From Candidatus Microgenomates bacterium (GTDB lineage: Bacteria; Patescibacteriota; Microgenomatia; Daviesbacterales; UBA10151), in contig JACOYE010000007.1 of the NCBI GenBank assembly GCA_016182045.1, positions 34,121 through 98,120 on the forward strand: a stretch of DNA of 64,000 nucleotides, read 5' to 3'. The notes beneath the pieces were generated by a model. The model had not been told where the DNA came from. It worked only from the letters and a program-made list of their open reading frames with translations, and made no database searches. The translations under genes were made by a program, and so were the position numbers. This document shows, in pieces, positions 1 through 64,000 of this stretch (its first letter is position 1; the number at the start of each line of letters is the position of its first letter).

Positions 1-72
1 ACAGAGCAGACAGTAAACTTAATCAGGCTAAAGGAAAAAGGAATCAAATAATTTTTGAAGAATATCCTTTAA

Positions 73-1149
73 CTATTTCAGAACATAAATAGCTTTTTTG
101 GTGCCGCCACTCTTTTTGACCAAACCTTTTTGTCTTAAGAATTTAAGCTCCCGCAACACGGTATCATCTGAATAATCCGGAAAAATCTTTCTAAAATCTT
201 TATTAGATAAACCTTTATGTCTGTGTATATACTCCATGATTATCATCTGACGCTCATTTAACATAACCTGTTCTCCCAACTTATCCTTGATTTTGGCATC
301 AACAGAAATTCTTTGCACTTTTTCCTTGACTCTGTTCAGTTCTATGGCCACGCCTTCAGTAAAATACTCCAACCAGGGAGTCAAATCACGCTCATGAGTA
401 TCCAAAACCAGCTGATTAGAAACAGCTTGCAAAGTTAAGTAATACTGCATGGGATTTTCATCAAAATATTCCTCAAATGAGAAAAATTTCCTAATATCAT
501 AGTTATCCAAAAACATCACCAAGGTGGCTACAGCTCTGGCCACTCTGCCGTTGCCGTCTGAAAAAGGATGAATTCGGGCTATTTCGTAGTGGATGATGCC
601 TGCTTTAATAATAGGATGAGTTGCTCTTGCCTCATCAGAGTTGATCCAATTAACCAAATCTTCTATCAAATACGGCACTTCTACTGCAGGTGGAGGTGTA
701 TAAGAAATTTGTCCAGTTTTGGTATTTTTGATAACCACCTGGCGGATTCTAAACTTGCCGGAGGATTCAGGAGGTAAAATTTGCTCAGTTGTAAGTTTGT
801 GAATTTCCAAAATGGTCTCAATGGTAAAATTATATGCTCCTGATGAACCAATTTGTATTGCAATCCCGTCTATAAATTTTAAGACATTTCTATAATTTAA
901 AATCTCCTGAATATCTCGATCACGAGCAATTACCTCCTCACCTTCCAAAACATCACGTACTTCTTCAGCATTTAAAGGATTACCTTCCAAATGAGTTCCA
1001 TGGTGAACAGTTCTCTCCATGGCCTCTTTTCTAAACTTGGCCTCCCATGCAGGCACTAAGGGAGCATTCATGATCACTTCTCTAGAAGCTTCCACAATCC
1101 CAATATCTCTTAAGATCCGGTTGGTGATGGAATATTTGGGAATAAACAT
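73..1149 (-). CDS. Fic/Doc family protein (AMPylase-type) with C-terminal winged-helix
   Basis: Fic core motif HPFSDGNGRVARA in translated ORF; 358 aa. Confidence 0.85.
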   Translation of the reverse strand: MFIPKYSITNRILRDIGIVEASREVIMNAPLVPAWEAKFRKEAMERTVHHGTHLEGNPLNAEEVRDVLEGEEVIARDRDIQEILNYRNVLKFIDGIAIQIGSSGAYNFTIETILEIHKLTTEQILPPESSGKFRIRQVVIKNTKTGQISYTPPPAVEVPYLIEDLVNWINSDEARATHPIIKAGIIHYEIARIHPFSDGNGRVARAVATLVMFLDNYDIRKFFSFEEYFDENPMQYYLTLQAVSNQLVLDTHERDLTPWLEYFTEGVAIELNRVKEKVQRISVDAKIKDKLGEQVMLNERQMIIMEYIHRHKGLSNKDFRKIFPDYSDDTVLRELKFLRQKGLVKKSGGTKKAIYVLK

Positions 1150-1167
1150 GTTTTTAGCTAACAGCTA

Positions 1168-1533
1168 TCAGCTAGCAGCTTTCAGCTTTTTAATAAGCCC
1201 TCCTATCATAGCACTTAATTCATCTACTTCTAGAAGAGCATTCTGTAAACTAGTCACAGAGGTCATTTTAAGACTAATTGCTATTTCTAGAGCAGCCAAT
1301 ACCTCATAAGCAGATCTCTGAGCCATCTTTAAAAATCTTATAAATTCTGCATCAGAACCTGCTCCTGATCCCTCGGCAATATTTAAAACAATACTTACAG
1401 TTGCTCTTCTTATTTGATCTACTAAACCAAATCGCTCAGTGTGGGGAAATTTTGAAGTTAATTCATATATAAAAGTTACAAACTTAATGGACCTTTGCCA
1501 AACAGTTAGTTTTCTAAATTTCTGAACATACAT
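1168..1533 (-). CDS. four-helix-bundle protein (23S rRNA intervening-sequence protein family)
   Basis: MYVQKFRKLTVWQ...LNIAEGSG pattern typical of TIGR02436-like proteins. Confidence 0.65.
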   Translation of the reverse strand: MYVQKFRKLTVWQRSIKFVTFIYELTSKFPHTERFGLVDQIRRATVSIVLNIAEGSGAGSDAEFIRFLKMAQRSAYEVLAALEIAISLKMTSVTSLQNALLEVDELSAMIGGLIKKLKAAS

Positions 1534-1669
1534 AGTCTGTCGACTGTAGACTGCAAGCTGTCAGCTATTTTAATTATTTCACATTTCCCGCAAAAAGGCT
1601 AATCTGATTTAAGAGGTTTATCTTGTAGATACCCAAGGCTAAAGCCTTTGAAACGAGTTTATATGCTTC

Positions 1670-2023
1670 CTATCCTGACAGGTTTGATGAAAGATATGAA
1701 TCTAGTTTATTCTTCTGGTCTTGAGATAAACTTGGAATAATTGCTTTTAGATAATCGGAAAAGACCGACTCGCTGGCGTTAGAGACTGCTTCTCCAAATT
1801 CCTTATCGCTCAAAAAATCGTTTAATATGTCTTTGGGATCTTTACCTACCTCTGATGCATCTTTTAATTCAGTCTGTTTTGCTTCTGGTAAAGTTTGAAT
1901 GTAGTTAATTAAAGCCTCTTTAGAACAAAGCTCTAAAAATTCCCTCGTGAACTTCTCTCTATCACCATCGTAATCGATAACATTTAATAAATCAGCAATA
2001 ATGATCTTAGGACTTTTATTCAT
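1670..2023 (-). CDS. hypothetical protein
   Basis: ORF 117 aa, acidic, no motif recognised. Confidence 0.4.
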   Translation of the reverse strand: MNKSPKIIIADLLNVIDYDGDREKFTREFLELCSKEALINYIQTLPEAKQTELKDASEVGKDPKDILNDFLSDKEFGEAVSNASESVFSDYLKAIIPSLSQDQKNKLDSYLSSNLSG

Positions 2024-2026
2024 AGC

Positions 2027-2425
2027 CTATTTTTTGTATGCTAAAATTGCTGCTCTTCCTGCACGGTAAGCTCCGTTCAGAAGAGCAGCTGCGATAGCAA
2101 CTTCGGCTCCTGCTGCTATGCCAGCTCCAACATTAATATTGATAACATTTTCCGATTTAGAGACAATCTCTGATACTGTATTTACTGCTACTAAACCAGC
2201 ACCTGTTCCAAGGAGTCCGCCTATTAAGGTAACTACCGGAGCCACCACTTTCCCCATTACAGTTTGCTCAACAGTTGATTGCCGACTCTGCCTGTCTTTT
2301 ACAAAGTTATCACTAACAGATGTAGGGGACTCTTCCGGAGTTGACGGTTGTACTTGTGGCTCTTCTCCTCCTGTTTCTGACATAAGTATAAGGAATAGAA
2401 TACTACATTTGTCGTAGATTGTCAA
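2027..2425 (-). CDS. hypothetical Gly/Ala-rich membrane protein
   Basis: ORF 132 aa, G/A-rich hydrophobic C-terminal half. Confidence 0.4.
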   Translation of the reverse strand: MTIYDKCSILFLILMSETGGEEPQVQPSTPEESPTSVSDNFVKDRQSRQSTVEQTVMGKVVAPVVTLIGGLLGTGAGLVAVNTVSEIVSKSENVININVGAGIAAGAEVAIAAALLNGAYRAGRAAILAYKK

Positions 2426-2473
2426 AGATAGTTTTACAATTTTTACAAGAGGCTACAAGATCTTAAATGTTAA

Positions 2474-2512
2474 TACCATTTTCTTGTACGATCGCACATC
2501 AAATTGTCAACT
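2474..2512. repeat. 37-bp repeat with 14-bp perfect palindrome TGTACGATCG(C/T)ACA, copy A
   Basis: ACCATTTTCTTGTACGATCGCACATCAAATTGTCAAC; near-identical copies at 3019 and 10471. Confidence 0.8.
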
Positions 2513-3016
2513 TCAGAAAGAAAGTTTTCCAGAAAGACGTTCAACCTCCATTACCATCACCCATTTATCTATTCCCACATCCTTTATATAGGAATCCAAT
2601 TTATCGAAGACGTCTTTTTTAGAAATCCAAACACTCTTCTGTAGATGTTTAAATCCCCACTTTTTTAAATTCCTTCTAAAAAGATTTCTGATAATTCTTC
2701 TCTGTTCCGGGATATCAAAAATGACAATTCGCCATTTTCCGTCCCATTTACTCTCATCAAATCCATCACTAATTAATCCTCTTCCCTCATCTGTCAACTT
2801 GATTACAATATCTTTTTTAAGTTTAACTTGCTCAATTAATCCACCTTCTCTTAATCTTTTAAGAGCTTGAGATAAAGAAGATTTTTTAAGTTCAGGAGCA
2901 CCATAGTGGTAACGATAGTGATGATAAGCGAAATCCTCCACTCTAACATACCCATCAATTGTTTTTTCCAAGATTAACAGTATTGCCCTAGTCAAACTAT
3001 TTTTGTAGACTTTCAT
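2513..3016 (-). CDS. PaaX-like transcriptional regulator domain protein
   Basis: WDGKWRIVIFDIPE...LQKSVW C-terminal PaaX-like pattern; 167 aa. Confidence 0.5.
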   Translation of the reverse strand: MKVYKNSLTRAILLILEKTIDGYVRVEDFAYHHYRYHYGAPELKKSSLSQALKRLREGGLIEQVKLKKDIVIKLTDEGRGLISDGFDESKWDGKWRIVIFDIPEQRRIIRNLFRRNLKKWGFKHLQKSVWISKKDVFDKLDSYIKDVGIDKWVMVMEVERLSGKLSF

Positions 3017-3018
3017 AC

Positions 3019-3057
3019 CAATTCATTGTACGATCGTACACCAAAATGTCAACTATA
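3019..3057. repeat. 37-bp palindrome-containing repeat, copy B
   Basis: ACCAATTCATTGTACGATCGTACACCAAAATGTCAAC, direct orientation relative to copy A. Confidence 0.8.
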
Positions 3058-3062
3058 AGGTC

Positions 3063-6000
3063 TTATTTATCTAAACCTAAATATTCATCCCAACTTTTGA
3101 TTTCTAAATCTTCCATTTTCTTAGAAACTAGGCTTGAAATTAACAGTTCTGCTGCTTGTAAGTTAGTCACTAAAGGTATACCTAAGTCTATACAATTTCT
3201 TCTGATAATATATCCATCAGTTTCTACTCTCTCAGATTTCGGCTCACTAATATTTATAGCCAGATCAATCTGACCTTTCTGTAAAAAGTCTAACACAGAA
3301 GGGTGTTTACCCTCAGATATTTTATACAGTCTGGTGTTGTTAACCTTCACATCTTTTAAGAATTTTGAGGTATGTTCTGTTGCATATATCTTAAAACCTA
3401 ATATTGCAAGCTGATTGGCAGACTCAAGTAAAGCTACTTTATTTATTTGCCCCCCAATTGACAAAAATACACTATTTTTAGGTATCTTAAATCCTGTGGC
3501 AAGCAAAGATTTAAGATAAGCTTCCCTTAGATCATCACCAAAACATGCCACTTCCCCAGTTGAGGACATCTCAACTCTAAGTCTTGGGTCAGCCCCTTTA
3601 ATTCTGTTAAAAGAAAACTGGGGAGCTTTCACTCCCACGTAATCTAAATCTATGGTCTTAAAATCACCAGTTATATTCTCTCCCAACATTACTCTTACTG
3701 CCATATCAACAAAATTATAACCTGTTACTTTTGACACAAACGGAAAGGAACGGGATGCACGAAGGTTTAACTCAATCACCAAAATCTTTAAATCTTTGGC
3801 TAAAAACTGAATATTAAATGGACCATTAATATTTAATTCGCGAAGTACTTTTTGGGTAGCATCCTTGATTTTTCTGACAGTTTTCAAATAGAGCTTTTGC
3901 GGAGGTAGGACAATGGTGGCATCACCAGAGTGGACTCCGGCATTTTCTATATGTTCCGTGATGGCATAAATGAGAAGCTGACCTTTTTTAGCGACTCCGT
4001 CAATTTCAATCTCTTTTGCGCCTTCTACAAACTTTGAGATTACCACTGGGTATTCTGAGGATACATTTGATGCTTGTTTCAGATATTTTTTTAGATCCGA
4101 TCCAGAATATGCTACATTCATGGCAGAACCTGACAAAACATAAGAGGGTCTTATTAAAACAGGATATCCTATTTTTTTGGCAAAAGTTAAAGCATCATCT
4201 ATTGTCTTTAAACTTTGCCATACAGGTTGTTCTATCCCCAACTTATCCAAAAGCTTGGAAAATTTGTTTCTATCTTCTGCCTTGTCAATACTTTCAGGTG
4301 AAGTACCTAATATCCGATATCTTGCTCTAAAACAATCCATGGCCAAATTATTTGAAACTTGGCCCCCAAAACCTAAAACCAGACTTGTATTTTGTTCCAT
4401 ATCATAGATATCACTTACTCGTTCAAATGTCAGTTCCTCAAAATACAACTTATCCGCAATATCATAATCTGTGGAGACTGTTTCCGGATTACAGTTAATC
4501 ATGATCGTCTGAAGACCCTTAGCCTTTAAAGTTTGAGCCGCAGTCACAGCACACCAGTCAAACTCCACAGATGATCCAATCCGATATGGCCCTGATCCTA
4601 AAACAATAGCTTTCTTACTATCCACTGTACCCTGTCCCCTGTCACCTATTTCAGATTCTTCTCCATGATATGTCAGATAAAGATAGTTAGTCTTGGCAGG
4701 AAACTCCCCTGCCAAAGTATCAATGTGTTTGACTTTGGGAACTATTCCATTCTTTTTTCTAAATTTTCTTAATTCCTCTTCAGTCATCTTGAATGTTTTA
4801 GCCAATAACTGATCTGAAAACCCCAATTTCTTAGCATCCATCACTAACTTGCTTGCCCCACGAAACTTTAGTGAAGTGGGGTTACTTGTTACTTGTCTCT
4901 TGTCACTTGGTAGATTTTTCTCAAAATCTACTATCTCTTTTATCTGATACAAAAACCAAGGATCAATTCCTGTTGCTTGATAGATACTATCTACAGATTC
5001 TCCTTTAACAAACCTTTGAGCAATGACAAAAAGCCGCTGGGTGGTGGGTAAAAGCTTGGTATCATCTATCCCATTTCCCAGTAACCCGTCTTGACCAGTC
5101 TCTAACATTCTGATTGCTTTTTGTAAACTTTCCGGAAAACTTCTACCAATTGCCATGACCTCCCCCACGCTTTTCATCTCAGAACCTATTTGCTCATAAG
5201 CTCCCACAAATTTTTGCAAGTCCCATCTGGGGATTTTAACCACAATATAGTCTAGGGAAGGTTCAAAAAAGGCAGAGGTAGATAAGGTGACACTATTTTT
5301 TAGATTTGGCAAACTATATCCTAAACCAATTTTGGCGGCAATATAGGCTAAGGGATAACCTGTGGCTTTGGAAGCTAAGGCTGATGAGCGAGAAAGTCTG
5401 GCATTAACCTCAATCACCCGGCAGTCGTTATTCTGGGGATTTAGGGCAAACTGGATATTACACTCCCCCACAATCCCCAAATGCTCAATAACTTTTAAAG
5501 ATAGCTTTCGCAAAAAATGATATTGATAATTGTTTAAGGTTTGAGATGGAGCAACCACAATACTTTCACCTGTATGTATACCAAGCGGATCCATATTTTC
5601 CATGTTACAAACAGTGATTTTGTTACCAGCTTTATCTCTGACCACTTCATATTCCACTTCTTTCCAATGTTTCAAATATTCCTCCACAGCAATTTGGGGG
5701 ACATGGGCTAATGCATTGGTAGCCATCCTGATCAATTCTTCTTTATTGTCAACCACCCCTGAACCCAAACCGCCCAGGGAAAAACCTGATCTAATTAGTA
5801 AGGGGTATCCTATTCTTTTTGAAATTTTTACAGATTCTTCGATAGTAGAAGCAAATCCCCCTTTCGGCACTTTAATATTAATCTTGGCAAGTTCTTTTGC
5901 AAAAAGCTCTCTGTCTTCTGTGATTTCGATTGATCTTACGGGGGTTCCTAAAACTTTTACACCATACTTCTTAAAGACTCCAGCTTTTTCGAGACTTAGC

Positions 6001-6278
6001 CCACAATTTAAGGCAGTTTGGCCCCCAAATGAAAGCATTACCCCATCCGGTTTCTCTTTTTCGATGATTTTTTCCACAAAATATGGGGTGACTGGCAAAA
6101 AGTAAATTTTCCCTGCCAATTCTTTTGAGGTCTGAATAGTGGCTATATTGGGATTTATTAAAACTGTCTCTAAGCCTTCTTCTTTCAAAGCTTTTAAGGC
6201 TTGAGATCCGGAATAGTCAAATTCCCCAGCCTCGCCTATTTTTAAAGCTCCTGAACCAAGAACTAAAACTTTTTTCAT
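3063..6278 (-). CDS. carB: carbamoyl-phosphate synthase large subunit
   Basis: 1071 aa, duplicated ATP-grasp halves, N-term MKKVLVLGSGALKIGEAGEFDYSGSQA. Confidence 0.95.
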   Translation of the reverse strand: MKKVLVLGSGALKIGEAGEFDYSGSQALKALKEEGLETVLINPNIATIQTSKELAGKIYFLPVTPYFVEKIIEKEKPDGVMLSFGGQTALNCGLSLEKAGVFKKYGVKVLGTPVRSIEITEDRELFAKELAKINIKVPKGGFASTIEESVKISKRIGYPLLIRSGFSLGGLGSGVVDNKEELIRMATNALAHVPQIAVEEYLKHWKEVEYEVVRDKAGNKITVCNMENMDPLGIHTGESIVVAPSQTLNNYQYHFLRKLSLKVIEHLGIVGECNIQFALNPQNNDCRVIEVNARLSRSSALASKATGYPLAYIAAKIGLGYSLPNLKNSVTLSTSAFFEPSLDYIVVKIPRWDLQKFVGAYEQIGSEMKSVGEVMAIGRSFPESLQKAIRMLETGQDGLLGNGIDDTKLLPTTQRLFVIAQRFVKGESVDSIYQATGIDPWFLYQIKEIVDFEKNLPSDKRQVTSNPTSLKFRGASKLVMDAKKLGFSDQLLAKTFKMTEEELRKFRKKNGIVPKVKHIDTLAGEFPAKTNYLYLTYHGEESEIGDRGQGTVDSKKAIVLGSGPYRIGSSVEFDWCAVTAAQTLKAKGLQTIMINCNPETVSTDYDIADKLYFEELTFERVSDIYDMEQNTSLVLGFGGQVSNNLAMDCFRARYRILGTSPESIDKAEDRNKFSKLLDKLGIEQPVWQSLKTIDDALTFAKKIGYPVLIRPSYVLSGSAMNVAYSGSDLKKYLKQASNVSSEYPVVISKFVEGAKEIEIDGVAKKGQLLIYAITEHIENAGVHSGDATIVLPPQKLYLKTVRKIKDATQKVLRELNINGPFNIQFLAKDLKILVIELNLRASRSFPFVSKVTGYNFVDMAVRVMLGENITGDFKTIDLDYVGVKAPQFSFNRIKGADPRLRVEMSSTGEVACFGDDLREAYLKSLLATGFKIPKNSVFLSIGGQINKVALLESANQLAILGFKIYATEHTSKFLKDVKVNNTRLYKISEGKHPSVLDFLQKGQIDLAINISEPKSERVETDGYIIRRNCIDLGIPLVTNLQAAELLISSLVSKKMEDLEIKSWDEYLGLDK

Positions 6279-6289
6279 AACCCTCCTTT

Positions 6290-6366
6290 GTCATTGCGAG
6301 GAGCGAAGCGACGTGGCAATCTTTACTAATCAAGATCCTTCGGTCACTTCGTTCCCTCAGGATGAC
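6290..6366. repeat. ~77-bp palindromic hairpin element (GTCATT...GATGAC) in carA-carB intergenic spacer
   Basis: gtcattgcgaggagcgaagcgacg...cggtcacttcgttccctcaggatgac inverted arms. Confidence 0.7.
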
Positions 6367-6400
6367 AAAATGCGTTTAGAAATTTTACGCATTTTGTCAA

Positions 6401-7468
6401 CTACAAATATGAGACAAATTCATCAAACAAATATCCTGCATCAACTGGACCTGGATTTGCTTCAGGATGAAACTGAACTGCCAAGAATGGCTTTTTTTTG
6501 TGTCTTATTCCTTCATTAGTGCCGTCATTTAAGTTGACAAACCACTCCACCCATTCTGATTCCAAAGATTTCATATCCACTGCAAAACCATGATTTTGAG
6601 AAGTGATTATGGCTTTTTTATTGGTCACATCTTGAACCGGCTGATTTTGACCTCGGTGGCCAAATTTTAATTTATAGGTGTTGCCTCCTACTGCCAAAGC
6701 CAATATTTGACTTCCTAAACAAATACCAAAAGTTGGAACGCCTTCCCTGAGTAGTTGTTCCACAACCTTAATGGTTTTTTTGGCCTGTTTTGGATCTCCC
6801 GGACCATTGGAAACTACCACTCCATCAAATTTAAGTTTTAAAGTTTTCGGATTGAAGTCCCAAGGCACACGAGTAACCCTAACATCTCTTTTTAAGAGTG
6901 AACGAACTATATTTTCTTTGGCTCCACAATCAATTAGCACAATATTTCTCTTTCCAGATCCATAGGTTTCTACCTCATCCACACTCACATATGGCAAAAC
7001 ATTCTCAGCATTGGGATCATACTGTCTGATAGCTGAAGACTGTTGACTGACGATTATCCTACCCAGCATCACCCCATGCTCCCTTAATTTGATAGTCAAA
7101 GCCCTAGTGTCTATCCCCTGTAGCGCTGGTATCCCTTCATCTTTTAACCACTCAGCCAAAGTTTTCTGGCTTTCAAAATGTGACGGGTGATCAATGTAAT
7201 TTTGAACAATTAATCCTTTAACTTGAATTTTTCCAGATTCCCAAAAATCTTTTTTTGGCACTCCATAATTTCCCACCAAAGGGTAAGTTAGAACCAAAAT
7301 CTGGCCAAAATATGATGGGTCTGTTAAAGATTCCGGATATCCCACCATGCCAGTATTAAAAACCACCTCTCCTGACCCCGATTCAATCGGGGCTGAGGTG
7401 GAATGTTGGAAGCCAAAGGACTCTCCGATAAATTCTGTCCCATCTGATAAAATCAGCTTGCCTGTCAT
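6401..7468 (-). CDS. carA: carbamoyl-phosphate synthase small subunit (glutamine amidotransferase)
   Basis: 355 aa, GICLGSQ amidotransferase Cys motif, CarA N-domain. Confidence 0.95.
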   Translation of the reverse strand: MTGKLILSDGTEFIGESFGFQHSTSAPIESGSGEVVFNTGMVGYPESLTDPSYFGQILVLTYPLVGNYGVPKKDFWESGKIQVKGLIVQNYIDHPSHFESQKTLAEWLKDEGIPALQGIDTRALTIKLREHGVMLGRIIVSQQSSAIRQYDPNAENVLPYVSVDEVETYGSGKRNIVLIDCGAKENIVRSLLKRDVRVTRVPWDFNPKTLKLKFDGVVVSNGPGDPKQAKKTIKVVEQLLREGVPTFGICLGSQILALAVGGNTYKLKFGHRGQNQPVQDVTNKKAIITSQNHGFAVDMKSLESEWVEWFVNLNDGTNEGIRHKKKPFLAVQFHPEANPGPVDAGYLFDEFVSYL

Positions 7469-8400
7469 GTCAGTCTACCTAGGATTAATCCTAATAATGC
7501 TTCTCTTACATATAACCCGTTTCGCGCCTGAGCAAAGTAAATCGCATTCGGATGTGTATCTAATTGTGGGGTAATTTCATTAACTCTGGGCAGTGGATGC
7601 ATAAGTTTTATTCCCCTATCCAAAAATTTTTTAAAAGTTGCATCTAAAATAAATTTATCCTTTACTTTTTTATACTCATTTAAATCCTGAAATCTTTCCT
7701 TTTGCACTCTGGTTTGATATAGAAAATCAGCTTGCAGATTATCAGGTAATTTATCAAACTGTTCATATTCCACCCCTCTTTGAACTAAGATTTTTAAAAA
7801 TTCCTCAGGCATAGCAAGAGTTGGATGGGCGATAAAGATTTGTTTAATTTTAAAAAGAGAAAGTGCCAAAGATAAAGCATGCACTGTTCTGCCATATTTT
7901 AAGTCCCCCATCAAAGCTACAGTTATCCCATCCAGTTTACCTGCTTCCTTAAGCATGGTATAAAGATCCAGCATGGTTTGAGTTGGATGCTGGTTGGGGC
8001 CATCTCCTGCATTAATCACTGGTATTAAAGCTATCTCTGCTGCCTCTTTGGCAGCCCCAGCTTTGGGGTGTCTAATGATTAAACAATCAGCATAAGAATC
8101 CATAATCCTGATGGTGTCTGAGAAACTTTCGCCTTTATGGATAGAGGTTGACTGAGGGTCATTAAAACCAATGATACCCATGCCTATTTTTTGAGCTGCT
8201 GATCTAAATGATTGCTCTGTACGGGTGGATTGTTCAAAAAATAGTAATCCTGCAATTTTACCTTGAGCAATAGTGTAGTTAGATCTGTCACTTTTTACAA
8301 ATTGAGGATCAAATTTTTTGGCAGTTTTTAAAATAAAAAGTAACTCCTCTTTGGAGAAATCATTTATATCTATAATATCTCGTCCCTTAAAATTTTGCAT
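7465..8400 (-). CDS. pyrB: aspartate carbamoyltransferase catalytic subunit
   Basis: 311 aa, STRT..SF and HPLPR motifs; 4-bp overlap with carA. Confidence 0.9.
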   Translation of the reverse strand: MQNFKGRDIIDINDFSKEELLFILKTAKKFDPQFVKSDRSNYTIAQGKIAGLLFFEQSTRTEQSFRSAAQKIGMGIIGFNDPQSTSIHKGESFSDTIRIMDSYADCLIIRHPKAGAAKEAAEIALIPVINAGDGPNQHPTQTMLDLYTMLKEAGKLDGITVALMGDLKYGRTVHALSLALSLFKIKQIFIAHPTLAMPEEFLKILVQRGVEYEQFDKLPDNLQADFLYQTRVQKERFQDLNEYKKVKDKFILDATFKKFLDRGIKLMHPLPRVNEITPQLDTHPNAIYFAQARNGLYVREALLGLILGRLT

Positions 8401-8408
8401 TTTTTTTC

Positions 8409-8433
8409 AAAAAAAATCCGCCCCTAGGCGGAT
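8409..8433 (-). terminator. Rho-independent terminator between pyrC and pyrB
   Basis: perfect palindrome ATCCGCCCCTAGGCGGAT followed on minus strand by T8. Confidence 0.7.
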
Positions 8434-8522
8434 AAAACTACCTTTTACAACTAACTTAAAAATGTATTTTTTAAGCATAAACCTTGGGATAGTTTAATGT
8501 TAAAAAAACCTTTTGTCAACCT

Positions 8523-9590
8523 TCAATTTGCGGGGAACATGATTTTTCCAAAAAGTCCGGAAATTTTTCCATTCTCAAAAACCACTTTTCCTCTTAAAGC
8601 TACCTTTTTAATTTTCCCTTTTACCTCTACTCCCTCAAATGGAGTCCAGCCGCATTTGGTGTATAAATTATTAGAATCGATGCGATATTTTTCTTCCATA
8701 TCAATTTCTACAAAGGTATCTTCCTGTTGAGGAATATTAAAAATTTTTCTGGGATTTGTATTTGTTAATTCAATTAATTTTTCTATTGTTAATCTGTCTT
8801 CTTTCACAGCTGTCAAAAGTAAAGGTAGGGCAGTTTCAAGTCCCGGTACCCCATGTGGGGGTTTTTCAGATTTCTTTTCTGCGATTGTATGTGGAGCATG
8901 ATCTTGAGCAATAATATCCATTGTGCCATCTGAAATTGCCTTCCATAAGGCATTCTGGTCTTGCTTCATACCAAGATCTGGTTTCATCTGACCGAATGGC
9001 CCTAATCTTTTGGTATCTGCATTTGTTAAAAAGAGATGGTGGCAAGTAACTTCACAAGTTATCGGTAAACCTTCTGTCTTAGCCTTTCTGATACGATTAA
9101 TGTCTTCTGCCAAAGCCACATGAGCCACATGTAGTCTGTTTCCGTTACGTTTAGCAAGCTTTATGGCCAGAGCCAATTTGTCTTTCTCTGCATGAACTAT
9201 TAAAACTCTCTGCTTTGGCCACCTTTCAAAAATGGTCTGCAGGGCATGCGGATCTTCTTGAAGTAATGTCCCTGTGGTATGATTCATATAAACTTTAAGT
9301 GCCATAACCTTAGTTTTAATTTGGTCAAAATATTTGGAAGATTCTAAAGTCCCTCCAAAATTAAATCCTACATCACAATAAATTCTACCATTAGCAAGTG
9401 AGATCTTTTTATCCACAGCCTCTGGAGTAATAGTGGGCTCAGGATTATTGGGCATATCTAAAATAGCTGTATATCCTCCAGCAATAGCAGCCTTAGTTCC
9501 AGTCTCAAAATCCTCTTTTTGGGTGGCTCCAGGTTCTCTAAGATGTGTATGTACGTCAATTAAGCCCGGTAAGCTAATTATTTTTGACAT
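8523..9590 (-). CDS. pyrC: dihydroorotase
   Basis: 355 aa, N-term GLIDVHTHLREPG metal-binding HxH motif. Confidence 0.85.
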   Translation of the reverse strand: MSKIISLPGLIDVHTHLREPGATQKEDFETGTKAAIAGGYTAILDMPNNPEPTITPEAVDKKISLANGRIYCDVGFNFGGTLESSKYFDQIKTKVMALKVYMNHTTGTLLQEDPHALQTIFERWPKQRVLIVHAEKDKLALAIKLAKRNGNRLHVAHVALAEDINRIRKAKTEGLPITCEVTCHHLFLTNADTKRLGPFGQMKPDLGMKQDQNALWKAISDGTMDIIAQDHAPHTIAEKKSEKPPHGVPGLETALPLLLTAVKEDRLTIEKLIELTNTNPRKIFNIPQQEDTFVEIDMEEKYRIDSNNLYTKCGWTPFEGVEVKGKIKKVALRGKVVFENGKISGLFGKIMFPAN

Positions 9591-9630
9591 TAGATCTATA
9601 TATTATACATTGTATGCTAATATAAATATT

Positions 9631-9900
9631 GTGGCCAAAAAAGGACTCAATAAGTTTATATTTCATAAAGAGCTTATACGACAACTTGTGACCCTTTCCA
9701 CCTCAGCTTTTGGTTTGGCAGCAGCTTTAGCCTGGAATGAAGCCATTCAAACTTTTGTCAAACAGTATATTGAAAGATATTTTCCAGAACAATCCGGAGT
9801 CATATCAAAATTTATTTATGCAATAATAATTACTGTTTTAGGAGTCTTTATTACATATCAGCTCTCCCGTTTAGCTTCCAGATGGGGAGTTAAAAAATGA
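9631..9900 (+). CDS. small membrane protein (start uncertain, possibly GTG)
   Basis: C-terminal part of ORF 9433..9900 lying outside pyrC; two predicted TM helices. Confidence 0.3.
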   Translation: MAKKGLNKFIFHKELIRQLVTLSTSAFGLAAALAWNEAIQTFVKQYIERYFPEQSGVISKFIYAIIITVLGVFITYQLSRLASRWGVKK

Positions 9901-10208
9901 TGATATTCCAATCAATAATTGGAGAGGTTGAGCTTACAAATGAAAGAAAATCCCACATAATCCTTAAGCACCCAGAATTAAAAACCCACATCAAAAAAAT
10001 TTCTCAAGTTTTATCTTCTCCAGATACCATTAGGCGAAGTAAACTAGATGAGGAATCATTGTTATTCTACAAGTATTTTGATACAATCAAGAAGGGTAAA
10101 TACATCAGTGTAACGGTCAAAAAGGGCAAGAGAAATTTCATTTTGACTGCTTATATTACTGATAAAATAAGAGCAGGGGAAATATATGAAAGCGAAAAAG
10201 AAGCTTAA
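9897..10208 (+). CDS. DUF4258-like small protein, putative toxin
   Basis: 103 aa; overlaps start of downstream DUF2283 gene; family assignment tentative. Confidence 0.4.
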   Translation: MMIFQSIIGEVELTNERKSHIILKHPELKTHIKKISQVLSSPDTIRRSKLDEESLLFYKYFDTIKKGKYISVTVKKGKRNFILTAYITDKIRAGEIYESEKEA

Positions 10209-10419
10209 TTTTTATTATGATAAAGGTGCGGATGTGCTTTATGTTTCTAATGGTAAACCATCTGCCAAAGATGAAACATTTGAAACAGAGGATGAGGTTG
10301 TAGTGAGAAAAAATCCCAAGACTGGAGAGGTTAAAGGCTTTACTATCTTACATTTCTTAAAGCGTGGAGCTAAAGGGCCAACCGTTACACTTCCTTTTCA
10401 GTTTTCTTTCCAGCAATGA
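10186..10419 (+). CDS. DUF2283 domain protein, putative antitoxin
   Basis: YYDKGADVLYVSNGKP motif characteristic of DUF2283. Confidence 0.6.
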   Translation: MKAKKKLNFYYDKGADVLYVSNGKPSAKDETFETEDEVVVRKNPKTGEVKGFTILHFLKRGAKGPTVTLPFQFSFQQ

Positions 10420-10470
10420 CCCAAAAAGGCTTAGCTCCAATATTAATAGTCTTAATCATTGCTGCCTTAA

Positions 10471-10509
10471 ATACCATTTCCTTGTACGATCGCACACCAA
10501 AATGGTATA
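10471..10509. repeat. 37-bp palindrome-containing repeat, copy C
   Basis: ACCATTTCCTTGTACGATCGCACACCAAAATGGTATAAA in convergent intergenic spacer. Confidence 0.8.
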
Positions 10510-10549
10510 AATTTTGGAAGCTACAAACGCAAGGTGTCACCTTGTGAGG

Positions 10550-11623
10550 CTAAGTAATCTTCCCATTCTCTACCCTTAAAATCCTGGCTGAATCTAAAAA
10601 GGATTTGGGGATATTTTCTAATTCCACTGTGGCTATTATGGTTTGCTGTTTTCCTACTATTTCCACCACATGAGCACGATGTTTACTATCCAGTTCTGAG
10701 AAAATATCATCCAGTAAAAGTATTGGCCTTTTACCCAAAATTTTGGCCATATATTCCAACTGAGAGAGTTTAAAAGCCAAAGTGGCTGTTCTTTGCTCAC
10801 CCCTAGAACCATAATGGGCCAAGTTTCTACCATCCAGCAAAATTGCGAAATCATCCCGATGAGGTCCAATTAATGTTTGAGCTGCAGCCACCTCCCTACC
10901 ATTTGTTTCCATAAGTTTCTCCATACTAACTATGCTTGGTTTATACTCAAATGTAAACTCCCCCAAAGGTTTTTCCAATCCATCAATGAACTCAAAAAAT
11001 ACTTGTCTCTTATCACTAATCACTTTTCCCTTATCCACCAACTCTTTTGTCCAGTAATCCAGTTCATCCACCCTACTTTTTCCTTCCCTGATTCTTTTTA
11101 AAACCCTATTTCTGGCTACTAAAAACTGTTCATATGCTGTCAGAGCTTTCTTATAATCACTATCCACCTGGGCCAAGGCCAAATCCAGATGCCATCTTCT
11201 TAAAGATGGCGGTCCTGTCACCATATTTATATCCGAGGGATAAAAAATTACCGCCGGCAAATTACCTATAAAATCCAAAACCCTTCTTGAGATACCATTA
11301 ACTAAAACCTTCTTTCTAAAATTAACTTCCCCACTTCTGTTAAGAATAACTAAAAGTTCTGTGTCTCCGCCAGCTGGCGGATCAGTTAAGAATGCTTCTG
11401 CTCTACAAAACTTCTCTCCCTCCTTAATTAACTCATCCTCATTCTCAACTCTTAATGATTTAGTAATTGATAAAAGGTAGATTGCCTCCAAAAGATTGGA
11501 TTTGCCGGCAGCATTATTACCAACTAAAATGGTGGGGCGTTGGTCAAAATCCAAAGACAGGTTAGGATAATTACGAAAGTTTGTTAAATTAAGGCTCTTC
11601 AGAAACATAACCAAAATTTTCAA
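10550..11623 (-). CDS. recF: DNA replication and repair protein RecF
   Basis: Walker A GNNAAGKSNLLEA, LLLDDIFSELD signature. Confidence 0.9.
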   Translation of the reverse strand: MKILVMFLKSLNLTNFRNYPNLSLDFDQRPTILVGNNAAGKSNLLEAIYLLSITKSLRVENEDELIKEGEKFCRAEAFLTDPPAGGDTELLVILNRSGEVNFRKKVLVNGISRRVLDFIGNLPAVIFYPSDINMVTGPPSLRRWHLDLALAQVDSDYKKALTAYEQFLVARNRVLKRIREGKSRVDELDYWTKELVDKGKVISDKRQVFFEFIDGLEKPLGEFTFEYKPSIVSMEKLMETNGREVAAAQTLIGPHRDDFAILLDGRNLAHYGSRGEQRTATLAFKLSQLEYMAKILGKRPILLLDDIFSELDSKHRAHVVEIVGKQQTIIATVELENIPKSFLDSARILRVENGKIT

Positions 11624-11720
11624 TTACCAATAACCAATTTTCAATGAATTTACAATGTTTAAATGTTTGAAAATTTTAAAATTGGAATTTGATTGTAAAT
11701 TGAAAATTGTAAATTGTAAA

Positions 11721-13094
11721 TTACTTCCCTTCCCAGTGTCCCAACCCCAAAAATTCTCTGACATGGTACGGCAATTGTTCTTCCCTAAAAAATAGGCTTG
11801 GTTTAAGTCCAAATAACCCAATCAACATGATGATCGCCCCCAGTGCCATCAAAATCGGTGTGGTACCAAAAATATCTGCCAGCAGTCCCGCAAGAAGAAT
11901 CGGTAAAAGAGACAGTCCCGACATGGCTACTCCAAGAGTGGCAAAAACTTTGCCTCTGTCTTGCTGGGGAGTATTTTCCTGTAAGACTGTTTGAGATGGA
12001 ACCAAGATTGATACCATCACTATCCCCAACAAAAATGACACTACAACCAATACGGCAGATAGAGGGGGTTGATAAAAAAATGGTAATGGTTTGGGGCGAG
12101 GAAGATGCTGAATAGCTGGAACGATAATCGGGGCAATCCCCACCAAGAAAAACAGTAATCCCCCAAAAAGAATTGATCTTGCCACAACTATTCTTTTGAT
12201 TAATCTTTGACCGATTCTACCTAAAACTAATCCACCGATGACTATTCCTAAACCTAAAGGTATCACTAAAACGTATGAGGCATCTGTGGCAGTAATTTGT
12301 AAAGTTTTCTCAAAAAATGAGGGCATTAAAACTGCCAAAACCCCAATCAAAAGCTGAACCAAAGCCAAGATTACTACCGAGGTTAGTACCGACAACTTAC
12401 CTCGTATCAAGTGAATGGTCTCCAAAATTTCAAATAACCCTACCTCCTTTATGGTTGACAGATGTCTTTTTCTGATGGCCCAAATTAATTTTTTCCCCTG
12501 CATATCTGGTGCTGTCACAATGGAGGGAAAAATCAAGGAAAGTAAGAAGGCAAGGGATACAAGTGTCCCACCTAATCCAAAAACAAAATTAATGCCTAAA
12601 TGATTTATCAAAGGCCCTGCCAAAGCAAAACCTACCAAAAAACAGGAGAAAACTGTGCTGGAAAATATCGCATTGGCTGTTATTAGTTGATCCTTTTTGA
12701 CAATAATTGGAACTGCTGAGGCTTCAGCTGGAGTATAAAATTGCCCCAAAGCATTAACGAAAAAGGCAACAACAAGAATTGCCGGATAACTTTCTTTAAA
12801 AAATATCAGACTAAAGAAAGCCAAACTTAGCAAAAAATCAATCATCATGATAATTTTTTTTCGATCAGTGATATCAACTAAAACTCCTGAAAAAAGACCC
12901 AAAAGTAAGGCAGGAAGGTAGATGGCAAAAATAAGGGCTGAAACAGCGACTGATGAACCTGTTAATTGAAATACCCAGATAATTAAAGCAAAGTTTAATA
13001 AGTTATAGGAAAGCTGAACCAAAATTTGATTAATCCAAAGGTTTAAAAACCCCCGGTTTTTTATTACCGAGGTAAAACTGACTCTTGCGGTCAT
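11721..13094 (-). CDS. MFS transporter
   Basis: 457 aa, ~12 predicted TM segments. Confidence 0.7.
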   Translation of the reverse strand: MTARVSFTSVIKNRGFLNLWINQILVQLSYNLLNFALIIWVFQLTGSSVAVSALIFAIYLPALLLGLFSGVLVDITDRKKIIMMIDFLLSLAFFSLIFFKESYPAILVVAFFVNALGQFYTPAEASAVPIIVKKDQLITANAIFSSTVFSCFLVGFALAGPLINHLGINFVFGLGGTLVSLAFLLSLIFPSIVTAPDMQGKKLIWAIRKRHLSTIKEVGLFEILETIHLIRGKLSVLTSVVILALVQLLIGVLAVLMPSFFEKTLQITATDASYVLVIPLGLGIVIGGLVLGRIGQRLIKRIVVARSILFGGLLFFLVGIAPIIVPAIQHLPRPKPLPFFYQPPLSAVLVVVSFLLGIVMVSILVPSQTVLQENTPQQDRGKVFATLGVAMSGLSLLPILLAGLLADIFGTTPILMALGAIIMLIGLFGLKPSLFFREEQLPYHVREFLGLGHWEGK

Positions 13095-13099
13095 AACTG

Positions 13100-14032
13100 T
13101 CAGCTATTATACCCTTTTTGACAATTAGGGCAAAGGTATGTGCCTCGACCTCCTAATTGAATCTTCTTAATTTTCGTGCCACAAATTTTGCATGGATGTT
13201 TATCACGTCCATAGACATAAGCATAATCTAGAAAATAACCTTTATGGCCTTCAGCATCTACAAAATGAGCTCTGGTGGAACCTCCATATTTAATCCCATC
13301 TTTTAAAGATTTAATAATCCCTTTGTAAAGTTTTTTAAATTGTTCATCATTCAAATCTCTTACTCTTACTCGTGGGTCTAAACCTGCACTAAAACAAGCC
13401 TCATTAGAGTAAATATTCCCCACTCCAGAGACTACTGTTTGATCCATAGTAGCCACTTTTACAGGCATGGATTTATGTCTTAATAGGTTTTGTTTAAGAA
13501 TTTGCCAAGTAAATCCTCTTTCTAATGGCTCTGGTCCCAGATTTTTCAATGAACTGTCCACTGTAACCTGTCCCCTGTCCACTGCTTTAACCCATCCGAA
13601 CTTTCTTTGGTCATTAAAATACAAATGCGAACCATCTGAAAAACTGAATATAATCCTAGTATGCGCATTTGGCATTTTCCCCACCATATCTGGAGTAGGA
13701 TGCCCACCTACTAACCTTTGACCATCCTCATAAATTAATTGTCCAGTCATTTTTAAATGGAATAGTAGGGTAACAAAATTGTCATTCCCGCGTAGGCGGG
13801 AATCCAATTCCGAACGAGACTTTTTTAATTGGATCCCTGCATTCGCAGGGACGACGTCCACACCTAAATACTTAGCTTTTCTCCATATATTGAGTACTTT
13901 TTTACCCTCCACCAAATTTGGATTTCCAATGAAAGATTTAGCAGAATTTATTTGGATTTTGGTAATTTTTAACCCAACAATTTTCTTTTGTAACCCCAGT
14001 TTAATTGTTTCAACTTCAGGTAACTCCGGCAC
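13100..14032 (-). CDS. mutM: formamidopyrimidine-DNA glycosylase with in-frame palindromic-element insertion
   Basis: MPELPEVE N-terminus, C-terminal zinc finger CKICG...CPNCQ; ~30-aa insert between RKAKYL and LLFHLKMTG. Confidence 0.85.
   Translation of the reverse strand: MPELPEVETIKLGLQKKIVGLKITKIQINSAKSFIGNPNLVEGKKVLNIWRKAKYLGVDVVPANAGIQLKKSRSELDSRLRGNDNFVTLLFHLKMTGQLIYEDGQRLVGGHPTPDMVGKMPNAHTRIIFSFSDGSHLYFNDQRKFGWVKAVDRGQVTVDSSLKNLGPEPLERGFTWQILKQNLLRHKSMPVKVATMDQTVVSGVGNIYSNEACFSAGLDPRVRVRDLNDEQFKKLYKGIIKSLKDGIKYGGSTRAHFVDAEGHKGYFLDYAYVYGRDKHPCKICGTKIKKIQLGGRGTYLCPNCQKGYNS
13781..13855. repeat. ~75-bp palindromic element (family GTCATTCCCGC...GCGGGAATGAC), in-frame within mutM
   Basis: gtcattcccgcgtaggcgggaatccaatt...aattggatccctgcattcgcagggacgac; encodes VVPANAGIQLKKSRSELDSRLRGNDN. 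Confidence 0.8.
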
Positions 14033-14128
14033 TTGAAATCACTGAATCACAGAATTGTCCACTGAAAACACAGAAACTTTCAGTGTTTCTGTGAACTTCT
14101 CAGTGCTCTCTGTGATTGCAAGCCTCCT

Positions 14129-14506
14129 TTATACAATTACTCTTTTTATTTCTAATTTGCTTTTTCCAAAATTTAAAATCAGTCCTAGCTGTAACTTAGC
14201 AGCCTTTAGATAACCTACTAATTGTTTAGCATGTAAATCCATTATCTCTCGGACTGCTTTTAACTCTACCACTATCTTCTTATATACTCGAAAATCCATT
14301 ACCTCATATCCAATATCTTTACCTTCATAAATTACCCTAAAAGTTTCTTCTCTGGTAAACGGAATGCTCCTTCTTCTGAATTCTTCTGCTAGTGCTCGTT
14401 GATAAATCTTTTCAGGATAACCAGGACCGAGCTTTTTATGCACTTCAATAGCAGAACCAATTATTTTATCTGTTAAATCGCTATCTGGATAATATCCCTG
14501 AACCAC
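14129..14506 (-). CDS. GxxExxY family protein (PD-(D/E)XK-like)
   Basis: IGSAIEVHKKLGPGYPEKIY pattern. Confidence 0.65.
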   Translation of the reverse strand: MVQGYYPDSDLTDKIIGSAIEVHKKLGPGYPEKIYQRALAEEFRRRSIPFTREETFRVIYEGKDIGYEVMDFRVYKKIVVELKAVREIMDLHAKQLVGYLKAAKLQLGLILNFGKSKLEIKRVIV

Positions 14507-14549
14507 TCTTACTGTTATACACTAAACACAGAAAGCAGCACAATACCTG

Positions 14550-15134
14550 TTAAAAGTGCAGTTTCTTCCCCAGTTTGAATTTAATAAGTAAAACAAATAT
14601 AGAACAAATAGAAAATATATATATAGGAAATGCAATATTAGCAAAATTATAATCTTTGAGCGTAAGAATAGTTATTATTGCAGCTATTCCAGCAAATAAA
14701 AAAGCCTGATAATTTTCAGTCTCAGGAAATTTATAAGATTTTATTAAAGTAGGAACTGCTGCTAATCCGTCAGCCAAAATGGCAAATAAAATTGCTATAT
14801 TCCCTATTTGTGTAATAGCCCAAAGCATAAGAGCCAGTAAAGATAATACCCCACAACCCAAATCAAAGTTTGTTATTTTCCACTCGGACTTTTTGTTTAA
14901 AAAGGAAGCACCAAAAATAACCAAAGGACTAAGACCAACTGTCAGAGTCATCAGAGAAGAAAGACCTACCCCCTGGGTAATTTGAGCAGCAAAAGCAATG
15001 ATTGGTGCCAATCCCCACAAAAACCAGGTAACTTTATTTGGTTTCGTCTTACCTTTTAACGTATCTATCAAATAACTTAAACTACCAAATAAATTCAGTG
15101 CAACTGCTAAAAATACAAACTTTTCATCTATCAT
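14550..15134 (-). CDS. hypothetical membrane protein
   Basis: 194 aa, multiple TM helices. Confidence 0.4.
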   Translation of the reverse strand: MIDEKFVFLAVALNLFGSLSYLIDTLKGKTKPNKVTWFLWGLAPIIAFAAQITQGVGLSSLMTLTVGLSPLVIFGASFLNKKSEWKITNFDLGCGVLSLLALMLWAITQIGNIAILFAILADGLAAVPTLIKSYKFPETENYQAFLFAGIAAIITILTLKDYNFANIAFPIYIFSICSIFVLLIKFKLGKKLHF

Positions 15135-15137
15135 AAT

Positions 15138-15950
15138 TTAGATTACCTTAACAAGTTTTCCACTATTTAGGATACTTTTTAGGATAAAGGCAAAAAAGAG
15201 GACCGAAGCGGTAAAGTAGAAAATATTTAAAATAAAGGCTAGCCAGAAAGATTGAATATCAAATTGCCCCCCTTTTATGATCTGTCTCATCCCTTCAAAT
15301 ACATGAGAAATTGGAATAAAGTAGGCAATCTTTTGAAAAACTTCCGGTAAAATATTGATGGGATAAAATACCGCTGCAAAAGGCTGCAGTAAAAAAGGCA
15401 TGATCCAGGTTAGCGGCCCGATTGAATGGCCGTATCTTAATACCAGTGAGATATTAAAAATGCCAAAAGAGGTGGCGAAAATAAACAAATTCAGAGCAAA
15501 AAGGGACAGTCCCAAGCCTAAAGAAGTAATCTGAAAGTTATAAAAAATTGCAGCCATAATCCACATAGACAAAAAAGTAATGGTAATTTTTATTAAACTG
15601 ACTAAAATAAGTCCGCTGATATATTCCAAGAAGGTAATGGGAGTGGATAAAACATTAATTAGATTTCTGTCCCAAATATCAAACATAAAATTGACCCCGA
15701 TATCAGTTGAGACTTTCTCAAAAATCACCCAAAGCATGATCCCACCCAGTAAAAAAGCTGCCAAAGTTGGGGTATTAAGTCCTTGAATATATGATGATAA
15801 AAATCCCCAAAGCACTATCATTAAAACCGGTGAGATTAACACATCAAAAAACCGCTCCAGCTGGTGAATGGCTGTGAAATAATGTCTTATTACTATGGCA
15901 AAAACCCGGTTAAAATTCATCTTGATGTCTTGATAAGTGTATAAACACAT
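15138..15950 (-). CDS. ABC-2 type transporter permease
   Basis: 270 aa, 6 TM; overlaps upstream ABC ATPase gene. Confidence 0.6.
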   Translation of the reverse strand: MCLYTYQDIKMNFNRVFAIVIRHYFTAIHQLERFFDVLISPVLMIVLWGFLSSYIQGLNTPTLAAFLLGGIMLWVIFEKVSTDIGVNFMFDIWDRNLINVLSTPITFLEYISGLILVSLIKITITFLSMWIMAAIFYNFQITSLGLGLSLFALNLFIFATSFGIFNISLVLRYGHSIGPLTWIMPFLLQPFAAVFYPINILPEVFQKIAYFIPISHVFEGMRQIIKGGQFDIQSFWLAFILNIFYFTASVLFFAFILKSILNSGKLVKVI

Positions 15951-16665
15951 CTCTTAAATTAGGTTCATCTGCTCCCCCCTTTAACACTTTCTGTGTTAGC
16001 TCCAAAGGTGAACCCTGGGCAATAATCTTTCCATGATTTAAAAAAATCACATTTGAGGCAACCTCCTCTATTTCCCACATATTGTGGGAGGTATAAAGTA
16101 TGGTAATCTTTTCCTCCTTCTGAATTTGTTTTATCATGGTAATCCCTTTATCCACAATATCCGGATCCATGGAAGCCATGGGTTCATCAAGTAGCAGTAG
16201 TTTTGGATTATTAAGGAATGCTTTACACAAATTCCCCCTGGCTCTTTGACCAAAAGAAAGCTCCCTGATATGTTTATTCTTTAAGTGAGATATTTCAAAA
16301 ATCTCCAGTAGCTCATCAATTCTTTTGTTAATATTTTTTAACTCATAAATCTTTCCGAAAACTACTAAACACTCCCAAAGTTTTAAGTTCCAAGGCAGTG
16401 AGAATTCTGCTGAAGCATAACTTACCTGCTTTAAAATCTCACTTCTTGCCTTTTTAATATCTTTGCCGAAAATCTTAATTTGTCCAAAATCAGGATCAAT
16501 CAAACCTAATAAACAATAAATAGTGGTGGATTTTCCGGCTCCATTTGGGCCTAAAAATCCCAAAATCTGACTTTCTTCCAAAGAAAAAGAGATATCATCA
16601 ATTGCTACAAATCCGCCAAAGGACTTCCTTAAATTTTTAACCTCTAAAATAATATTTTTACTCAT
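15910..16665 (-). CDS. ABC transporter ATP-binding protein
   Basis: Walker A GPNGAGKST, LSFGQ signature, LLLDEP Walker B. Confidence 0.9.
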   Translation of the reverse strand: MSKNIILEVKNLRKSFGGFVAIDDISFSLEESQILGFLGPNGAGKSTTIYCLLGLIDPDFGQIKIFGKDIKKARSEILKQVSYASAEFSLPWNLKLWECLVVFGKIYELKNINKRIDELLEIFEISHLKNKHIRELSFGQRARGNLCKAFLNNPKLLLLDEPMASMDPDIVDKGITMIKQIQKEEKITILYTSHNMWEIEEVASNVIFLNHGKIIAQGSPLELTQKVLKGGADEPNLRDVFIHLSRHQDEF

Positions 16666-16677
16666 ATCTTCCTTCTG

Positions 16678-16757
16678 TGATCCCGACGAATGTCGGGATC
16701 CAATTAAAAACCTACCTCAAATGGTTAATTGGATTCCCGCCTATGCGGGAATGACGA
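16678..16757. repeat. palindromic element (same family as 13781 and 29044), intergenic copy
   Basis: gatcccgacgaatgtcgggatccaatt...aattggattcccgcctatgcgggaatgac. Confidence 0.8.
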
Positions 16758-16810
16758 TGTTATTTATTGTAGATCAATTGAAGCTGAATTCCAATCAGGA
16801 GAGTTCATAT

Positions 16811-17770
16811 TTACTGTCTTTTCATTGTCTTTACACTAAATTTACCAAACTTTACTTCTGAACCTTTTCCTTTAAATCTATAATCATTAATTCCAATTCT
16901 AAACTTTTGAGCTTGGTTGAAGCTGTCCTCTAAATTAATAGCTAACGGTTTAAATAAAATATCTTTATATTCTACCCATCTATAATTTACTTCTCCTTCA
17001 GGCAAATAATTCATTTTAAATACCAAATATATAAACCCTGCTTTATAAGTCGCTTCTAGCGTTACAGTTATCTGTTTATCAAGAGTTACGTTCGCATCAC
17101 CCAACTTTCTTCTAGTAACTTCTGCCCACTTCTCCTTTCTTCCTGAATCATTTTTTTCTACCTTCCATGTTAATCTATCACCATCACCTATTAGAATTCT
17201 AAAAACTTCCTCAAATTCTAAAAAAATTCCAATTGATTGATTCTTCCTAGGAATTGCTGAAAAGGTAGCAATCCAAGGTAATGAACAGTCAAATTGATAT
17301 CTTTTTGCTGCCTGAAAAGTATCTGATTCAGGAGCAGCTACAACCGAAAGGTCATGCGGATCTGGATAAACGAACTTCTCTTTCCCTTCAACATCATTAA
17401 ACTCCAGTATTATCTCAACTGGAATACCTTCACATGGACGAGCTACAATACCTTTCACTCTTTCTTCATCAAGGGGAGTTTGTGAAGCCATAGAACTTGG
17501 AGAAATTTCGGGCTCATTTATAGGCAAAGGCGTTTGATTGCTTATTCCCATGCTTACCAAACTCTTTACACTATTTACCCCATCAATGAGATCTCCTGCT
17601 TTAATAAAAAAGATGATTAAACAGGCTATAAGTATTATTAGGAAAACAAAAATGAATGCTACTTTCCTTCCAGTCTTTCTTTCAATCCATGTAGAAATTG
17701 TCCTAGGAAAATTACCAATAAAATCCCATGACTTTGACCACACATCATCATGTTGTTGTTTAATGCTCAT
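16811..17770 (-). CDS. hypothetical membrane-anchored protein
   Basis: 319 aa, one N-terminal TM then soluble domain. Confidence 0.4.
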   Translation of the reverse strand: MSIKQQHDDVWSKSWDFIGNFPRTISTWIERKTGRKVAFIFVFLIILIACLIIFFIKAGDLIDGVNSVKSLVSMGISNQTPLPINEPEISPSSMASQTPLDEERVKGIVARPCEGIPVEIILEFNDVEGKEKFVYPDPHDLSVVAAPESDTFQAAKRYQFDCSLPWIATFSAIPRKNQSIGIFLEFEEVFRILIGDGDRLTWKVEKNDSGRKEKWAEVTRRKLGDANVTLDKQITVTLEATYKAGFIYLVFKMNYLPEGEVNYRWVEYKDILFKPLAINLEDSFNQAQKFRIGINDYRFKGKGSEVKFGKFSVKTMKRQ

Positions 17771-17772
17771 AC

Positions 17773-17800
17773 AAAAAAAGCAAGCCGTACGGCTTGCTTT
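17773..17800 (-). terminator. Rho-independent terminator downstream of DUF3467 gene
   Basis: perfect palindrome AGCAAGCCGTACGGCTTGCT followed on minus strand by T7. Confidence 0.7.
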
Positions 17801-17904
17801 TACAAGACCGCTGCCCTTATACCCTGCACAGAGGCAGGATCGGTCATATTTCCATATTAGGCACCTTTAATAGAGAAAAGCAAGTTAACAGGCGAAAAGC
17901 TTCT

Positions 17905-18189
17905 TTAACTTACAATTTTCTTTTTAGATGGACTAAATGTAACTTGCTTTTGGTTAAGCTCATCTTTCTCAAGCAACTCTTTAAGAGCAGCAATAAGCAC
18001 CTTAGCATGTTCCTTACTCATACCTAGGCGCGAAACAACAGTCTGCTGATTAGTAGTACCTACCCTTTGGGCAAAGTCCAAAACTACACCATATTGATTA
18101 ATTGTAAGAAAAGTTGAATCGGAATATAGTATTGTTACATTATTGGGTAAATTGACTTGAATTCCCTGACCGCTTCTATCACTTTCCAT
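17905..18189 (-). CDS. DUF3467 domain protein
   Basis: IQVNLPNNV...FLTINQYGVVLDF...EHAKVLIAALKELL matches DUF3467 pattern. Confidence 0.55.
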   Translation of the reverse strand: MESDRSGQGIQVNLPNNVTILYSDSTFLTINQYGVVLDFAQRVGTTNQQTVVSRLGMSKEHAKVLIAALKELLEKDELNQKQVTFSPSKKKIVS

Positions 18190-18446
18190 TGAATGTCACC
18201 ACCTCCTTTCCTATTTACACTGGATGAACTTTCACTTTTATTTCTTATTTGAATCAATTCTTGAAATTCTCTGTCATTCATATCCAAAACGCCTTGTATT
18301 TTTTGTAAGATAACGAGCGTGGGGATCCTGCTCCCCTTTTCAAATTTGCTTACGAGAGAATAAGATATCCCTGCTTCTTTACCTACTTGTCTCACGGTCA
18401 TACCCAATGATTCTCTTTTATGTTTTAAAAGACTTCCTAAACTCAT
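18135..18446 (-). CDS. XRE-family helix-turn-helix transcriptional regulator
   Basis: LGMTVRQVGKEAGISYSLVSKFEKG HTH; start moved to internal Met of ORF 18135..18515. Confidence 0.7.
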   Translation of the reverse strand: MSLGSLLKHKRESLGMTVRQVGKEAGISYSLVSKFEKGSRIPTLVILQKIQGVLDMNDREFQELIQIRNKSESSSSVNRKGGGDIQWKVIEAVREFKSIYPIM

Positions 18447-18528
18447 CTCAATAACTTTGTACCATATTTGTGTACATACTGTCAACAGGGAATAAAATAC
18501 CCCTTTCACGATCATTATTTGCTAATTA

Positions 18529-19521
18529 TCAGGAGAGTTTGCCTGAGCGGGCCAAAGATGCAGCTTTGCATCTTTTATAAAACTCTTCTTGAGCAGCTTT
18601 AATATTTTCTGCTTTCCCTGCCCAAATCTTCATGGGAGCATTTTGTAATCCTCTGGAATAGGAAAAAGTCAATGGCCAGGGGCCGCCTATTTTGTTAATC
18701 TCTAAAAGATTAGCAACAGCAGATTCATCGGATTGTCCACCTGATAAAAATGCAATTCCACCAACCTCTGGCGGAACAGATTGCTTTAAAGCATCCACGC
18801 TCATTTGTGCAACCTTTTTAGAATCAGCCTGAGTAGGACAATCTTTTCCGGACAAAACCATGCTGGGTTTTAAAACCATCCCTTCTAAAGCTACCTTATG
18901 AGCTTTTATCCTTTCAAAAACCATTTTTAAAGTTCTAACTTGAGCTTCAAAACACTGCTCTATGGTGTGATCCCCATCCAATAAAACTTCCGGTTCCACC
19001 ACCGGCACTATATCCTGTTCCTGACATAAAGCTGCATAGCGGGCCAAAACCTCGCTGTTTGCCTCAATGCAGGTATCTGTGGGAATCCCTTCTCCTATTT
19101 GAATAGTGGCCCTGAATTTGGCAAATTTGGCCCCCATCCCTTTATACTCTGTCAATCTGTCTCTTAGTCCATCCAGACCTTCTGCCACCTTTTCATTGGG
19201 AAAGTTTGCTAAATCATGCACCCCCTTATCCACTTTTATCCCCGGGATAATTCCTTTGCTTTCCAAGTATTGGCAGACAGATTTTCCATCAATAGATTGT
19301 CTGATTGTCTCATCAAATAAAATTATTCCCGATAAAAATTCTTCAACTCCAGGGGTAGTAAAAAGCATCTGTCTGTAGGCAAGTATTGACTCCGCTGTAC
19401 ATTCAATCCCTAAAGCATCAAATCTTTTTGTAATGGTTTTAGTTGACTCATCTGCAGCCAAAAGCCCTTTGGGGGGGACCATCATTGCTTGAGCTGTCTG
19501 TTTAAGTGTAGTTATATCCAT
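18529..19521 (-). CDS. fructose-bisphosphate aldolase, class I
   Basis: LLAADES motif and Schiff-base region LEGMVLKPSMV. Confidence 0.85.
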   Translation of the reverse strand: MDITTLKQTAQAMMVPPKGLLAADESTKTITKRFDALGIECTAESILAYRQMLFTTPGVEEFLSGIILFDETIRQSIDGKSVCQYLESKGIIPGIKVDKGVHDLANFPNEKVAEGLDGLRDRLTEYKGMGAKFAKFRATIQIGEGIPTDTCIEANSEVLARYAALCQEQDIVPVVEPEVLLDGDHTIEQCFEAQVRTLKMVFERIKAHKVALEGMVLKPSMVLSGKDCPTQADSKKVAQMSVDALKQSVPPEVGGIAFLSGGQSDESAVANLLEINKIGGPWPLTFSYSRGLQNAPMKIWAGKAENIKAAQEEFYKRCKAASLARSGKLS

Positions 19522-20513
19522 CAGTGATGAACCCGTTTCTCTATCTTCACACCATCATTATCAACTGTCAAGGTTGTTACTTCACTTCCCCCTTCACCCT
19601 TTACCCTTACACCATCCAAATCAAACCACTTATCATCTCCTGTGATAGAAGAGACAGACACCAAACAATTCTCCAATTTACCAGTCACCAAATCATCAAC
19701 ACTCCATATTTTGGTATACCTTTTTTGAATTTGAGCATCTCCTGACCAACCCCTTGCTTCACAAAACCCTCCTATTGCTTTTGCTGCCACCGCTGCTAAA
19801 ATCCCTTCCTCAAATCCCCCACTGCCTATAATAAGATATACACCCTTTTTGTGGGTTGTAGGATCCATGAAAGATAAAATAGATGGCAAAAAATCTCCGG
19901 CTTTAATTAAAATTAAATTCACTCCAAATTTCTCACAAGCATTAATGTAGTGTGCATTTCTATCCCTGTCCATTACTACTACATTAATCTGGTGAGATTG
20001 AATCTTAAATGTGTCCACAACTTCAGCCAAATTTTCCTCAGGAGTTTTACTCATAGACAACTTTCCTTTAAGTTGGGGCGGGCCAAATAATTTATCCATA
20101 TAATCTGTATCATCAGGTGTTCTCATCAAACCTTTATGGGAAGAAACAGCTACAACAGATACAGCTCCGGGAGTGTTTAACTTAGCAGCTTTTGATCCTT
20201 CCACTACATCATTAACCATGTCCAGTTTTTTACTTCCTGATCCAAATGTACCCATCAAGGTAGGTAAAGCTTCACCATATTGGTGAACATGTTTTCTGCC
20301 CTCAGAACCCACTATTTCCAGGGTGAATGGGATATCAGTCAGAGAGGCTGCCATAGCATCTACACCAGCCTGATCTATTAATTTTTCTCTTTTAATAGAT
20401 TCTTCTTCAGTTAAAAGATCATCTGCAGTAAATCCTTGCTGCTGAATTAATCTCCAAACAGATAAAGCAGTCAACTCTGTGGCGCGGGTAATATGGTGTT
20501 TAACAGAATCCAT
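19521..20513 (-). CDS. glpX: fructose-1,6-bisphosphatase class II
   Basis: C-terminal LIKAGD...IIGSGGFEEGILAAVAAKAIGGFCEAR matches GlpX family. Confidence 0.75.
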   Translation of the reverse strand: MDSVKHHITRATELTALSVWRLIQQQGFTADDLLTEEESIKREKLIDQAGVDAMAASLTDIPFTLEIVGSEGRKHVHQYGEALPTLMGTFGSGSKKLDMVNDVVEGSKAAKLNTPGAVSVVAVSSHKGLMRTPDDTDYMDKLFGPPQLKGKLSMSKTPEENLAEVVDTFKIQSHQINVVVMDRDRNAHYINACEKFGVNLILIKAGDFLPSILSFMDPTTHKKGVYLIIGSGGFEEGILAAVAAKAIGGFCEARGWSGDAQIQKRYTKIWSVDDLVTGKLENCLVSVSSITGDDKWFDLDGVRVKGEGGSEVTTLTVDNDGVKIEKRVHH

Positions 20514-20528
20514 GAAGCGAAAATTACA

Positions 20529-21674
20529 CTACCCTACTGGTAAATTTTTGTCAACTAACTCCAAGATCTCTTTTTTAAATCTTTCTTTAGAAAAATTTTG
20601 GGCATTTTTTCGCAAAATTTCTGGATCAAATTTAGATGGATCAAATTTCTGTAAAGCATCCATTAAACTTTCCACAGTCACCATTCCTGAACCACCATAT
20701 AGAATGCCGGTCCTACCATCCACCACTGTTTCCAAAAATCCACCAGCTTTTGGGGCAATCACCAGGGTACCAGCGGCCATTGATTCCACAGGCACAATGC
20801 CAAAGTCTTCATCTTCTGAAGCCACAACGGTAGCTATAGCACCCGAATACAGCTTTGGTAATTCCTCATCACTTACCTGTCCTAAGAGTTCTATATGATT
20901 AAATTTGATATTTGATATTTGATGTTTGATATTGCTAAACTCTGGTCCTGCTCCCACCACTTTAAGTGGCAATCCCAACTTCCCACAGGCCTCAACTATC
21001 ACGCCTATCCCCTTTCCCCTAACTAATCTTCCTACTGAAAGATAGTAACCATCCTTTTTAGTCTTGAGATTTCTCTCCGCCTGACGGCGGATCGGAATGA
21101 CAGGGAGATTAACTGGAGGATAAATTACCACAGAATCTCTTCTATAAAACTTTTTAATTCTTGCCTGCACTTCTTTGGAATTTGCCACCAAAATATCGGG
21201 CCGCTGTGATGTTTCAAAATCATAAACTCGCAAAATTTGATTAGCTATTTCTCCTAAAATTTTGGTAATAGGATTTTTCTTATAACTAAAGGAGGTGGTG
21301 TAACCATATAAATATCTGGGAGGAGTATGTATATAGCTTATATGCAAGCTTTCAGGCTTGGTAATGACAGCTTTGGCAAAATAAATGCTACACGATGAGA
21401 TAACTAAGTCATATTCAGAAAGATCAAAACTTTCAAAGATTAAAGGAGCAAAAATTCTGAATGGGGAGATAAGTTTTGAAGCCAGTGGAATCTTTTGTAG
21501 CCAAGATGTTCTAATATCCCATTGTTTGATTCTTTCTGCATTGGGACCCAACTGATCGGGGTTGTAATAGGCAGTATACAAAGGAGCATTAGGAAAAATC
21601 TCATGGAGCACTTCTAATACACGTTCTGCCCCACCATATTCCCTTAAATAATCATGGACTAAAGCTACTCTCAC
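20529..21674 (-). CDS. glycosyltransferase family 4, carrying in-frame heptamer tandem repeat
   Basis: EDEDFGIVPVESMAAG GT4 motif; ISNIKHQISNIKFNHI encoded by repeat. Confidence 0.8.
   Translation of the reverse strand: MRVALVHDYLREYGGAERVLEVLHEIFPNAPLYTAYYNPDQLGPNAERIKQWDIRTSWLQKIPLASKLISPFRIFAPLIFESFDLSEYDLVISSCSIYFAKAVITKPESLHISYIHTPPRYLYGYTTSFSYKKNPITKILGEIANQILRVYDFETSQRPDILVANSKEVQARIKKFYRRDSVVIYPPVNLPVIPIRRQAERNLKTKKDGYYLSVGRLVRGKGIGVIVEACGKLGLPLKVVGAGPEFSNIKHQISNIKFNHIELLGQVSDEELPKLYSGAIATVVASEDEDFGIVPVESMAAGTLVIAPKAGGFLETVVDGRTGILYGGSGMVTVESLMDALQKFDPSKFDPEILRKNAQNFSKERFKKEILELVDKNLPVG
20893..20925. repeat. tandem heptanucleotide repeat (ATTTGAT)n inside glycosyltransferase gene
   Basis: atttgatatttgatatttgatgtttgatatt. 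Confidence 0.8.
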
Positions 21675-21692
21675 TAGCCCATTGTAGCAGAA

Positions 21693-21896
21693 TTAATCAC
21701 TCTTTTTCCCCATTTGTTTTTGAAGCATCTCCAGAGCGTTTTTCTTGGCATCCTCCTCAGTCATACCTTGAGATTCAGCCGCAGCTTTAAAGGTCTTATT
21801 GGTAATGGATTTGCCGTTTGGATCAACTCCGGCATTTCCTTGTCCCATATCATCATCCGGCATACCACAACCACAGTTATAACACATCGCTGTCAC
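21693..21896 (-). CDS. small Cys-rich hypothetical protein
   Basis: 67 aa, N-terminal CYNCGCGMPDDDMG cluster. Confidence 0.35.
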   Translation of the reverse strand: MTAMCYNCGCGMPDDDMGQGNAGVDPNGKSITNKTFKAAAESQGMTEEDAKKNALEMLQKQMGKKSD

Positions 21897-21919
21897 CTCC
21901 TTACTTTAATATAACAGAT

Positions 21920-22900
21920 TTAGGGGGATAAAAGATCTATTATTCTTGCAAGAAGCGATTGGGTCTCTTCCAACAAGATCCCTGTTTCTGCTGAGACATA
22001 TCCTGTTAGATTGGTACTGACCGGGATAAAACCTAACAACTTAAGGTGTTTTTTGGCTGGGATTTTATAGACTATCTGATCATTTCTTTCTTCCAGACTA
22101 ATTTCACTTTCCAGAATAGTCAACTCAGCTGACTCAGTTGCCTCTGGTTCTTCAGTAGGTGAGGCAGAAGGAGAAGCAGAAGCTGTTCCTTCAGGTGTGG
22201 GTGAGGCTGAAGGGCTACTCTCAGGAGTGGCAGAAGGTGTAGCATCCTGGAAAAACTTAGGCCCCAAGCCTTTTTTAAGATGAGCTCTTAACATATTCTG
22301 CACAGCATGGGCAGGCAAAACTGTTAATACTCTCTCTACTCCACCCTTAGTCATGATCAACTGATTGGTGGAAAGATCAATTCTTAAGGGAAATTTGGAA
22401 ATAGCTCTCAGTTCCTGCACCAGTTCAGGTTCTTCTGCAGATTCCGTGGCCTCATCTTCTACTTCATCTTCTTCGACTTCATCCTCTTCCTCTATTTCAG
22501 TTTTAATGATAAACTCATTCCCTTTTTGCTCAAATCTGGTTTTGGTATTACCTTGATAAACATCTATTCTTGTTCTATCTTCCCTAATTTCAGTCTTGAT
22601 CCGCTCGTCGGAAGTCCTGACTTCATGCCTGATTCTGTTCTCCTGAGAGCTACCCCTATTGGAATTATCATCCCTTTTCTCTTCTCTGTCTTTAGAAGAT
22701 CCTGATTTACCTGAATTTTCTGAATCACCTTTGGAAATTAAAATACCTGCCACCGCTCCTTCATCATACCTGACGCTAGTCTGGACATTACCCACTACCA
22801 CCAACCCCACAGCCACTAAGACAACTATGATAATGGGGATATGAACAATTCCCTTCTGACCCATAACTTTATGATAGTGATATAAAATGAATTTTGTCAA
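21920..22900 (-). CDS. hypothetical secreted protein with acidic (E/D) and PT/S-rich repeats
   Basis: N-terminal TM/signal, EEEDEVEEDEVEDE and SPSASPTPEG low-complexity. Confidence 0.4.
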   Translation of the reverse strand: MTKFILYHYHKVMGQKGIVHIPIIIVVLVAVGLVVVGNVQTSVRYDEGAVAGILISKGDSENSGKSGSSKDREEKRDDNSNRGSSQENRIRHEVRTSDERIKTEIREDRTRIDVYQGNTKTRFEQKGNEFIIKTEIEEEDEVEEDEVEDEATESAEEPELVQELRAISKFPLRIDLSTNQLIMTKGGVERVLTVLPAHAVQNMLRAHLKKGLGPKFFQDATPSATPESSPSASPTPEGTASASPSASPTEEPEATESAELTILESEISLEERNDQIVYKIPAKKHLKLLGFIPVSTNLTGYVSAETGILLEETQSLLARIIDLLSP

Positions 22901-23956
22901 CTAGAGGAAATTGAGAGTCTTATATAAAAAACCATATAATTTAAAAAGCTCCTTAATGTTTTGCCAGCTCAAGGGTCTCTTTGGTTGAACATGTTCGAAA
23001 AGATTGGTTAGGATAAATGCTCCAATTTGTTGTTTTGGCAAGGCCTGAGATAATTTGACAGATTCAACATAAGGCACATAATTATCTGACATATCATGCA
23101 GGATAAATAATTTGCCTTTAAAATCTGGTAAATGCTTTTGGGGATTATATCTTTGCAAAGCCTCTTTTTCTATTGATGGTAGATTGCTAAAAATATCTTT
23201 TATTTTGTTTTCATCATCAATCTCAAATATTTGCGAAGCCTGAGTGGCATGTTTTACTTCCAATAGTGTCTTGGTATGATTTCTGGCATCATCTGCCACC
23301 TTCCACTCTATCCTCTTACCATCCCTCTGATAAGTTTTGGTAGTCAAAGATAGAAGATAATCAAAAATATTAAACTGTCCCCCAAAAAAGACCAGAGCAT
23401 GTACTTTATCAGAAATTTCAGGCTGTGATGCAGCTACCAAAGCTGTGGATGAACCTACAGAAAATCCCACAAACGTTATTCTTTCAGAATCCGTTTGTGG
23501 TAAACCGGCAACATACTTAAAGCTTTCTAAAAAAGTCTCAGGTTCTTCAGGGAGAGATTGTCCTTTATCTAAAACCTCAAGACGTGGCCATAAAACCACA
23601 TAGCCTAATCTGGCCATAGTCTCACCAAAATGCCAAATGAGTGGTTTGTCATCTTCAGAAGTTTTAACTCCCATGGCCAGGATTACTGCTGGTTGGGGTT
23701 GTTGGGGCTTTTGGGGAATATACAGATCAGCCACCACCTTACCTCCGCCAGCTGGCGGATCAAATTCCACCCACTCATGTTGCGGGGACTGAGTGATAAG
23801 CCCTAATGGTTTAACAGGAATCTGAGGGAACTCCTCTGTAATAAAAAGAATGATTTTAAGATGAGTTAAGAGTTGTTTTTGAAAAATTACCACCAAAGCA
23901 AGTATTACCAAAAAAATAATAAGCAGTTTTTTCCTATTAGTTAAACTTTTCGCCAT
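22901..23956 (-). CDS. alpha/beta hydrolase (dienelactone-hydrolase-like), membrane anchored
   Basis: GFSVGSS nucleophile elbow. Confidence 0.55.
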   Translation of the reverse strand: MAKSLTNRKKLLIIFLVILALVVIFQKQLLTHLKIILFITEEFPQIPVKPLGLITQSPQHEWVEFDPPAGGGKVVADLYIPQKPQQPQPAVILAMGVKTSEDDKPLIWHFGETMARLGYVVLWPRLEVLDKGQSLPEEPETFLESFKYVAGLPQTDSERITFVGFSVGSSTALVAASQPEISDKVHALVFFGGQFNIFDYLLSLTTKTYQRDGKRIEWKVADDARNHTKTLLEVKHATQASQIFEIDDENKIKDIFSNLPSIEKEALQRYNPQKHLPDFKGKLFILHDMSDNYVPYVESVKLSQALPKQQIGAFILTNLFEHVQPKRPLSWQNIKELFKLYGFLYKTLNFL

Positions 23957-24486
23957 CTTTTAAAGTAAAGATAAATTAGACCATAAATCACAGTTCCCAA
24001 AAGCCCCACCATTAAATCATTAACAGTATCAAAAAGCCCCCGGACATTATGAGTTCCCAAAAACACATCCGTATAATATTCCTGAGCTTCCAAAAGCATA
24101 TGGATGATGTTGGCAAGACCCACTCCACCCCAAAAGCTCATGCTAAAAGCTCCCAAAAATACTGAAGCTATGGCTGCTGTACCGTGAAAGTGAGGAATTA
24201 AATCAAAATAAAAATATGGATCATATAAATTAAAGGAGTTTCCTGCCATATCAAGCCAGAAAATGGAAAGGTAAAGATTATCCATCCAAAAGGGGTAATG
24301 TTTCCACTTCTTGCGGATAAAATAATAAAATGGAAAAAGCAAACTTAAGGAAATTACAATAACTATATTTCTGATGGGAATGGCTTTACCGGCAAATCTT
24401 GGATCATCCGGAAAAAGCAAGACCTCACCTAAAAAATAAAAGATAGAAAGCCTGATAAGAATATTTAAAATCAATCCCCAATTCAT
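23941..24486 (-). CDS. hypothetical membrane protein
   Basis: 181 aa, multi-TM. Confidence 0.4.
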   Translation of the reverse strand: MNWGLILNILIRLSIFYFLGEVLLFPDDPRFAGKAIPIRNIVIVISLSLLFPFYYFIRKKWKHYPFWMDNLYLSIFWLDMAGNSFNLYDPYFYFDLIPHFHGTAAIASVFLGAFSMSFWGGVGLANIIHMLLEAQEYYTDVFLGTHNVRGLFDTVNDLMVGLLGTVIYGLIYLYFKRWRKV

Positions 24487-24498
24487 GAATTAAGTATA

Positions 24499-24720
24499 CT
24501 ACTTCACTGCTTTGATGAAATCTTCTAAAGAAATACTGGCCTTTTTAATCTGAGATCTTAGTAGAAACGGAGCTACTTCTTTATGAAGTGGAATAGATAA
24601 GGAAGGAGAATTTGGTTTCTGTAAGATAGCATGGTCACCAGAGGTATGGACATGTTGGTAGCCAAATTTCAAAAATGCTTTAACAGCTTTTCTGCCGGAA
24701 ATATTAGTTAATTTAGGCAT
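24499..24720 (-). CDS. hicA: HicA family toxin
   Basis: 73 aa, KAVKAFLKFGYQHVHTSGDHAIL HicA pattern. Confidence 0.8.
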   Translation of the reverse strand: MPKLTNISGRKAVKAFLKFGYQHVHTSGDHAILQKPNSPSLSIPLHKEVAPFLLRSQIKKASISLEDFIKAVK

Positions 24721-24955
24721 TTAATACCGGGATTGGGGTATCAACAGACCTTCTGGTAAATTCAGCATTCTTGTCTTTGTTTATGTTTATAGCCTCCATA
24801 TAAGCCTTAATAGCTTTTTCAGCATTTTCTAAAGCCTCTTTCTTAGTCTTGCCTTGAGACATACAACCATATAAATTCACTACATCAGCCACATAGCCTT
24901 TGTAGGCTTTATCATAGGTTAATTTGATAATGTAATCTAATTTCTTTTGTATCAT
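24713..24955 (-). CDS. hicB: HicB family antitoxin
   Basis: 80 aa, overlaps hicA, UPF0150-like. Confidence 0.7.
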   Translation of the reverse strand: MIQKKLDYIIKLTYDKAYKGYVADVVNLYGCMSQGKTKKEALENAEKAIKAYMEAININKDKNAEFTRRSVDTPIPVLNA

Positions 24956-25000
24956 ACAAAAATTTTATCATTACCTGGTTAAAAATGCTATACTTTATTA

Positions 25001-25612
25001 ATGAATCAAAGAGGTCAAACACAGGTTTTAATTTTAGCTGGAATAGTTATACTAGTTGCAATAGCTGGTGGGATATTTTGGCTGGGTAGAGAAACCCTTC
25101 CTCGTCAAGACTCGTCAGGGCAAGCTGTACCTGAGTCCCAAGCTCCAGTGACCACTCCCCAACCATCTCCTACAGATGAAACTGCCAACCCCGATTCAAT
25201 CGGGGCCAACTGGAAAACATATACAAATAATGAATTTAGCTTCGTTATTAAACATCCTTCAGTTTTAGTGATGGAAGAAAAGGATCAATCAAATATTTCT
25301 TTAGTGGATAAATCGAAAGACCTAGCAGCAGAGGGTGCAAGTCCAATCTACCCTTCTATTTTTATCAATATTGAGAGTAGTAGTTTAGCAGTTGATGAAT
25401 TTATAAAAAGTGAGTCTTTAATTGTGGGAGAAAAAAAGTTATTTGGTCAAAATGAATTTACTACAGCATATAGTGAAATAGGAGGTAGGCCACATGCTTA
25501 CTTCATAAAAAAAGATCCAACAATAATTTCTATTACTGATCAACTGGGCCATTTTGATACAGAACAATACCAATTTAACCAAATCCTTTCCACCTTTAAA
25601 TTCATTGATTAA
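25001..25612 (+). CDS. hypothetical secreted protein
   Basis: N-terminal TM then P/S/T-rich linker. Confidence 0.4.
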   Translation: MNQRGQTQVLILAGIVILVAIAGGIFWLGRETLPRQDSSGQAVPESQAPVTTPQPSPTDETANPDSIGANWKTYTNNEFSFVIKHPSVLVMEEKDQSNISLVDKSKDLAAEGASPIYPSIFINIESSSLAVDEFIKSESLIVGEKKLFGQNEFTTAYSEIGGRPHAYFIKKDPTIISITDQLGHFDTEQYQFNQILSTFKFID

Positions 25613-25676
25613 GTTTTCCAAGTACCAAATTACAAGTATTCCAAATAATAATCAATCACCAAATTCTAATTGGTAC

Positions 25677-26519
25677 TTATATACTCTTTGCGACTTCTAT
25701 TAACTGTTCAAATGTCAGTCTGGTGAGTTTTGCGTCCGGGGCAGAAGAGGATCCACATAACACCATATGATGGGACTGATGCAAAAACCAGTCAGCCTGA
25801 GGATCCAATTCCTTGACTTTGTCATAAATAGGACTCAAATCCAGAGTTTGGGAGGGGGTAAAGTATTGCACCCCATGATATTTTGGACTTACTAATATAA
25901 ACAGATCCCCACCCATTCTTTTGCAAAAAGGTCTATCAATGGTATTTGATTTTACAGCCACTGTTTTTCCAAACCCGGTTTCAAATTCCACTCTCCCCTG
26001 CCAGTCTAATAAAGATTGCTGTTTCCTTTTTAAAACTGCTAAAATCCTGTTTAAAATCCGATCTCCCAGCTCAAGACAGCTTTTGGAGCTTTCTTTGGAA
26101 CTGTCTTTACATCTGATAAAGGCCGGCACAGAAAACTCATCATAAGCCTCAATGGAAATAGTACCCATGTCAATTTTTTTATTCCAATCAACCATTTCTT
26201 CCAAAGCTTTGACAGATATTTCATCTTTTGGCAGCAACTTTTCTTTCTTCAAATAATCAAAAACCAAAGACCCTGCACAGGTTGCCAAACCCTCTTTATG
26301 CTCATCAAACTTTCCTCCCCCAGTGCCCACAAATACCCGTTCTTCACTCTCCTGATCAGCCATTTCATGATTGGCTGAGATAAAATCTATCTTTGCATCT
26401 TTGTATTTAGGGTCAAATTTTTTAAGTAACCAGATGGCAAAAATATCATCTAAATGTGGGTTAATGTGTGTAACCAATGTCTTTGTCGTATGGTTTACCA
26501 TAGGCAATAAGTATACCAT
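25677..26519 (-). CDS. MYG1/UPF0160-like metal-dependent hydrolase
   Basis: N-terminal H..D and GTGGGKFDEHK motif. Confidence 0.45.
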   Translation of the reverse strand: MVYLLPMVNHTTKTLVTHINPHLDDIFAIWLLKKFDPKYKDAKIDFISANHEMADQESEERVFVGTGGGKFDEHKEGLATCAGSLVFDYLKKEKLLPKDEISVKALEEMVDWNKKIDMGTISIEAYDEFSVPAFIRCKDSSKESSKSCLELGDRILNRILAVLKRKQQSLLDWQGRVEFETGFGKTVAVKSNTIDRPFCKRMGGDLFILVSPKYHGVQYFTPSQTLDLSPIYDKVKELDPQADWFLHQSHHMVLCGSSSAPDAKLTRLTFEQLIEVAKSI

Positions 26520-26617
26520 CGGTAGCTTGAATCCACAAATTTATTCCAAACATTGGACGATCGTTTAAGTTATGGCATGTTGGGTTTGGTTTGGGTGGGG
26601 TATGATAAGATGGTATC

Positions 26618-27559
26618 ATGACCGTTGTAAAAAAACTGATCTTTGCCCCCCTTTTTATTATTTCTTTTGCCATTCTAATCTGGCAATTGCCCAGTTTTCT
26701 CAACTCCTATGACTTACTCTTATCATTTTCACTAAATACCCTCTTACAGCTTCTCACCTTATCTTCTCTGATTTTATTAACAGCCATGTTATTTGTTCTT
26801 TTTGCCTCCTTGGCCTTTGACTGGAAATTTGTCATACCGGTGGGACTGATAACATCTCCCATCCCCATGCTTTTCCTACCACCAGATTTGGCTATTATTT
26901 TGGGAGTGGCAATGCTTGCCTCCCTACTGATTATTTATGTCTCATTGGAAAATACCCTAAATTCCTATGTTAATTTTGAACCAAGCGCCCTTTTTGGACC
27001 CTCCATCAGGCATTTATCTACCTTATTAATATTAATTCTCTGCCTTATCTACTTTTTATCAGTTAACCAGAAGGTCCAAAAAGAAGGTTTTCAGATCCCC
27101 GATGCCTTAATAGATGAGGCCTTAAAATTTGTCCCCCAGAAGGAGCTGCAGACTCCCCAAACCCAGCAAACTTCCACCACCGAAGCCTCCATTACACCAG
27201 AGCAACTGGAGCTTCTTAAGAAGAATCCAGATCTTTTAAGACAATACGGATTGGATCCTAAGATTTTAGATACCATTAACCTACCCCAATCTACTCAGGA
27301 AAATACCCAACCACAACCAGTTTTAAATGAAACCATTAAACAAGCGGTTAAAGATCAACTACAAACCATCATTGATCCCTATATAAACTTTATTCCGGCA
27401 GTCTTGGCCGTATTACTATTTTTTGTACTAATATCTATTACTTCCTTTTTAACCATTTTTATCTATCCACTGCTTTGGATATTATTTAAAATTCTGGAAA
27501 GAACAGGATTTATCAAGTTCACAACTGAAATGAGGTCGGTTAAAAAAATGGTATTTTAA
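26618..27559 (+). CDS. hypothetical membrane protein with T/Q-rich segment
   Basis: 313 aa, multiple TM helices. Confidence 0.45.
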   Translation: MTVVKKLIFAPLFIISFAILIWQLPSFLNSYDLLLSFSLNTLLQLLTLSSLILLTAMLFVLFASLAFDWKFVIPVGLITSPIPMLFLPPDLAIILGVAMLASLLIIYVSLENTLNSYVNFEPSALFGPSIRHLSTLLILILCLIYFLSVNQKVQKEGFQIPDALIDEALKFVPQKELQTPQTQQTSTTEASITPEQLELLKKNPDLLRQYGLDPKILDTINLPQSTQENTQPQPVLNETIKQAVKDQLQTIIDPYINFIPAVLAVLLFFVLISITSFLTIFIYPLLWILFKILERTGFIKFTTEMRSVKKMVF

Positions 27560-27936
27560 ATCAATTTTAAACCTTTTATTCCTTTAAAATCTTTTTTATT
27601 TAAGGTAAAAATAGAGGCTTTATTTAAAATAGCTGTGGCAGCAATAGCTGCATCTGGAAATCCTAATGATCGACCTAAATCTCTGATTATCTTTCCTGCC
27701 AATTGAGCTATCTCATAAGTATAAGGTAAAATCTCCATTCCGCTAATAAGCTCTAAGAATAATTGTTCTTTGGTAAGTTCTCTGCTACTTTTTCCTGAGT
27801 ATAATTCTTGAATTGTGAGTATTGAAATTGCTAATGTCTTCTGAGGATATAATTTGATAAATTCTGCCAATGGTGAGTTAGTCTGTTCTGGTCTTCTTAA
27901 GAAGTCAATTAATATACTCGTATCTAAAATTACCAT
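27556..27936 (-). CDS. vapC: PIN-domain toxin VapC
   Basis: MVILDTSILIDF N-terminus. Confidence 0.8.
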   Translation of the reverse strand: MVILDTSILIDFLRRPEQTNSPLAEFIKLYPQKTLAISILTIQELYSGKSSRELTKEQLFLELISGMEILPYTYEIAQLAGKIIRDLGRSLGFPDAAIAATAILNKASIFTLNKKDFKGIKGLKLI

Positions 27937-28193
27937 GCTTTTCTCATCTTTTTAGCAGCTGCAATCTCTAATTTTCTCCTTTTTTGATAATCCTCCCAAT
28001 CCGTACCGCCAGCCCAGGCACCTCTGGTTTCTTCTAAAATTTCAAGCAATGTTTTCTTTTTTTCTAATTTTAAAGTGGCACCATTTTTTGATTTTTTAAC
28101 CTCCAGTTTTTGTCCAGGTTTAAACCCCAGCTTTTTAGGCAGGGTTACTACAGTAGAAGAACCGAGTTGAAAGACAGAAACAATATTACTCAT
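27930..28193 (-). CDS. vapB: AbrB/MazE-type antitoxin VapB
   Basis: swapped-hairpin VSVFQLGSSTVVTLPKKLG. Confidence 0.7.
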   Translation of the reverse strand: MSNIVSVFQLGSSTVVTLPKKLGFKPGQKLEVKKSKNGATLKLEKKKTLLEILEETRGAWAGGTDWEDYQKRRKLEIAAAKKMRKAW

Positions 28194-28275
28194 ATATATA
28201 ATTTTCTCATTTCATATATATGATGTCAAGTGATTAGCTTGATTTCTCCCCAATTGGGGCCGACTTTTAGATCAA

Positions 28276-28506
28276 CTATTGCCAGTTAAAAACAGGCACT
28301 TCAAGGGTATTGAGAGGATTTTTGGCTTTATTTTTAACTAAATCATCAAGTTTTTTAGAAACTTCAGCTGAATAATATCTTTCTCCACACTGAATACAAA
28401 TCTCTACAGGAACATCTTGGATCACAAAAAGCTTGTTGCCCCACCTGAAGTCAACATCCACATTTTTTATTTCAGTTTTACCTTGACAAAAATAGCATTT
28501 AAACAC
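28276..28506 (-). CDS. YgiT-type zinc-finger protein (putative antitoxin)
   Basis: CxxC...CxxCGERYY pattern. Confidence 0.6.
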   Translation of the reverse strand: MFKCYFCQGKTEIKNVDVDFRWGNKLFVIQDVPVEICIQCGERYYSAEVSKKLDDLVKNKAKNPLNTLEVPVFNWQ

Positions 28507-28807
28507 GGCTTTTTATCTCCTTTGCTCTTGTTTTCCAATTTATCCAAGTTGGCTTCTTTGGTCTATAATTGGTGACAATTAATAACCTTTTATTTCTAAA
28601 TCCACAGACCACATGCAATTTTTTGCTTCCTACTAGACAACTTCCACCTCTTAGATCTTCCGGATACTTTTCAATTATAGCACCTTTTAAAAGTGTTTTC
28701 TCTATCTCATCAGTTGTAGTTTGTTCTTCTTGTCTTTCCTTGTGAGTATGCTCAGAAAGGTCATATTCCCCGGCTCTAACTTTCTTTCTAATAGTTTTAA
28801 TATCCAT
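28499..28807 (-). CDS. DUF4258 domain protein (putative toxin)
   Basis: EKYPEDLRGGSCLVGSKKLHVVCGF pattern. Confidence 0.6.
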   Translation of the reverse strand: MDIKTIRKKVRAGEYDLSEHTHKERQEEQTTTDEIEKTLLKGAIIEKYPEDLRGGSCLVGSKKLHVVCGFRNKRLLIVTNYRPKKPTWINWKTRAKEIKSRV

Positions 28808-28856
28808 CTACCTTAGTTTAGCATGAACAAAATATTTCCGATTGGAAACTTTTTGT

Positions 28857-31115
28857 CTAAATTTTAAGTGGTTTCATTTCTCCCCAATTGGGGCCTACTT
28901 TTAAATCCACCACCACAGGACCAGATAATTTTAAGGCTTTTTCCATTTTATCTTTAACCATTTTAGCCGCTTCTTTTACCATCCTTGGGTCGCATTCAAA
29001 TAGCAGCTCATCATGAACCTGGAGAATCATTTGGCAAGAATCTGTCATCCCGTACTTGATACGGGATCCATGTGATTTATTTGTATAGATTCCCGCTTTC
29101 GCGGGAATGACGTTGGAAATCTCCACCATGGCTTTTTTGATCATGTCAGCTGCGCTGCCTTGGACCGGATGATTTATGGCAGCTCTTTCTCCTGCAGACC
29201 GAATCATTCTATTATCAGCCTTAAGCTCCGGAATATAACGTCTTCTACCCCATAAAGTTTCCACATATCCTTTTTCATACCCGAAAGCAAGAGTCTCCTG
29301 CATCCATTCCCTAACCAGAGGAAATTGCTCAAAATACTCCATAATATATTGCTGGGCTATTCCGTATTCCACTCCCAGCTGACGAGACAGCGCATGCGGC
29401 CCTTGACCATAAAGGGTGGCAAAATTCATGGTTTTGCCCACCATCCTTTGCTGCTTTGTCACTTTATCTTGAGGCACCTTAAATATTTTTGAGGCAGTCA
29501 AAGCATGAATATCCAAACCTTCTTCAAAAGCCCGTTTTAAACCCGGATCTTTGGAAAGATGAGCCATGATCCTAAGTTCTATCTGAGAATAGTCTGCACC
29601 CAGTAAAACCTTCCCTTTGGGAGAGATAAAAGCCTTTCTGATTTCCCCACCTATTTCCCCTTTTATGGGGATATTTTGAAGATTGGGATTTTGGGAACTG
29701 ATCCTACCAGTGGCAGCGCCTTCCACATTAAAAGTGGAGTGGATTCGTCCATCAGATCCTACTGATTTAGGCAAAGCATCAATATATGTTGAAACCAGCT
29801 TGAATGATTGGCGGTACTCTAAAAGCAACGGTACAACTGGATGAGCTGCAGATAATTCATGAAGTGTTGCCTCATCTGTTGATCTACCTGTTTTGGTTTT
29901 TCTGACAACCGGTAATTTTAATTCATCAAATAACACTTCTGATAGTTGCTTTGGGCTGTTTAGATTAAACTGATGTCCTACTATTGAGTAAATCTCATTC
30001 TCAATCTTTATTAATTTAGCTTTTAGATCTTTCCCAAGTCTATTTAAAAACTTAAGATCTATTAATATTCCCACCTCTGACATTTTCTGAAGAACAGGGA
30101 TAACCTGAGCATCCAGATCTGATGTTGTTTTTGATTGTCGGAATGACTCAGAAGGACTCGGAGTACCAGACAAATCAGATTTCCGGTTTGTCTGACTATC
30201 AGATTTACTGACACGCTGGTTATCTGAGTTTTCCGAGTGTTCTGAAACACCAGGAATTCTTCCCATCAAGCTCTTAAACTCCAACTCCTCAAATAATCCC
30301 ACCACTTTATCCTTATCAAAATCTTGTACCTGACACTTTTTCAGATCCAGCTTAATGGGAGCTTTAGTATCCAAGGTGGCCAGTTTTTTGCTCATCACAG
30401 CAGATTCAGCTCCCTCAGACAAAAGGGTCTGCATTCTCTCTGGTAAAGTTTTCAAGTTTTGAGGCTGATAGATGTTTTCTATTTCACCAAACTGGTGAAT
30501 CAGCTTGGTGGCTGTCACGTCCCCTATCCCAGCTACCCCTGGAATATTATCCGAGGCATCACCTGCCAAGGCTTTATAATCCACCAAAAGTTTTGGCTCA
30601 AATCCGTAACGGAGAACAAATTCTTCCTTCCCATAAAGCCCCACATCGGCAAGGGTTTTTTTGGGCATAAAAACTTTTACTTTTCCATTAATTAGCTGCA
30701 TGATATCCCGATCTCCTGTCACCACGATTAATTCCATACCATGATCCAGTTTTTGAGCTTGCAAAGCCAGTGTGCCGATTAAATCATCCGCCTCATATCC
30801 AGCCAGAGAAAATTCCGGGATATTAAATGCCTCTACCGTCTGATGGACTCTTTTGTATTGGTTATCCAAAGCCTGATCCATTTCAGCTCTGGTGGCTTTA
30901 TACTGAGTATAAGTCTGATGCCTAAAGGTGGGTCCCCTTTCGTCCCAACAAACAGCCAGATAATCGGGCTTAAGTTCAGAAATAACCTTCAGAACCATCG
31001 AGGAAAAACCATAGACAGCATTCACTAACTCCCCTTTGGAGGTGGTAAAAGGAGGGGTGGCATGATAGGCACGGTGAAGCAAAGCATTCCCATCTACAAG
31101 TACCAGTCGCTTCAT
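28857..31115 (-). CDS. polA: DNA polymerase I lacking 3'-5' exonuclease domain, with in-frame palindromic-element insertion
   Basis: 752 aa; 5' nuclease N-domain, S-rich low-complexity linker, polymerase motifs incl. QVHDELLFE. Confidence 0.9.
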   Translation of the reverse strand: MKRLVLVDGNALLHRAYHATPPFTTSKGELVNAVYGFSSMVLKVISELKPDYLAVCWDERGPTFRHQTYTQYKATRAEMDQALDNQYKRVHQTVEAFNIPEFSLAGYEADDLIGTLALQAQKLDHGMELIVVTGDRDIMQLINGKVKVFMPKKTLADVGLYGKEEFVLRYGFEPKLLVDYKALAGDASDNIPGVAGIGDVTATKLIHQFGEIENIYQPQNLKTLPERMQTLLSEGAESAVMSKKLATLDTKAPIKLDLKKCQVQDFDKDKVVGLFEELEFKSLMGRIPGVSEHSENSDNQRVSKSDSQTNRKSDLSGTPSPSESFRQSKTTSDLDAQVIPVLQKMSEVGILIDLKFLNRLGKDLKAKLIKIENEIYSIVGHQFNLNSPKQLSEVLFDELKLPVVRKTKTGRSTDEATLHELSAAHPVVPLLLEYRQSFKLVSTYIDALPKSVGSDGRIHSTFNVEGAATGRISSQNPNLQNIPIKGEIGGEIRKAFISPKGKVLLGADYSQIELRIMAHLSKDPGLKRAFEEGLDIHALTASKIFKVPQDKVTKQQRMVGKTMNFATLYGQGPHALSRQLGVEYGIAQQYIMEYFEQFPLVREWMQETLAFGYEKGYVETLWGRRRYIPELKADNRMIRSAGERAAINHPVQGSAADMIKKAMVEISNVIPAKAGIYTNKSHGSRIKYGMTDSCQMILQVHDELLFECDPRMVKEAAKMVKDKMEKALKLSGPVVVDLKVGPNWGEMKPLKI
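29044..29110. repeat. palindromic element (GTCATCCCG...GCGGGAATGAC) in-frame inside polA
   Basis: gtcatcccgtacttgatacgggatcc...gattcccgctttcgcgggaatgac; encodes VIPAKAGIYTNKSHGSRIKYGMTD between conserved Pol motifs. Confidence 0.8.
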
Positions 31116-31131
31116 GCCTCAAATTGTAGCA

Positions 31132-31581
31132 TTATTTAGTTTCTATTTCTCTTAGGAATTGGTCCGGAGTGACAATGGGTATGTCTTTGAATGCCTTAAG
31201 AGGCAAAAGGTGCTTTCTATCTCCTGTGATAACATAATCCACTTTACCTGCTAATCCAGCTTCTAGAATTTTATTATCTGGTAAATATTTAATTAACCTA
31301 ACCTTAAGCTTAGGAACAACAATTTTACTAATAGAAGTGACACTTCTTAATAGTTTTTTTGCCACATATTCCGGCTGTTTAAATTTGGTAGTCAAAACAC
31401 AATATATTTCTTCCGAAATAGCAGGCGTTAAAATAATTCGTATATCTCCTCTGGAGGCTGTAAAAAGAATTTGTTCTGGTTTACCATCAAAAAGTAAAGC
31501 TGAAACGACTACATTACTGTCTAATACAACTTTAGTCACCGTGGATATACTCGTATAAATCGTCTTCTGTCTTAAAGCCAA
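31132..31581 (-). CDS. PIN-family toxin
   Basis: VVLDSNVVVSALLF PIN N-terminus. Confidence 0.7.
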   Translation of the reverse strand: MALRQKTIYTSISTVTKVVLDSNVVVSALLFDGKPEQILFTASRGDIRIILTPAISEEIYCVLTTKFKQPEYVAKKLLRSVTSISKIVVPKLKVRLIKYLPDNKILEAGLAGKVDYVITGDRKHLLPLKAFKDIPIVTPDQFLREIETK

Positions 31582-31774
31582 ACTTCTTTCTGATCTTTTC
31601 TCCTTCTTTTCTAAGTTCAGCCCAATCCCTTCTGAATTTCCATTGACGATACCAACCTAAAGCTTCCCTCACCAGCTCGGTTTTACTTTTTCTCTCCAGT
31701 TTGGCCCACTGATTGAGTTGAGCTAGGACGTCTTGAGGTAAAGATATGGAAACAACAGCTGTATTTCTGGCCAT
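31532..31774 (-). CDS. ribbon-helix-helix (CopG-like) antitoxin
   Basis: VVSISLPQDVLAQLNQWAKLERKSKTELVREAL. Confidence 0.65.
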   Translation of the reverse strand: MARNTAVVSISLPQDVLAQLNQWAKLERKSKTELVREALGWYRQWKFRRDWAELRKEGEKIRKKFGFKTEDDLYEYIHGD

Positions 31775-31862
31775 AGTATTACCAGTATTACACTAATAAT
31801 CTATTTCGTCAAGTGGCATGATAATAAGGCGTTACCATCAACTAAAACTAGACGTTTCATGC

Positions 31863-32288
31863 TTACATTGTAACATGAAATAAATCAGATAAAAGTTTCA
31901 CAAATGGCAAATTGATTCTTTCCACCAATCTGGCATCTGCGGTAATTAAACTACACTGTTTCTCTTGTGCCAAAACTACATATGAGGCATCGTAAACTGA
32001 AATATGATAATTGCTTGCAAACTCAATCGCCTTTTCTGCTCTGGTAAAAGTAACATTCTCTAATTGGATGGCAGCTTTCTCTAGTTTCTTTAGATTTGCC
32101 TTGATATTTTTTAAAGTAATTTTAGTCTTTGTTACCCAGGCATTGGTCAACTCATAAATTAATAACTGGGGAGCTGAAATTAAAGACTTGTTCAGTCTAT
32201 GATCTTGAAGTATTTGCAAGGCCTCCTCAAAATTTGATTCATCTTCTGCAAACCATTTAAAAACTACAGAGGCGTCAATGACTACCAT
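31863..32288 (-). CDS. vapC: PIN-domain toxin VapC
   Basis: MVVIDASVVFKWF N-terminus. Confidence 0.8.
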   Translation of the reverse strand: MVVIDASVVFKWFAEDESNFEEALQILQDHRLNKSLISAPQLLIYELTNAWVTKTKITLKNIKANLKKLEKAAIQLENVTFTRAEKAIEFASNYHISVYDASYVVLAQEKQCSLITADARLVERINLPFVKLLSDLFHVTM

Positions 32289-32551
32289 TTGGCATTATCC
32301 CTCATATTTCTAATGATCTTCACTCCGTCAACGCCTTTTAAATATTTGGCATTTTCTCTGGCTAACTTTCTTATATCCTGCATGAATTTTTCTACATCGG
32401 CTTTAGAATGACCATTTTTTTTGGTACCAACTTTTTCCCTGATTACAGCAGACAGGCTTTTACGTCTTTTAGCAGCCTCTTCTTTAAGACGAAAGTAGTC
32501 TTCTTCAGATAATCTGATGTTGGTGGTAATGTAATTACTCATATAATACAA
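32282..32551 (-). CDS. ribbon-helix-helix antitoxin
   Basis: NIRLSEEDYFRLKEEAAKRRKSLSAVIRE. Confidence 0.6.
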   Translation of the reverse strand: MYYMSNYITTNIRLSEEDYFRLKEEAAKRRKSLSAVIREKVGTKKNGHSKADVEKFMQDIRKLARENAKYLKGVDGVKIIRNMRDNAKW

Positions 32552-32639
32552 TTATACCATTGTATTAATATCTGTCAAATTAGTATGAGTCACTATTTTC
32601 TGATTTGTAATTTGTAAGCTAATATCCTATAATAATATT

Positions 32640-33362
32640 ATGGAAAGAAAGGATGTGCCAATCCATCTAGTATTTCGGCGTAATACTACAGAAGGCTTGG
32701 CAAATTTAAACCTAATAGAAAGAATTGCTAGAGAAAGTCTGGAGTCAAATTCTACTGGCTCTGTAGGAATATTTATAGAGACTGCAAATATTACCACTAT
32801 AGAAGCTGATTTCTTTCAAAGCCAAATTCAAAAAGGTATCCCTCCGTCTGATTCACTTATATCAACAGTTGTCAGAAGGTACCCTAAATTACTTCATTGG
32901 ATGCTCTTTGGGATGTACAAATTGGACTACTTATTATATCCAGTTATATCCAGATTATATCCAGATAATTTCAGGTGGAAAGAACTCAAATTACTTGATA
33001 CTCTCTCTCAAGACTACCCAAAACGGGTTCATACAATATTGGAACATGGCACAAAAGAGGAAGTTAGAATGAATTGGTTCGCAGGATTGCTCCAAAAAGA
33101 TATACTTTTTCATCCAGATCGCTTTGACCCAGATAACCCGAATCTTTATCCAGCTGCTTCTAGTTTGGTGGACGATATTAGGAGAAAAAGACAAGATAGA
33201 ATAGCTGAAGTGATTCAAAAAACAATCTTTGAGACAAATATTGTCTGCTTGGTGGGTCATCTGTTTATAACAAACCAGAGAGTCGGTATTTCTCTTGAAA
33301 GCACAGGTTTCTCAGTAAACAGATATTTTCCTGAGCAATCAGACAGTCAATATTCAACCTGA
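32640..33362 (+). CDS. hypothetical protein
   Basis: 240 aa, no motif. Confidence 0.4.
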   Translation: MERKDVPIHLVFRRNTTEGLANLNLIERIARESLESNSTGSVGIFIETANITTIEADFFQSQIQKGIPPSDSLISTVVRRYPKLLHWMLFGMYKLDYLLYPVISRLYPDNFRWKELKLLDTLSQDYPKRVHTILEHGTKEEVRMNWFAGLLQKDILFHPDRFDPDNPNLYPAASSLVDDIRRKRQDRIAEVIQKTIFETNIVCLVGHLFITNQRVGISLESTGFSVNRYFPEQSDSQYST

Positions 33363-33410
33363 GATAAAGATTTGTAATACATATCTAGTATTATCTGATA
33401 CACTATCTCC

Positions 33411-34238
33411 ATGAGTGGGAAATACTTTACCAGTTTTGACGGGGCTAAAATCTATTATCATAAAACTGAGAAAGATAAAGATCGATGGTTAATATTTTTG
33501 CATGGCTTTGGAGGGGATTTGACAGCTTGGCAAAAGGAAAGAGCATATTTTACAAAACTTGGGATTTCCACTATTGCCATGGACCTAAGAGGACATGGCT
33601 TGTCAGAGCGAAGTAATAAAAAAGAATTCTATAACTTGGAAAATTTTGCCAGGGATGTAAAAGCTTTAATTGAGAAAGAGAGCATCAAAAATGCAGTGAT
33701 GATTGGTCATTGTTTTGGTGGGATGGTTACCATCTATTTCCAAGCACAATATCCTAATTATACTCACGGTCTGGTTTTGGTTGATACCAGTTTCAAGCCG
33801 CCATTTATTGGTGATAATAGAGTGGCCCAAGTCCTAGTGGATCATATCATTAGCCTGATGTTAAAAGTTGTGCCGAATATAAAAGTTGAAGGACATATAG
33901 ATTTTAATAAATTTATAGGCACATCTGATTTAGATTTTAAAAGAATATTATCTGATATTTTGCATACCTCTTTACAAAGCTATCTAGTGCTTAGTAAAAA
34001 TTTAGTTAATCTTGATGCAAAAGAGCTTCTTGATAAAATCTCTGTACCTACACTGGTGGTGGAGGGTAAAAATGATACTATTTTTCCACCTGAGGTAGCC
34101 AAATACCTACATTCCAGAATTAAAAATTCTGAGCTGGATTTAATTGAAGGAGCAAATCATATTCTGGTTTTAAATAATCCTAAAGATTTAGAAAAATCAA
34201 TATCAAATTTCTTGACAAAAATTAATTTTATCCCTTAA
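33411..34238 (+). CDS. alpha/beta hydrolase with Cys in nucleophile elbow (GHCFGG)
   Basis: LIFLHGFGG oxyanion region; GHCFGG in place of GxSxG. Confidence 0.65.
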   Translation: MSGKYFTSFDGAKIYYHKTEKDKDRWLIFLHGFGGDLTAWQKERAYFTKLGISTIAMDLRGHGLSERSNKKEFYNLENFARDVKALIEKESIKNAVMIGHCFGGMVTIYFQAQYPNYTHGLVLVDTSFKPPFIGDNRVAQVLVDHIISLMLKVVPNIKVEGHIDFNKFIGTSDLDFKRILSDILHTSLQSYLVLSKNLVNLDAKELLDKISVPTLVVEGKNDTIFPPEVAKYLHSRIKNSELDLIEGANHILVLNNPKDLEKSISNFLTKINFIP

Positions 34239-35379
34239 AAAATCTTGAAGCTACACGGGCAGTTGTTCCTGCCCTATCAGTCACAAGCCCTACATGACCT
34301 GCATGCTTTGAGGAAAGTAAGGTTCGGACTAGTATTGATTTCGGAGTTAATTGTTTTGCAAGATAACCTTGTCTAGCCTTATATCTGGCTATTTTTTCTT
34401 GGGTGATTTTATATTTTCTTAGATAATCCTCAATGAAAGCTTGTTTGCTTTCATAAAATATATCCCTTACCTCTTCTGGCATTTTTTCCCATTTGTGGGA
34501 ACTTACAATATATTCTATTATCTCATCATCACTTTGTTGTCTGGGCATATACTTTGCCAAATCAGATTCAGGAAAAATTTTGTTGGGATTTGATACCACA
34601 TCTTTTTCTGAGGTGATAAATAAAATAGGAACTTCTATTTTGGCAAAAGCAGGATTTACATCTGACATCCCCCAAAAAGGATCTGCCATCCTATCAAATT
34701 CTCCCTTAACAATATAGTAGCCGAGTTCTTTAGTAAGAGAAGTTAAAAATTGCAGTTGAATATACTCAACTTGGGGTCCTTTTGGATCTTTCTCTTTGGG
34801 AGTAACTTGGAAAGTATCTCTAATAAAGTTTCTGGCCACATCTCCCGCATCTTCTTTATAAACCCCTTTAGGATTTATCAATACTATGCCATTAACTTTT
34901 ATTTCTGGATTATTTGCTTTCAAGCTAACTGCTAAATTTGCTGCTCTGATGGCACCTTCTGAATCACCGGCAATAGTCACTTCCTTTATCCCCTGACTGA
35001 TTAAAAACTGCCTTATTGCATCTGCCTGCTTTTCATATAAGCTATTTGGATCTTCGCCTATTGCTCTGGCTGTGACATCAAAAGTTATCCAGCCAAATTT
35101 ATTGGCCAGTTGTCTTGGAAATAGCCTTGTCGCTTCATATGGTTCCCAGGGATAACCAGGTAGATAAAAAACTGCCTTATCAGCATTATTCCCCCCGGCC
35201 TCAGGTATTAATTTTACATAAGAAACTTCTACGTCTCCTGTTGTAAAAGTCTCAATTTGCTTGCCTCCAAAATTCTCCTTGGCTCTTTCTGCCCCAGCAT
35301 AAGTAATTACTCCTGCCACAATTCCTACTCCCATAGCCTTTAAAAATTTTCTTCTAGTGAATCTCGGTGCTTCAACCAT
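34228..35379 (-). CDS. predicted Tat-secreted alpha/beta hydrolase-like protein
   Basis: twin-arginine N-terminus TRRKFLKAMGVGIVAG...A; GDSEG elbow. Confidence 0.5.
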   Translation of the reverse strand: MVEAPRFTRRKFLKAMGVGIVAGVITYAGAERAKENFGGKQIETFTTGDVEVSYVKLIPEAGGNNADKAVFYLPGYPWEPYEATRLFPRQLANKFGWITFDVTARAIGEDPNSLYEKQADAIRQFLISQGIKEVTIAGDSEGAIRAANLAVSLKANNPEIKVNGIVLINPKGVYKEDAGDVARNFIRDTFQVTPKEKDPKGPQVEYIQLQFLTSLTKELGYYIVKGEFDRMADPFWGMSDVNPAFAKIEVPILFITSEKDVVSNPNKIFPESDLAKYMPRQQSDDEIIEYIVSSHKWEKMPEEVRDIFYESKQAFIEDYLRKYKITQEKIARYKARQGYLAKQLTPKSILVRTLLSSKHAGHVGLVTDRAGTTARVASRFFKG

Positions 35380-35428
35380 ATCCTCTATTGTGTAACAATA
35401 TCCTATATTATATCATATACGGCCGGAT

Positions 35429-36154
35429 TTATCTTGGATTATCCAAGTGGACATTTTTCTTTTTTAGAATAAAGGCTTCCGAAAAACTTCTAAAATAATC
35501 ATATAATCCTACCACCAATCCATCCTTGAACCTTCTTCCGGAAAAGATCACCGGTTTATTTATAAACCTAATCTTACCCAATCTGGCCACTCTAAATGAT
35601 AAATCCGTATCCTCTTGAGCCTGCATACTAGGATCAAAACCTCCTGATTTTTCATAAACAGACTTTAAGATGCCAAAACTAAAACCTGATAGCCAATAGT
35701 AGCCAAAAATCAATCTATAAAAAACCATCAACTTGGGCTGGATAAAATTGAAGACAGCATTAGTCAAAGCTGAGCAGTCAACTATCTTGCAGGAGGTTGT
35801 TACTGCCACCACCTGCCCACCTATTCCATTGACCAATATTTCTACCCAGTCCGGATAAAAAATTGTATCGCTATCTGCGGAAAGGATAATCTCCCCCCTG
35901 GCTTCCTTAAATCCTCTGGCTCTGGCTGCTCCCCTGCCCTGTTTTTTCTCATGTATTATTCTAAGATTGATTCCATCTTTAAACTTGAGGGCACGCTCTT
36001 GAGTCTTATCAGTGGAGTTGTTATCAACCAAAATCACCTCATAATTAATCTTTGTTCTCTGTTCAGACTTCAAAAGAGAAAAAAGACAATTCTCTATATA
36101 TTTTTCCTCATTAAAAGCAGGTATGACTACTGAGACTGTCGGGTCCTTACTCAT
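35429..36154 (-). CDS. glycosyltransferase family 2
   Basis: VSVVIPAFNEEKYIENCL, DxD-type motif. Confidence 0.8.
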   Translation of the reverse strand: MSKDPTVSVVIPAFNEEKYIENCLFSLLKSEQRTKINYEVILVDNNSTDKTQERALKFKDGINLRIIHEKKQGRGAARARGFKEARGEIILSADSDTIFYPDWVEILVNGIGGQVVAVTTSCKIVDCSALTNAVFNFIQPKLMVFYRLIFGYYWLSGFSFGILKSVYEKSGGFDPSMQAQEDTDLSFRVARLGKIRFINKPVIFSGRRFKDGLVVGLYDYFRSFSEAFILKKKNVHLDNPR

Positions 36155-36630
36155 TTACTTTTACTTGACTTAAGGTATGCAAAAACCAATATTACATATA
36201 TAAAAGCCAGCAGTGCTTCAAATAAAAGATACTGGTTATAGAAGGGAATCCAAACAGATAGGGAAGACAAAGACCAAAAACTCAGGGTAAAGTTTTGGCT
36301 GGAGGTTAAATATATCAGCAGGAATCCGTGCATTAAAGCCCAAATGCTGGAGGCAAAAAGTAAATTTGTATATTTTTTTAGATCTTTTTGAGCTGTAAAT
36401 ATCAGTACGGCCGCCAGAAAAACAAATGAGGCATATATGGTATCCAAAAGAGTGGCATAGGATAAAGCCGAGTTAGGCCAAATACCTGCCACCGACAATA
36501 ATCTGATATTAAATAAGTGGATTGCTCCGTCAAAAATTAAATAGCATCCCAAAATATTTAAAAAATACCGTAATATTTTTTCAATATTCTGACCCATCAG
36601 TATCATTTTAACAGACTTTTGACAAAGCAA
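36151..36630 (-). CDS. hypothetical membrane protein
   Basis: 159 aa, 4 TM. Confidence 0.4.
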   Translation of the reverse strand: MLCQKSVKMILMGQNIEKILRYFLNILGCYLIFDGAIHLFNIRLLSVAGIWPNSALSYATLLDTIYASFVFLAAVLIFTAQKDLKKYTNLLFASSIWALMHGFLLIYLTSSQNFTLSFWSLSSLSVWIPFYNQYLLFEALLAFIYVILVFAYLKSSKSK

Positions 36631-37401
36631 GGGCAGATCTTATATATTCTATGCATGTACGCCAAAAAGCTTACAATTGCTTCACTCATCATCACTTATA
36701 ATCGTACCAGTGAAGCCAAGGCCCAGATGGATATAATTCGGGAGCTTTGGCAACCTCTGTTTGATACTTTAGATATCTACCATGAATTTAATGGGGAAGC
36801 AGATTGGTATCCCAAAAAATATAGAGAAGATTTCTTACACAGACACAAATTTATGCCTCATTTCTTAGGAGCAGGCCATATGTTTAATATGGGAATGAAA
36901 CATATTTTTCAATCAGGCAAAAAATATGACTATATTATTGCTTCATCTTCCGATGCCTGGTTTTATGATCCGAAAAAATTAAAAAAAATAATTTTGACAA
37001 TTGCTAAAAAGAAATATCATCTAGCAACATCTCTTTTGGGAGTGATGGCTTTGGGAACTGAATTTTTTATCATCTCTTCTGATTTGGCAAAAAAGGTTTT
37101 CCCTATCAAATTTAACCATATAGTTGGTAAACATAAACTCTTAAGATGGACTCATACCAAAATCGCTATTTTTGAGAGTATATTCACATTCAAAATCATG
37201 AAGGTGTTAAAAAATCCCAACAGGATCTATTTAATACCGGGTAGAAGGACTGTTTGGCCTACCAATAGATTCCATTCACCAAATTTTTATGCCTCGCATC
37301 ATGACAGCAGACAGCGCAAAAAAGATCTTTTGCCAAAAATGCGTCTTAGTTTGGGACCAAGAATTGCAAATATGCCCAGCCTGAATAAGTTTCTATCTTA
37401 A
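36619..37401 (+). CDS. hypothetical protein
   Basis: 260 aa. Confidence 0.4.
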   Translation: MTKQGQILYILCMYAKKLTIASLIITYNRTSEAKAQMDIIRELWQPLFDTLDIYHEFNGEADWYPKKYREDFLHRHKFMPHFLGAGHMFNMGMKHIFQSGKKYDYIIASSSDAWFYDPKKLKKIILTIAKKKYHLATSLLGVMALGTEFFIISSDLAKKVFPIKFNHIVGKHKLLRWTHTKIAIFESIFTFKIMKVLKNPNRIYLIPGRRTVWPTNRFHSPNFYASHHDSRQRKKDLLPKMRLSLGPRIANMPSLNKFLS

Positions 37402-38064
37402 GGTGGCAGCACAATTTTGAGCCCGTTCCTTTAAAACCACCTTCTCCACATCATTTAAAGCTGACTCAGATGCCTGCCTGGTTAATAAATTACAAGTTAA
37501 AATTTGATTCAGATAAATTTTTTCAGCAACATAATATGAGGAAGGTTTGATGGTTTCTTTTATACCTTTGTTAATCTTGACAAAAAGTATCACATTCTCC
37601 GAAGAGACTCTGTTGATGGTCAATCTGATGGCCATTTTGGCTCTTTTGTCATCTGTTTGATCATAAATACTCTCCAGGGTTCTGATATGCTGGGTTATGC
37701 TATCGGTGATTTGTCTCATTGTTGATGGGTCGTTTATATTGACCAAACTATTCAACTTATTTAAATGCGCCCAATATTTTTCCAATGTTTGAGGTATTAA
37801 ATCTCCCCTTTTGTTTTTAAAAAGAGCATTAACTTCTCTGATCCGTCTGGTTGAGAACTCTAAATATCTTAATACCTTAATATTGTTGTTGGGGGAAGAT
37901 TTTAATTCCAAAATCTCCCTGATGGTTTTTAGAAAATAAAAAGGGTGAGCGGGATGAATTTGAGAATAACCAATATCATCTGATTGTGCTAAAGCCAACC
38001 CACAAGAACTAAGGAGAATTCCCATCAGTAAAAAAGCTGTCACCAAAATAACACAAATGCGCAT
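37393..38064 (-). CDS. hypothetical secreted protein
   Basis: N-terminal signal peptide. Confidence 0.4.
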   Translation of the reverse strand: MRICVILVTAFLLMGILLSSCGLALAQSDDIGYSQIHPAHPFYFLKTIREILELKSSPNNNIKVLRYLEFSTRRIREVNALFKNKRGDLIPQTLEKYWAHLNKLNSLVNINDPSTMRQITDSITQHIRTLESIYDQTDDKRAKMAIRLTINRVSSENVILFVKINKGIKETIKPSSYYVAEKIYLNQILTCNLLTRQASESALNDVEKVVLKERAQNCAATLR

Positions 38065-38075
38065 GTAAGTAAAAG

Positions 38076-39944
38076 TTAACTTAATACTTTTTTCTTCCCC
38101 ACCAGTTTTTCAAATTCATCTGATTCCAGGGTTTCTTTTTCCAGTAAAGTATTGGCAACTTTGTCCAATTTGATTTTATTTTTCAAAAGAATTTGCTGGG
38201 ATTGTTTATAAGAACTGTCAATAATCTTTTTTACCTCAGTATCAATTTTGGCTTGCATAGCCTGAGACACCCCCCCACCTTCATCTGTCATCCTGGACCA
38301 CAGTCCAAACATCGGTCTGGGTTTAATATTAATAGGCCCCAAATCAGACATGCCATATTCTGTGACCATATCTCTGGCAATTGTAGATGCCACTTCCAAA
38401 TCATTGGCAGCCCCTGTTGAGATATCCTTAAATACCATCTCCTCGGCAGCTCTACCACCCAAGGCAGTAGTGATTTGCTCAACTAATCTGGACTTAGTCT
38501 CATTGGATCTGTCCTCAGTTGGCGGAAACATGGTGTGTCCTCCAGACAATCCTCTTGCCACAATTGAGATTCGATGAACCGGGTCTACATTTGATAAATT
38601 ATGACCCACTATGGCATGCCCTGCCTCATGATAGGCAGCCAGTTTTCTGTCTTTTTCTGTCTGCATTCTCTTTCTTTGTGGCCCAAGTTTGACTTTGGTG
38701 GCTGCCTCTTCCAAAACAATATGATCAATGGCTTTTTTACCTTCCCTGGCTGCTAAAATAGCTGCCTCATTTAACATATTGGCTAAATCTGCACCGGAAA
38801 ACCCCACAGTTCTTCTGGCCAGCTTTTCCACATCAACATCATCAGTAAATGGTTTACCCTTCATATGAAGTTTGATGATGGCTTTTCTCTCTTCCAAATC
38901 AGGCATATTTAAAATCACTCTTCTGTCAAAACGGCCGGGACGAATCAAGGCCGGATCCAATAAATCTGGGCGGTTGGACGCTCCCAAAACAATCACATGA
39001 TCATTGGGTGTAAATCCATCCATCTCCACCAAAATCTGATTTAAGGTCTGTTCTCTTTCATCATGACCTCCTGTAAACCCCATTCCTCTCATCCTGCCAA
39101 TTGATTCAATCTCATCAATAAAAATAATGCCCGGGGCATTTTTCTTGGCTTGGGCAAACATGTCTCTAACCCGAGCTGCTCCCACTCCCACCAGCATTTC
39201 CATAAATTCAGATCCGGCAATGGAGAAAAATGGCACATTAGCTTCTCCGGCTACGGCGCGTGAAATCAGGGTTTTGCCACATCCAGGTGGACCCACCAAA
39301 AGTACTCCTTTGGGGATTTTTGCTCCCATCTCTTTATATTTTTGCGGACTTTTTAAAAAATCCACCACTTCCTCGAGCTCTTTTTTGGCCTCATCTGCCC
39401 CAGCCACATCAGAAAATTTAATCTGTGGCTGATCTTTGGTAAAAAGCCTGGCACGAGATTGAGCAAAAGAAAAAATGCCCTGTGCCCCTTCTCTGGCGTT
39501 TCTAAAAAGCAAAAACATTAAACCCACTAAGATTATGACTGGCAAAATAGCAGAAATAAGCCCAATCCAAGCTTGTTGAATGGAAGTATCTTTAACTTCA
39601 ATAGTGATGAGTTTAGGATCAACACCAGAGGCCTCAAGAATTTTGTATAAAGATTCTCCTGCCTCTTTGTGAGAAGTAAGCTTTTGATCAGAATTTTTAA
39701 CATCTGCGGTAAGTTTATCTCCTTCCAAAAGAATCTTTTGGATTTTCCCCTCTTTTACATCAGTTATAATTTGAGAAATAGGTACTTCATTACCAGTTTG
39801 TGGAGGTCCAGAGACTTGGTAAAAAAAGATTAAGGCTGCTAAGGCAATTAAAATATAAACTGCCAATCCCTTTAGAATAGATAGCATTCTTTTGTCTAAT
39901 TTCAATTTTTTTCTTCCATTGGCCATAATGAAAAATTTTAGCAC
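38076..39944 (-). CDS. ftsH: ATP-dependent zinc metalloprotease FtsH
   Basis: Walker A GPPGCGKT, SRH region, HEAGH zinc motif. Confidence 0.95.
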   Translation of the reverse strand: MLKFFIMANGRKKLKLDKRMLSILKGLAVYILIALAALIFFYQVSGPPQTGNEVPISQIITDVKEGKIQKILLEGDKLTADVKNSDQKLTSHKEAGESLYKILEASGVDPKLITIEVKDTSIQQAWIGLISAILPVIILVGLMFLLFRNAREGAQGIFSFAQSRARLFTKDQPQIKFSDVAGADEAKKELEEVVDFLKSPQKYKEMGAKIPKGVLLVGPPGCGKTLISRAVAGEANVPFFSIAGSEFMEMLVGVGAARVRDMFAQAKKNAPGIIFIDEIESIGRMRGMGFTGGHDEREQTLNQILVEMDGFTPNDHVIVLGASNRPDLLDPALIRPGRFDRRVILNMPDLEERKAIIKLHMKGKPFTDDVDVEKLARRTVGFSGADLANMLNEAAILAAREGKKAIDHIVLEEAATKVKLGPQRKRMQTEKDRKLAAYHEAGHAIVGHNLSNVDPVHRISIVARGLSGGHTMFPPTEDRSNETKSRLVEQITTALGGRAAEEMVFKDISTGAANDLEVASTIARDMVTEYGMSDLGPINIKPRPMFGLWSRMTDEGGGVSQAMQAKIDTEVKKIIDSSYKQSQQILLKNKIKLDKVANTLLEKETLESDEFEKLVGKKKVLS

Positions 39945-39967
39945 AAATAGGTTGGGAATGCTAGAAT

Positions 39968-40291
39968 CTAGCGGATTTTCGTGCCTGGAGGAACTTTTTT
40001 GGGAACTGTCAAAAAGATCGGACCATCAGTTGTGTCTGCCGCTAGCATCATACCTTGGGATTCTAACCCCATCATCTTTCTAGATTCTAAATTAGCAACC
40101 ACTACCACTTGTTTACCTATAAAATCTTCAGGCTTATACCACTGTTTCACTCCAGCAAGAATCTGCCTAGGTTCTTCTTCACCTAGATCTACCTTCAACT
40201 CTATTAGTTTTTCACTTCCCTCCACCTCTTCTGCCTTCAAAACAGTCCCCACTTTTAGTTCTACTTTTGCAAAATCATCAAAATTTATCAT
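39968..40291 (-). CDS. tRNA-binding domain protein (CsaA/Trbp111-like)
   Basis: FAKVELKVGTVLKAE...QVVVVANL OB-fold pattern. Confidence 0.75.
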   Translation of the reverse strand: MINFDDFAKVELKVGTVLKAEEVEGSEKLIELKVDLGEEEPRQILAGVKQWYKPEDFIGKQVVVVANLESRKMMGLESQGMMLAADTTDGPIFLTVPKKVPPGTKIR

Positions 40292-41694
40292 GGTCTATTT
40301 GAATAATGTGCTCTTAGTTTAGAATAAGCAAGAAAAAGTTTAGAGTAAGGGATTGTTTTTCCAGTTTGTTCAGATACTTGTCTTATTGTATCGTGTATTG
40401 TTTTATTTTGTGCCATTAGCTCCAAAAACAATAATAACGATACACCATCAATATATTGAGGCAGACCTCTCAAATTATCACTTGAACTTTCAAGATCTCT
40501 TTTAAATCTTTGGTAAATATCAATTCTTTCTCTCAATTTTGCTTCGTAACCTTTTCTCACATCAGAATAACCTGCTAGTGTATCTGCAATCAGTCCCATG
40601 TAGACCTTGTTTACTTTAAATCCTGAAGCCAACATTCGATCTTGTGCACCATGGGCCATGGTCTCCAATATTCTTCTTTCTCGAACCGAAGCCCTTTTGG
40701 TTGTAGTTTCACCAGAAGACATAACTTCCTCCCCGATGCGCACTCTATATGCTCTATACGGTCCAATCAAAAATCGGGACACTTTGTTAACCGTATAAGG
40801 TCCCATCTTATCAAGCTGGGATCTGCTGATTCCTTCCTGCTCTAAAGCTTCCATAAATTCCTGCCAGCCTAAGCCATCTTCCTTAAGTTCTATAAAAACC
40901 TCATTAACCAATCCATTGTACAAATTTTTGCTTATACCGAGCTCTTCGAAAATTGCGTGTCTTGAATAACCCAAGTTTAAAAGATATAAAACACTCTCTG
41001 TCAATTGTGCTTTTCTATTAACCCAATGATTATTGTCAATCTCATCCAATGTTTGCTTCGCCTTCAAAGCCCTTTCTCTTAATCTACCCGGCTGTAAATA
41101 ATCAACTCTCTGGCTTGCTTTATCAAAAATCTTATTCACATTATAAACGTTTAGAGGAGGATCTACTTCAAGCTCCTGGCTAACCACCTTAGCAACTTTC
41201 TCTGTTTGCTCACCAGTTAAAAGTAATTCTAGAACTCTTTTCTCGATGCCATGCTTAGCTGTCTCCATGTAATGTCTAGCTCTTTGGGCACGCTCTGCTA
41301 TTTTTTGAATTCTCCTTGCTTCATAATCAGTCCCCTGACCTTTAGCAAAAGGTAAATTAATGGCTGTTTCCTGCGCAACTAATTTCACTGTTGCCTCTGT
41401 AAGTATATTTAACCCTCCAGAAGACAAACCCAGCTGTCTTGCTTCTGCAAAAGTGACTCTTGGAGGTGTTCTATGAACCATCTGATCAACAAGATCTATA
41501 AGTGTTACTTTTTTCCTCTCCTCTAAGGCTTCCTGATCATACTTCCTTTTTACAACAATAGCTAATGGGATAGAATACTTAACAATCACTTCAGGGAATT
41601 GCCTCCTCACTTCTTCCCATACTTGAGGCGGAATTACTTCAACACGGGCAAATCTGTTATCGATCCTAGGAGTACTACCTTCCCGTTCGGCCAT
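40288..41694 (-). CDS. hypothetical protein, 468 aa, no recognisable domain
   Basis: long ORF; 4-bp overlap with downstream gene. Confidence 0.45.
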   Translation of the reverse strand: MAEREGSTPRIDNRFARVEVIPPQVWEEVRRQFPEVIVKYSIPLAIVVKRKYDQEALEERKKVTLIDLVDQMVHRTPPRVTFAEARQLGLSSGGLNILTEATVKLVAQETAINLPFAKGQGTDYEARRIQKIAERAQRARHYMETAKHGIEKRVLELLLTGEQTEKVAKVVSQELEVDPPLNVYNVNKIFDKASQRVDYLQPGRLRERALKAKQTLDEIDNNHWVNRKAQLTESVLYLLNLGYSRHAIFEELGISKNLYNGLVNEVFIELKEDGLGWQEFMEALEQEGISRSQLDKMGPYTVNKVSRFLIGPYRAYRVRIGEEVMSSGETTTKRASVRERRILETMAHGAQDRMLASGFKVNKVYMGLIADTLAGYSDVRKGYEAKLRERIDIYQRFKRDLESSSDNLRGLPQYIDGVSLLLFLELMAQNKTIHDTIRQVSEQTGKTIPYSKLFLAYSKLRAHYSNRP

Positions 41695-41714
41695 ATTCTA
41701 AAAATAATCCATTT

Positions 41715-42077
41715 TCATGGCTTTTTTAACTTCTTCCAAAATTTTTTAGGCTTTTTCACTTGATGTAGTATTGCCTGGGATGAAGTTTCTGATTGTTTAG
41801 ATTTCCTTAACAGTAATTTTAGTTTTTCCATAATCCACATTCTGACCAAAGTTGATGGACCAATTCCCATTTCACTGCCTAATTTAGTCAGCTGAGTCAG
41901 GGTTTTGCCATCCATTCTCACTCCTAAAATATGCTCCAAGGGTTTTGCAAATTCAAGCTTAACTTCCTTCCAGGTTCCATAATCCAGCGGGCTATGTGTA
42001 TCCCAAAAATCAGCCTCCTCTTCATAGGATTTAAACTTTGGTATTTTCTTACCTTTTAAAGTTATCTTTTTATCCAT
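41715..42077 (-). CDS. brnA: BrnA-like antitoxin
   Basis: FKSYEEEADFWDTH...IGPSTLVRMWIMEKL. Confidence 0.6.
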   Translation of the reverse strand: MDKKITLKGKKIPKFKSYEEEADFWDTHSPLDYGTWKEVKLEFAKPLEHILGVRMDGKTLTQLTKLGSEMGIGPSTLVRMWIMEKLKLLLRKSKQSETSSQAILHQVKKPKKFWKKLKKP

Positions 42078-42334
42078 TTTCTAAAATTTCTTTTTTCTCT
42101 ATCATCCATCTCCCTAGCAGAAACAGGATAATAATCATAAAATCCTCTAACACCTACTATGACTAGTAAGTAACGACCGCCTTCAGTTCGTCCCCAGACT
42201 GCCATCTTAGTCTTCCCGCTTTTTATAGCAAAGTGCTTGGAAGAACAAACCTCCTCTACTTCATCTTGACTGACTCCATGCTTTCCAACATGCTCTATAT
42301 TCCACTCATCCCATATTAAATTTCTGATTTTCAT
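42062..42334 (-). CDS. brnT: BrnT-like (DUF497) toxin
   Basis: WDEWNIEHVGKHGVSQDEVEEV pattern. Confidence 0.65.
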   Translation of the reverse strand: MKIRNLIWDEWNIEHVGKHGVSQDEVEEVCSSKHFAIKSGKTKMAVWGRTEGGRYLLVIVGVRGFYDYYPVSAREMDDREKRNFRKWIKR

Positions 42335-42357
42335 TGTATAACATTGTTAAACAAAAA

Positions 42358-43422
42358 TCAATCCATAAAATAATCCAACTTCATAGCCTTTTTAACTTCT
42401 TCTAATGTTTTTTGGGCTTCTGATCGGGCTTTTTCAGTACCTTCTTTGAGGATCCGTTCGACAAGCTCAGGATCTCGCTCGAATCGAGCTCGACTTTTTC
42501 TTATTGGATCCAGGAAATTATTTAAAACTTTAACCAGAAACTTTTTTACCTCAATATCCCCCACCTGGCCTTTTGTATAGCGAGATTTGAGATTTGAGAT
42601 TTGAGATTTGAGATTTTCAGGACCAAAGGCATCTAAATAGATAAAAACGGGGTTGCCTTCAACTCTACCTGGATCAGTAGCATGTATTCTTTTAGGATCT
42701 GTATACATATTCATCACCTTTTTCTCCACTTCTCCAGCAGTATCTGAAAGATTAATCACATTCCCAGCAGACTTACTCATTTTGGCTTTGCCATCTGTTC
42801 CAGGTAAAATGCCTAAATCTTCTGGTACCAAAGCTTCCGGTACTGGAAAAACCTGACCAGACACCTCCGAGGTGGGCTTTGACTCCTCGGAGGTGGATTG
42901 AGAAGATTTACCATAAACTCTATTAAATTCCCTGGCAATTTCTCTGGTAATCTCGATATGCGAAACTTGATCCTTACCCACCGGTACTAAGTGGCTTCTC
43001 ACCATTAAAATATCTGCTGCCTGAAGCACCGGGTAACCTAAAAGCCCATAGGAGGGAATGGTGATATGTGCATCTCTCATCACATCTTTTAAGGTGGGCA
43101 TCCGTTCAAGTCTGGGGACGGTGGTTAAATTGCCAAAAATGATGGCCAGTTCTGCCACTTCAGCTATTTGAGATTGAACATAAATGGTGGCTTTCTCAGG
43201 ATCAATTCCGACGGAAAGATAATCCAATACCATCTGGTAAATATTTTCCTTAAGCTCTTGGGTATCTTTAAGCTCAGGTTTAGTAGTTAAGGTATGCAAA
43301 TCCGCAACAATAAAAAAGCACTCATATTCATCTTGCAACCTGACCCTATTTTTCAAAGACCCCACATAATGGCCTAAATGTAATTTTCCAGTTGGTCTGT
43401 CCCCTGTTAATATTCTTTTCAT
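42358..43422 (-). CDS. trpS: tryptophan--tRNA ligase with in-frame heptamer-repeat insertion
   Basis: GDRPTGKLHLGHYVG and KMSKS motifs; NLKSQISNLKSQISNLKS repeat. Confidence 0.9.
   Translation of the reverse strand: MKRILTGDRPTGKLHLGHYVGSLKNRVRLQDEYECFFIVADLHTLTTKPELKDTQELKENIYQMVLDYLSVGIDPEKATIYVQSQIAEVAELAIIFGNLTTVPRLERMPTLKDVMRDAHITIPSYGLLGYPVLQAADILMVRSHLVPVGKDQVSHIEITREIAREFNRVYGKSSQSTSEESKPTSEVSGQVFPVPEALVPEDLGILPGTDGKAKMSKSAGNVINLSDTAGEVEKKVMNMYTDPKRIHATDPGRVEGNPVFIYLDAFGPENLKSQISNLKSRYTKGQVGDIEVKKFLVKVLNNFLDPIRKSRARFERDPELVERILKEGTEKARSEAQKTLEEVKKAMKLDYFMD
42583..42617. repeat. tandem heptanucleotide repeat (GATTTGA)n inside trpS
   Basis: gatttgagatttgagatttgagatttga... Confidence 0.8.
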
Positions 43423-43676
43423 AAGTTTTTACTTTTATCAGTATCCTTTTTTAATTTCTCAATAATCCACATCCTTGCTAAAGTGGTGGGACCAATACCC
43501 AGATGATCTGCTTTCTGCCGCAGCTTTTGAATATCGTCAGATTCAAACCTAATGGTTAATGTATCAGTTTTATTTGCACGGTGTAAACCAACTTTTATAT
43601 CCTTACCGAAAACATCTATGGCATCATGTTTATCCCAAAAATCAGCCTCCTCTTCTAAGGTTTTAAACGGCTTCAT
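43419..43676 (-). CDS. brnA: BrnA-like antitoxin (second copy)
   Basis: LEEEADFWDKHD...IGPTTLARMWIIEKL, paralogous to 41715..42077. Confidence 0.6.
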   Translation of the reverse strand: MKPFKTLEEEADFWDKHDAIDVFGKDIKVGLHRANKTDTLTIRFESDDIQKLRQKADHLGIGPTTLARMWIIEKLKKDTDKSKNL

Positions 43677-43705
43677 TGGTTTGATAGATCCCTTTTTAAC
43701 AAATC

Positions 43706-44002
43706 TTATCTTAATTTTTCGCCTCCCTTAAAATTTTCCATATATAATAATTGTTCTTTTTTCTTGGTGTACCTTGCAGTCACAAGTCCGTATCTATTTT
43801 TCCCACTTCTTGGTCCAACTACCACAGTAATTAACCTGCCTTTATTCGTTTTTCCCACTAACAAACTTTTATCAGATCTCCCCTTTAAAATTAAATAATC
43901 CCCAGCTATAACCTCAAAAACTTCATCTATTGTTATGCTGTGCCTAGCTATATGCTCTGGTCTATCTTCCTCAATAATCAGCTCATCAACAGTAACATCC
44001 AT
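43706..44002 (-). CDS. brnT: BrnT-like (DUF497) toxin (second copy)
   Basis: EEDRPEHIARHSITIDEVFEV...RLITVV pattern. Confidence 0.55.
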   Translation of the reverse strand: MDVTVDELIIEEDRPEHIARHSITIDEVFEVIAGDYLILKGRSDKSLLVGKTNKGRLITVVVGPRSGKNRYGLVTARYTKKKEQLLYMENFKGGEKLR

Positions 44003-44065
44003 ATTGTACTACATTGTCTTACAAATATCAAGGGTTAAAATTCGTTTCGTAATTTTGATTATACT

Positions 44066-44389
44066 TTAAAATAATCCCTGATGTTTTAAAGAAATCCTTT
44101 CTCTACCCCTTCTTTCCTTTTCCAAGTTAAATAGTATCTCTGCTTGACGTACACTATATCTTGATCCATCAAAGATTGGTTCGCCTTCTTCTATCGCTGG
44201 AAGTAGAATAGGCTTTCCATAAAATTTATGTAACTCCATTCCCTCTGGGACTTCTGGAATATATGTTCCAGGAACAAACCGAGGTGCCGGCATTTTAGGC
44301 CGCGTTCTCCCTCTCTCCTGTCTTTCAAGCTTACGTTGTTCATGAATTTGCTGATTACGTTCAGATTTTTGAAATTCCATATTTATCAC
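44066..44389 (-). CDS. hypothetical protein
   Basis: 107 aa, basic. Confidence 0.35.
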   Translation of the reverse strand: MINMEFQKSERNQQIHEQRKLERQERGRTRPKMPAPRFVPGTYIPEVPEGMELHKFYGKPILLPAIEEGEPIFDGSRYSVRQAEILFNLEKERRGRERISLKHQGLF

Positions 44390-44691
44390 CTCCTCCTCAT
44401 TTTTTCTCTAATTAAAATCTCTGTTCCCATATTTTCTTCAAGCCTAATCGAAGCAAAAGCTTCAATTCTTCTTAGTAATCCGACATTGTGTTTTTCTAAA
44501 ATCCTCTTTACTCTACCTACTTCCCTAGAACTTAAAGATTCAGGATAAACAATACTGCCACTTCCTTTTCTGATTCTTTCCATCCCATCCATAATCGCTC
44601 TCACTACCCCACTAACTAAACTCTCATCCTCAAAAGGAAGATTATTACTTTCTCTTTTTGCTAATTCCTGTTGATATCTTTCTTTACTCAT
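44386..44691 (-). CDS. hypothetical protein
   Basis: 101 aa; ATGA overlap with downstream gene. Confidence 0.35.
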   Translation of the reverse strand: MSKERYQQELAKRESNNLPFEDESLVSGVVRAIMDGMERIRKGSGSIVYPESLSSREVGRVKRILEKHNVGLLRRIEAFASIRLEENMGTEILIREKMRRR

Positions 44692-44850
44692 AAGTTACAT
44701 CCTTTAAAATCTTTTAAGAAAATGCCTATGAGTAATTTATGAAGATCTAGAAGTTGTTTATAGCCAAACTAGCCCCTGTCCCGCCTCGGCGGAACCAGAG
44801 GTTCCTTTATTTATATTATTTCTATCTAGTCTTTCCATATTTTCCTTTAT

Positions 44851-45105
44851 TTAAACTACTTTAAACCTTCCTAGCTGTAACTCTTTTGATCCACGGGTTA
44901 CTGTGGCAATACCTACTTTTAATTCTTCAGCAATTTTGTGCTGAGGTATTCCAGCTTTCAATCTTTTTACTATCTGAAGCCTGGTAGGTATTTCTTGAAG
45001 TTCCTTTGGAGTTAAAATCCCCAAAAGAAAATCTTCCATCTCTTCCCTATTTTTAATGCTTAGTAACAAATCAATTAGTTCGTTTAATTGCTTATTCCTA
45101 ATCAT
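44851..45105 (-). CDS. TrpR-like YerC/YecD family DNA-binding protein
   Basis: IAEELKVGIATVTRGSKEL C-terminal HTH. Confidence 0.65.
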   Translation of the reverse strand: MIRNKQLNELIDLLLSIKNREEMEDFLLGILTPKELQEIPTRLQIVKRLKAGIPQHKIAEELKVGIATVTRGSKELQLGRFKVV

Positions 45106-45742
45106 TACGTATACTATTATACTAGTATGCTAGTAATTTGTCAAGTGTCGAATTTACCATTAAAAAATCCGCTTTCGCGGATCATGTCGCGGATCATGTC
45201 GTTGACCTCCTCCCCAGTTCCAACCATCTGGATCAAAGGATTTTCTCTACTCTAGGACTTGTCAACCTTACCTTTCTTCTCTACTTTTCCGAAGATTATC
45301 AAAAAAATTCCAAAAGCCATTATAATCAGTAATCCCGTCATCAAACCGATAAAGCGGTCATTAAAATCAATCATTTCTCCCCCTTATTTTGAAGTATAGC
45401 ACCAATCACCAGGATGATCAATCCGCTCAGTAACAAAGGAATATAACGTGTTAGTAGAATAGGTTCTCGAAGCTGAAATGTTTCAGGTAAGAAGAACGCT
45501 CCAGATGATCCTAAAATTACCCCCCTCAGCTATTGTTTTGAAAGCAGATGCGAAAAATAACCATTGACCTTTAGATAATTTTAGACTAGCTATCATATAC
45601 CGGCCTCTCCTCTCCTGCAACTTCCTTTCACTACTTCTAGTCTAACACAAATTCTTTCTCCCCAAAGAGGCTCACAACCATCAAAAAAGCCCCTGCTTAA
45701 ATAAGGGCTTAAGTCCCCCCAACCATACCAGGTCAAAGCTTT

Positions 45743-47113
45743 TTAATTAATATAATTATCAGAAAACCATCGCAATGCAGCTTGGAGGTTTTTCGTTTCT
45801 TTCGTGCCTAATCTCAAGGCATATTGAAAAGATGCCTCTCTTTTAGCCTCAGCAAGATCTATATCATAAATTTCAACAGGCCATAAGTACTCTGCTATAT
45901 TACCCACCACTTTTAGCTTATAAAGATCATAAGCAGGACCATTATGTATTCCTGACTCTGGATCAAATTCCCCCACTTCATACTGGGAAGCTATGTAATC
46001 CTCAAGTGCGAATATCATTACTTCTAAAGGACTCTCTAACCCTTCTACAGAGATTAATCTTCTTCTAAATTGCACTCTATCTGATCTGCCATGACTGGTC
46101 TTAACAGAATCTTTTTTCTTAATTTCACCATTACCAGTAAATTCACTAAATAAATTTTCCACTTCTTGGGTAACTTTATCTCGTAGTGGGCGTCCTCCCT
46201 CCATAATCACTAGTCTAAAGCCAACATGATCTTCAACATGATGTAGGGTTTCTATAACACCACCATTAGTTTCAGAGCCATTAAGTCCGGCTCCATTGGC
46301 CAACCAAGATCTCTCCTTTGCCTTAATAACTGCTGATGGAAGATCCTTTTCTCTTGGATCATACAATACTAGTACATCCCCTCCCTGTTCATCCTTAAGT
46401 CCTAATTTTCTAACAGGAAAATCTAAGGACTTCACCCATAAATCATCTCTAAATTTCGGATCAGGATACTTAGAACTTAATCCAACTAATCTGTTCGTAC
46501 CTGGTTCATGATATGAGAAAGTATGATATTTTTTGGGATCTCCACTTTTACCTGTAAATAACCGTCTCTCTAAAAAAGTATTAATTCCTGCTAGAACTTC
46601 TCTGGCCTGACCATTTTCATCTCTAGACATCAATTCAGCACAAAGCAAAGCTAAACCTAATTGACTACCTTGCTCATACCTATACTGCTGACCTATTAGT
46701 CCTGAAGGCATAGTCAGTACTCTCAAGGCATCTGAAGGTTTTCCCCGGGCCCATGCAATATTATTTGTTAAGGTTGCTTGTCTTTCTTGATCAGCAAAGA
46801 GTATGCCATGGGCGTAATTCACCGTATCGGTTGCTCGTCTCACTGCTGTTTTCCAAAATCTCTCTCTTTCATCCTGATTATCTTTGATGCCGAACATAGC
46901 TCCAACTTTATCGTATTGTGCCCTATCTACTCCTAAACAGAGTTCTTCAGAAATATCCTCGCCCCTTTTCCATGCCTGTCTAAATTTATCATAAGTTTCC
47001 TCACCAAAAAAGCTTTTTACTTCCCTCACCATTAACTTTCCACCCCTAATACCTTGTTTAAACATATCAAACACTAATCCTGGTCTTCCTTCAGCTAATT
47101 CTGTAATTGCCAT
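45743..47113 (-). CDS. hypothetical protein, 456 aa, unknown function, preceded by attenuator leader
   Basis: AAGGAGA RBS 8 nt upstream of ATG; no recognisable domain. Confidence 0.55.
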   Translation of the reverse strand: MAITELAEGRPGLVFDMFKQGIRGGKLMVREVKSFFGEETYDKFRQAWKRGEDISEELCLGVDRAQYDKVGAMFGIKDNQDERERFWKTAVRRATDTVNYAHGILFADQERQATLTNNIAWARGKPSDALRVLTMPSGLIGQQYRYEQGSQLGLALLCAELMSRDENGQAREVLAGINTFLERRLFTGKSGDPKKYHTFSYHEPGTNRLVGLSSKYPDPKFRDDLWVKSLDFPVRKLGLKDEQGGDVLVLYDPREKDLPSAVIKAKERSWLANGAGLNGSETNGGVIETLHHVEDHVGFRLVIMEGGRPLRDKVTQEVENLFSEFTGNGEIKKKDSVKTSHGRSDRVQFRRRLISVEGLESPLEVMIFALEDYIASQYEVGEFDPESGIHNGPAYDLYKLKVVGNIAEYLWPVEIYDIDLAEAKREASFQYALRLGTKETKNLQAALRWFSDNYIN

Positions 47114-47133
47114 AATTTTCTCCTTTCTAAACT

Positions 47134-47300
47134 AAAAACCGCTCCTTTTTTTGGGAGCGGTTCATTTAGGTTTTTATTCCCCTTTATTTGGGAATTACCC
47201 TTAGAACCGCTGCCCTGTAATAAGGGAGCGTTTCATAAAATTAAACATTCTGACCATATACATAATTTTCATATTCATAAATTTTCTAAAAAAGAAAAGA
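47134..47300 (-). promoter_or_regulatory. putative ribosome-mediated transcription attenuator (leader ORF + alternative hairpins + terminator)
   Basis: segments AACGCTCCC / GGGCAGCGGTT / AACCGCTCCC / GGAGCGGTTTTT allow 1:2 + 3:4(terminator) or 2:3 pairing. Confidence 0.55.
47201..47278 (-). CDS. leader peptide MNMKIMYMVRMFNFMKRSLITGQRF (6 in-frame AUG codons)
   Basis: all six ATG in one frame; stop codon lies inside hairpin segment 2. Confidence 0.4.
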   Translation of the reverse strand: MNMKIMYMVRMFNFMKRSLITGQRF

Positions 47301-47325
47301 ATCCTTCTGACAGGATTCTGCTCTT
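47296..47325 (-). terminator. Rho-independent terminator after citryl-CoA lyase-like gene
   Basis: AGAATCCT-tctgac-AGGATTCT stem followed on minus strand by TTTCTTTTTT. Confidence 0.55.
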
Positions 47326-47419
47326 ATTTTTAGAATAAACACAAATGAGCATTTTGTCAAGATCTATTTTACTATAAGTTAAGCAAAAAGTCAACCACAA
47401 TCAGTTTACATGATTGTGG

Positions 47420-48211
47420 TCAAGTTTTCTTAAGAGATCTTGGAGGAGCACCATCATATTCAATCTCCTCATCAGCAATTCTTCTGAATGGCTTTTCTCT
47501 GACCCATTCCTCAAAAATATGGGCCACCAGCCCTACCACCCTGCCTATTATGAAAAATCCTTTACCTAACCTATAATCAAAACCCATATCAGAAATAACC
47601 GCTGCTATTGCCCCATCCACATTAATGGGGATCTTTTTACCCTTTTTCTCCTGTAGCACACCCTCTACATTTTGAGCCAGTTCACAATGTTCCCCATAAA
47701 AACCTAACTTTTTGGCTTTTTCAAAAATCTGGGTAGCTCTGGGATCTTCATCTTTATAGACTTTATGCCCGAAACCAGGGATTCTATCACCTGAACCCAA
47801 AACTTTTTCCACCAGCTTTTCTGCAGTTAATCCCATCTGAAGTAACCTGGCACACTCTTCAATTGCTCCTCCATGGGCATCCCCTATTCCCAAAACTCCG
47901 GCAGCCACTGCTGCTTGCATGGGATTACCAGCTGAGGCTGAATTCCTGGCATTAGTCACAGATGGTGGACCTAAACCATTATCTATTGTGGAAATAAGGA
48001 TAGCATCCAGCATAGCTCTTTCTTTATCAGAGGGAAGTTCACTTTTTAATTCCAGCCAGATAGCATCTGTAAAATTAACTTTATCTATCAATTCTGTGAC
48101 TTTATAACCATGAATATGAGCCTCCCCATCAATTATCCCTGAAATAGCTGTTTTCCACTTTTTATCCATATTTGAATAAGTTCTCCAAGTTACAAGATAC
48201 AAGTTTTCCAA
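47420..48211 (-). CDS. citryl-CoA lyase-like protein (citrate-synthase-fold, ACL C-terminal domain homolog)
   Basis: citrate synthase signature GFGHKVYK.EDPR. Confidence 0.7.
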   Translation of the reverse strand: MENLYLVTWRTYSNMDKKWKTAISGIIDGEAHIHGYKVTELIDKVNFTDAIWLELKSELPSDKERAMLDAILISTIDNGLGPPSVTNARNSASAGNPMQAAVAAGVLGIGDAHGGAIEECARLLQMGLTAEKLVEKVLGSGDRIPGFGHKVYKDEDPRATQIFEKAKKLGFYGEHCELAQNVEGVLQEKKGKKIPINVDGAIAAVISDMGFDYRLGKGFFIIGRVVGLVAHIFEEWVREKPFRRIADEEIEYDGAPPRSLKKT

Positions 48212-48275
48212 AAAATAATCAAATTCAAAAGTTTAAATTCTAAAATTTGGGTTTTTGAATTTGTTTGTAACTTGT

Positions 48276-49172
48276 TTACTTGGACACTTGATTGTTTAAT
48301 AAACCAGGTATTTCATCTGGAGTTTTGGCTATTTTGACACCGGCTTCCTCAAACGCCTTAATTTTTGATTTATAACTGCCTTTCTCTCCATAAATTATTG
48401 CTCCTGCATGGCCTAATTTTGTACCCTGAGGTAAAGTTTCTGCAAATAAACCAGATATAAAGGCAACTACTGGTTTTGTGAAACCACCAGATTTGATCAG
48501 TTCTGCAGCTTCTTCCTCATATGTTCCACCTATTTCCCCAAATAACACCACAGCCTCAGTTTGAGGGTCTTTTTCAAATTCTTCCATCAAATCTGCAAAA
48601 GTTGAGCCCACCAATATATCTCCACCAATACCCACCACAGTTGATTGCCCAATTCCATTTTTGGTAAGAATCCATGAAACTTCCGAGGCCATTCCTCCTG
48701 ATTTTGAGATTACACCTACTGATCCTTTGGAAAAAACTCCTCTGGGATCATCTCCTCCAATTGAACCAACCTTTCCTATTCCTGGTGAGATTATCCCAAT
48801 TGATGAAGGACCGACAATTCTGACAGTCTGTTTGGCTAAAGCTATTGCCTTGGCAGTATCTTGGATGGGAATATGTTCTGTTAAAACATTTATAAGAGGA
48901 ATTTTGGCCTTAATTGCTTCCTCTATTGCCCCAAATGCAGCAAAGTTAGGCACAGCGACAAATGAAGTATTTATCCCTGGATGATTCTCTAAAGCCTCAG
49001 CTATTGTATTATAAACCGGCACTCCATGAACTTCCTGACCGCCTTTACCAGGAGTTACTCCAGCCAAAACGCGAGTGCCATAATTTTTCATCTGCAAGGC
49101 CACTTTGGACCCTTCTTTACCGGTGATACCTTGAACTAAAACTTTGGTTTGTTGGGTTATTAGAATAGCCAT
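48276..49172 (-). CDS. succinyl-CoA synthetase alpha-like subunit (CcsB/AclA N-domain-like)
   Basis: CoA-binding VLVQGITGKEG; phosphohistidine loop GHAGAII. Confidence 0.85.
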   Translation of the reverse strand: MAILITQQTKVLVQGITGKEGSKVALQMKNYGTRVLAGVTPGKGGQEVHGVPVYNTIAEALENHPGINTSFVAVPNFAAFGAIEEAIKAKIPLINVLTEHIPIQDTAKAIALAKQTVRIVGPSSIGIISPGIGKVGSIGGDDPRGVFSKGSVGVISKSGGMASEVSWILTKNGIGQSTVVGIGGDILVGSTFADLMEEFEKDPQTEAVVLFGEIGGTYEEEAAELIKSGGFTKPVVAFISGLFAETLPQGTKLGHAGAIIYGEKGSYKSKIKAFEEAGVKIAKTPDEIPGLLNNQVSK

Positions 49173-49334
49173 TAAATTTCTCCTTTAAAAGCAGCGCAGT
49201 CATGAGCATAAAAGCAATTAGAAAGTTTTGTGTGTAGATACCCGTCACAAAACTTTCCCATAGCGAGACTAGAGATATATCTCAATGTTTCAGTATCCAC
49301 TAGTCGAGCGGTGCTTTTTGCCATGACAAGCTGA

Positions 49335-50549
49335 TTATTTTCCATAAGCCAGATCTACCATAATCTTTGCTGTACTTGTCATCGGTGTCTCCCTCCCATA
49401 TATATGAAAATCAAAACCCTCTTTCTTACCCACTTCTTTTAACATCTCAAAAGCTTCTTTATCCCTTGGTCCACCACGCCGGATCACAATTGGGTATATA
49501 GGCTTAGGCTTGATCTCTCGCAACCCTTCCACAAAGCCCATTAAAGTTTCATAAATATCAGTAAAATTGGCTGTTCCGCCCACAAACCAACAGCCTTTTA
49601 ACCCAGGTTTTGATAAAACTATCTTGGTTAGTTTTTTTAATTTCTCACGCGGAGGATTACCTGAGTGCTCAGTATAATTGGCAGGTCTTCCACCATATGC
49701 CAAAAGCGCATCCATATTGACAATAGACCCTCCACCTCCGGCTGCAATAACTGCAATATCTCCATCTAAATCCCAATAAACAGAACCTGCTGTACCTCTG
49801 TGATCCCCTTCATCAATTTTGCGGGCCTCAATTTCAGCCTCAGTTGGAGGCCTGCCAAAAAGATTTCTTTCCGGGAATTTTACCTCACGTCTAAAATCAG
49901 CATCATCATCCAAAATCACTTTGGCATCTAAGGCATATACTTTTGCATCACTTCGACTCGAAGACTCGCTCAGTGAATATTGGCTGAGCGAAGTCGAAGC
50001 CTTACCTATAACTAATGGATTTATTTCCGCTAACTCACAATCATATTTAGTAAATACTTGCCATAATTTATTAGCCACATCCACTAGCTCTTTTGGAAAA
50101 TCCTGTGGAGTTTCAAATCCTTTTAAAATATCAACAGGATAACTTTGTGCCCTCTTTTCCTCTACCCCAGTTCCTCCCTCCCCAAAAGTCATGATGGGGC
50201 CACGGGTTGAAGTATCATAGGAAAATGATAAATAATACTCTTTTTCATATTCCACTATCTCCTCTACCAAAACCTTTTCCACCTTTTCCCCATTAATCGT
50301 TTTTCCAAATAATTCTTTTAGGCTGGTGCTTACTGCCTGTTGACTGTCCACTTTTATGATTCCACCAGATTGCGCTCTTTTGCCAGATAAAGTTTGTGCT
50401 TTTAAAACCACCCCATCTGTCATTCTGACCCTGAGCGCAGTCGAAGGGGAAGAATCTAATTCCTCATGAGCTGTGATAAACTGTGACTCTGGCACATTTA
50501 TCCCACAATTTTTAAAAAGAATTTTGCCTTCAAATTCATAAAGAAGCAT
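49335..50549 (-). CDS. succinyl-CoA synthetase beta-like ATP-grasp subunit (CcsA/AclB-like) with two in-frame hairpin-element insertions
   Basis: ATP-grasp N-domain; low-complexity inserts SLSQYSLSESSSRSDAKV and SSPSTALRVRMTDG. Confidence 0.8.
   Translation of the reverse strand: MLLYEFEGKILFKNCGINVPESQFITAHEELDSSPSTALRVRMTDGVVLKAQTLSGKRAQSGGIIKVDSQQAVSTSLKELFGKTINGEKVEKVLVEEIVEYEKEYYLSFSYDTSTRGPIMTFGEGGTGVEEKRAQSYPVDILKGFETPQDFPKELVDVANKLWQVFTKYDCELAEINPLVIGKASTSLSQYSLSESSSRSDAKVYALDAKVILDDDADFRREVKFPERNLFGRPPTEAEIEARKIDEGDHRGTAGSVYWDLDGDIAVIAAGGGGSIVNMDALLAYGGRPANYTEHSGNPPREKLKKLTKIVLSKPGLKGCWFVGGTANFTDIYETLMGFVEGLREIKPKPIYPIVIRRGGPRDKEAFEMLKEVGKKEGFDFHIYGRETPMTSTAKIMVDLAYGK
49949..50001. 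repeat. hairpin element (CTGAGCGAAGTCGAAG family) inside SCS-beta-like gene
   Basis: cacttcgactcgaagactcgctcag...ctgagcgaagtcgaag inverted arms. Confidence 0.7.
50419..50456. repeat. hairpin element (GTCATTCTGACCCTGAGCGCAGTCGAAGG) inside SCS-beta-like gene
   Basis: shares CCTGAGCG(A/C)AGTCGAAGG core with 51417 copy. Confidence 0.7.
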
Positions 50550-50550
50550 A

Positions 50551-51864
50551 TTACTTTAATTTATCTCTAAAATGATCATAACTGGTTAAAGCAGGAGTAT
50601 GTTCAGTTACTTCTAATTCTTGTTTTACAAGTACTTTTTTATTTTCTTTTACATCTCCATATAAAACCACCCCTGGCCCAACCAAAGAGTTAGATCCCAC
50701 CCTTGCCCCAGGCATGGTGGAGGCATTTACCCCAACTCTTGATCCCTTTCCAGCTATCAACCCCAGCTTATGTCTTCCAGAGTCCACCTTTTCCTCCTCA
50801 CCCACCCTAATTGTATGGTCATCCAGCCTTAAATTTGCCAATACTGCCCCGGATCCCATTCCAAAATCTCCCTCTATTACACTATCCCCAACATAATTAG
50901 TATGGAACCAGGAATTTACTCCAATATATGATCTGGTGATATCTGAGTTAAATCCAGTCACACATCCCTCTTCTAAGTCAGATTCCCTTACCATTGTGTT
51001 GTTACCCACAATACAATTTTTTCCAATGTAAACCGGACCCTTAATAACTGCTCCTTCAAAAACTCTTACTCCTTCCTCAATCACCACTGGACCTGTAATA
51101 ATTGCCTTATCAGACACATTTGCTCCCGGGGAAATTTGTTGTTCAATCTTACATAAAAGGTGAGTTGTAATATCTAAAATCTGCCATGGGTATTTTAAGG
51201 GAATCCAATTGCCTTGATATTTTGAAAACCTTACATCCAATCCGTCAGCAATCATCTTATCCAAAGCTATCTCATATAGATCATCTTTATCGCTTTTTGC
51301 ATTCTGCAGATATTCCACCAGTTTTTTACCATCTTTAAAGTAATCAACCACAAGTTTTACCAAATCAGATGGCTCATTCCCTTCCCCTGGTTTTTCCACT
51401 ATACCCTGTACCCTACCTGTCCTGAGCGAAGTCGAAGGATTCCCTGTACCCTTTTTTATATACCCTCCTGGAAAATATTTCTCTACCTTTAATCCAGCTA
51501 CCACCACATCTGCTCCTCCCTGGGATACTTGTACATAGATTGATCCATCCACCACATCTTCAGCATTAACTACCAAAACTTCACCCTCTAAATATTCCTT
51601 GGCGGAAAGTAGGGCATCTGCCATACCTTTGGGTTGTTTTTGTACAACAACTTGGAACTTAAGATTTAAAGCTTGAGCAATTTTAGTCACCTCAGCTTTG
51701 CTTTGTGGAGTGGAAACAATCACAAATTCGCCATTCACATTCTCCTTAATTTTTTTGAGATTGTGATACAAAAGTGGCTTTCCCAAAAAAGGGATCAGAC
51801 ATTTATCGGTATTTATCGGCCACATTCTTTTGCCTTCCCCACCAGCTAAAACAATTATTTTCAT
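50551..51864 (-). CDS. sugar-1-phosphate nucleotidyltransferase with C-terminal hexapeptide-repeat domain (GlmU-like)
   Basis: N-terminal LAGGEGKRM nucleotidyltransferase motif, C-terminal LbH repeats; insert NPSTSLRTGRVQG. Confidence 0.8.
   Translation of the reverse strand: MKIIVLAGGEGKRMWPINTDKCLIPFLGKPLLYHNLKKIKENVNGEFVIVSTPQSKAEVTKIAQALNLKFQVVVQKQPKGMADALLSAKEYLEGEVLVVNAEDVVDGSIYVQVSQGGADVVVAGLKVEKYFPGGYIKKGTGNPSTSLRTGRVQGIVEKPGEGNEPSDLVKLVVDYFKDGKKLVEYLQNAKSDKDDLYEIALDKMIADGLDVRFSKYQGNWIPLKYPWQILDITTHLLCKIEQQISPGANVSDKAIITGPVVIEEGVRVFEGAVIKGPVYIGKNCIVGNNTMVRESDLEEGCVTGFNSDITRSYIGVNSWFHTNYVGDSVIEGDFGMGSGAVLANLRLDDHTIRVGEEEKVDSGRHKLGLIAGKGSRVGVNASTMPGARVGSNSLVGPGVVLYGDVKENKKVLVKQELEVTEHTPALTSYDHFRDKLK
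51417..51445. repeat. hairpin element copy inside GlmU-like gene
   Basis: cctgtcctgagcgaagtcgaaggattccc. Confidence 0.7.
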
Positions 51865-51873
51865 ATGATATAT

Positions 51874-51903
51874 CCTTCGAAGTCGAAATTTCGACCGAGA
51901 AGT
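51874..51903. repeat. palindromic CGAAGTCGAAATTTCGAC element in intergenic spacer
   Basis: ccttcgaagtcgaaatttcgaccgagaag. Confidence 0.55.
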
Positions 51904-51964
51904 TACCTTAAAAACTATTATAGTTTATCAGGACTGTTCTCGCTAATCGCTCGAACAATAATAA

Positions 51965-52037
51965 GTACCAGGGGTGGGGATCGAACCCACAACCGCCACG
52001 TTATGAATGTGGTGCTCCGCCATTGAGCTACCCTGGC
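51965..52037 (-). tRNA. tRNA with CAT anticodon (elongator Met or lysidine-type Ile)
   Basis: cloverleaf readable: acceptor GCCAGGG, D arm GCTC/GAGC, anticodon loop TTCATAA, T arm GTGGG-TTCGATC-CCCAC. Confidence 0.75.
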
Positions 52038-52069
52038 TTGAGATAAAAATTGTACCAAAAAGGAGTTAA

Positions 52070-53437
52070 TTAAACAAAAAAGAAGTAGATTGTGGTAACT
52101 GCTGCCAGCCCCATAATCAGTGCAATCATCCATCCTAAAATAGTGGTGATTGGACCATTTGTCTTATCCCCCATCACTTTTTTGCTGCCACTAAGTAAAA
52201 TAATCAAAACCAAAATTACAGGTGCAATTAAACCATTAAATAAAGCTGTATAAATAAGTACTTTAATGGTATCTAAGTTTAAAAAATTGATAGATAAACC
52301 AATCAAAGTGGAAATAATAATCACCCCATAAAAGGCGTTTGCCTCCTTAAGTTTTCTGTAAAGTCCATATTTCCAGCCAAAACTTTCTGAGATTGCATAA
52401 GAGGCAGAACCTGCTAAAACCGGTATTGCCAAAAGTCCTGTTCCAATAATGCCTGCCGTAAATAAAAGATATGTAAACTCACCGGCTATTGGCCTTAGGG
52501 CCTCTGCAGCATCAGCTGCTGTTTGTATATTTGTTACTCCATTGGCATATAAAGTGGCAGCTGAGGCTGCGATAATAAAAAACATCACCAAATTGGAAAG
52601 AAACATACCTGACCAAACATCCATTCTCATATCTTTGATATCCTTATCTGTAGTACCTTTTCTTAAAGCTATAGTGGTTTTCCCTTGCATAATTTCCTCT
52701 TCAATCTCTTGTGAAGTTTGCCAGAAGAAAAGGTAGGGAGAGATGGTGGTGCCTAAAACTGCTGTTACTAAAAATATCCACTCTTTAGACACATCAAATA
52801 CAGGAGTAATCGTATGGGTAAGAAGTTTCTCAAAATCTAAATTGGTACTTAGAGCAGAGAAAACATATGCCAAAAGAATCAAAGCCAGCCATTTTAAGTA
52901 CTTAGCATATCTGTCATAGGTGGTGAATATCTGCAAAGCCAAGGAGAAAATGGCAAAGCCTAAAATTAATGTATCAAAGCTAAGGTGGGGCGAAATAAGC
53001 TGAGTGGCTTTAGCCATAGCTCCTAAATCTGCACCAATATTTAAAGAATTGGCAGCAAAAAGTAAGCCTGCGCAAATATAAAGTACCCATTTGGGATAAT
53101 AGGCTCTAATGTTTGCAGCCAAGCCCTTACCTGTCACCAACCCTATTCTTGCACACATCTCTTGCACTACTGCCATCAAGGGAAAGGTAAATGGTGCCAG
53201 CCAAAGAAATTGAAAACCATATTGGGCACCTGCTTGAGAGTAAGTGGCAATGCCTGAGGGGTCATCATCGGCAGCACCTGTTGTTAAACCAGGGCCTAAA
53301 GTATGCCAATATTCCCTGGCTCTTTTCATATCTTTATGATTCGTAACGTCTTTTACAAGTTGTTTCGAGGTATCTAACGTCCTGCCTAAAGCCACAGCTG
53401 GAGCCTCAGCAACTTGCTTTAAGAATTTTTCATCCAT
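52070..53437 (-). CDS. mntH: Nramp-family divalent metal (Mn2+/Fe2+) transporter
   Basis: GPG..DDDPSGIATYSQAGAQYGF...LW consensus. Confidence 0.85.
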   Translation of the reverse strand: MDEKFLKQVAEAPAVALGRTLDTSKQLVKDVTNHKDMKRAREYWHTLGPGLTTGAADDDPSGIATYSQAGAQYGFQFLWLAPFTFPLMAVVQEMCARIGLVTGKGLAANIRAYYPKWVLYICAGLLFAANSLNIGADLGAMAKATQLISPHLSFDTLILGFAIFSLALQIFTTYDRYAKYLKWLALILLAYVFSALSTNLDFEKLLTHTITPVFDVSKEWIFLVTAVLGTTISPYLFFWQTSQEIEEEIMQGKTTIALRKGTTDKDIKDMRMDVWSGMFLSNLVMFFIIAASAATLYANGVTNIQTAADAAEALRPIAGEFTYLLFTAGIIGTGLLAIPVLAGSASYAISESFGWKYGLYRKLKEANAFYGVIIISTLIGLSINFLNLDTIKVLIYTALFNGLIAPVILVLIILLSGSKKVMGDKTNGPITTILGWMIALIMGLAAVTTIYFFFV

Positions 53438-53478
53438 AACTTAAGGGTAGAATAAACAAACAGATGCGTCAACCCCGA

Positions 53479-53733
53479 TTAAATCGGGGTTAATTTTAAT
53501 CCTAAAATTCTGATTTTTTGTTCTCTGCTCCAGCCTTTTATTTGTCTTTCTCTTTTTAAAGCTTCTGATTGATTTGGTAATTTCTCAGAATAAATCATCT
53601 TAAGAGGTTGATGGGATCTGGTGTAATGCCCGCCTTTGCCATTTTTATGATCAGAAAATCTTTTTTCTAAATTATTAGAAACCCCAGTATAAAGACTGCC
53701 ATCTTTACATAAAAGTACATAAACAAACCACAT
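53479..53733 (-). CDS. GIY-YIG nuclease family protein
   Basis: FVYVLLCKDGSLYTGVSNNLEKRFSDH pattern. Confidence 0.8.
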   Translation of the reverse strand: MWFVYVLLCKDGSLYTGVSNNLEKRFSDHKNGKGGHYTRSHQPLKMIYSEKLPNQSEALKRERQIKGWSREQKIRILGLKLTPI

Positions 53734-53760
53734 AATGTATATTTTATGCTACAATATGCA

Positions 53761-53832
53761 CGCGGGGAAGTGTAACGGCTGCACACAAGGCTCATAATCT
53801 TGAGGCAGTGGGTTCGACTCCCGCCCCCGCAA
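53761..53832 (+). tRNA. initiator-type tRNA-Met (CAT)
   Basis: 5' CGCGGGG and 3' CCCCCGCAA acceptor identical to E. coli tRNA-fMet (C1xA72 mismatch), anticodon loop CTCATAA. Confidence 0.8.
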
Positions 53833-53882
53833 CACTTCGACTCCACTTCGGTAAACTCAGTGTCGCTCAGTGCAGGCACAAA

Positions 53883-54242
53883 TTATCTAAAAAACAACCT
53901 CCACCAGCCTAGCCAATTGGGAAGCCTAATTTGGGCAGATTCAGAAGTGCCCAGAACCTCTTTTAGCTTTTCTTCAGGAATAATCACCACTGTCTCGCCT
54001 GCTTTGGCCAAACCCAGCTTATTTCTGGCTTGCTCTTCAATAAACTCCTCTGATTGTATCTGGGAAAGTTTCTCCTTTAGCTGCCTGTTTTGAGCCTGAA
54101 GCTGAGCTAAATTGTCTGCCTCTTGAGAAAGCCTCTCGGAAGATTTGAGGGCATCTGAGATTTGATTGATCAGATTATAGCCAATTAAAAACATTATCAA
54201 AATGGCAATTCCCAAACTGATCCTTTTAATCATACTTGACAA
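53883..54242 (-). CDS. ftsB: septum formation initiator FtsB/DivIC-like protein
   Basis: N-terminal TM followed by coiled coil. Confidence 0.6.
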   Translation of the reverse strand: MSSMIKRISLGIAILIMFLIGYNLINQISDALKSSERLSQEADNLAQLQAQNRQLKEKLSQIQSEEFIEEQARNKLGLAKAGETVVIIPEEKLKEVLGTSESAQIRLPNWLGWWRLFFR

Positions 54243-55135
54243 AATTATCCTATAAACTTAAAATATGTGCCATGGCATCTCTAAAAGACGCTCATCAGCA
54301 ATTTATAGATCATCTTAAGAGTAAATCCCGTGCTTCAGCTACTATTTTAGCTTATGGTAAAGATACAGAGCAACTGGTGCAATATCTTAATACTTTAGGC
54401 AAAACTGAGACAGCTGATGTGAAGTTGGAGGATCTCCAGGCCTTTATGGCCAATTTGGCCAAAGAAAATTATACCCCCAAATCAATTTCCAGAAAAACCA
54501 ATTCCACCAAAACTTTCTTTAAATTCTTAAAATCAACTGGAGCAATTTCTGATGATCCTGCATCTGCTCTTGAACATCCCAAATTTGAGAATAAACCACC
54601 CAGGATTTTGACTAAGCTGGAATACAGGGCCTTAAGAGATGCAGCCAGATTAGATATCAGAATTTATGCCATCATCGAACTTCTGCTGCAAACAGGCATT
54701 AGAATTGGTGAACTGGCTAAAGTTAGGGTGGAGGATGTCGATGTTGGAAATTTAACACTTCATGTTCCCCCTTTTGAAGGAGCCAATGAAAGAATTATCC
54801 CTTTAAATAAACCAGCTGCAGAGGCTGTGGAAAATTATCTTAAAATCAGGCCTAAAACCCCTTCTCATGCCCTGTTTGTAACCAAAACAGGCAGGCCCCT
54901 GCTTATTAGAAATATTAGAACAGCCATAGATAGATATTTTAGAATTGCGGGTATTAAAGGGGCCAAGGTCAATGATTTACGCCACACCTGGGTGGCTCAC
55001 CAGCTCCAATCAGGAGTACCATTAACCATGATTTCCAAGTTAGCAGGTCACAAGAGACTTTCCACCACAGAAAGATATCTGCAATTTATTACTGGCCAAA
55101 ATGCCGAAGGAAAAGTTAAGCTGGAAGAGCTCTAA
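54236..55135 (+). CDS. tyrosine site-specific recombinase (XerC/XerD or integrase)
   Basis: C-terminal R...HxxR...Y catalytic region LRHTWVAHQL...GHKRLSTTERYL. Confidence 0.85.
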   Translation: MTKLSYKLKICAMASLKDAHQQFIDHLKSKSRASATILAYGKDTEQLVQYLNTLGKTETADVKLEDLQAFMANLAKENYTPKSISRKTNSTKTFFKFLKSTGAISDDPASALEHPKFENKPPRILTKLEYRALRDAARLDIRIYAIIELLLQTGIRIGELAKVRVEDVDVGNLTLHVPPFEGANERIIPLNKPAAEAVENYLKIRPKTPSHALFVTKTGRPLLIRNIRTAIDRYFRIAGIKGAKVNDLRHTWVAHQLQSGVPLTMISKLAGHKRLSTTERYLQFITGQNAEGKVKLEEL

Positions 55136-55158
55136 ATGTGGGCGGACCAGGATTCGGG

Positions 55159-55183
55159 TAGGCCCGGAAGGAATCGAACCTCC
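55159..55183 (-). other. orphan tRNA 3'-end-like fragment (T arm + acceptor 3' strand), possible att remnant
   Basis: GGAGGTTCGATTCCTTC-CGGGCCT-A on minus strand; no matching 5' half found. Confidence 0.3.
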
Positions 55184-55275
55184 ATCAGGTTTGTATAATT
55201 AAAGCTTTCCTTTTGACTTCGTCAAAACGTAAGACACCCGCTATACTAGTGGGCATGCTTGGATGAGTATTTAAT

Positions 55276-55554
55276 TCATTTCCTTTTGTAAACTTTTCTA
55301 TGACCACCTATGCCTAAAAACCTAACTGTGGTTTTACCCAACCACTCATATACAATCCTTATATCATCGGTTATTGAAAAAGCCCACTTACCTTTCATTC
55401 TGCCAGTTAAAGGATGATTATCCAAACGGGTATCTTGAGAATTTTTCCGAAACCAGCGGATTCTTTTATCAATTTCTGCTTTTAATGCCGAATCTTCATA
55501 ATGTATCTCATCCAGCAGCTGATTGAATTTGCCAGTCCGTTCGATCTTTACCAT
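55276..55554 (-). CDS. relE: RelE/StbE-family toxin
   Basis: 92 aa, DIRIVYEW...GHRKVY C-terminus. Confidence 0.7.
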   Translation of the reverse strand: MVKIERTGKFNQLLDEIHYEDSALKAEIDKRIRWFRKNSQDTRLDNHPLTGRMKGKWAFSITDDIRIVYEWLGKTTVRFLGIGGHRKVYKRK

Positions 55555-55846
55555 GTTCCTTTTGTTTTCTCTTCTCTATTCTTTTATGAAGTTTTTTGAA
55601 ATACTTGTCAATATCTTCTTCGGTTTTCCATACGGGAGATTTTTTTATAGGTTCATCCGCTGCTTCTAAAACCTGGTCTTCAAACCATCCTGGAAAACCA
55701 TTCTCTGTAATTTTATCTGCATCATAAAAAACCCTACGCAAACCGGCTCTCATTACTTCACTGATAGAGCTATATTTTCCTTCAGCTACTAGTTTTTTTG
55801 CGGTTTTGTACAATTGTTCTGGTAAAGAAATATTAACTGTTGTCAT
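55508..55846 (-). CDS. ribbon-helix-helix (ParD-like) antitoxin
   Basis: NISLPEQLYKTAKKLVAEGKYSSISEVMRAGLRRV. Confidence 0.6.
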   Translation of the reverse strand: MTTVNISLPEQLYKTAKKLVAEGKYSSISEVMRAGLRRVFYDADKITENGFPGWFEDQVLEAADEPIKKSPVWKTEEDIDKYFKKLHKRIEKRKQKEHGKDRTDWQIQSAAG

Positions 55847-55899
55847 ATAACAAAAATTGTATGATATTCATACATAAATGTCAATTAGCAAAATGCCGG

Positions 55900-55972
55900 T
55901 GGGCGGACCAGGACTTGAACCTGGAACCAATTCTGTATAAGAGAACCGCTCTACCAATTGAGCTATCCGCCC
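55900..55972 (-). tRNA. tRNA-Ile with TAT (UAU) anticodon
   Basis: acceptor GGGCGGA/TCCGCCC, D arm GCTC-AATTGGTA-GAGC, anticodon loop CTTATAC, T arm CCAGG-TTCAAGT-CCTGG. Confidence 0.65.
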
Positions 55973-55987
55973 GTGGAGAGAATTATA

Positions 55988-58330
55988 CTACAGCCTGGCC
56001 CTCTGGACAATCTCAGCTTCCACCTGAGCCGCATCACGGCCAAACTTCAGCCTGGACAGCTCCCTGATCGCCTGACCGATTTGAGGATTGAGCATGGTTC
56101 TCCATTTCTTCATATCTTTGGTGGTATCCAAAGAAAACGGTACCACCGGTTCACCATTAACAATGGTTTTGATGTAGGCGTGAGGAGACTCAATATTGAC
56201 CAGATCATTTTCAGTGAAAGTGGGAGAAAATTCATGCTGCAGGTAATTGGCATCAGTTACCCCAACCCTAAAAGCTATCACTGTACCCACGTTGCCAAAA
56301 ACCGCATTTTTCAAATCCTCCCCAATTTGTCCAATAAACTGATTGGCCACAATCAAGTTTAGTCTGTATTTTCTGGCCTCGGACAAAATATCGGCAAAGG
56401 TGTCGGTGGCAAAATTTTGGAACTCATCCACATAAAGGTAAAAATCTTTCCTCGCCTCCATGGGCATATCAGCCCGGGACATGGCAGCAGCCAAAATCTT
56501 GGGTACTAAAATAAGCCCCAAAAAGTTGGAGTTTTCCTCCCCTATCCTTCCTTTGGACACATTCATGATTAAGATTTTACCCTCATCCATCACCTGTCTG
56601 AGATTAAATGAAGATTGAGTCTGACCAATGATATTTCTCATCATCTTATTGGTGACAAAGCGGCCGAATTTGGACACTGTATAATCCAACACCTCTGATT
56701 TGTGAAAGTCAGAGGTCTGGGCAATCTGATCTGTCCAATAACGTCTCACCACCGGGTCTGTTACCGACGGCAACAGTTCTCTGACAAAGGCGGGGTCCTG
56801 CAGAACCCTCATCACCTCCACAAAGGTGGAACCGGGTTTACTCATCACAGTTAACATGGCATTTCTCACTCCATGCTCAAATCTGGGTCCGATAATACCG
56901 GTTTTATTGGGATCAAACAGCTTATACATCAGACCTATGATTGAGGAGACCACAAAATGTTTCTGTTCCTCGGTATAGGCCTCAAGCATGTTTAAACCAA
57001 AAGGCCTGGTCACATCTGAAGGATCAAAATAGATCACCTCTTCTGCCCTTTCAGGAGGAATCAGCTGAAGCATCTCCTCAGCCGCATCACCGTGAGGATC
57101 AATAAAACATAAACCCTTGCCAGACATAATATCTTGGATCATTAAAGATTTTAAGAACTCAGTTTTACCAGTGCCGGTTCTGCCAATCACATACATGTGT
57201 CTTCTTCTGTCATCCTCCGATAAATAAACAGGCCGGGTAATGCCTCTAAAAACAGACCTGCCTAAATAAAGTCCGGAAACCGGGATCTTCTCAGGAGCAG
57301 GAGCTCTTTTGGCGCTCATCCAGGAAATATAGGGGGTTTCCACTGATTTGGACGGGAAATGATAAATGGAGGCCAACTCATCCGGTGTTAAAACAGAAAC
57401 TTTGGTATACATGGGCAGATAACGGTAAATGAAATCAGTCATAAAACCTTTTTCTGAGTAGACCTTGGCCCCGGATAATCCATTATATGGACCTGAGAAT
57501 TGTTCAAAAGCAGCTTTGATATTAGTTAGATGAGCCTTAGCCCCTTCCGGGGAAGTTGACGAGGTGACAATTCTTATGGCTGTATAAAAACCCGGCTTGG
57601 ATATTTTTCCTTCCGCTGCCTCCAGTTGTTTGGCATCGGGTGGAGGTTTTGGTTCCTCGGCTTTGCCAGGATCCTTTTCTTTTTTTAGCCATTTTTTGCC
57701 CAAATCTTTCCATTTATCATCTGAGGGAGAAATAACAAGCTGTACTGCCGCTCCCTCCCCCGGTTGCATCTTGGCCAGGGCGGAAGTAAGAGCGGAGAGT
57801 GGATCTGTGGGTAAATCCTTAAAAGTTTTAAAGAGGAAGTAATCTGCATTCTTAAGCTTTAAGGCAGAATAGGCAGTGTGTCCCTTTTCGGAAAAGATAT
57901 TATATTCAGACACTTCCTTAATCTCCGCATCCGAATAGGCCCCATGAATTTGTTTTTCCACCAGATCCTGGTGAGTCTTATGGCAAGATATATAAAAGTT
58001 AATTGATTCATGCAAAGCCACAATTTCAAAAGACAGCTTTGATTGTGATTGAAAAGCTGACAACATCCCGCCGGATTTTCTTAAAGAGGCAAAGGTGGAA
58101 AAAAGCTGCTCTGTGGCATCAATTTTAACCTCATTTCCCCTGGCAACCTTTATTTGTAAAAGGACAAACTGTAACGATTCTTTCTCTCTGTCTTTATACT
58201 TAATCCAACCCACAAAAAATTTTCTAAAATAAAAAATTATACCCACCAAAACCATCAGCGCCGATAAAGCGCCGATGACCAAAATTACTAAACCAACAAA
58301 ATCTATTCCCCCAGTTTGCGTGACTTCCAT
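55988..58330 (-). CDS. membrane-anchored TraD/VirD4-like coupling ATPase (FtsK/HerA superfamily)
   Basis: N-terminal TM; Walker A VIGRTGTGKT, Walker B YLYVDEFQNF. Confidence 0.6.
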   Translation of the reverse strand: MEVTQTGGIDFVGLVILVIGALSALMVLVGIIFYFRKFFVGWIKYKDREKESLQFVLLQIKVARGNEVKIDATEQLFSTFASLRKSGGMLSAFQSQSKLSFEIVALHESINFYISCHKTHQDLVEKQIHGAYSDAEIKEVSEYNIFSEKGHTAYSALKLKNADYFLFKTFKDLPTDPLSALTSALAKMQPGEGAAVQLVISPSDDKWKDLGKKWLKKEKDPGKAEEPKPPPDAKQLEAAEGKISKPGFYTAIRIVTSSTSPEGAKAHLTNIKAAFEQFSGPYNGLSGAKVYSEKGFMTDFIYRYLPMYTKVSVLTPDELASIYHFPSKSVETPYISWMSAKRAPAPEKIPVSGLYLGRSVFRGITRPVYLSEDDRRRHMYVIGRTGTGKTEFLKSLMIQDIMSGKGLCFIDPHGDAAEEMLQLIPPERAEEVIYFDPSDVTRPFGLNMLEAYTEEQKHFVVSSIIGLMYKLFDPNKTGIIGPRFEHGVRNAMLTVMSKPGSTFVEVMRVLQDPAFVRELLPSVTDPVVRRYWTDQIAQTSDFHKSEVLDYTVSKFGRFVTNKMMRNIIGQTQSSFNLRQVMDEGKILIMNVSKGRIGEENSNFLGLILVPKILAAAMSRADMPMEARKDFYLYVDEFQNFATDTFADILSEARKYRLNLIVANQFIGQIGEDLKNAVFGNVGTVIAFRVGVTDANYLQHEFSPTFTENDLVNIESPHAYIKTIVNGEPVVPFSLDTTKDMKKWRTMLNPQIGQAIRELSRLKFGRDAAQVEAEIVQRARL

Positions 58331-58334
58331 AATT

Positions 58335-58715
58335 TTAGGCTGCTTTTTTCAACTTTAATCTGTTCACAGCTCTACCTATTACTAACCTCAATGGATTTGA
58401 GCTTTTACCTTGACCCGCTCTATGCATTGCTTCAGTGCTACCACCCAATTCCTCTCCAATTGATCTGATTACATCCCCCACTGAAATTTCCGAACCGGCC
58501 GGCTTAAGTCCCAGGCTTTCCATTTCAGGAGTGATTGTTAAAACTTTACCGCCTTTAACCGCCTCTGTACTAGTAGGATGACCAGCTTCAGTTAAATGAT
58601 GAGCTACATTTTGAGCAGCCTGATCATGAATTTCCTCCTCAGAGGTTGGCTCAGTAATTCCTGATTCTTTAATAGCAGATCCTCTAACCTGCTCTTTTTC
58701 TTGGGCAGCATCCAT
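58335..58715 (-). CDS. hypothetical protein
   Basis: 126 aa, 4-bp spacing from upstream ATPase gene. Confidence 0.35.
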   Translation of the reverse strand: MDAAQEKEQVRGSAIKESGITEPTSEEEIHDQAAQNVAHHLTEAGHPTSTEAVKGGKVLTITPEMESLGLKPAGSEISVGDVIRSIGEELGGSTEAMHRAGQGKSSNPLRLVIGRAVNRLKLKKAA

Positions 58716-58750
58716 GAATGTATTATCTCACAAGAGCGTTTGGATGACTA

Positions 58751-59119
58751 CTAATACCAGATGACCTTGCCTATTATTTGTTCCTTGTTAATCGATCCAA
58801 ATTTTCTGCTATCTAGGCTATCTGTTTTATTATCTCCTCGGACATAAATTGTACGATCGTCCAAACTATGGATACGTTTAACTACCTCTTTGCCGTCAAC
58901 CTTAATCACCACAATATCACCCGCTTTTAAACCGACCAGTTTCCACCAATTAAGCACTAATACATCCTGATCTGGTTTTAATGTGGGCAGCATACTATTT
59001 CCGGAAACAGTAAATCTAAGAATGGGAAACAATTTCACCTTCAGTTGGGTAACCTGACGGAATCCTGGCTGGTTCCATGCCTTTTGTTTTCCAGAAAATC
59101 TCGGCAATTTCCTGGACAT
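58751..59119 (-). CDS. sodX: nickel-SOD maturation peptidase (signal peptidase I-like S26), true start probably internal
   Basis: S26 serine motif GNSMLPTL; directly downstream of sodN. Confidence 0.65.
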   Translation of the reverse strand: MSRKLPRFSGKQKAWNQPGFRQVTQLKVKLFPILRFTVSGNSMLPTLKPDQDVLVLNWWKLVGLKAGDIVVIKVDGKEVVKRIHSLDDRTIYVRGDNKTDSLDSRKFGSINKEQIIGKVIWY

Positions 59120-59516
59120 TTTTTAGAAGTTCCTGAGCTGCTTCCAAATTTACTTCCTGTCTGACTTTTCCAGTCAGTTTAAGTGTTTTCCAAACTAAAT
59201 CATGCAAATTTGGGTAATCTTTTAAATGCTCTTCCTTAAAATAATCTGCCCATAAAGTAACTACCTCATGCTCCACTTTCTGTGCATGTTCCTCTTTAAC
59301 TTTTATACATCTTGTAACCTTATGTGGATCATCTTTTGCTTCATTTATTAAATTAACCATCCTTAAAATAGTATGAGCAGCCATCTGCATCTCATGTGGA
59401 TCATATATCCCACAAGGAATATCACAATGGGCAAAAATAGGTTTTGTAGGAAGAATTTTGATGAGTCTATCAATCAACATCAAGTTTATATTATACCCAC
59501 TACTATAAAAATTCAA
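59016..59516 (-). CDS. sodN: nickel-containing superoxide dismutase precursor
   Basis: Ni-hook HCDIPCGIYDP after propeptide, LWADYF and IFWKTK conserved blocks. Confidence 0.85.
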   Translation of the reverse strand: MNFYSSGYNINLMLIDRLIKILPTKPIFAHCDIPCGIYDPHEMQMAAHTILRMVNLINEAKDDPHKVTRCIKVKEEHAQKVEHEVVTLWADYFKEEHLKDYPNLHDLVWKTLKLTGKVRQEVNLEAAQELLKNVQEIAEIFWKTKGMEPARIPSGYPTEGEIVSHS

Positions 59517-59563
59517 TCAGGAAAAAGTAAGTCCTATTTAAGATCTTTAAGTTAGAAGGGGGC

Positions 59564-59854
59564 TTGAAAAATATTATTGGCCTAGGTGCCCTTTATATTG
59601 TCGGCCTTTTAGCTGCCCCGTATATGCAGCCTGTAAATGTGAATATTCGAGAGCAATTACCTGGAGTAGCGATTGGTATACTGATTATGACATTCTTCAA
59701 AATACCAAATTGGTATTCAAGATTTTCTGAATTCGAATTGCCAGATAAAGCGATTAATGCTATTTTAGATTCAGAAGAAAAATCTTTTAAACAAAAATAT
59801 CCCCATGAACCATTTCTGCCAAAGTTAGTAGAAAATATACTAAGAATTAGATAA
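59564..59854 (+). CDS. hypothetical small membrane protein
   Basis: 96 aa, 2 TM. Confidence 0.35.
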   Translation: MKNIIGLGALYIVGLLAAPYMQPVNVNIREQLPGVAIGILIMTFFKIPNWYSRFSEFELPDKAINAILDSEEKSFKQKYPHEPFLPKLVENILRIR

Positions 59855-59917
59855 ATTTTCCAAATACTCTTCTGCTCGCCTCGCTTGTGCTTGGCGGAGC
59901 AGGCATCAAAGGTGGCT

Positions 59918-60313
59918 TTATACTGCTTCTATTGGATAAAATTTAATATCTGACATTGGATAATCCTTTTTATTTCTTGTTACTAACTGGCATTTTTCTA
60001 AAATAGCAGTTGACGCAATTAAAGTATCTACTACAGGAAGTAAAATTCCTTTTGTTTTTTTATATTCCTGTCTATATTGGCCAGCTAATTCTACGGTTTT
60101 CTTGTTTAAATTCAATACTTTTACAAGGTCGTACAACTGAGGCAAAAGCTGTTCTGCCTGCTCGCTTGTCCAGCCGGACCTTAACTCTGTTACAGAAAGA
60201 GTTGAGATTACAAGGGTGCCTTGAATCAAAAGTTTATCCAAACAATCAACCGCATACTCCTTTTTCTTAAAAAAATCCATCAAAATATCGCTATCAAGAA
60301 GATATTTTGTCAT
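59918..60313 (-). CDS. vapC: PIN-domain toxin VapC
   Basis: YLLDSDILMDFF N-terminus. Confidence 0.8.
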   Translation of the reverse strand: MTKYLLDSDILMDFFKKKEYAVDCLDKLLIQGTLVISTLSVTELRSGWTSEQAEQLLPQLYDLVKVLNLNKKTVELAGQYRQEYKKTKGILLPVVDTLIASTAILEKCQLVTRNKKDYPMSDIKFYPIEAV

Positions 60314-60567
60314 ATTCCCAGCCGCTTAAATCTTTTTTCATCAAGCCGCCTGCTCTTTCTAACCCAAGCCACAGAATCTTTAATATCAGAAAATGCCGGA
60401 GGACCTGCTAAAATTTCTTCAAAAGCTTTTCTGGCACGAATAGATCTGGCTTTTTCTTCTGCAGCTTCAGCCAAAAACCTACTTACACCTCTTTTAGGAG
60501 CTAGCTTTTTAATCATTCTGTAAGTTTCTTCGGGAAGCGAGATATTAACTCTAGTAATCATACACAA
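60310..60567 (-). CDS. ribbon-helix-helix antitoxin
   Basis: ITRVNISLPEETYRMIKKLA. Confidence 0.6.
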   Translation of the reverse strand: MCMITRVNISLPEETYRMIKKLAPKRGVSRFLAEAAEEKARSIRARKAFEEILAGPPAFSDIKDSVAWVRKSRRLDEKRFKRLGI

Positions 60568-60655
60568 TTATTATACACAATATAGGTGTGTAATACAAGT
60601 CTCAAGACTTCAAGTTTTCTAAATACTCTTCTGCATCAAAGGCTGCTTTGGAGTT

Positions 60656-61081
60656 TCAATAATCTTTAAGATCTTTTATCCATTTACTTTGTGCTTTTTT
60701 GATTAATTTCTCATCTGCTGTATACAAGGGAACCTCAAGATATTCAGCCAAAACGATATAACTGGCATCATATGAAGAAATATCCAACTCAAGAGCCTTC
60801 TCTAAAGTGGTTTTTAATAAATCTTTTGATGAATAAACTTTAAAATCTAAATTTAAGAATCCTTCATATGCCTCTATAGACTTCTTGGGATTAATTCTCC
60901 GCCCTTTGGTAGCAGATTTTAGTAAATTATTAATTTCGTAAAAGATAAAGACGGGAACTGCTACTCCTAAAGTTTTGCTTATAAATTCTTCTTTTATTCT
61001 GCTTGCAGCTGGATGATCTTTTTCATCAGGAAGTAACCATTTAGCAACAACCGATGCATCAATAACAATAGATTTAATCAC
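60656..61081 (-). CDS. vapC: PIN-domain toxin VapC
   Basis: SIVIDASVVAKWLL N-terminus. Confidence 0.8.
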   Translation of the reverse strand: MIKSIVIDASVVAKWLLPDEKDHPAASRIKEEFISKTLGVAVPVFIFYEINNLLKSATKGRRINPKKSIEAYEGFLNLDFKVYSSKDLLKTTLEKALELDISSYDASYIVLAEYLEVPLYTADEKLIKKAQSKWIKDLKDY

Positions 61082-61365
61082 TTAAAATTCTTTAATAACT
61101 TATTGGTACGCTCTTCAAGCTCCCTTTTATTTTCTTCCACCAATCTTTTGGTATTAATCTTTGCACCATGTAAGCTTTTCCTGAAATTATCTATTTTAGC
61201 CATGGCTTCCCGTTGTATATCCAGGTCTGAGATATGACCAAATCCCAATGACAAAGCTTCATTGATCACATCCTGCAAAGATACACCCCGTTGAAAAGCC
61301 AATAATCTGGATTGATCAAATAAATCTTTCCTAATTCTTACAGTAGTTCTAATTGTTGTTTGCAT
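61078..61365 (-). CDS. antitoxin (RHH/VapB-like)
   Basis: TTVRIRKDLFDQSRLLAFQRGVSLQDVINEAL. Confidence 0.55.
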   Translation of the reverse strand: MQTTIRTTVRIRKDLFDQSRLLAFQRGVSLQDVINEALSLGFGHISDLDIQREAMAKIDNFRKSLHGAKINTKRLVEENKRELEERTNKLLKNFK

Positions 61366-61389
61366 ATTGACTATAATAGCTTCTTGTCA

Positions 61390-62322
61390 TCAAGATGTCA
61401 AATTTCCCAAATATTCCTCTGCATCCATGGTGGCTTTACAGCCCATCCCTGCTGCTGTAACAGCTTGTCTGTAATGAAAATCTGCCACATCTCCTGCCAC
61501 AAACACTCCTTCTACCTCAGTATGGGTTTCATTTACAACCTTCACATACCCTTTCTCATCTAATGGCAATTGTCCCTTTAAAAAGTCAGTATTGGGTTTA
61601 TGGCCTATGGCAATGAATACTCCATCCACATCCATAGTGTTAATCTTCCCAGTTTGAGTATTTTTTATTCTCACTCCTGTCACTTTATCTTGTCCTAAAA
61701 CTTCATCTACCACGCAGTTAAAGATAAATTTCACATTGGGTTTGGATTTTACCAACTCTATTAGTGCAGATTGGGCCCTAAGTTGATCTCTCCTGTGAAT
61801 AACAGTGACACTCTTACATAACCTGGAAAGAAACTGTGCCTCCCTCATGGCAGTATCCCCTCCCCCAACCACAATTACATTTTTATCTTTAAAAAAGAAT
61901 CCATCACAAACAGCACAGGCAGATACTCCCCGACCACGTAAGCGTTGTTCAGACTCCAAGCCTAACCACATAGCTGAGGCTCCTGTTGCCAGAATCAAGG
62001 TTATAGTTTGTAGGTTGTAGGTTTCAGTTTGAATCACAAAAGGGCGTTTTTTTAAATCTACAGATAAAACATCTTCATTAATAAATCTGGTATTAAATCT
62101 TTCAGCTTGCTTTCGCATCTTGTCCATAAGATCTGGACCTTGGATTCCTTCAGGAAAACCGGGAAAATCATCAACATCTGTTGTCAAAATCAGCTGCCCA
62201 CCCGCTTCTCTACCTGCTACTACCAAAGGATTTAAATTTCCTCTAGCAGCATAAATGGCTGCAGTTAAGCCTGCAGGACCTGAACCAATGATGATTAGTT
62301 TCTCAACTTGGGAATTTGTCAT
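61390..62322 (-). CDS. trxB: thioredoxin-disulfide reductase
   Basis: FAD GSGPAG, redox-active CAVCDG. Confidence 0.9.
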   Translation of the reverse strand: MTNSQVEKLIIIGSGPAGLTAAIYAARGNLNPLVVAGREAGGQLILTTDVDDFPGFPEGIQGPDLMDKMRKQAERFNTRFINEDVLSVDLKKRPFVIQTETYNLQTITLILATGASAMWLGLESEQRLRGRGVSACAVCDGFFFKDKNVIVVGGGDTAMREAQFLSRLCKSVTVIHRRDQLRAQSALIELVKSKPNVKFIFNCVVDEVLGQDKVTGVRIKNTQTGKINTMDVDGVFIAIGHKPNTDFLKGQLPLDEKGYVKVVNETHTEVEGVFVAGDVADFHYRQAVTAAGMGCKATMDAEEYLGNLTS

Positions 62323-62442
62323 ACATTGTATTTTAACAAGAAAGTAGCGAAGTCAGTAGCTACCAAAAAATGTGGTGCAGCTTTAAGCGCACTGGAGACG
62401 CGAGCGTTTTTTTGTGCACTGACGAGCTATACCATCTACATC

Positions 62443-62697
62443 CTACCTTCCAGTTGATGAAGATGTTGAGGTTTTTTGTCTTACCGAACCAGTAGCTTCT
62501 TTTCCTCCCGGGGTAGCAGATGGACTGGCTATCTGAGTGGGAGTACTTATTGGTGTAGGTGTAACTTCCTGAACTTGTTCCACTTGAGGTGAAACAGGAC
62601 CTTGATAGCGACTCCTTAACCACACCAAATACCCTGCTATCACAACTAGCACCAAAATAATTACCACTATGGTAACGTTTCTGTTCAAAAGATTCAC
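62443..62697 (-). CDS. small membrane-anchored P/T/S-rich protein (alternative overlapping frame 62360..62812 not excluded)
   Basis: 84 aa, N-terminal TM. Confidence 0.3.
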   Translation of the reverse strand: MNLLNRNVTIVVIILVLVVIAGYLVWLRSRYQGPVSPQVEQVQEVTPTPISTPTQIASPSATPGGKEATGSVRQKTSTSSSTGR

Positions 62698-62715
62698 CTC
62701 CCCCGGGCAAGACCT

Positions 62716-63366
62716 TTATGTTATAACTTTTTTGGTGGGTAAAATCAATCCCGATGCAAAAAACCCCATTGCCATCCCCAACAAACTCCCTCCCAAAACA
62801 TCGGATAACCAATGTTCACCCAAAGACACTCTCGTTAACCCCATCAAAAATATCAAACCCAAAATCCCCAACAATATGGTGTATTTAAGAAGGAGATTTA
62901 TTCTGGAAAAAAAGAATGATAAAAAAACAACGGTTGCTATAAAAACAATTCTGGTCATATGTCCTGATGGATAAGAAAATTCTGTGGTGATATAAAATGA
63001 TGGTAGATGGGTAGCCAGAGTGGTTCTATGAAAAAATAGCGGCGGTCCCGGATGATAAAGAATAAGCTTGCCAAAAACCTCCGCAGCCGATGCCGGAATA
63101 ATTATCAGCCACCCCACCACAGCCAACCACCTCAGCCGAATTAGCGCTAAAGCCACCATGATTAGACAAAAACCCACTGTCACCTCCACACTACCCAGTA
63201 AACTAAGCAGGGAAAAATTATCATCAAATTTTTTGGGAATGTGATCTTGTACCTTAACAGTTGTATCAAAATCTATTCTTTGCCAATTTTCTTTGGCAAC
63301 TGTATATGAAAAGTGGGTGAATAAAACAATAAAAAATGCGGACAGTAGAAATAATTTAAGCTTCAC
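62716..63366 (-). CDS. PAP2-family membrane phosphatase
   Basis: PSGH and SR-type ...GEHWLSDV motifs. Confidence 0.6.
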   Translation of the reverse strand: MKLKLFLLSAFFIVLFTHFSYTVAKENWQRIDFDTTVKVQDHIPKKFDDNFSLLSLLGSVEVTVGFCLIMVALALIRLRWLAVVGWLIIIPASAAEVFGKLILYHPGPPLFFHRTTLATHLPSFYITTEFSYPSGHMTRIVFIATVVFLSFFFSRINLLLKYTILLGILGLIFLMGLTRVSLGEHWLSDVLGGSLLGMAMGFFASGLILPTKKVIT

Positions 63367-63372
63367 AAAGAA

Positions 63373-63822
63373 TTATTCTACAGTAACCGTGCCAGTTAGT
63401 GAAGGATTGAGATGATCATGATATTTATAAGTACCAGCTTTGGGAAAGCTTAAAGATTTCTTCTCTCCTGATTTTAGAAGTCCTACAGTATTGAGAGGGG
63501 GATAAACTTGGTGAGTTGGATGAACTGCCGACTGTACTTGATGATCTTGAGTATCTTCATTTACCCATGTTACAGACTCACCTTTGGAAATTGTAATATT
63601 TTGAGGAGAAAAACCTGAAGCGGAAATTTTAACAACATTTTTTTCAACCTCTGGAGTAGAGGATGCTGTTTCGGTAGCAGAAGGAGTTTCTGGTTGTATA
63701 ACTTGTGGAGTAGGACTTGGGGCTGGGTATAAACCTCCACCTTTTTGAGATTGAATAAAATACCAGCCAGCAAGTATTACTAGAACTACAGCTACCAAAC
63801 CAATGGTTGTATTTCTTGACAT
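63373..63822 (-). CDS. membrane-anchored cupredoxin-like domain protein lacking the copper-ligand Cys
   Basis: plastocyanin-like C-terminus YKYHDHLNPSLTGTVTV, no Cys present. Confidence 0.4.
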   Translation of the reverse strand: MSRNTTIGLVAVVLVILAGWYFIQSQKGGGLYPAPSPTPQVIQPETPSATETASSTPEVEKNVVKISASGFSPQNITISKGESVTWVNEDTQDHQVQSAVHPTHQVYPPLNTVGLLKSGEKKSLSFPKAGTYKYHDHLNPSLTGTVTVE

Positions 63823-63825
63823 GTT

Positions 63826-64000
63826 AAATATTACTATACCTTGCTAAAATTCTCTGTGTCAAGTTACCAATTAAAAGTGAAGATACAAACGGGTCAAATT
63901 GGAAAAATCTGCCAATAATAAGATAGCCTACTGATACAACCAAGCCATAAACCAATCCAAGTTTGACTGTTGCAGGAGATGTTTTAGGTTCAATAAGCAT
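63826..64000 (-). CDS. partial CDS running off window end (membrane protein fragment)
   Basis: open frame ...LIEPKTSPATVKLGLVYGLVVSVGYLIIGRFFQFDP... ending TAA at ~63826. Confidence 0.3.

Follow-up and report, generated by a model that had tools for sequence, protein, structure and literature searches.

The closest described relatives of the gene cluster reported here are the citryl-CoA synthetase and citryl-CoA lyase (CCS/CCL) of Hydrogenobacter, an autotrophic member of the Aquificota, in which CcsA, CcsB and Ccl are three separate polypeptides that in H. thermophilus serve the reverse TCA (rTCA) cycle (PMC9802188). The prokaryotic ATP-citrate lyase (ACL), which consists of AclB and AclA and has been solved from Chlorobium limicola (6hxj) and Methanothrix (Methanosaeta) concilii (6hxi), performs the same overall reaction with homologous modules, and its SucD-like and CCL modules are fused into a chain of ~610-630 aa. 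The eukaryotic cytosolic enzyme, ACLY, is a single fused chain of ~1100 aa that cleaves citrate outside any TCA cycle and supplies acetyl groups for lipids, histones and UDP-GlcNAc. Succinyl-CoA synthetase (SCS; SucCD) shares with CCS its fold and a catalytic cycle that runs through a phosphohistidine. CCS/CCL or ACL-like genes have already been mentioned in CPR bacteria and DPANN archaea (bioRxiv 10.1101/2022.10.25.513756; PMC8091004; PMC13014828), where the homologues are annotated as SCS (10.1101/2022.10.25.513756). The cluster described below, encoded in a stretch of 64 kb (the window) from a Daviesbacteria-like CPR bacterium, is a further member of this group.

The three genes are adjacent and co-oriented, as the preliminary description of the locus had stated, and lie on the minus strand. 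The gene for the CcsA-like large subunit (49335..50549; 404 aa) encodes an ATP-grasp domain and a citrate-binding domain. The CcsB-like small subunit (48276..49172; 298 aa) combines a CoA-binding domain with the phosphohistidine loop GHAGA (His255) within the motif LGHAGAII, and a ribosome-binding site (AAAGGAG) lies 7 nt before its ATG. The mechanically called third ORF (47420-48211) starts at a TTG at 48211, comprises 263 aa and contains GFGHKVYKDEDPR. We consider that it most likely begins 14 codons too early and that the Ccl gene spans 47420..48169 (249 aa), because the TTG has no ribosome-binding site before it, the ATG at 48169 (M15 of the longer ORF, MDKKWKT) aligns with residue 1 of H. 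thermophilus CCL and is preceded by GGAG, and the resulting length fits the ~246-aa median of homologues. The spacer between the CcsB and Ccl genes thus measures 106 nt, or 64 nt with the TTG start. The CcsA and CcsB genes overlap or abut in most Daviesbacteria relatives, whereas here they are separated by 162 nt that include a stable hairpin (49221..49257, minus strand; perfect stem of 12-13 bp, -17.7 kcal/mol, z = -4.3), possibly an attenuator or an element that affects stability.

Upstream of CcsA lies a gene for a GlmU-like bifunctional sugar-1-phosphate nucleotidylyltransferase/acetyltransferase (50551..51864, minus strand; 437 aa), whose TAA stop codon is a single base away from the CcsA ATG. 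This TAA-N-ATG junction, the ribosome-binding sites and a terminator-like hairpin at the Ccl stop codon are the signals of an operon in which the GlmU-like gene is probably the first gene, an arrangement that sets the locus apart from the Hydrogenobacter system. The hairpin (47391..47423, minus strand) consists of a 13-bp stem followed by CUUUUUGCUU, overlaps the stop codon and has a folding energy of -17.1 kcal/mol (z = -5.6 against shuffles); it probably marks the operon end. The probable promoter region is the stretch (51865..51964, minus strand) that separates tRNA-Met from the GlmU-like gene. Reading the sequence directly reveals a TATAAT hexamer (51917-51922), the 14-bp perfect palindrome GTCGAAATTTCGAC (51882-51895) and an AAGGA before the GlmU-like ATG; a consensus scan of the same region returned only a weak 9/12 site at 51894-51865, with a promoter count not above that of shuffles.

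The large subunit matches the Pfam families ATP-grasp_2 (101 bits) and Citrate_bind (PF16114; 88.6 bits, cutoff 26.8) and has no Pfam match to Ligase_CoA. Its best solved match is H. thermophilus CcsA (6hxq_B; 203 bits, 39.9% identity), ahead of Chlorobium ACL-beta (6hxj_A; 139 bits) and SCS-beta (95 bits), and it falls far under the NCBIfam SucC equivalog cutoff (154.1 vs 370). Residues G297, N328, F329, T330 and R357-R358 align one to one with G309, N346, F347, T348 and R378-R379 of human ACLY, the citrate contacts of that enzyme, and show little or no variation across 81 family members; the human numbering was verified against PMC9504748. Where the large subunit has N-F-T and R-R, Thermus SCS-beta reads G-I-T and R-V, and the G/A-N-F-T/R-R-G citrate-site motif is shared with prokaryotic ACL; together with a Ser-rich insertion, the ACL-type A-N-F-T distinguishes the protein from Aquificae CcsA, which has A-N-N-T. 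Neighbour-joining trees with few reference and outgroup sequences place it in a CCS/ACL clade with H. thermophilus CcsA, Chlorobium AclB and M. concilii ACLY-A in 184/200 bootstraps, with the SucC references outside; branching within the clade is poorly supported (45/200), and sister clades carry other motifs (SNT, NNT, or SSQ with R-x-G). The gene is predicted to encode the citryl-CoA synthetase large subunit, although public records name such proteins 'acetate--CoA ligase family protein', 'hypothetical protein' or citrate-binding-domain protein.

The small subunit matches CoA_binding and Ligase_CoA in Pfam. In overall similarity an archaeal SucD, that of A. pernix (2yv2; 307 bits, 54.7% identity), comes before H. 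thermophilus CcsB (230 bits, 45.8% identity) and ACL (173 bits). The small subunit is 46-55% identical to SucD proteins and shorter than the solved 353-aa Hydrogenobacter chain. It nevertheless stays under both NCBIfam SucD cutoffs (303.2 vs 336 and 353), even though SCS models are the top NCBIfam matches of both subunits. Two insertions, IGGxDP and an F-A-E-x-L before GHAGA, are common to the small subunit and H. thermophilus CcsB and are absent from the SucD proteins of E. coli, Thermus, M. jannaschii and A. pernix; these four references split from the family plus H. thermophilus CcsB in 199/200 neighbour-joining bootstraps. His255 is present in all 76 family members and E213 in 74 of them. 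On these grounds the protein is predicted to be the citryl-CoA synthetase small subunit.

For the third gene the prediction of a citryl-CoA lyase is direct: its product reaches 311.8 bits against NF004869, the citryl-CoA lyase model of NCBIfam (cutoff 212), and is also above cutoff for NF004866 (253.1 vs 245) and NF004868 (202.1 vs 193). Its best solved match is H. thermophilus CCL (6hxp_A; 273 bits, 50.4% identity over residues 1-246) in an end-to-end alignment, against <=76 bits for any citrate synthase, and the Pfam Citrate_synt match covers only profile positions 160-353 of 357. All 69 homologues keep H99 (HGGA), H135 (GFGH), R144 (DPR), D185 (NVD) and R210, and the motifs align with their counterparts in 2c6x and 6abx, both citrate synthases. 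By analogy with citrate synthase, the His, His and Asp motifs are assigned to catalysis and the Arg residues to oxaloacetate binding.

The CcsA/CcsB/Ccl-type identity that the preliminary description had put forward is therefore borne out by the Citrate_bind domain, the best match to CcsA, the ACLY contact residues and the NF004869 score, and the phylogenies, which it had suggested as a check, agree for both subunits. The locus shares with Hydrogenobacter three separate polypeptides of the same domain content, the citrate-contact residues, the phosphohistidine loop, the His/His/Asp/Arg set and the two CcsB-specific insertions. A fused ATP-citrate lyase (AclAB/ACLY) was considered and rejected: the small subunit has a 298-aa ORF to itself, and after a spacer comes a Ccl gene with its own ribosome-binding site, the two modules are separate ORFs in 73/73 complete loci, and the scores against ACL are below those against CCS for both subunits.

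The neighbourhoods of related clusters were compared in 82 fetched loci, 81 of them distinct. The order CcsA-CcsB-Ccl is kept in 73/82, in eight of the nine exceptions a contig end interrupts the locus, and the genes flanking the trio differ between loci; with very strong family matches for each protein, this shows that the motifs did not arise by chance. The preliminary description had called the cluster unexpected in a reduced genome, a view that does not hold, as nearly all of the 80 nearest genomic relatives come from genomes labelled CPR or DPANN. In a second CPR sub-lineage, CcsB and Ccl diverge far more strongly (33-46% identity).

The GlmU-like protein of the window matches NTP_transferase and Hexapep in Pfam, has S. 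tokodaii ST0452 entries as its best solved homologues (5z09 and 2ggo; 141 and 139 bits) and is predicted to consume acetyl-CoA; its acetyltransferase substrate is not certain because its score against NCBIfam TIGR03992 (Arch_glmU) lies under the cutoff (250.5 vs 292.1). Similar GlmU-like (LbH-domain) genes occur within 3.5 kb of the cluster in 25/82 loci, and a GlmU-type LbH or small GNAT acetyltransferase in 44/82; five loci have only the acetyltransferase half of GlmU, just upstream of CcsA. At least one amino-sugar or cell-envelope gene (GlmS, UDP-GlcNAc-binding YvcK, NeuB with a CMP-sugar transferase, a sugar epimerase, a family-2 glycosyltransferase or dcw genes) lies within 5 kb in 56/82 loci, a count taken without a matched background control and in part reflecting synteny inherited within clades, and none was found at that distance in the remaining 26. 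These neighbours come in at least seven gene arrangements across several CPR classes. MurA-like genes adjoin the cluster in two loci (L014 and L031) and were left out of this count. The genes beside the CCS/CCL cluster included no identified citrate transporter.

The reading that we regard as likely is a two-step, ATP-dependent cleavage of citrate to acetyl-CoA, operating outside the TCA and rTCA cycles and most likely serving the N-acetylation of amino sugars. CcsA and CcsB would form a succinyl-CoA-synthetase-like enzyme in which the histidine takes a phosphate from ATP and hands it on to citrate, after which attack by CoA yields citryl-CoA; Ccl, a small citrate-synthase fold, would then split this intermediate into acetyl-CoA and oxaloacetate via its His/His/Asp triad. 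Co-transcribed with the GlmU-like gene, the system may draw on scavenged citrate and provide acetyl-CoA for UDP-GlcNAc and related envelope precursors, with oxaloacetate as a by-product that possibly feeds aspartate. It is the gene neighbourhood that suggests the role in sugar acetylation. Some CPR bacteria lack any route from pyruvate to acetyl-CoA (PMC11809585), and PFOR is reported in some Microgenomates (PMC7143001). Uptake and cleavage of citrate by ACL-bearing Patescibacteria and DPANN has already been proposed, as cross-feeding only (PMC13014828), and we found no paper linking CPR/DPANN CCS/CCL to envelope amino-sugar acetylation. More tentatively, and with somewhat less than even confidence, we propose that CCS/CCL across CPR and DPANN is a dedicated acetyl-CoA generator wired into envelope sugar synthesis and fed by citrate from the host or community, from which GlmU-type and GNAT acetyltransferases would make UDP-GlcNAc and nonulosonic acids.

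How probable are the other readings of the same genes? The preliminary description had offered an SCS beside a citrate-synthase fragment, that is, an ordinary SucCD with a truncated or pseudogenised citrate synthase as its neighbour. The affinity of the small subunit to A. pernix SucD and the SCS models at the top of both NCBIfam rankings speak for it, but both subunits miss the SCS cutoffs, the large subunit carries Citrate_bind and the ACL-type N-F-T and R-R rather than G-I-T and R-V, the CcsB-type insertions are present, the SucC and SucD references fall outside the clades, and, unlike SucCD, the pair always has a lyase gene attached. Canonical SucCD was thus rejected as far as the sequence goes; Ccl matches the solved CCL over its whole length and its catalytic residues are conserved throughout its homologues, so that it is neither a fragment nor a pseudogene of citrate synthase, and the whole reading has a negligible chance of being right. 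The same architecture might instead act on another acid, such as 2-methylcitrate, malate, itaconate or a different hydroxy- or tricarboxylate, and make and cleave a different acyl-CoA. The motifs of the sister clades suggest that the superfamily changes substrate readily, and the divergent second CPR sub-lineage points the same way; the near-invariance of the ACLY citrate-contact positions in the lineage of the window, the citryl-CoA lyase model passed by Ccl and its 50% identity to an enzyme deposited as citryl-CoA lyase make this quite unlikely.

Flux direction cannot be read from the sequence because the ACL/CCS-CCL reaction is near equilibrium. In the citrate-forming direction, which has reportedly been proposed for the ATP-citrate lyase of Desulfobacter, Ccl would condense acetyl-CoA with oxaloacetate and CcsAB would convert the product to citrate and ATP by substrate-level phosphorylation. 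The chemistry is reversible, with ~-5.9 kJ/mol quoted for citryl-CoA synthesis (10.1101/2022.10.25.513756), CPR bacteria are described as fermenters that depend on substrate-level phosphorylation and obtain acetyl-CoA by PFOR in at least some Microgenomates (PMC7143001), and the NCBI name of the large subunit, 'acetate--CoA ligase family protein', would fit. Yet this direction needs stoichiometric oxaloacetate, and neither the window nor the recurrent neighbours showed a PEP or pyruvate carboxylase or any other source of it; without aconitase, the citrate formed would be a dead end, and the recurrent neighbours are biosynthetic consumers of acetyl-CoA, not fermentation genes, so that we hold it to be unlikely. 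Finally, the cluster could supply the citrate-cleavage step of an rTCA cycle for CO2 fixation, the context suggested by the preliminary description and the one in which its closest characterised homologues, those of H. thermophilus, act. However, 2-oxoglutarate:ferredoxin oxidoreductase, fumarate reductase, aconitase, isocitrate dehydrogenase, malate dehydrogenase and the remaining TCA enzymes were found neither among the ~45 ORFs scanned in the window nor among the recurrent neighbours of the 81 loci, which is where this host differs from Hydrogenobacter. CPR bacteria are moreover reported to lack the TCA cycle and autotrophic pathways (PMC7143001), and a survey requiring pathway completeness found rTCA2 in only 10 of 52,515 MAGs (PMC9802188), leaving this context highly improbable.

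The CCS/CCL identity bears on how these genes are annotated. The current labels, acetate--CoA ligase and SCS, could misdirect reconstructions of CPR and DPANN metabolism towards acetate fermentation, a partial TCA cycle or carbon fixation. The dense occurrence of unfused CCS/CCL in these groups, some of it with the ACL-type motif, also provides material for examining the origin of ACL and citrate synthase from CCS/CCL. If the proposal is true, an amino-sugar-acetylation module would imply a concrete nutritional dependency of host-dependent cells on citrate and would offer an answer for lineages without another known route to acetyl-CoA (PMC11809585). The cluster would then be a prokaryotic counterpart, built from three separate genes, of the role that cytosolic ACLY plays in eukaryotes.

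Three co-oriented ORFs on the minus strand, which the preliminary description proposed as a CcsA/CcsB/Ccl trio, are present and encode a CcsA-like large subunit of 404 aa (49335–50549), a CcsB-like small subunit of 298 aa with an LGHAGAII sequence (48276–49172) and a third protein, Ccl, whose mechanical ORF of 263 aa (47420–48211) contains GFGHKVYKDEDPR. One correction concerns the start of this third ORF. The TTG with which it opens is devoid of a ribosome-binding site; an ATG 14 codons downstream, at 48169, is preceded by GGAG and aligns to residue 1 of the solved citryl-CoA lyase (CCL) of Hydrogenobacter thermophilus (Ht), and Ccl homologues have a median length of 246 aa, with 250 aa in one called relative. 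For these reasons we place the probable start at this ATG, which yields a protein of 249 aa beginning MDKKWKT (47420–48169). The window belongs to a CPR (Patescibacteria) genome. A protein 100% identical to its CcsA is on deposit at NCBI under ‘Candidatus Microgenomates bacterium’, more than 100 protein clusters, mostly from Candidatus Daviesbacteria, share 61–78% identity with the large subunit, and solved structures at 40–55% identity exist for all three proteins.

Judged from its sequence, the trio very probably constitutes a citrate-cleavage system of citryl-CoA synthetase (CCS) and CCL. The alternative is an ordinary succinyl-CoA synthetase (SCS; SucC beta and SucD alpha subunits) adjacent to a fragment of citrate synthase (CS). 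Canonical SucC carries a Ligase_CoA domain at the position that is held in the large subunit by the ATP-citrate-lyase citrate-binding domain PF16114 (88.6 bits, cutoff 26.8); Pfam detected this domain and ATP-grasp in the large subunit, and no match to Ligase_CoA. The top NCBIfam match, to the SucC equivalog, reaches 154 bits where the cutoff is 370, and amongst solved structures the score declines from Ht CcsA (203 bits) through the beta subunit of Chlorobium ATP-citrate lyase (ACL; 139) to Thermus SCS beta (95). Residues G297, N328, F329, T330 and R357–R358 of the query align with G309, N346, F347, T348 and R378–R379 of human ATP-citrate lyase (ACLY), which we take to be the citrate contacts in the human ACLY crystal structures, whereas Thermus SCS beta has G-I-T and R-V in place of N-F-T and R-R. 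Across 81 family members these positions, and likewise the ATP-grasp residues K50, R58, E175, N177 and D208, are invariant or nearly so. A docking paper places Asn346, Phe347, Thr348, Arg378 and Arg379 in a ligand-binding pocket of ACLY, which bears on the numbering only (PMC9504748).

The same division is seen in a neighbour-joining (NJ) tree of 122 large-subunit sequences. It comprises the query, E. coli SucC and PDB references, together with representatives, at 50% identity, of the matches to a HMMER search of the full library. Every sequence bearing the A-N-F/N-T...R-R-G signature, among them the query, Ht CcsA, Chlorobium AclB and M. concilii ACLY-A, falls into one clade (184/200 bootstraps) with SucC outside; the branching within this CCS/ACL clade, including the placement of the CPR/DPANN sequences relative to ACL and the Aquificota CCS, reaches just 45/200. 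The ATP-grasp domain of the window's CcsA harbours a serine-rich low-complexity insertion, KASTSLSQYSLSESSSRSD (49950–50003, minus strand; residues ~183–200), without counterpart in the aligned Ht CcsA or Chlorobium AclB, and many of its closest relatives are 10–25 aa shorter (380–395 versus 404 aa). NCBI names the large subunit (protein P0001) and its relatives ‘acetate--CoA ligase family protein’ or ‘hypothetical protein’, a possible annotation problem.

The small subunit comprises CoA-binding and CoA-ligase domains (Pfam) and a GHAGA phosphohistidine loop, the H255 of which is kept in 76/76 relatives. Overall it is nearer to archaeal SucD (A. pernix 2yv2, 307 bits, 54.7%) than to Ht CcsB (230 bits, 45.8%), and this similarity is the single point that favours an ordinary SCS. 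Its score of 303 nevertheless falls under both NCBIfam SucD cutoffs (336 and 353), and it has in common with Ht CcsB two insertions, IGGxDP after K-V/I-G and F-A-E-x-L directly before GHAGA, that are absent from the SucD of E. coli, Thermus, M. jannaschii and A. pernix and present in all 76 CPR/DPANN relatives. An NJ tree splits the four SucD references from the family and Ht CcsB in 199/200 replicates. The third gene is predicted to encode a complete, conserved CCL: the protein scores above cutoff with three NCBIfam models of citryl-CoA lyase subfamilies (NF004869, 311.8 bits versus a cutoff of 212), shares 50.4% identity with Ht CCL over residues 1–246, and retains the CS-type residues H99, H135, R144, D185 and R210, which are kept in 69/69 homologues. 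These observations rule out a CS fragment or pseudogene; the match to the CS profile is restricted to its C-terminal half (positions 160–353 of 357), and the score is 273 bits with Ht CCL versus at most 76 with any CS. We therefore reject an SCS with a CS fragment on the grounds of the failed SCS cutoffs, the citrate-binding domain, the tree placement and the complete CCL; domain, residue, indel, tree and CCL-model evidence agree with the enzyme identification first proposed, and the phylogeny separates both synthetase subunits from SucCD.

The preliminary description regarded such a cluster as unexpected in a reduced genome, a view that does not hold. A pattern scan covering a single genome for each GTDB species recovered at least 588 loci encoding large-subunit relatives, and the labels of the best 80 of these are mostly CPR or DPANN. 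The former include Daviesbacteria, Woesebacteria, Woykebacteria, Curtissbacteria, Giovannonibacteria, Magasanikbacteria, Colwellbacteria, Jorgensenbacteria, Lloydbacteria, Wildermuthbacteria, Saccharibacteria and Paceibacterota, and the latter Nanoarchaeia, Woesearchaeota, Micrarchaeota and Nanobdellati; one MAG labelled Alphaproteobacteria, one labelled Methanosarcinales and several unclassified entries are also found. Many automated-pipeline MAGs amongst the best 80 are titled ‘uncultured Gammaproteobacteria’ (loci L003, L006–L008 and others), which look like placeholder names given at least 70% identity and synteny in common with Daviesbacteria. Locus L017, titled Candidatus Nanoarchaeia, has the bacterial genes mraZ, mraW and ftsL adjoining the cluster, which suggests a mis-binned or mislabelled CPR contig.

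We fetched 82 loci, the best 80 of the at least 588 together with L001 and L002, two records of one contig, so that 81 are distinct. Of the 82, 73 preserve the order CcsA-CcsB-Ccl, and in eight of the remaining nine the contig ends within or just past CcsB; the trio thus behaves as a unit, since its order is kept while the flanking genes vary between lineages. About half of the loci at 50–53% identity and several of lower identity form a divergent set (L019, L021, L023, L024, L026, L029–L031, L033–L038, L040, L045 and L068), with 47–52% (CcsA), 40–48% (CcsB) and 32–39% (Ccl) identity to the proteins of the window and a shorter Ccl of about 220–230 aa. The catalytic residues are present here as well, and several of these loci adjoin NeuB-type or NUDIX genes. 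The divergent CcsB and shorter Ccl suggest a putative second sub-lineage of the cluster.

In the window the trio is preceded by a gene for a GlmU-like bifunctional sugar-1-phosphate nucleotidylyltransferase/acetyltransferase (50551–51864, minus strand; TIGR03992 250.5 bits, below the cutoff of 292), the best solved homologue of which is S. tokodaii ST0452. Its stop codon and the CcsA start are one base apart (TAA-t-ATG). CcsB has an AAAGGAG ribosome-binding site 7 nt upstream of its ATG, and at the end of Ccl a hairpin with a 13-bp stem and a U-tract overlaps the stop codon (−17.1 kcal/mol, z = −5.6). The 162-nt CcsA-CcsB spacer, unusually long given that the two genes overlap or abut in most Daviesbacteria relatives, contains a further stable hairpin of 12–13 bp followed by a partial U-tract (49221–49257, minus strand; −17.7 kcal/mol, z = −4.3) that may serve in attenuation or in stabilizing the RNA. 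A consensus scan of the operon region produced no convincing promoter; the promoter-like count was not above that of shuffles, and hence we claim none. A perfect 14-bp palindrome, GTCGAAATTTCGAC (51882–51895), lies between a TATAAT hexamer and the GlmU-like start; with a single near-match among 81 related loci (L009:2959), it is not judged a conserved operator.

Directly downstream of the operon terminator is a 456-aa ORF (45743–47113, minus strand) with no Pfam or NCBIfam match and with stable hairpins in its 5′ region (47136–47163 and 47298–47319); a homologue, likewise without a Pfam match, is located downstream of Ccl in locus L005. A small Trp-repressor-family (YerC/YecD-like) protein is encoded 2.3 kb downstream of Ccl (44851–45105, minus strand; 72.8 bits) and could regulate the cluster; a 145-aa protein of the same Pfam family lies between CcsB and Ccl in three Curtissbacteria loci (L041, L042 and L044). 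Two BrnT-toxin/CopG-antitoxin-like pairs (41715–42334 and 43419–44002, minus strand) flank the TrpRS gene, and the same type of pair (ORF clusters c41 and c40) is situated between CcsB and Ccl, again beside TrpRS, in the Daviesbacteria loci L004 and L009. A stand-alone 84-aa GIY-YIG domain ORF (53479–53733, minus strand; 80.9 bits) recurs in 14 loci (16 copies), one copy in L005 lying between CcsA and CcsB. Small mobile modules thus seem to land in the spacers of this operon.

ARAGORN identified a tRNA-Ile with anticodon TAT (UAU; 55898–55972, minus strand) and two tRNA-Met (CAT) genes less than 2 kb apart (51965–52037, minus strand; 53761–53833, plus strand). Most bacteria use a lysidine-modified CAU tRNA rather than a UAU tRNA-Ile, and one of the CAT tRNAs could be the initiator or tRNA-Ile2. 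The window has 35–44% G+C and nearly all genes on the minus strand; GC skew is below zero in almost all 2-kb bins of 1–64000, its cumulative value falling steadily to −4.97. A report on a complete Microgenomates genome describes an unusual strand composition disparity (PMC7143001), and the skew may be the same phenomenon.

ORFs were called in all fetched loci (the best 80 of at least 588 plus L001 and L002) and clustered, and recurrent families were annotated. The recurrent neighbours include GlmU-like proteins, with the 217-aa acetyltransferase (LbH) half of GlmU alone directly upstream of CcsA in five loci, GlmS (805 bits), the UDP-GlcNAc-binding YvcK (196.4 bits, cutoff 196), small GNAT acetyltransferases, a NeuB/CMP-sugar cytidylyltransferase/DUF218/GNAT set typical of nonulosonic-acid synthesis, a MurA-like EPSP-synthase-family protein, sugar epimerases, a family-2 glycosyltransferase, a TrmB-type sugar regulator and the divergently transcribed dcw genes mraZ, mraW, ftsL and ftsI. 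A GlmU-type or GNAT acetyltransferase is found within 3.5 kb in 44/82 fetched loci, and at least one amino-sugar/envelope family within 5 kb in 56/82, a count that leaves out the MurA-like and TrmB families. These genes are arranged in at least seven different ways, lying upstream, downstream or divergent, and in different CPR classes. By rough estimate, in an ~800-gene genome a single-copy gene lies within ~12 genes of another ~1–2% of the time; GlmS does so in 16/82 loci, though the estimate is uncontrolled and the signal is partly inherited synteny.

The reverse TCA context proposed in the preliminary description finds no support, and we regard such a role as very unlikely: no TCA enzyme was found among about 45 scanned ORFs of the 64-kb window or among the recurrent neighbours at 81 loci, and CPR bacteria are reported to lack the TCA cycle and autotrophy (PMC7143001). 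The scanned ORFs include CarAB, PyrB, a dihydroorotase-like amidohydrolase, class I FBP aldolase, GlpX, glycosyltransferases, Pol I, FtsH, TrpRS, thioredoxin-reductase-like and transporter proteins and toxin-antitoxin pairs. What the neighbours share is the use of acetyl-CoA for sugar N-acetylation, which favours the direction from citrate to acetyl-CoA; the system probably runs in this direction outside any cycle, in which respect we liken it to cytosolic ACLY. The module would cleave citrate to acetyl-CoA, which would feed sugar N-acetylation; that this is its specific purpose is a tentative proposal, to which we give somewhat less than even weight. The oxaloacetate released could pass to aspartate, for which the pyrimidine block of CarB, CarA, aspartate carbamoyltransferase and dihydroorotase-like amidohydrolase (3063–9590, minus strand) is a possible sink as it consumes aspartate; the link to CarAB and aspartate carbamoyltransferase is speculation, and no aminotransferase was seen in the window. 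The adjacent, co-oriented genes for class I fructose-bisphosphate aldolase (405 bits) and GlpX-type fructose-1,6-bisphosphatase (18529–20513, minus strand) suggest gluconeogenic capacity, which could feed fructose-6-phosphate to GlmS.

This kind of CCS/CCL is already known from curated models and from passing mention in the literature. [quoted passage not shown] Our literature searches found no paper that connects amino-sugar acetylation with the cluster or reports on the conservation of its surroundings, and nothing on Daviesbacteria and citrate lyase. To this we add evidence from residues and indels for all three proteins, show how widely the cluster occurs across CPR and DPANN and how strictly its synteny is kept there, and document its operon link with a GlmU-like gene; the recurrent association with amino-sugar and envelope genes furnishes a testable hypothesis on its role.

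Follow-up and report, generated by a model that had tools for sequence, protein, structure and literature searches.

Two adjacent housekeeping genes of a Daviesbacteria-type bacterium of the candidate phyla radiation (CPR) carry three short segments that probably (we would put the probability at roughly 0.7) derive from the insertion, into both genes, of a structured DNA repeat of REP type that is non-autonomous and very small. Hereafter, "the window" denotes the whole 64-kb stretch of DNA analyzed. The first host gene (49335-50549, minus strand) is an intact ORF of 404 amino acids matching the Pfam profiles ATP-grasp_2 (8.6e-29) and Citrate_bind (4.7e-25), together with an NCBIfam sucC-like model at a score under that model's cutoff. 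Its product has a 100% identical counterpart in one NCBI Candidatus Microgenomates contig, and its operon also includes an SCS-alpha-like gene and a citryl-CoA lyase; bAvd-like genes were observed in the orthologous operons L001, L003 and L246. By sequence, the protein resembles the large subunit of citryl-CoA synthetase or ATP-citrate lyase, and the label "SCS-beta-like" of the original prediction can be refined to an ATP-grasp plus citrate-binding protein (CcsA-like). The second gene (50551-51864, minus strand), an intact ORF of 437 amino acids, matches NCBIfam TIGR03992 Arch_glmU (2.6e-74) as well as Pfam NTP_transferase and Hexapep, as expected by sequence for an archaeal-type bifunctional sugar-1-phosphate nucleotidylyltransferase/acetyltransferase (GlmU-like).

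Three copies of the sequence CCTGAGCG(A/C)AGTCGAAGG are present in the window, where 0.03 would be expected from shuffled sequence, all on the plus strand and inside 1.5 kb. A window search with the pattern CCTGAGCGMAGTCGAAGG, allowing up to three mismatches and with the expectation taken from shuffling, returned exactly three matches, at 49983-50000 (two mismatches), 50430-50447 and 51421-51438, the first of them differing by the exchange of its outer C...G pair for a compensatory G...C. The predicted common orientation of the three copies is borne out by this search, and so is their reading in frame, within intact minus-strand ORFs, as the similar peptides ...DSSPSTALRVRMTDG..., ...ASTSLSQYSLSESSSRSDA... 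and ...GNPSTSLRTGRVQG.... The segment at CcsA site 2 (49950-50000) is a head-to-head inverted doublet forming a long hairpin and adding about 17 residues (CcsA aa ~184-203); its left arm (49951-49973) holds the core in reverse orientation with 7 additional bases at the apex, the spacer is TGAATATTG, and the right arm (49983-50000) reads GCTGAGCGAAGTCGAAGC. CcsA site 1 (50419-50456, plus strand) is a nested element encoding ...DSSPSTALRVRMT..., in which an outer GTCAT-tagged hairpin (GTCATTCTGA...GAAGAATC) bears the full core CCCTGAGCGCAGTCGAAGGG at its apex (50429-50448). At the GlmU site (51415-51438, plus strand), a 24-nt unit composed of the tag ACCTGT and the core CCTGAGCGAAGTCGAAGG encodes PSTSLRTG (GlmU aa 142-149). 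The hairpin character originally ascribed to all three segments holds for 49949-50001, the only thermodynamically significant, two-armed one (-25 to -26 kcal/mol, z about -4.1 to -4.5, ViennaRNA), whereas folding does not favor it for the single "arms" at 50419-50456 and 51417-51445, which showed no significant hairpin stability (z near 0, ViennaRNA); the hairpin nature of these two is argued from covariation across other genomes, not from folding energy.

Besides these coding copies, the palindrome filling the spacer between tRNA-Met and the glmU-like start codon (51874-51903) contains the core 10-mer CGAAGTCGAA (51878-51887) fused to TCGAAATTTCGA, and folds with -11.3 kcal/mol (z = -2.2, ViennaRNA); its suspected kinship with the core is supported by this shared 10-mer, found three times in the window against 0.03 expected. 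A split copy in the opposite orientation (53835-53870, minus strand), CTTCGACTCC[ACTTCGGTAAACTCAGTG]TCGCTCAG, directly adjoins the 3' end of tRNA-Met (53761-53833), and the pattern CTTCGACT-gap-CGCTCAG has two matches in the window against 0.00 expected. Five related copies are counted in the 64 kb, all inside 4 kb and three of them in coding sequence; a related intergenic dimer is situated at 6291-6366.

Judged by the sequences compared, the core is a short structured module with a constant GAGCGNAGTCGA interior within a covarying stem of 4-5 bp, often preceded by GTCAY or CCTGY. Its unit can be described as an 18-nt mini-hairpin, CCT-GA-[GCGNAGTC]-GA-AGG, whose stem covaries around a constant 12-nt interior, and which together with either 5' tag becomes a 24-nt unit. 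Among the matches listed, Watson-Crick pairing is seen at the flanking -1/+1 positions in 108 of 134 genome-contig copies (58 +/- 5 when shuffled), and at the next pair inward in 88 of 137 viral copies (39 +/- 5 when shuffled), with C-G (35), A-T (30) and G-C (18) all represented. The variable middle base N of the core is A in 67, G in 34, C in 21 and T in 13 of the listed matches. The 134 listed copies are preceded by GTCAC (14), GTCAT (13), CTCAT (9), CCTGC (17) or CCTGT (10), among other 5' flanks; a GTCAY start is found in ~30% of the cross-phylum copies listed, and CCTGY represents half of the tags. Elements bracketed by GA have a complementary outer stem pair in 13/13 cases, each with a self-complementary apex. 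In the interior, a short stem with a single bulged T would be capped by a GNA triloop, and this inner hairpin would be bracketed by tandem sheared G.A pairs. The module is arranged as singletons, as a head-to-head doublet, or as cores nested in the apices of other hairpins, some of these being older members of the superfamily to which the module itself belongs.

The core family is not peculiar to this Daviesbacteria-type genome. The exact 18-mer is present at no fewer than 120 loci (at least) in genome contigs of many phyla, its carriers including Cyanobacteria, Bacteroidota, Acidobacteriota, Chloroflexota, several CPR lineages, Proteobacteria and viral contigs, some of the latter multi-copy among the matches listed. 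Cultured isolates also carry it (Flavobacterium tructae, Treponema saccharophilum DSM 2985, Pedobacter, Algoriphagus, Sphingobium). Most copies in other genomes look intergenic, with 27 of 135 listed copies lying within long open frames; in-frame copies in other phyla are found in genes for ComM/Mg-chelatase, ATP-dependent DNA ligase, a MeaB-mutase fusion, an E1 dehydrogenase and a T2SS ATPase. Full-text literature searches with the DNA motif, its reverse complement, the sister motifs and the derived peptides retrieved nothing relevant, and none was found on CPR together with palindromic insertions.

Several known identities were considered and discarded. Rfam (E up to 10, 49300-54300) yielded only two tRNAs above the gathering score and no Flavo-1; in the Flavobacterium contig L084 the core does lie inside a match to Flavo-1 RNA (RF01705), yet as an apical-loop insertion outside the model. 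Among the matches listed, T-runs are not enriched 3' of the core (16/134 in genomes vs 11-12 in controls; 9/140 in viral contigs vs 13-17), so it is not a general intrinsic terminator. By inspection, a tRNA T-arm origin was judged unlikely (UUCGACU is T-loop-like, but its flanks are unpaired), as were a hammerhead (the CUGA...GAA spacing does not suit the hammerhead core) and a k-turn (the 3-nt bulge is missing). A DGR target was likewise discarded, with no bAvd-like gene in the window and the inserts outside a variable-region context. The family D9 (4617, 13553, 51391) probably reflects coincidental similarity, its third copy overlapping codons that are native to GlmU (RVQGIV) and have their homologue in KVVGIV of L003.

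That the segments are insertions is sustained by alignments of 118 and 120 orthologues for the two genes, in which all three fall in columns occupied in fewer than ~20% of the orthologues. The original prediction had named conservation of the segments across orthologues from unrelated taxa as contrary evidence; this was looked for, and most orthologues lack the segments. In codon alignments, the nearest DNA relative (L003) is empty at both the GlmU site and CcsA site 2. The GlmU insert is missing from ~112/121 orthologues and, at the level of DNA loci, from 20 of the 27 distinct site sequences represented by 36 site matches. CcsA site 2 offers a graded series: empty in L003, an 18-nt single core in L001, and in L002 a 60-nt doublet folding with -28 kcal/mol. 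At CcsA site 1, L003 and L001 have no element, while L352 and L353 share the outer hairpin with the apex GCGYCAGC, and L246 with the apex TCCCGCCTTTGGCGGGA. The claim of a core element at 50419-50456 stands with a refinement: an older, GTCAT-tagged hairpin of a sister family carries the core at its apex, in keeping with these swapped apices. Different lineages hold different modules at the same orthologous sites; in L001 and L397 the GlmU codon site is occupied by another module instead of the core. Comparisons of filled and empty sites allowed neither a target-site duplication nor a fixed target motif to be defined, and the short repeats near the window's GlmU insert (CCCTGTACC, CCTGT) were rejected as such a duplication, not being reproduced in L245, L246 and L248.

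The same comparisons leave an appreciable, albeit minor, chance that each insert arose just once, in an early Daviesbacteria ancestor, and was then lost many times or transferred by homologous recombination, with no recent or recurrent insertion. All carriers use the same codon boundary; the 6-nt tag beside the GlmU core differs between carriers (ACAGGT, ACTGGT, AACGGC, GTTGGT), the core itself being unchanged; and the two-armed hairpin is common to the window and L002, whose proteins are just 70% identical. A patchy distribution would also suit one old insertion followed by many losses or by inter-lineage recombination, the neighbor-joining tree being poorly resolved. However, this history demands many precise 24-nt deletions without flanking direct repeats; carriers are scattered singly over that tree, in which each insert-bearing GlmU orthologue has insert-free nearest neighbors, and different families occupy the same site. 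The question bears on history alone, and the identity of the element is unaffected by it.

Inside the GlmU-like gene, codon comparisons show the core to be kept at the nucleotide level, despite the rare codons it entails. The window, L245, L246 and L248 all spell the core with the same six codons, while elsewhere in the gene a codon is common to all four lineages in only 23 of 145 comparable columns (P about 1.6e-5), other synonymous sites being saturated among them; in the window, TCG accounts for 5% of Ser and CTC for 3% of Leu codons. Such constancy invites a second, improbable reading, in which the core is retained as a nucleic-acid signal (a protein-bound RNA or DNA hairpin, a site of processing or pausing, or a signal for recombination or replication), and would be exapted instead of a tolerated selfish insert. 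The conserved rare codons, the stems covarying around a constant interior across phyla and phages, and the orientation relative to the gene, which is the same in all CPR in-gene copies seen, speak for it. Against it, the mRNA has the complement CCUUCGACUUCGCUCAGG, devoid of the G.A/GNA features, most orthologues do without the insert, L001 and L397 have the other module at the same codon, and neither an Rfam family match nor downstream enrichment of T-runs was found.

In AlphaFold2 models, the extra residues are predicted to sit in low-confidence loops between beta-strands: CcsA aa 186-200 (pLDDT < 50) between strands 171-182 and 204-206, and GlmU aa 140-148 (pLDDT < 50) between strands 134-138 and 151-157; CcsA residues 31-40, at site 1, are modeled as coil with a mean pLDDT of 55. 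The encoded peptides (PSTSLR...) would be passengers rather than a selected feature. It is very improbable that the segments are ordinary lineage-specific loops, alike by chance or through selection for Ser/Thr/Pro-rich linkers: their loop location and polar, flexible peptides would suit that origin, but three copies of the 18-mer are found here and others in many phyla and phages, within coding as well as non-coding DNA, and the sequence is conserved at the codon level beyond the peptide, and is missing from the sites of the nearest relatives. Scarcely any weight is due to an artefact of assembly or sequencing, such as chimeric joining at adaptor-like sequence or a high-copy repeat: most sources are indeed metagenome-assembled genomes, but independent NCBI, ENA and Logan assemblies all show these inserts at identical codons and in frame, and the core is present in cultured isolates such as F. 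tructae and T. saccharophilum DSM 2985.

If the segments are inserted REP-type copies, they would owe their survival to an in-frame position, the absence of stop codons and a location in surface loops. Tentatively, copying may proceed in trans on single-stranded DNA by a hairpin-recognizing enzyme, by analogy with what has been proposed for REP/RAYT and for IS200/IS605 ends, and hairpin apices would be its preferred targets; a more doubtful route would be template switching or short-patch gene conversion between copies. More speculatively, and as an unlikely extension, a widespread putative activity of hairpin-specific insertion or copying could act on the GA-bracketed mini-hairpin (stem, GA, variable apical hairpin, GA, stem), writing modules of 18-24 nt into hairpin apices and coding DNA of many phyla and phages, with nucleotide-level maintenance in CPR genes by selection or biased conversion. 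If true, no smaller class of mobile, or templated, DNA module would be known, and the spread of transposase-less REPs could be approached through it. Distant phyla and phages have in common, letter for letter, an 18-nt module whose interior is constant. The orthologue series (empty, single core, doublet, nested, alternative modules) offers natural before/after material on REP copying without a known transposase. The small genomes of CPR bacteria are usually described as streamlined; protein-coding palindromic repeats would now be extended to them from Rickettsia, a few Proteobacteria and Verrucomicrobia. From the practical point of view, the inserts inflate and diversify orthologue lengths (363-446 aa among CcsA-like proteins), and recurrent peptides such as PSTSLR, RLRSGQA, LSxVEG or PFDxAQ can mislead the annotation and alignment of metagenomic proteins.

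By analogy, the repeat appears to behave like known REP and Rickettsia-type palindromic repeats, and not as something wholly new. As Ogata and colleagues reportedly described in 2000, RPE-1 and its relatives are palindromic repeats situated in frame in conserved protein genes of Rickettsia; RPE-1 measures about 100-150 bp and is restricted to that genus. The likeness lies in palindromic inserts that are in frame, that the protein tolerates as additions to its surface and that some orthologues have and others lack, while length and host set our repeat apart (18-60 nt, a CPR host, and a core common to several phyla). GTAG REPs and REPINs carry a conserved GTAG (GT[AG]G) head 5' of the palindrome, RAYT being a Y1 HUH transposase whose gene lies in the same genome with the repeats on either side. 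Short imperfect hairpins, singletons beside inverted doublets (the doublet being the presumed mobile unit), a lack of target-site duplications and BIME-like mosaics with other repeats are shared with them. Unlike these, our copies lack the GTAG tag, their 5' flanks being GTCAY or CCTGY, and three out of five are coding; a crude motif scan of the six frames of the 64-kb window gave no HUH...Y candidate for a RAYT-type transposase, and neither a transposase nor any other mobilizing gene came to light in the window. MITEs have terminal inverted repeats related to an IS, a target-site duplication and 50-500 bp, whereas here filled and empty sites show no consistent direct repeat and the units are 18-24 nt.

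The CGTC-tagged REP superfamily includes Neisseria dRS3 and Rickettsia RPE-4/RPE-6, and tagged REPs are described as present in several phyla and at times intragenic, the CGTC type having no known transposase (Di Nocera, De Gregorio and Rocco 2013, PMC3733652). According to the same work, they are hairpins of 20-40 nt in which an unpaired tag at the 5' end (CGTC, TGTC or CCTC) leads into a stem opening with A-T pairs, with perfect 8-9 bp stems and 4-5 nt loops in their families, dispersed in multiple copies, mostly intergenic and often arranged as head-to-head dimers. Both systems share short hairpins, singletons and head-to-head dimers, several host phyla, occasional location within other palindromes or in ORFs with addition of residues to enzymes, and no known dedicated transposase. 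Furthermore, the CcsA site 1 copy starts with TGTC-AT... (cTGTCATTCTGA, 50418-) and ccTGTC precedes the GlmU copy (ccTGTCCTGAGCG), although the right arm of the 49950-50000 doublet is without TGTC, an A-T stem start is confined to GTCAT-type copies, and half of the tags here are CCTGY. In place of the 8-9 bp stems and 4-5 nt loops described there, our repeat has a constant 12-nt interior enclosed by 4-5 covarying pairs, and its host belongs to the CPR, from which that work did not report the superfamily (PMC3733652). The repeat, which may nevertheless be identical with one of the superfamily's four families, appears to have its closest known relatives among these tagged REPs of the CGTC superfamily, RPE-4/6 included.

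Scanning the window, which is AT-rich (36-41% GC), has a negative GC skew throughout and carries nearly all of its long ORFs on the minus strand, with the 18-nt core CCTGAGCGMAGTCGAAGG and up to three mismatches yields exactly three matches (49983, 50430 and 51421; 0.03 expected). All are on the + strand, within two adjacent, intact, minus-strand ORFs; at 49983 the two outermost bases differ (G...C for C...G) and the pair is kept. One host (ORF 49335-50549) combines ATP-grasp_2 and ATP-citrate-lyase citrate-binding domains, and its protein has an identical record in Candidatus Microgenomates and its nearest relatives in Daviesbacteria; because an SCS-alpha-like gene and then a citryl-CoA lyase follow it, these genes look like a citryl-CoA synthetase/lyase operon with a CcsA-like first member. 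The three genes (47420-50549) form a conserved Daviesbacteria operon that resembles, in a CPR genome, two-step ATP-citrate cleavage (CcsAB plus Ccl). The other host (ORF 50551-51864) encodes an archaeal-type bifunctional GlmU-like enzyme. The original prediction of three co-oriented, in-frame elements stands, the copies translating to ...ASTSLSQYSLSESSSRSDA..., ...DSSPSTALRVRMTDG... and ...GNPSTSLRTGRVQG...; their description as hairpins stands for 49949-50001, the sole strong hairpin among the in-gene copies on folding (-25 to -26 kcal/mol, z about -4.1 to -4.5), and is not borne out by folding for the two single copies, unremarkable by nearest-neighbour energies. The spacer palindrome 51874-51903 (z = -2.2), also proposed as related, does contain the core 10-mer CGAAGTCGAA, matched three times in the window vs 0.03 expected. 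A split core copy lies in opposite orientation at 53835-53870, directly after a tRNA-Met gene. ARAGORN places two tRNA-Met(CAT) genes at 51965-52037 and 53761-53833, and a tRNA-Ile with anticodon TAT, uncommon in bacteria, at 55898-55972.

All three in-gene segments are insertions. MAFFT alignments covering 118 CcsA-like and 120 GlmU-like orthologues show them in columns that few sequences fill, and codon-level alignments with DNA of related contigs give empty sites in L003, where the nearest GlmU relative (82% identity) is encoded; this bears out the in-frame insertions proposed beforehand. At the GlmU site (51415-51438), 36 site matches gave 27 distinct sequences, of which 20 show an uninterrupted V-[ED]-G-[ED]-[RKS]-V-x; in carriers the insert adds exactly 8 or 9 codons. 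In AlphaFold2 models of the two host proteins (mean pLDDT 82.5 and 78.7), the extra residues form low-confidence coil between beta-strands (mean pLDDT 55 for CcsA residues 31-40; <50 for CcsA 186-200 and GlmU 140-148). Between the same genes, orthologous operons also hold a 23S_rRNA_IVP/bAvd-like four-helix-bundle gene or toxin-antitoxin pairs (RelB/YafQ, BrnT/CopG), these small genes lying at 5176-5571 in L001, 6753-7139 in L003 and 6641-6970 in L246; neither a bAvd-like gene nor a toxin-antitoxin pair was found at this operon position in the window. Small insertions of various types make this operon a hotspot.

The inserts are modular and nested at their apices. On the + strand, CcsA site 1 (50419-50456) reads TGTCATTCTGA[CCCTGAGCGCAGTCGAAGGG]GAAGAATC in the window, TGTCATTCTGA[GCGYCAGC]GAAGAATC in L352 and L353, and TGTCATTCTGA[TCCCGCCTTTGGCGGGA]GAAGAATC in L246; L003 and L001 have no element there. 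An older tagged hairpin is thus common to many orthologues (peptides ...DSSLTLRMT...), and the modules in its apex differ, the window's being the complete core. At CcsA site 2 (49949-50001), where 25 of 119 orthologues carry some insert from several repeat families, L001 has only the 18-nt core, and the window and L002 have a head-to-head doublet of 51-60 nt. The left arm of the window's doublet bears 7 extra nt at the same apex position at which L002 has 10, forming a GCC-GAA-GGC mini-hairpin, and at which L004 and the split copy at 53835 also have extra bases; one Flavobacterium contig has the core within the apical loop of Flavo-1 RNA.

The exact 18-mer, with its middle base free, occurs at no fewer than 120 loci in one-genome-per-species contigs, and the hosts listed include Cyanobacteria, Bacteroidota, Acidobacteriota, Chloroflexota, Planctomycetota, Spirochaetes, Proteobacteria and several CPR groups, cultured isolates among them; viral contigs contain a shorter version, of which single contigs carry up to four copies among the matches listed. 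In-frame copies lie in ComM/Mg-chelatase (Saccharibacteria), ATP-dependent DNA ligase (Curtissbacteria), a MeaB-methylmalonyl-CoA mutase fusion (Flavobacterium tructae), E1 dehydrogenase (Flavobacteriaceae) and a type II secretion ATPase (Nitrospirae); the coding strand is CCTTCGACT... in all CPR in-gene copies found, and non-CPR copies use the other orientation too (LSxVEG). The module is constrained by structure: among the matches listed, the middle base is A in 67, G in 34, C in 21 and T in 13, 108 of 134 copies have complementary bases on either side of the 18-mer (58 +/- 5 when shuffled), the outer pair, left free, covaries in viral copies (C-G 35, A-T 30, G-C 18) and is Watson-Crick in 88 of 137 vs 39 +/- 5, and GTCAY or CCTGY often precedes the core. 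Relaxing the apex gives a wider superfamily, CCCTGAG-[CCTG, CTTG or CGNAG]-TCGAAGGG. Daviesbacteria loci show the recurrent architecture GTCAY, YCY, GA, [apex], GA, RGR, RT, in which the outer pair is complementary in 13/13 elements and the apices, of 4 to 20 nt, are all self-complementary. We infer a stem broken by tandem sheared G.A pairs, in a favourable Y-GA-R context on both strands, and capped by a small hairpin, in the core a GNA triloop with one bulged T; this fold, if right, would explain both the free middle N and its underrating by standard energy models.

In one gene, the core is conserved at the nucleotide level. GlmU orthologues bearing PSTSLRxG are scattered on the neighbour-joining tree, each with insert-free nearest neighbours, and no insert occurs in the query's sister proteins P0122 and P0130. 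The window, L245, L246 and L248 use the same six codons for the core (CCT TCG ACT TCG CTC AGG), vs one common codon in all four for 23 of 145 columns in the rest of the gene (residue common to all four, degeneracy at least four-fold; P ~1.6e-5), although TCG and CTC serve only 5% of Ser and 3% of Leu in the window. The adjoining 6-nt tag has diverged between carriers, and at the same codon L001 and L397 hold a different module, with GCGAAG. Because the core codons are identical while tag and remaining gene have diverged, either repeated re-insertion, homogenisation by conversion or nucleotide-level selection is called for. The core may be copied in trans, with single-stranded DNA as substrate, by an enzyme that recognises hairpins (probability about 0.35); template switching or short-patch conversion between copies is a still less likely route. 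No mobilising gene was found within the 64-kb window and no target-site duplication at the core inserts, so that, within 64 kb of genome, we make no firm claim on mechanism.

Other repeats also populate the window. cGTCATTCCCGCGNNGGCGGGAATCCA copies and a GGATCCCTGC...GCAGGGA variant occur at 13772-13865, 16681-16764 and 29081-29112, partly as inverted pairs; their format (CGTC tag, 8-bp stem beginning AT, 4-nt loop, CCA tail) fits the text description of CGTC-1 REPs of dRS3/RPE-6 type (PMC3733652), and those at 13772-13865 appear to lie just upstream of the likely ATG (~13751) of a minus-strand gene. At 6291-6366, two GTCAT-tagged hairpins stand tail to tail between genes (GTCATTGCGAGGAGCGAAGCGACGTGGCAATC; on the other strand GTCATCCTGA[GGGAACGAAGTGACC]GAAGGATC), and the second has the GA-bracketed architecture of the core elements. 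GC-rich palindromes TCCGCC-AGCT/TGAC-GGCGGA lie at 11358-11386, 21072-21099 and 23728-23763, inside long minus-strand ORFs (10550-11623, 20529-21674, 22901-23956), and also at 44763-44805; they are probably the other coding-sequence palindrome family alluded to in the original prediction, to which peptides such as PAG(R/K) among the inserts of orthologues also seem to belong. The palindrome TGTACGATCG(C/T)ACA, with conserved flanks (repeat families D1/D2 and I4, I12, I13, I15), lies at 2477-2506, 3019-3048, 10483-10511, 26545-26574 and 58843-58872, and is reminiscent of highly iterated GATC-centred palindromes. Heptamer-like (CCCTGTC)n repeats, e.g., ACTGTCCACTGTACCCTGTCCCCTGTC, are found at 4617-4643 and 13553-13579 (GACAGGG repeats on the gene strand), with a similar GACAGGGGACAGG stretch in the L001 CcsA-like gene; in the GlmU insert, tag and core likewise meet in CCTGTCC.

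Di Nocera et al. divided REPs into GTAG- and CGTC-tagged superfamilies (PMC3733652). According to the text description there, repeats tagged CGTC (or TGTC or CCTC) are present in five phyla, begin their stem with A-T pairs, form head-to-head dimers, may be inserted within other palindromes or located within ORFs, count Neisseria dRS3 and Rickettsia RPE-4/6 among their members, and have no known transposase. Set against that description, some core copies carry such a tag, and the core family resembles these repeats in size, dimers, nesting, cross-phylum spread and intragenic copies, but falls outside the definition of an 8-9 bp stem and 4-5 nt loop (PMC3733652). Because the features are partly common, this definition does not cover the core, and its motif was found neither in any Rfam family nor in the searchable literature, we place the core family with the REP/RPE kind, as a probable variant outside the named families and, going by the text descriptions, apart from the CGTC ones.

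Follow-up and report, generated by a model that had tools for sequence, protein, structure and literature searches.

Integration at the 3' end of a tRNA gene classically yields a chimeric gene, in which the 5' part comes from the host and the 3' part from the element. IMEX elements integrate at dif in an Xer-dependent manner, and XerS/difSL, XerH/difH and archaeal XerA are reportedly Xer systems with a single recombinase. CIMEs are att-flanked elements without their integration and transfer genes (PMC6323972), and the dif modules of Acinetobacter plasmids include a 768-bp toxin-antitoxin module (PMC6449649). A survey of Patescibacteria (PMC12102498) counts 5,713 VirD4-like homologues from 2,918 genomes, of which just 148 lie near virB4, and presents orphan chromosomal homologues of type IV coupling proteins (T4CPs) as the rule in these bacteria.

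The locus described here lies at positions 51965-58330 of the window (the whole 64-kb stretch of DNA that was analysed), and all of the features listed for it in the original prediction were found (Table 1). It is a tRNA-flank insertion hotspot with a decayed islet and is ordinary in kind. We lean towards a reading in which a vertically inherited chromosomal block is accompanied by a small variable islet 3' of tRNA-Ile that was built by repeated site-specific insertions. The block consists of Daviesbacteria-like (Microgenomates, CPR) chromosomal genes, of which the recombinase and the ATPase are ordinary, vertically inherited members. The islet (~0.76 kb, 55138-55897) is the relic of foreign DNA inserted next to the tRNA gene; it contains an RHH-RelE toxin-antitoxin (TA) cassette, a tRNA-Ile pseudogene and a 15-nt tRNA relic, and it encodes no recombinase. 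In the sense of the tRNA, the order is tRNA-Ile of type T2, the TA cassette, the pseudogene of type T1, a T2 relic and the stop codon of the recombinase gene. The proposal of one tRNA-targeted integrated element is supported only in part: a foreign-DNA relic marked by tRNA-derived repeats is present at the tRNA flank, but the recombinase and the ATPase are outside the repeat-bounded segment.

Table 1. Features of the locus (positions in the window).
Feature	Position	Strand	Basis and remarks
tRNA CAT	51965-52037	-	ARAGORN, Rfam
tRNA CAT	53761-53833	+	ARAGORN, Rfam
DivIC/FtsB-like septum protein	53883-54242	-	Pfam DivIC 1e-15; core gene, divergent from recombinase
Xer-family tyrosine recombinase	54236-55135	+	Phage_integrase 2e-31, SAM-like N-domain (Pfam); core gene, convergent with tRNA-Ile
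15-nt relic, 3' end of T2-type tRNA-Ile (TCCTGGTCCGCCCAC in tRNA sense)	55138-55152	-	exact copy of 55899-55913
tRNA-Ile(UAU) pseudogene, type T1 (AGGCCCG...CGGGCCTA)	55157-55256	-	nhmmer, alignment to relatives' tRNAs
RelE/YafQ-family toxin	55276-55554	-	TIGR02385, Pfam YafQ_toxin, PHROG RelE-like toxin; islet cargo
RHH (CopG/ParD-like) antitoxin	55508-55846	-	Pfam RHH_1, NCBIfam ParD-family antitoxin; islet cargo
TA cassette promoter (TTGACA-17-TACAAT)	55856-55884	-	promoter scan score 11/12
tRNA-Ile(UAU), functional, type T2 (GGGCGGA...TCCGCCCA)	55898-55972	-	ARAGORN; Rfam 72.4 bits
Promoter-like site of tRNA-Ile (TTGTCC-17-TATAAT)	55982-56010	-	promoter scan; within 3' end of ATPase gene
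VirD4/TraD-like (T4CP-like) membrane-anchored P-loop ATPase	55988-58330	-	Pfam, profiles, Foldseek; core gene

Relatives of the ATPase were confirmed by tblastn at 300 loci in GTDB representative genomes, and the best 80 of the 300 were compared; in these the ATPase is syntenic and 60-83% identical. tRNA-Ile(UAU), a convergent Xer-like recombinase (Int) and DivIC follow the ATPase in this order in ~60 genomes at species level, drawn from Daviesbacteria and other Microgenomates. Daviesbacteria share the order TrxR-NiSOD-S26-ATPase-gap-Int-DivIC, the ATPase-Int-DivIC order reaches the Levy- and Beckwithbacteria, and DivIC adjoins the recombinase in nearly all of the loci compared. Of the 63 loci with both genes (window included), 62 have tRNA-Ile(UAU) between the ATPase and the recombinase, and the pairwise distances of the two proteins are correlated (r=0.91; 1,873 pairs from ~60 genomes). 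The same order and orientation are found at near-empty sites with a spacer of 97-130 bp (L002, L037, L004, L036, L029 and L030), measuring 97 bp in L002 and 100 bp in L037. The recombinase and the ATPase are not members of the islet, because they lie beyond the repeat-bounded segment, are kept at empty sites and diverge together. The flanking genes showed neither a recombination tract nor a recent donor.

The XerC/integrase-like gene was correctly recognized, with its true start likely at the ATG at 54272. The protein scores ~160 bits against each of the NCBIfam models XerC, XerA and XerD, all under the equivalog cutoffs, and among solved structures E. coli XerD and archaeal XerA come closest to it. 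Its orthologues are syntenic and 53-80% identical in the ~60 genomes, and no paralogue was found within the 64-kb window. The position of the beta-hairpin catalytic Lys is not conserved among the orthologues (R 23, N 11, E 8, V 6, no K), and the window protein has N there. At minimal loci of several lineages, the recombinase stop codon is 4-8 nt from the 3' end of the tRNA. Its proposed role as the integrase of an element fails, as it is of the Xer type and is present at empty sites.

The ATPase has the 780 residues and the Walker A/B motifs that were originally described as well as an N-terminal hydrophobic helix, and a domain of ~300 aa separates the membrane helix from the ATPase core. The Pfam matches to TrwB_AAD_bind, TraG-D_C and DUF87 are weak, yet above cutoff, and the NCBIfam matches to SXT_TraD, TrbC, CedB and CD1115 are all far below it. 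The top PDB profile matches are DotL and TrwB. Foldseek with a low-confidence model returned TrwB, DotL, Cagbeta, VirB4 and then HerA, with FtsK absent from the matches, and these classifications bear out the suspected likeness to type IV coupling proteins. A check of parts of the window revealed no T4SS partner, and neither VirB4 nor a relaxase was found among the large window ORFs scanned. The ATPase is one of the orphan, chromosomally encoded VirD4-like homologues of coupling proteins that have already been described for Patescibacteria (PMC12102498).

The three tRNAs were recovered by ARAGORN and Rfam where they had been placed. The gene at 53761-53833 had been called an initiator, which fits its C1xA72 mismatch but not its Rfam alignment, where the three anticodon-stem G:C pairs are missing. 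Both Met tRNAs had been counted as parts of the element and are uninvolved in the islet. The functional tRNA-Ile(UAU) follows the stop codon of the ATPase gene at a distance of 15 nt and has a clean cloverleaf fold, and the TATAAT box that precedes it by 8 nt is kept in relatives whatever the tRNA type. The two tRNA-Ile sequence types alternate across species, all of which are ~20% diverged in the flanking proteins. The live window gene is T2 in both acceptor strands and is therefore no host-5'/element-3' chimera; thus either the whole gene came in or a tandem copy decayed.

The predicted orphan tRNA 3' fragment (55159-55183) is real and is the 3' end of a larger, near full-length pseudogene of ~100 nt, which is broken by an insertion of ~34 nt in the anticodon loop (about 55199-55232), the loss of 7 nt from the D-arm and two mismatches in the acceptor stem. 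It is not called by ARAGORN or Rfam at default settings and no cloverleaf fold was obtained for it, but its 3' half was detected by nhmmer (E=4e-8) and shares 90% identity with live T1 tRNAs, and the pseudogene aligns with the tRNAs of L036, L022 and L034 from position 2-9 to 73. The 15-nt relic, which had been missed, is only 2 nt away from the stop codon of the recombinase gene; 0.02 such 15-mer matches are expected by chance in the window. It would stem from a still older tRNA-Ile copy than the pseudogene. A search for direct repeats had been suggested as a way to define att sites, and the relic is an exact repeat of the tRNA 3' end; however, the same T2 relic is found behind live T1 tRNAs in 12 relatives without a T2 gene, and the repeat therefore need not be an att duplication from the TA insertion. 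The segment comprising the pseudogene, the relic and the end of the recombinase gene matches L036 with 90.5% identity over 95 bp. Co-oriented relics of the other type directly 3' of the live tRNA gave 17 matches in 16 of the 63 loci (0.7 expected), and relics are always stacked in the interval from the tRNA to the recombinase gene. Their 5' limits vary among loci (positions 2, 35, 39-44, 50, 56 and 59) and hence do not point to one common crossover position.

The RelE/RHH pair is present as predicted, the toxin scoring 30.2 bits against TIGR02385 RelE_StbE (cutoff 27.9). The cassette is self-contained (~0.65 kb) with its own promoter, and a 7-3-7 palindrome between the promoter hexamers (TGTATGA-ATA-TCATACA) is presumably an operator, judging from its position. 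Promoter and palindrome are kept at the cassette start in L013, L014, L082, L084, L085 and L089. The RHH antitoxin is found at the same site in few relatives only; the TA cassette is found there in at least eight related genomes, including the metagenomic relatives L082, L084, L085 and L089. Exact tRNA-derived direct repeats flank the cassette in L082 (20 bp, copies 707 bp apart) and in L084 (19 bp, copies 638 bp apart); in L013 and L014 no flanking relic was detected. The cassette also differs in its position relative to the relics: the order is T1, TA, T1 remnant, T2 remnant in L084 and T1, T2 remnant, TA, T1 remnant in L082, compared with T2, TA, T1 pseudogene, T2 remnant in the window. No conserved motif was found at the cassette boundaries across the loci compared. 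In at least 9 of 68 contigs, more distant members of the cassette family lie <100 bp from the gene of another tRNA (Leu-CAA, Pro, Gly).

In the measured set, the gap that lies between the ATPase and recombinase genes and contains the tRNA spans 97 bp to 2.3 kb, and its cargo varies by species (RelE/RHH, PIN, GIY-YIG, 23S-IVS protein, NYN, nucleotidyltransferase and sigma70-r4-like ORFs). Independent mobile elements occupy the same site: in L012, where the gap reaches 7.6 kb, an element of this length that carries a large serine recombinase fills the spacer from tRNA-Ile to the tyrosine recombinase, and in L079 a serine-recombinase homologue lies directly downstream of tRNA-Ile. Insertions upstream of tRNA-Ile occur among relatives as well, and the ATPase-tRNA linkage is kept where the recombinase is not adjacent. 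According to the reading that we favor, foreign DNA would insert repeatedly at the 3' flank of tRNA-Ile by site-specific recombination, catalyzed by recombinases that are not encoded in the cassette and may be supplied in trans or have been lost as a larger element decayed. Each insertion would leave a working tRNA-Ile beside the ATPase, and older copies would be pushed toward the recombinase gene and decay there. The TA pair, if functional, may persist because its loss is costly to the cell. Several observations weigh against this reading: the live tRNA is no chimera, the 15-bp repeat of the window need not stem from the TA insertion, the relic limits differ among loci, L013 and L014 have the cassette with no relic detected beside it, and neither a boundary motif nor a recombination tract or recent donor was found.

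Alternatively, DNA taken up from other Daviesbacteria could have reshuffled the spacer through homologous or homology-facilitated illegitimate recombination, with no site-specific integration. Of the two crossovers, one would fall within the conserved end of the ATPase gene or the promoter of the tRNA; the second would be illegitimate and take place at the resident tRNA or close to it, and the surplus tRNA copies would decay afterwards. The left junction is indeed seamless for all tRNA types (ATPase stop TAG, then TATAAT and the tRNA), the tRNA is replaced whole, the relic boundaries vary without a boundary motif, and the tRNA types are scattered on a star-like tree. We nevertheless regard this as rather unlikely, as the ATPase and recombinase genes show no recombination tract, the repeats of 19-20 bp in L082 and L084 are a typical product of recombinase or Campbell-type insertion, and bona fide recombinase-bearing elements use the site. 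Nothing at all would have been mobile if the TA pair had long resided in the spacer and most lineages had lost it, the relics being unrelated local duplications. Old vertical inheritance with many losses fits the 75% nucleotide identity of the TA pair to L014, which does not exceed the identity seen in the flanking genes, and the recurrence of the cassette at one site; its shifting position relative to the relics and its relatives beside other tRNAs speak against it, and local duplication does not yield relics of another type than the live gene, making this account very improbable.

It is also conceivable, by analogy with intI/attI, IMEX elements at dif and the Acinetobacter dif modules, that the neighboring Xer-like recombinase is the catalyst and that its gene and the abutting tRNA 3' end form a fixed capture platform for integrase-less cassettes. 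The short distance at minimal loci, the recombinase-less cassettes flanked by tRNA-derived repeats, the confinement of the relics to this interval and the known toxin-antitoxin dif modules of ~0.77 kb (PMC6449649) are consistent with such a role. It is improbable given the unconserved Lys position (N in the window), the insertions upstream of the tRNA, the serine recombinases carried by the larger elements, the survival of the ATPase-tRNA linkage without an adjacent recombinase and the lack of an Xer-site-like motif at cassette boundaries; the adjacency may be mere compact-genome synteny. The single element originally proposed, an integrative/conjugative remnant comprising the recombinase, TA pair, ATPase and three tRNAs, draws on gene types common in ICEs and on the tRNA 3' repeat. 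It was rejected as extremely improbable, already refuted by the synteny: the recombinase and ATPase are conserved in the same order in ~60 genomes across classes, co-diverge and are retained outside the repeats at empty sites, VirB4 and relaxase were absent from the large ORFs scanned, and orphan chromosomal T4CPs are usual in Patescibacteria (PMC12102498).

The orphan T4CPs of PMC12102498 are, like the window ATPase, membrane-anchored P-loop ATPases with TrwB/TraG-type domains that are chromosomal, far from virB4, without a nearby relaxase and phylum-wide; the fixed neighbors of the window ATPase (tRNA-Ile(UAU), Xer-like recombinase, DivIC) do not figure in the parts of that paper that were compared. 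With single-recombinase Xer systems the window shares a conserved Xer-family gene that scores about equally with XerC, XerD and XerA models, but it differs in being below every equivalog cutoff and in the unconserved beta-hairpin Lys. The Xer-dependent modules (Acinetobacter dif, IMEX) resemble the islet in being integrase-less, of similar size and content and beside a host Xer-type recombinase; unlike in these modules, no dif-like sites were found at the cassette boundaries, the locus does not coincide with a GC-skew switch and the repeats are tRNA-derived. The predicted TA pair matches type II RelE/ParE-RHH systems in its antitoxin-first, overlapping genes, its RelE_StbE score above cutoff, its RHH N-terminus and its palindromic promoter, with nothing notably different. 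Compared with tRNA-linked islets and CIMEs, the window has a live tRNA that is a whole gene of another sequence type rather than a host/element chimera, and its cassette, to which no parent ICE or conjugation module is known to belong, is only ~0.65 kb; like them, it holds a small recombinase-less cargo at a tRNA 3' end with tRNA-derived direct repeats, and its relics are stacked as in tandem accretion.

The locus is ordinary in kind, consisting of core genes and a small tRNA-flanking islet (55138-55897) that holds a toxin-antitoxin (TA) pair and tRNA relics. The three tRNAs, the tyrosine recombinase, the TA pair, the 780-aa ATPase and the tRNA 3' fragment listed in the original prediction were all recovered by ARAGORN, Rfam and family searches. 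That prediction read the whole layout as a candidate remnant of a tRNA-targeted integrative element. This reading is supported in part: it suits the islet with its TA pair and tRNA relics and does not suit the recombinase and the ATPase. The features are collected in the table, where T1 and T2 denote two sequence types of tRNA-Ile(UAU).

Features of the locus in window coordinates, with the strand and the supporting evidence or adjoining sequence
Feature	Position	Strand	Evidence or remarks
tRNA-Met(CAT)	51965-52037	-	ARAGORN and Rfam
tRNA-Met(CAT)	53761-53833	+	ARAGORN and Rfam
Tyrosine recombinase with SAM-like N-domain	54236-55135	+	ORF, family matches
T2 3' 15-mer relic	55152-55138	-	separated from the recombinase stop codon by AT
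T1-type tRNA-Ile pseudogene	55256-55157	-	followed by a CGAA spacer
RelE/YafQ-like toxin	55276-55554	-	ORF, family matches
RHH antitoxin	55508-55846	-	ORF, family matches
TA promoter	55884-55856	-	TTGACA-17-TACAAT, 11/12; encloses a 7-3-7 palindrome
tRNA-Ile(TAT), live, type T2	55898-55972	-	ARAGORN and Rfam
ATPase stop	55988	-	15 nt, TATAAT box included, separate it from the live tRNA
P-loop ATPase, 780 aa	55988-58330	-	weak, above-cutoff matches to TrwB_AAD_bind, TraG-D_C and DUF87

The window proteins were mapped onto 80 loci around ATPase homologues, the best 80 of 300 relatives, each fetched as a 22-kb piece (L001-L080). The order TrxR, NiSOD, S26 peptidase, ATPase, gap, convergent recombinase and DivIC is kept in nearly all Daviesbacteria, and the part from the ATPase to DivIC, gap included, is retained in more distant classes, where the recombinase is 53-61% identical. 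The gap holds tRNA-Ile(UAU) in 62 of the 63 loci that have both genes (the window included), and in ten further loci that have no adjacent recombinase this tRNA still follows the ATPase. Several species have near-empty gaps of 97-130 bp: 15-20 nt, TATAAT box included, lie between the ATPase stop and the tRNA, and 4-25 nt between the tRNA and the recombinase stop, with both genes present. Additionally, the pairwise divergences of the recombinase and the ATPase are correlated (r=0.91, 1,873 pairs). Because of the synteny, the near-empty gaps and this co-divergence, the recombinase and the ATPase belong to the vertically inherited core and are not cargo of an integrated element. The original prediction had named synteny and conservation of the region among relatives as an outcome that would refute it, and this is the outcome of the comparison, near-empty sites included. 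The recombinase had been listed there as an XerC/integrase-like gene of the candidate element; it is present in all near-empty sites and its stop codon, at 55135, lies outside the repeats, the 15-mer relic starting at 55138. The class-wide linkage of the ATPase, tRNA-Ile(UAU), an Xer-like recombinase and DivIC is a modestly new comparative detail.

Proteins from many Candidatus Daviesbacteria MAGs share 73-83% identity with the ATPase, and those from Levy-, Beckwith- and Curtissbacteria ~60%, which places the window in a Microgenomates (CPR/Patescibacteria) genome. No relative closer than 83% was found by protein search and a scan of GTDB genomes, so that a comparison at the level of strains is not possible. 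A 126-aa ORF directly upstream of the ATPase (58335-58715) has no family match and is not conserved, its sole match among the relatives being in L055 (36% identity); the spacer between the S26 peptidase and the ATPase differs in length among relatives. The Nramp gene, which separates the two tRNA-Met genes, has either orientation depending on the relative. The window is also rich in TA genes. Two adjoining PIN/RHH pairs lie between NiSOD and TrxR (59918-61365), a position at which they occur among the relatives only in L014 and L021, and PIN paralogues are found at 27586-27930 and 31884-32294.

The recombinase has a tyrosine-recombinase catalytic domain and a SAM-like N-domain, and its orthologues keep Arg-I, HxxR, His and the Tyr nucleophile. 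Among solved structures, E. coli XerD and archaeal XerA are closest. The NCBIfam scores for XerC, XerD and XerA (164, 161 and 163 bits) are all below the equivalog cutoffs (335, 330 and 220). At the β-hairpin column equivalent to XerD K172 the residues are R in 23, N in 11 (the window among them), E in 8, V in 6 and K in none, in a hairpin whose alignment is uncertain. By its predicted domains and nearest structures the protein is a member of the Xer family, one that falls below the equivalog cutoffs and lacks the Lys. A terminus-located dimer-resolution module, in which the tRNA-Ile region would be the chromosomal dif, was considered for the block and is not supported, as neither GC skew nor gene orientation switches at the locus; both are the same on either side, over 50 kb to the left and at least 5 kb to the right.

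The original prediction likened the ATPase to type IV coupling proteins (T4CPs) and left its type to HMM classification. The protein combines the N-terminal membrane anchor and the TrwB/TraG-type P-loop domain expected of a T4CP: a hydrophobic helix spans residues 11-35 (sequence and DSSP of the model), and the Pfam scores are 22.9 for TrwB_AAD_bind (cutoff 20.5) and 23.1 for TraG-D_C (cutoff 22). Its top PDB profile matches are the coupling proteins DotL and TrwB. The curated-family cutoffs (TraD, VirD4-like CD1115, TrbC) are missed, the top NCBIfam match being SXT_TraD with 54.9 bits against 366. The structural model is of low confidence (mean pLDDT 54.5, shallow alignment) and its N-terminal domain of ~300 aa is not interpretable; searched with Foldseek, this model matched TrwB, DotL, Cagbeta and VirB4, then HerA and DndH, with no FtsK among the top 50. 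An assignment to the FtsK/SpoIIIE translocases has no support in this result or in the Pfam FtsK_SpoIIIE match, which covers the P-loop only and scores 19.5 bits, below the cutoff of 24. The T4CP likeness stands by Pfam domains and by DotL and TrwB, at scores short of a TraD or VirD4 equivalog. The ten largest ORFs of 1-48.5 kb and the genes flanking the locus include no relaxase or T4SS channel gene (VirB4 etc.), and the scanned parts of the window gave no VirB4 or other paralogue. PADLOC assigned the ATPase to no defence system, with matches only to mad8 and weakly to HerA/DndH. A literature search on the FtsK/divisome content of Patescibacteria gave nothing usable. PHROG phrog_5156, of unknown function, matches the ATPase almost end to end (E=8e-91, residues 236-778), so that collections of (pro)viral sequences contain relatives of the protein too.

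A 2025 survey counted 5,713 VirD4-like T4CP homologues in 2,918 Patescibacteria genomes, only 148 of them near virB4, with relaxases almost absent; its authors stated that exaptation of the homologues to another function cannot be ruled out (PMC12102498). The window ATPase, with its above-cutoff Pfam matches, fits this orphan T4CP-like class, and the lack of partner genes among the ORFs scanned here agrees with the survey. The linkage of the ATPase to tRNA-Ile, the Xer-like recombinase and DivIC is a neighbourhood clue for this abundant CPR family of unknown function.

The spacer between the two core genes is variable: in the loci measured it is as short as 97 bp and as long as 2.3 kb, and it reaches 7.6 kb in L012. 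Its cargo by species includes RelE/RHH, PIN, GIY-YIG, a 23S-IVS four-helix-bundle protein, NYN, a nucleotidyltransferase, sigma70-region-4-like ORFs and several unknowns. The tRNA-Ile itself occurs in two main and distinctly different types, T1 (AGGCCCG...CGGGCCTA) in 29 loci and T2 (GGGCGGA...TCCGCCCA) in 13, the window included, and the two types are scattered over a star-like species tree in which the flanking proteins are all ~20% diverged. The acceptor and T arms of the T1 tRNAs are near identical and the D arm and anticodon stem occur in distinct variants (GTAGCTCAGTGGTAGAGC vs GTCGTATAATGGTAATAC), which gives the genes a mosaic look. The tRNA is inverted in seven loci (L009, L022, L026, L028, L031, L045, L052), which suggests local inversion or re-insertion; in L031 the inverted gene has tRNA fragments on either side. 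An opposite-strand tRNA-Ile(UAU) is also seen in L075, L135 and L138. An ORF of ~230 aa recurs upstream of tRNA-Ile in the spacers of L011, L020, L046, L059, L060, L064, L071 and L076; it has an N-terminal HTH, a LAGLIDADG-like-looking motif (FIAGVFLYWGEGSK) and only a weak Pfam match (HTH_23), and may be a putative homing endonuclease. In the window a small GIY-YIG nuclease gene (53479-53733) adjoins tRNA-Met, and weaker tblastn matches to it (32-43% identity) occur in the ATPase-to-tRNA-Ile spacers of five Daviesbacteria (L007, L017, L019, L032, L051), all with T1-type tRNAs.

The islet carries the remains of earlier tRNA genes. The "orphan" tRNA 3' fragment of the original prediction is real and is not an orphan, being the 3' end of a T1-type pseudogene (psi-T1); an adjacent relic, a 15-bp exact copy of the tRNA-Ile 3' end for which 0.02 matches are expected by chance, had been overlooked. 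Psi-T1 aligns with the live T1 tRNAs of L036, L022 and L034 from position 2-9 to 73. Its anticodon loop is interrupted by ~34 inserted nt, its D arm has lost 7 nt and its acceptor stem has two mismatches; folding gives no cloverleaf. A functional intron-containing tRNA was rejected on these defects and because ARAGORN called it only with a relaxed score and the intron option. The anticodon-loop insertion (55199-55232) contains a perfect 7-bp hairpin (TTTTGAC-GAA-GTCAAAA).

Such relics are common at the site. Across the 63 spacers, 17 copies of a T1 or T2 3' end occur apart from the live tRNA and are spread over 16 loci, where shuffling gives an expectation of 0.7; all 17 lie 3' of the live tRNA in the same orientation. 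The T2 15-mer follows the tRNA by 2-6 nt in twelve T1 loci, the near-empty L004, L036 and L030 included, and is thus present in 12 species that have no T2 gene; L020 is the reciprocal case, in which a T1 relic comes after a T2 tRNA. The relics of L040, L007, L071, L051 and L064 are longer, with their first position at 35-50. The segment comprising psi-T1, CGAA, the T2 relic and the recombinase end is 90.5% identical to that of L036 over 95 bp, and was therefore inherited from a state with a T1 tRNA and a T2 relic. The exact 15-bp repeat of the window brackets the TA pair together with psi-T1 and is not necessarily an att duplication left by TA insertion. The repeated replacement of whole tRNA-Ile genes, leaving layered relics, is the other modestly new comparative detail.

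The TA pair is antitoxin-first with an overlap of 47 nt, and has the composition of a type II RelE/ParE-with-RHH system (RelE_StbE 30.2, cutoff 27.9; RHH_1 exactly at its cutoff of 20.5). The cassette, from promoter to RelE stop, directly follows tRNA-Ile in L013 and L014 (L020 has the RHH only) and in the metagenomic contigs L082, L084, L085 and L089. It is present at the site in 3-4 of ~62 GTDB loci and in 4-5 metagenomic contigs, and presence/absence polymorphism is a property of the cassette only. Its position among the tRNA copies differs: the order is T2, TA, psi-T1, T2 relic in the window; T1, TA, T1 relic, T2 relic in L084; and T1, T2 relic, TA, T1 relic in L082. Exact direct repeats of the tRNA T-arm/acceptor region bracket the cassette in L084 (19 bp, 638 bp apart) and in L082 (20 bp, 707 bp apart), which is the usual footprint of insertion at a tRNA 3' region; L013 and L014 have no flanking relic. 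More distant RelE/RHH members lie less than 100 bp from tRNA-Leu(CAA), tRNA-Pro(GGG) and tRNA-Gly(CCC) in metagenomic contigs (e.g. L107, L116, L127, L136, L141, L093, L108). Among the 68 contigs with cassette relatives (L081-L148), at least 9 have a tRNA within 100 bp against ~2% expected, the expectation being a rough estimate and the independent events few. Larger elements also use the site. In L012 a 7.6-kb insertion (12380-20170) between tRNA-Ile and the recombinase carries a large serine recombinase (Resolvase, Recombinase and Zn_ribbon_recom) and, at its far end, a sigma70-r4-like ORF related to ORFs beside the recombinase in L015 and L032; a second serine-recombinase homologue lies directly downstream of tRNA-Ile in L079 (3937-5394), from a distant lineage.

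The site is thus a hotspot for insertion at the tRNA flank: the newest material is found beside the live tRNA, and older tRNA copies are pushed toward the recombinase gene and decay. The process behind it is most likely site-specific insertion at the tRNA flank by recombinases that would have been supplied in trans or lost with the decay of larger elements, the addictive TA pair being, on this account, the part of the inserted material that survived. Several findings count against the model in its simple form: both acceptor strands of the live tRNA are T2, so that the gene is no host/element chimera; the relic boundaries vary by locus, and L013 and L014 have no relic; and neither a boundary motif nor a recent recombination tract was seen. 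A k-mer search of the 63 spacers for a sequence common to cassette boundaries or recombination sites gave only extended -10 boxes (TGGTATAATT, TGGTACAATT), and the ATPase and recombinase genes beside the spacer have no change of nearest neighbour, identity holding at the 70-85% background. In the main alternative, the whole spacer would have been exchanged after uptake of DNA, either by homologous recombination or by illegitimate recombination that homology facilitates, and the redundant tRNA copies would then have decayed; the left junction, seamless in all tRNA types, speaks for this alternative.

The neighbouring Xer-like recombinase is itself a possible catalyst of the insertions, and its stop codon is 4-8 nt from the tRNA end in several lineages; the hairpin Lys is not conserved, however, insertions occur upstream of the tRNA too, and some elements bring their own recombinase. 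In a bolder version, the Microgenomates Xer-like recombinase and the abutting tRNA-Ile(UAU) 3' end would form a chromosomal capture site that stacks integrase-less cassettes and replacement tRNA genes, a tRNA-based analogue of the integron or dif-module platform for which the T4CP-like ATPase might be a DNA-handling partner; we regard this as quite improbable. The model of an Xer-dependent module (dif module/IMEX) does not fit the islet, which has no dif-like sites and whose boundaries are tRNA-derived, the recurrent spacer motifs being only -10 boxes.

Returning to insertion at the tRNA flank as the preferred reading, the tRNA-Ile(UAU) hotspot spans many uncultivated species and could document naturally how genes have moved among Daviesbacteria. 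The locus also corrects a tempting mis-annotation: since the recombinase and the ATPase here are core genes, a "phage integrase" in a CPR genome need not mark a mobile element even where it adjoins a tRNA, a "conjugative coupling protein" and a TA pair. Among known systems, the islet is alike in size and content to the 768-bp toxin-antitoxin dif module of Acinetobacter plasmids (PMC6449649), from which it differs in having no dif-like boundaries. It most resembles a decayed tRNA-linked islet or a CIME, an element that retains its att sites and has lost the genes for integration and transfer (PMC6323972).
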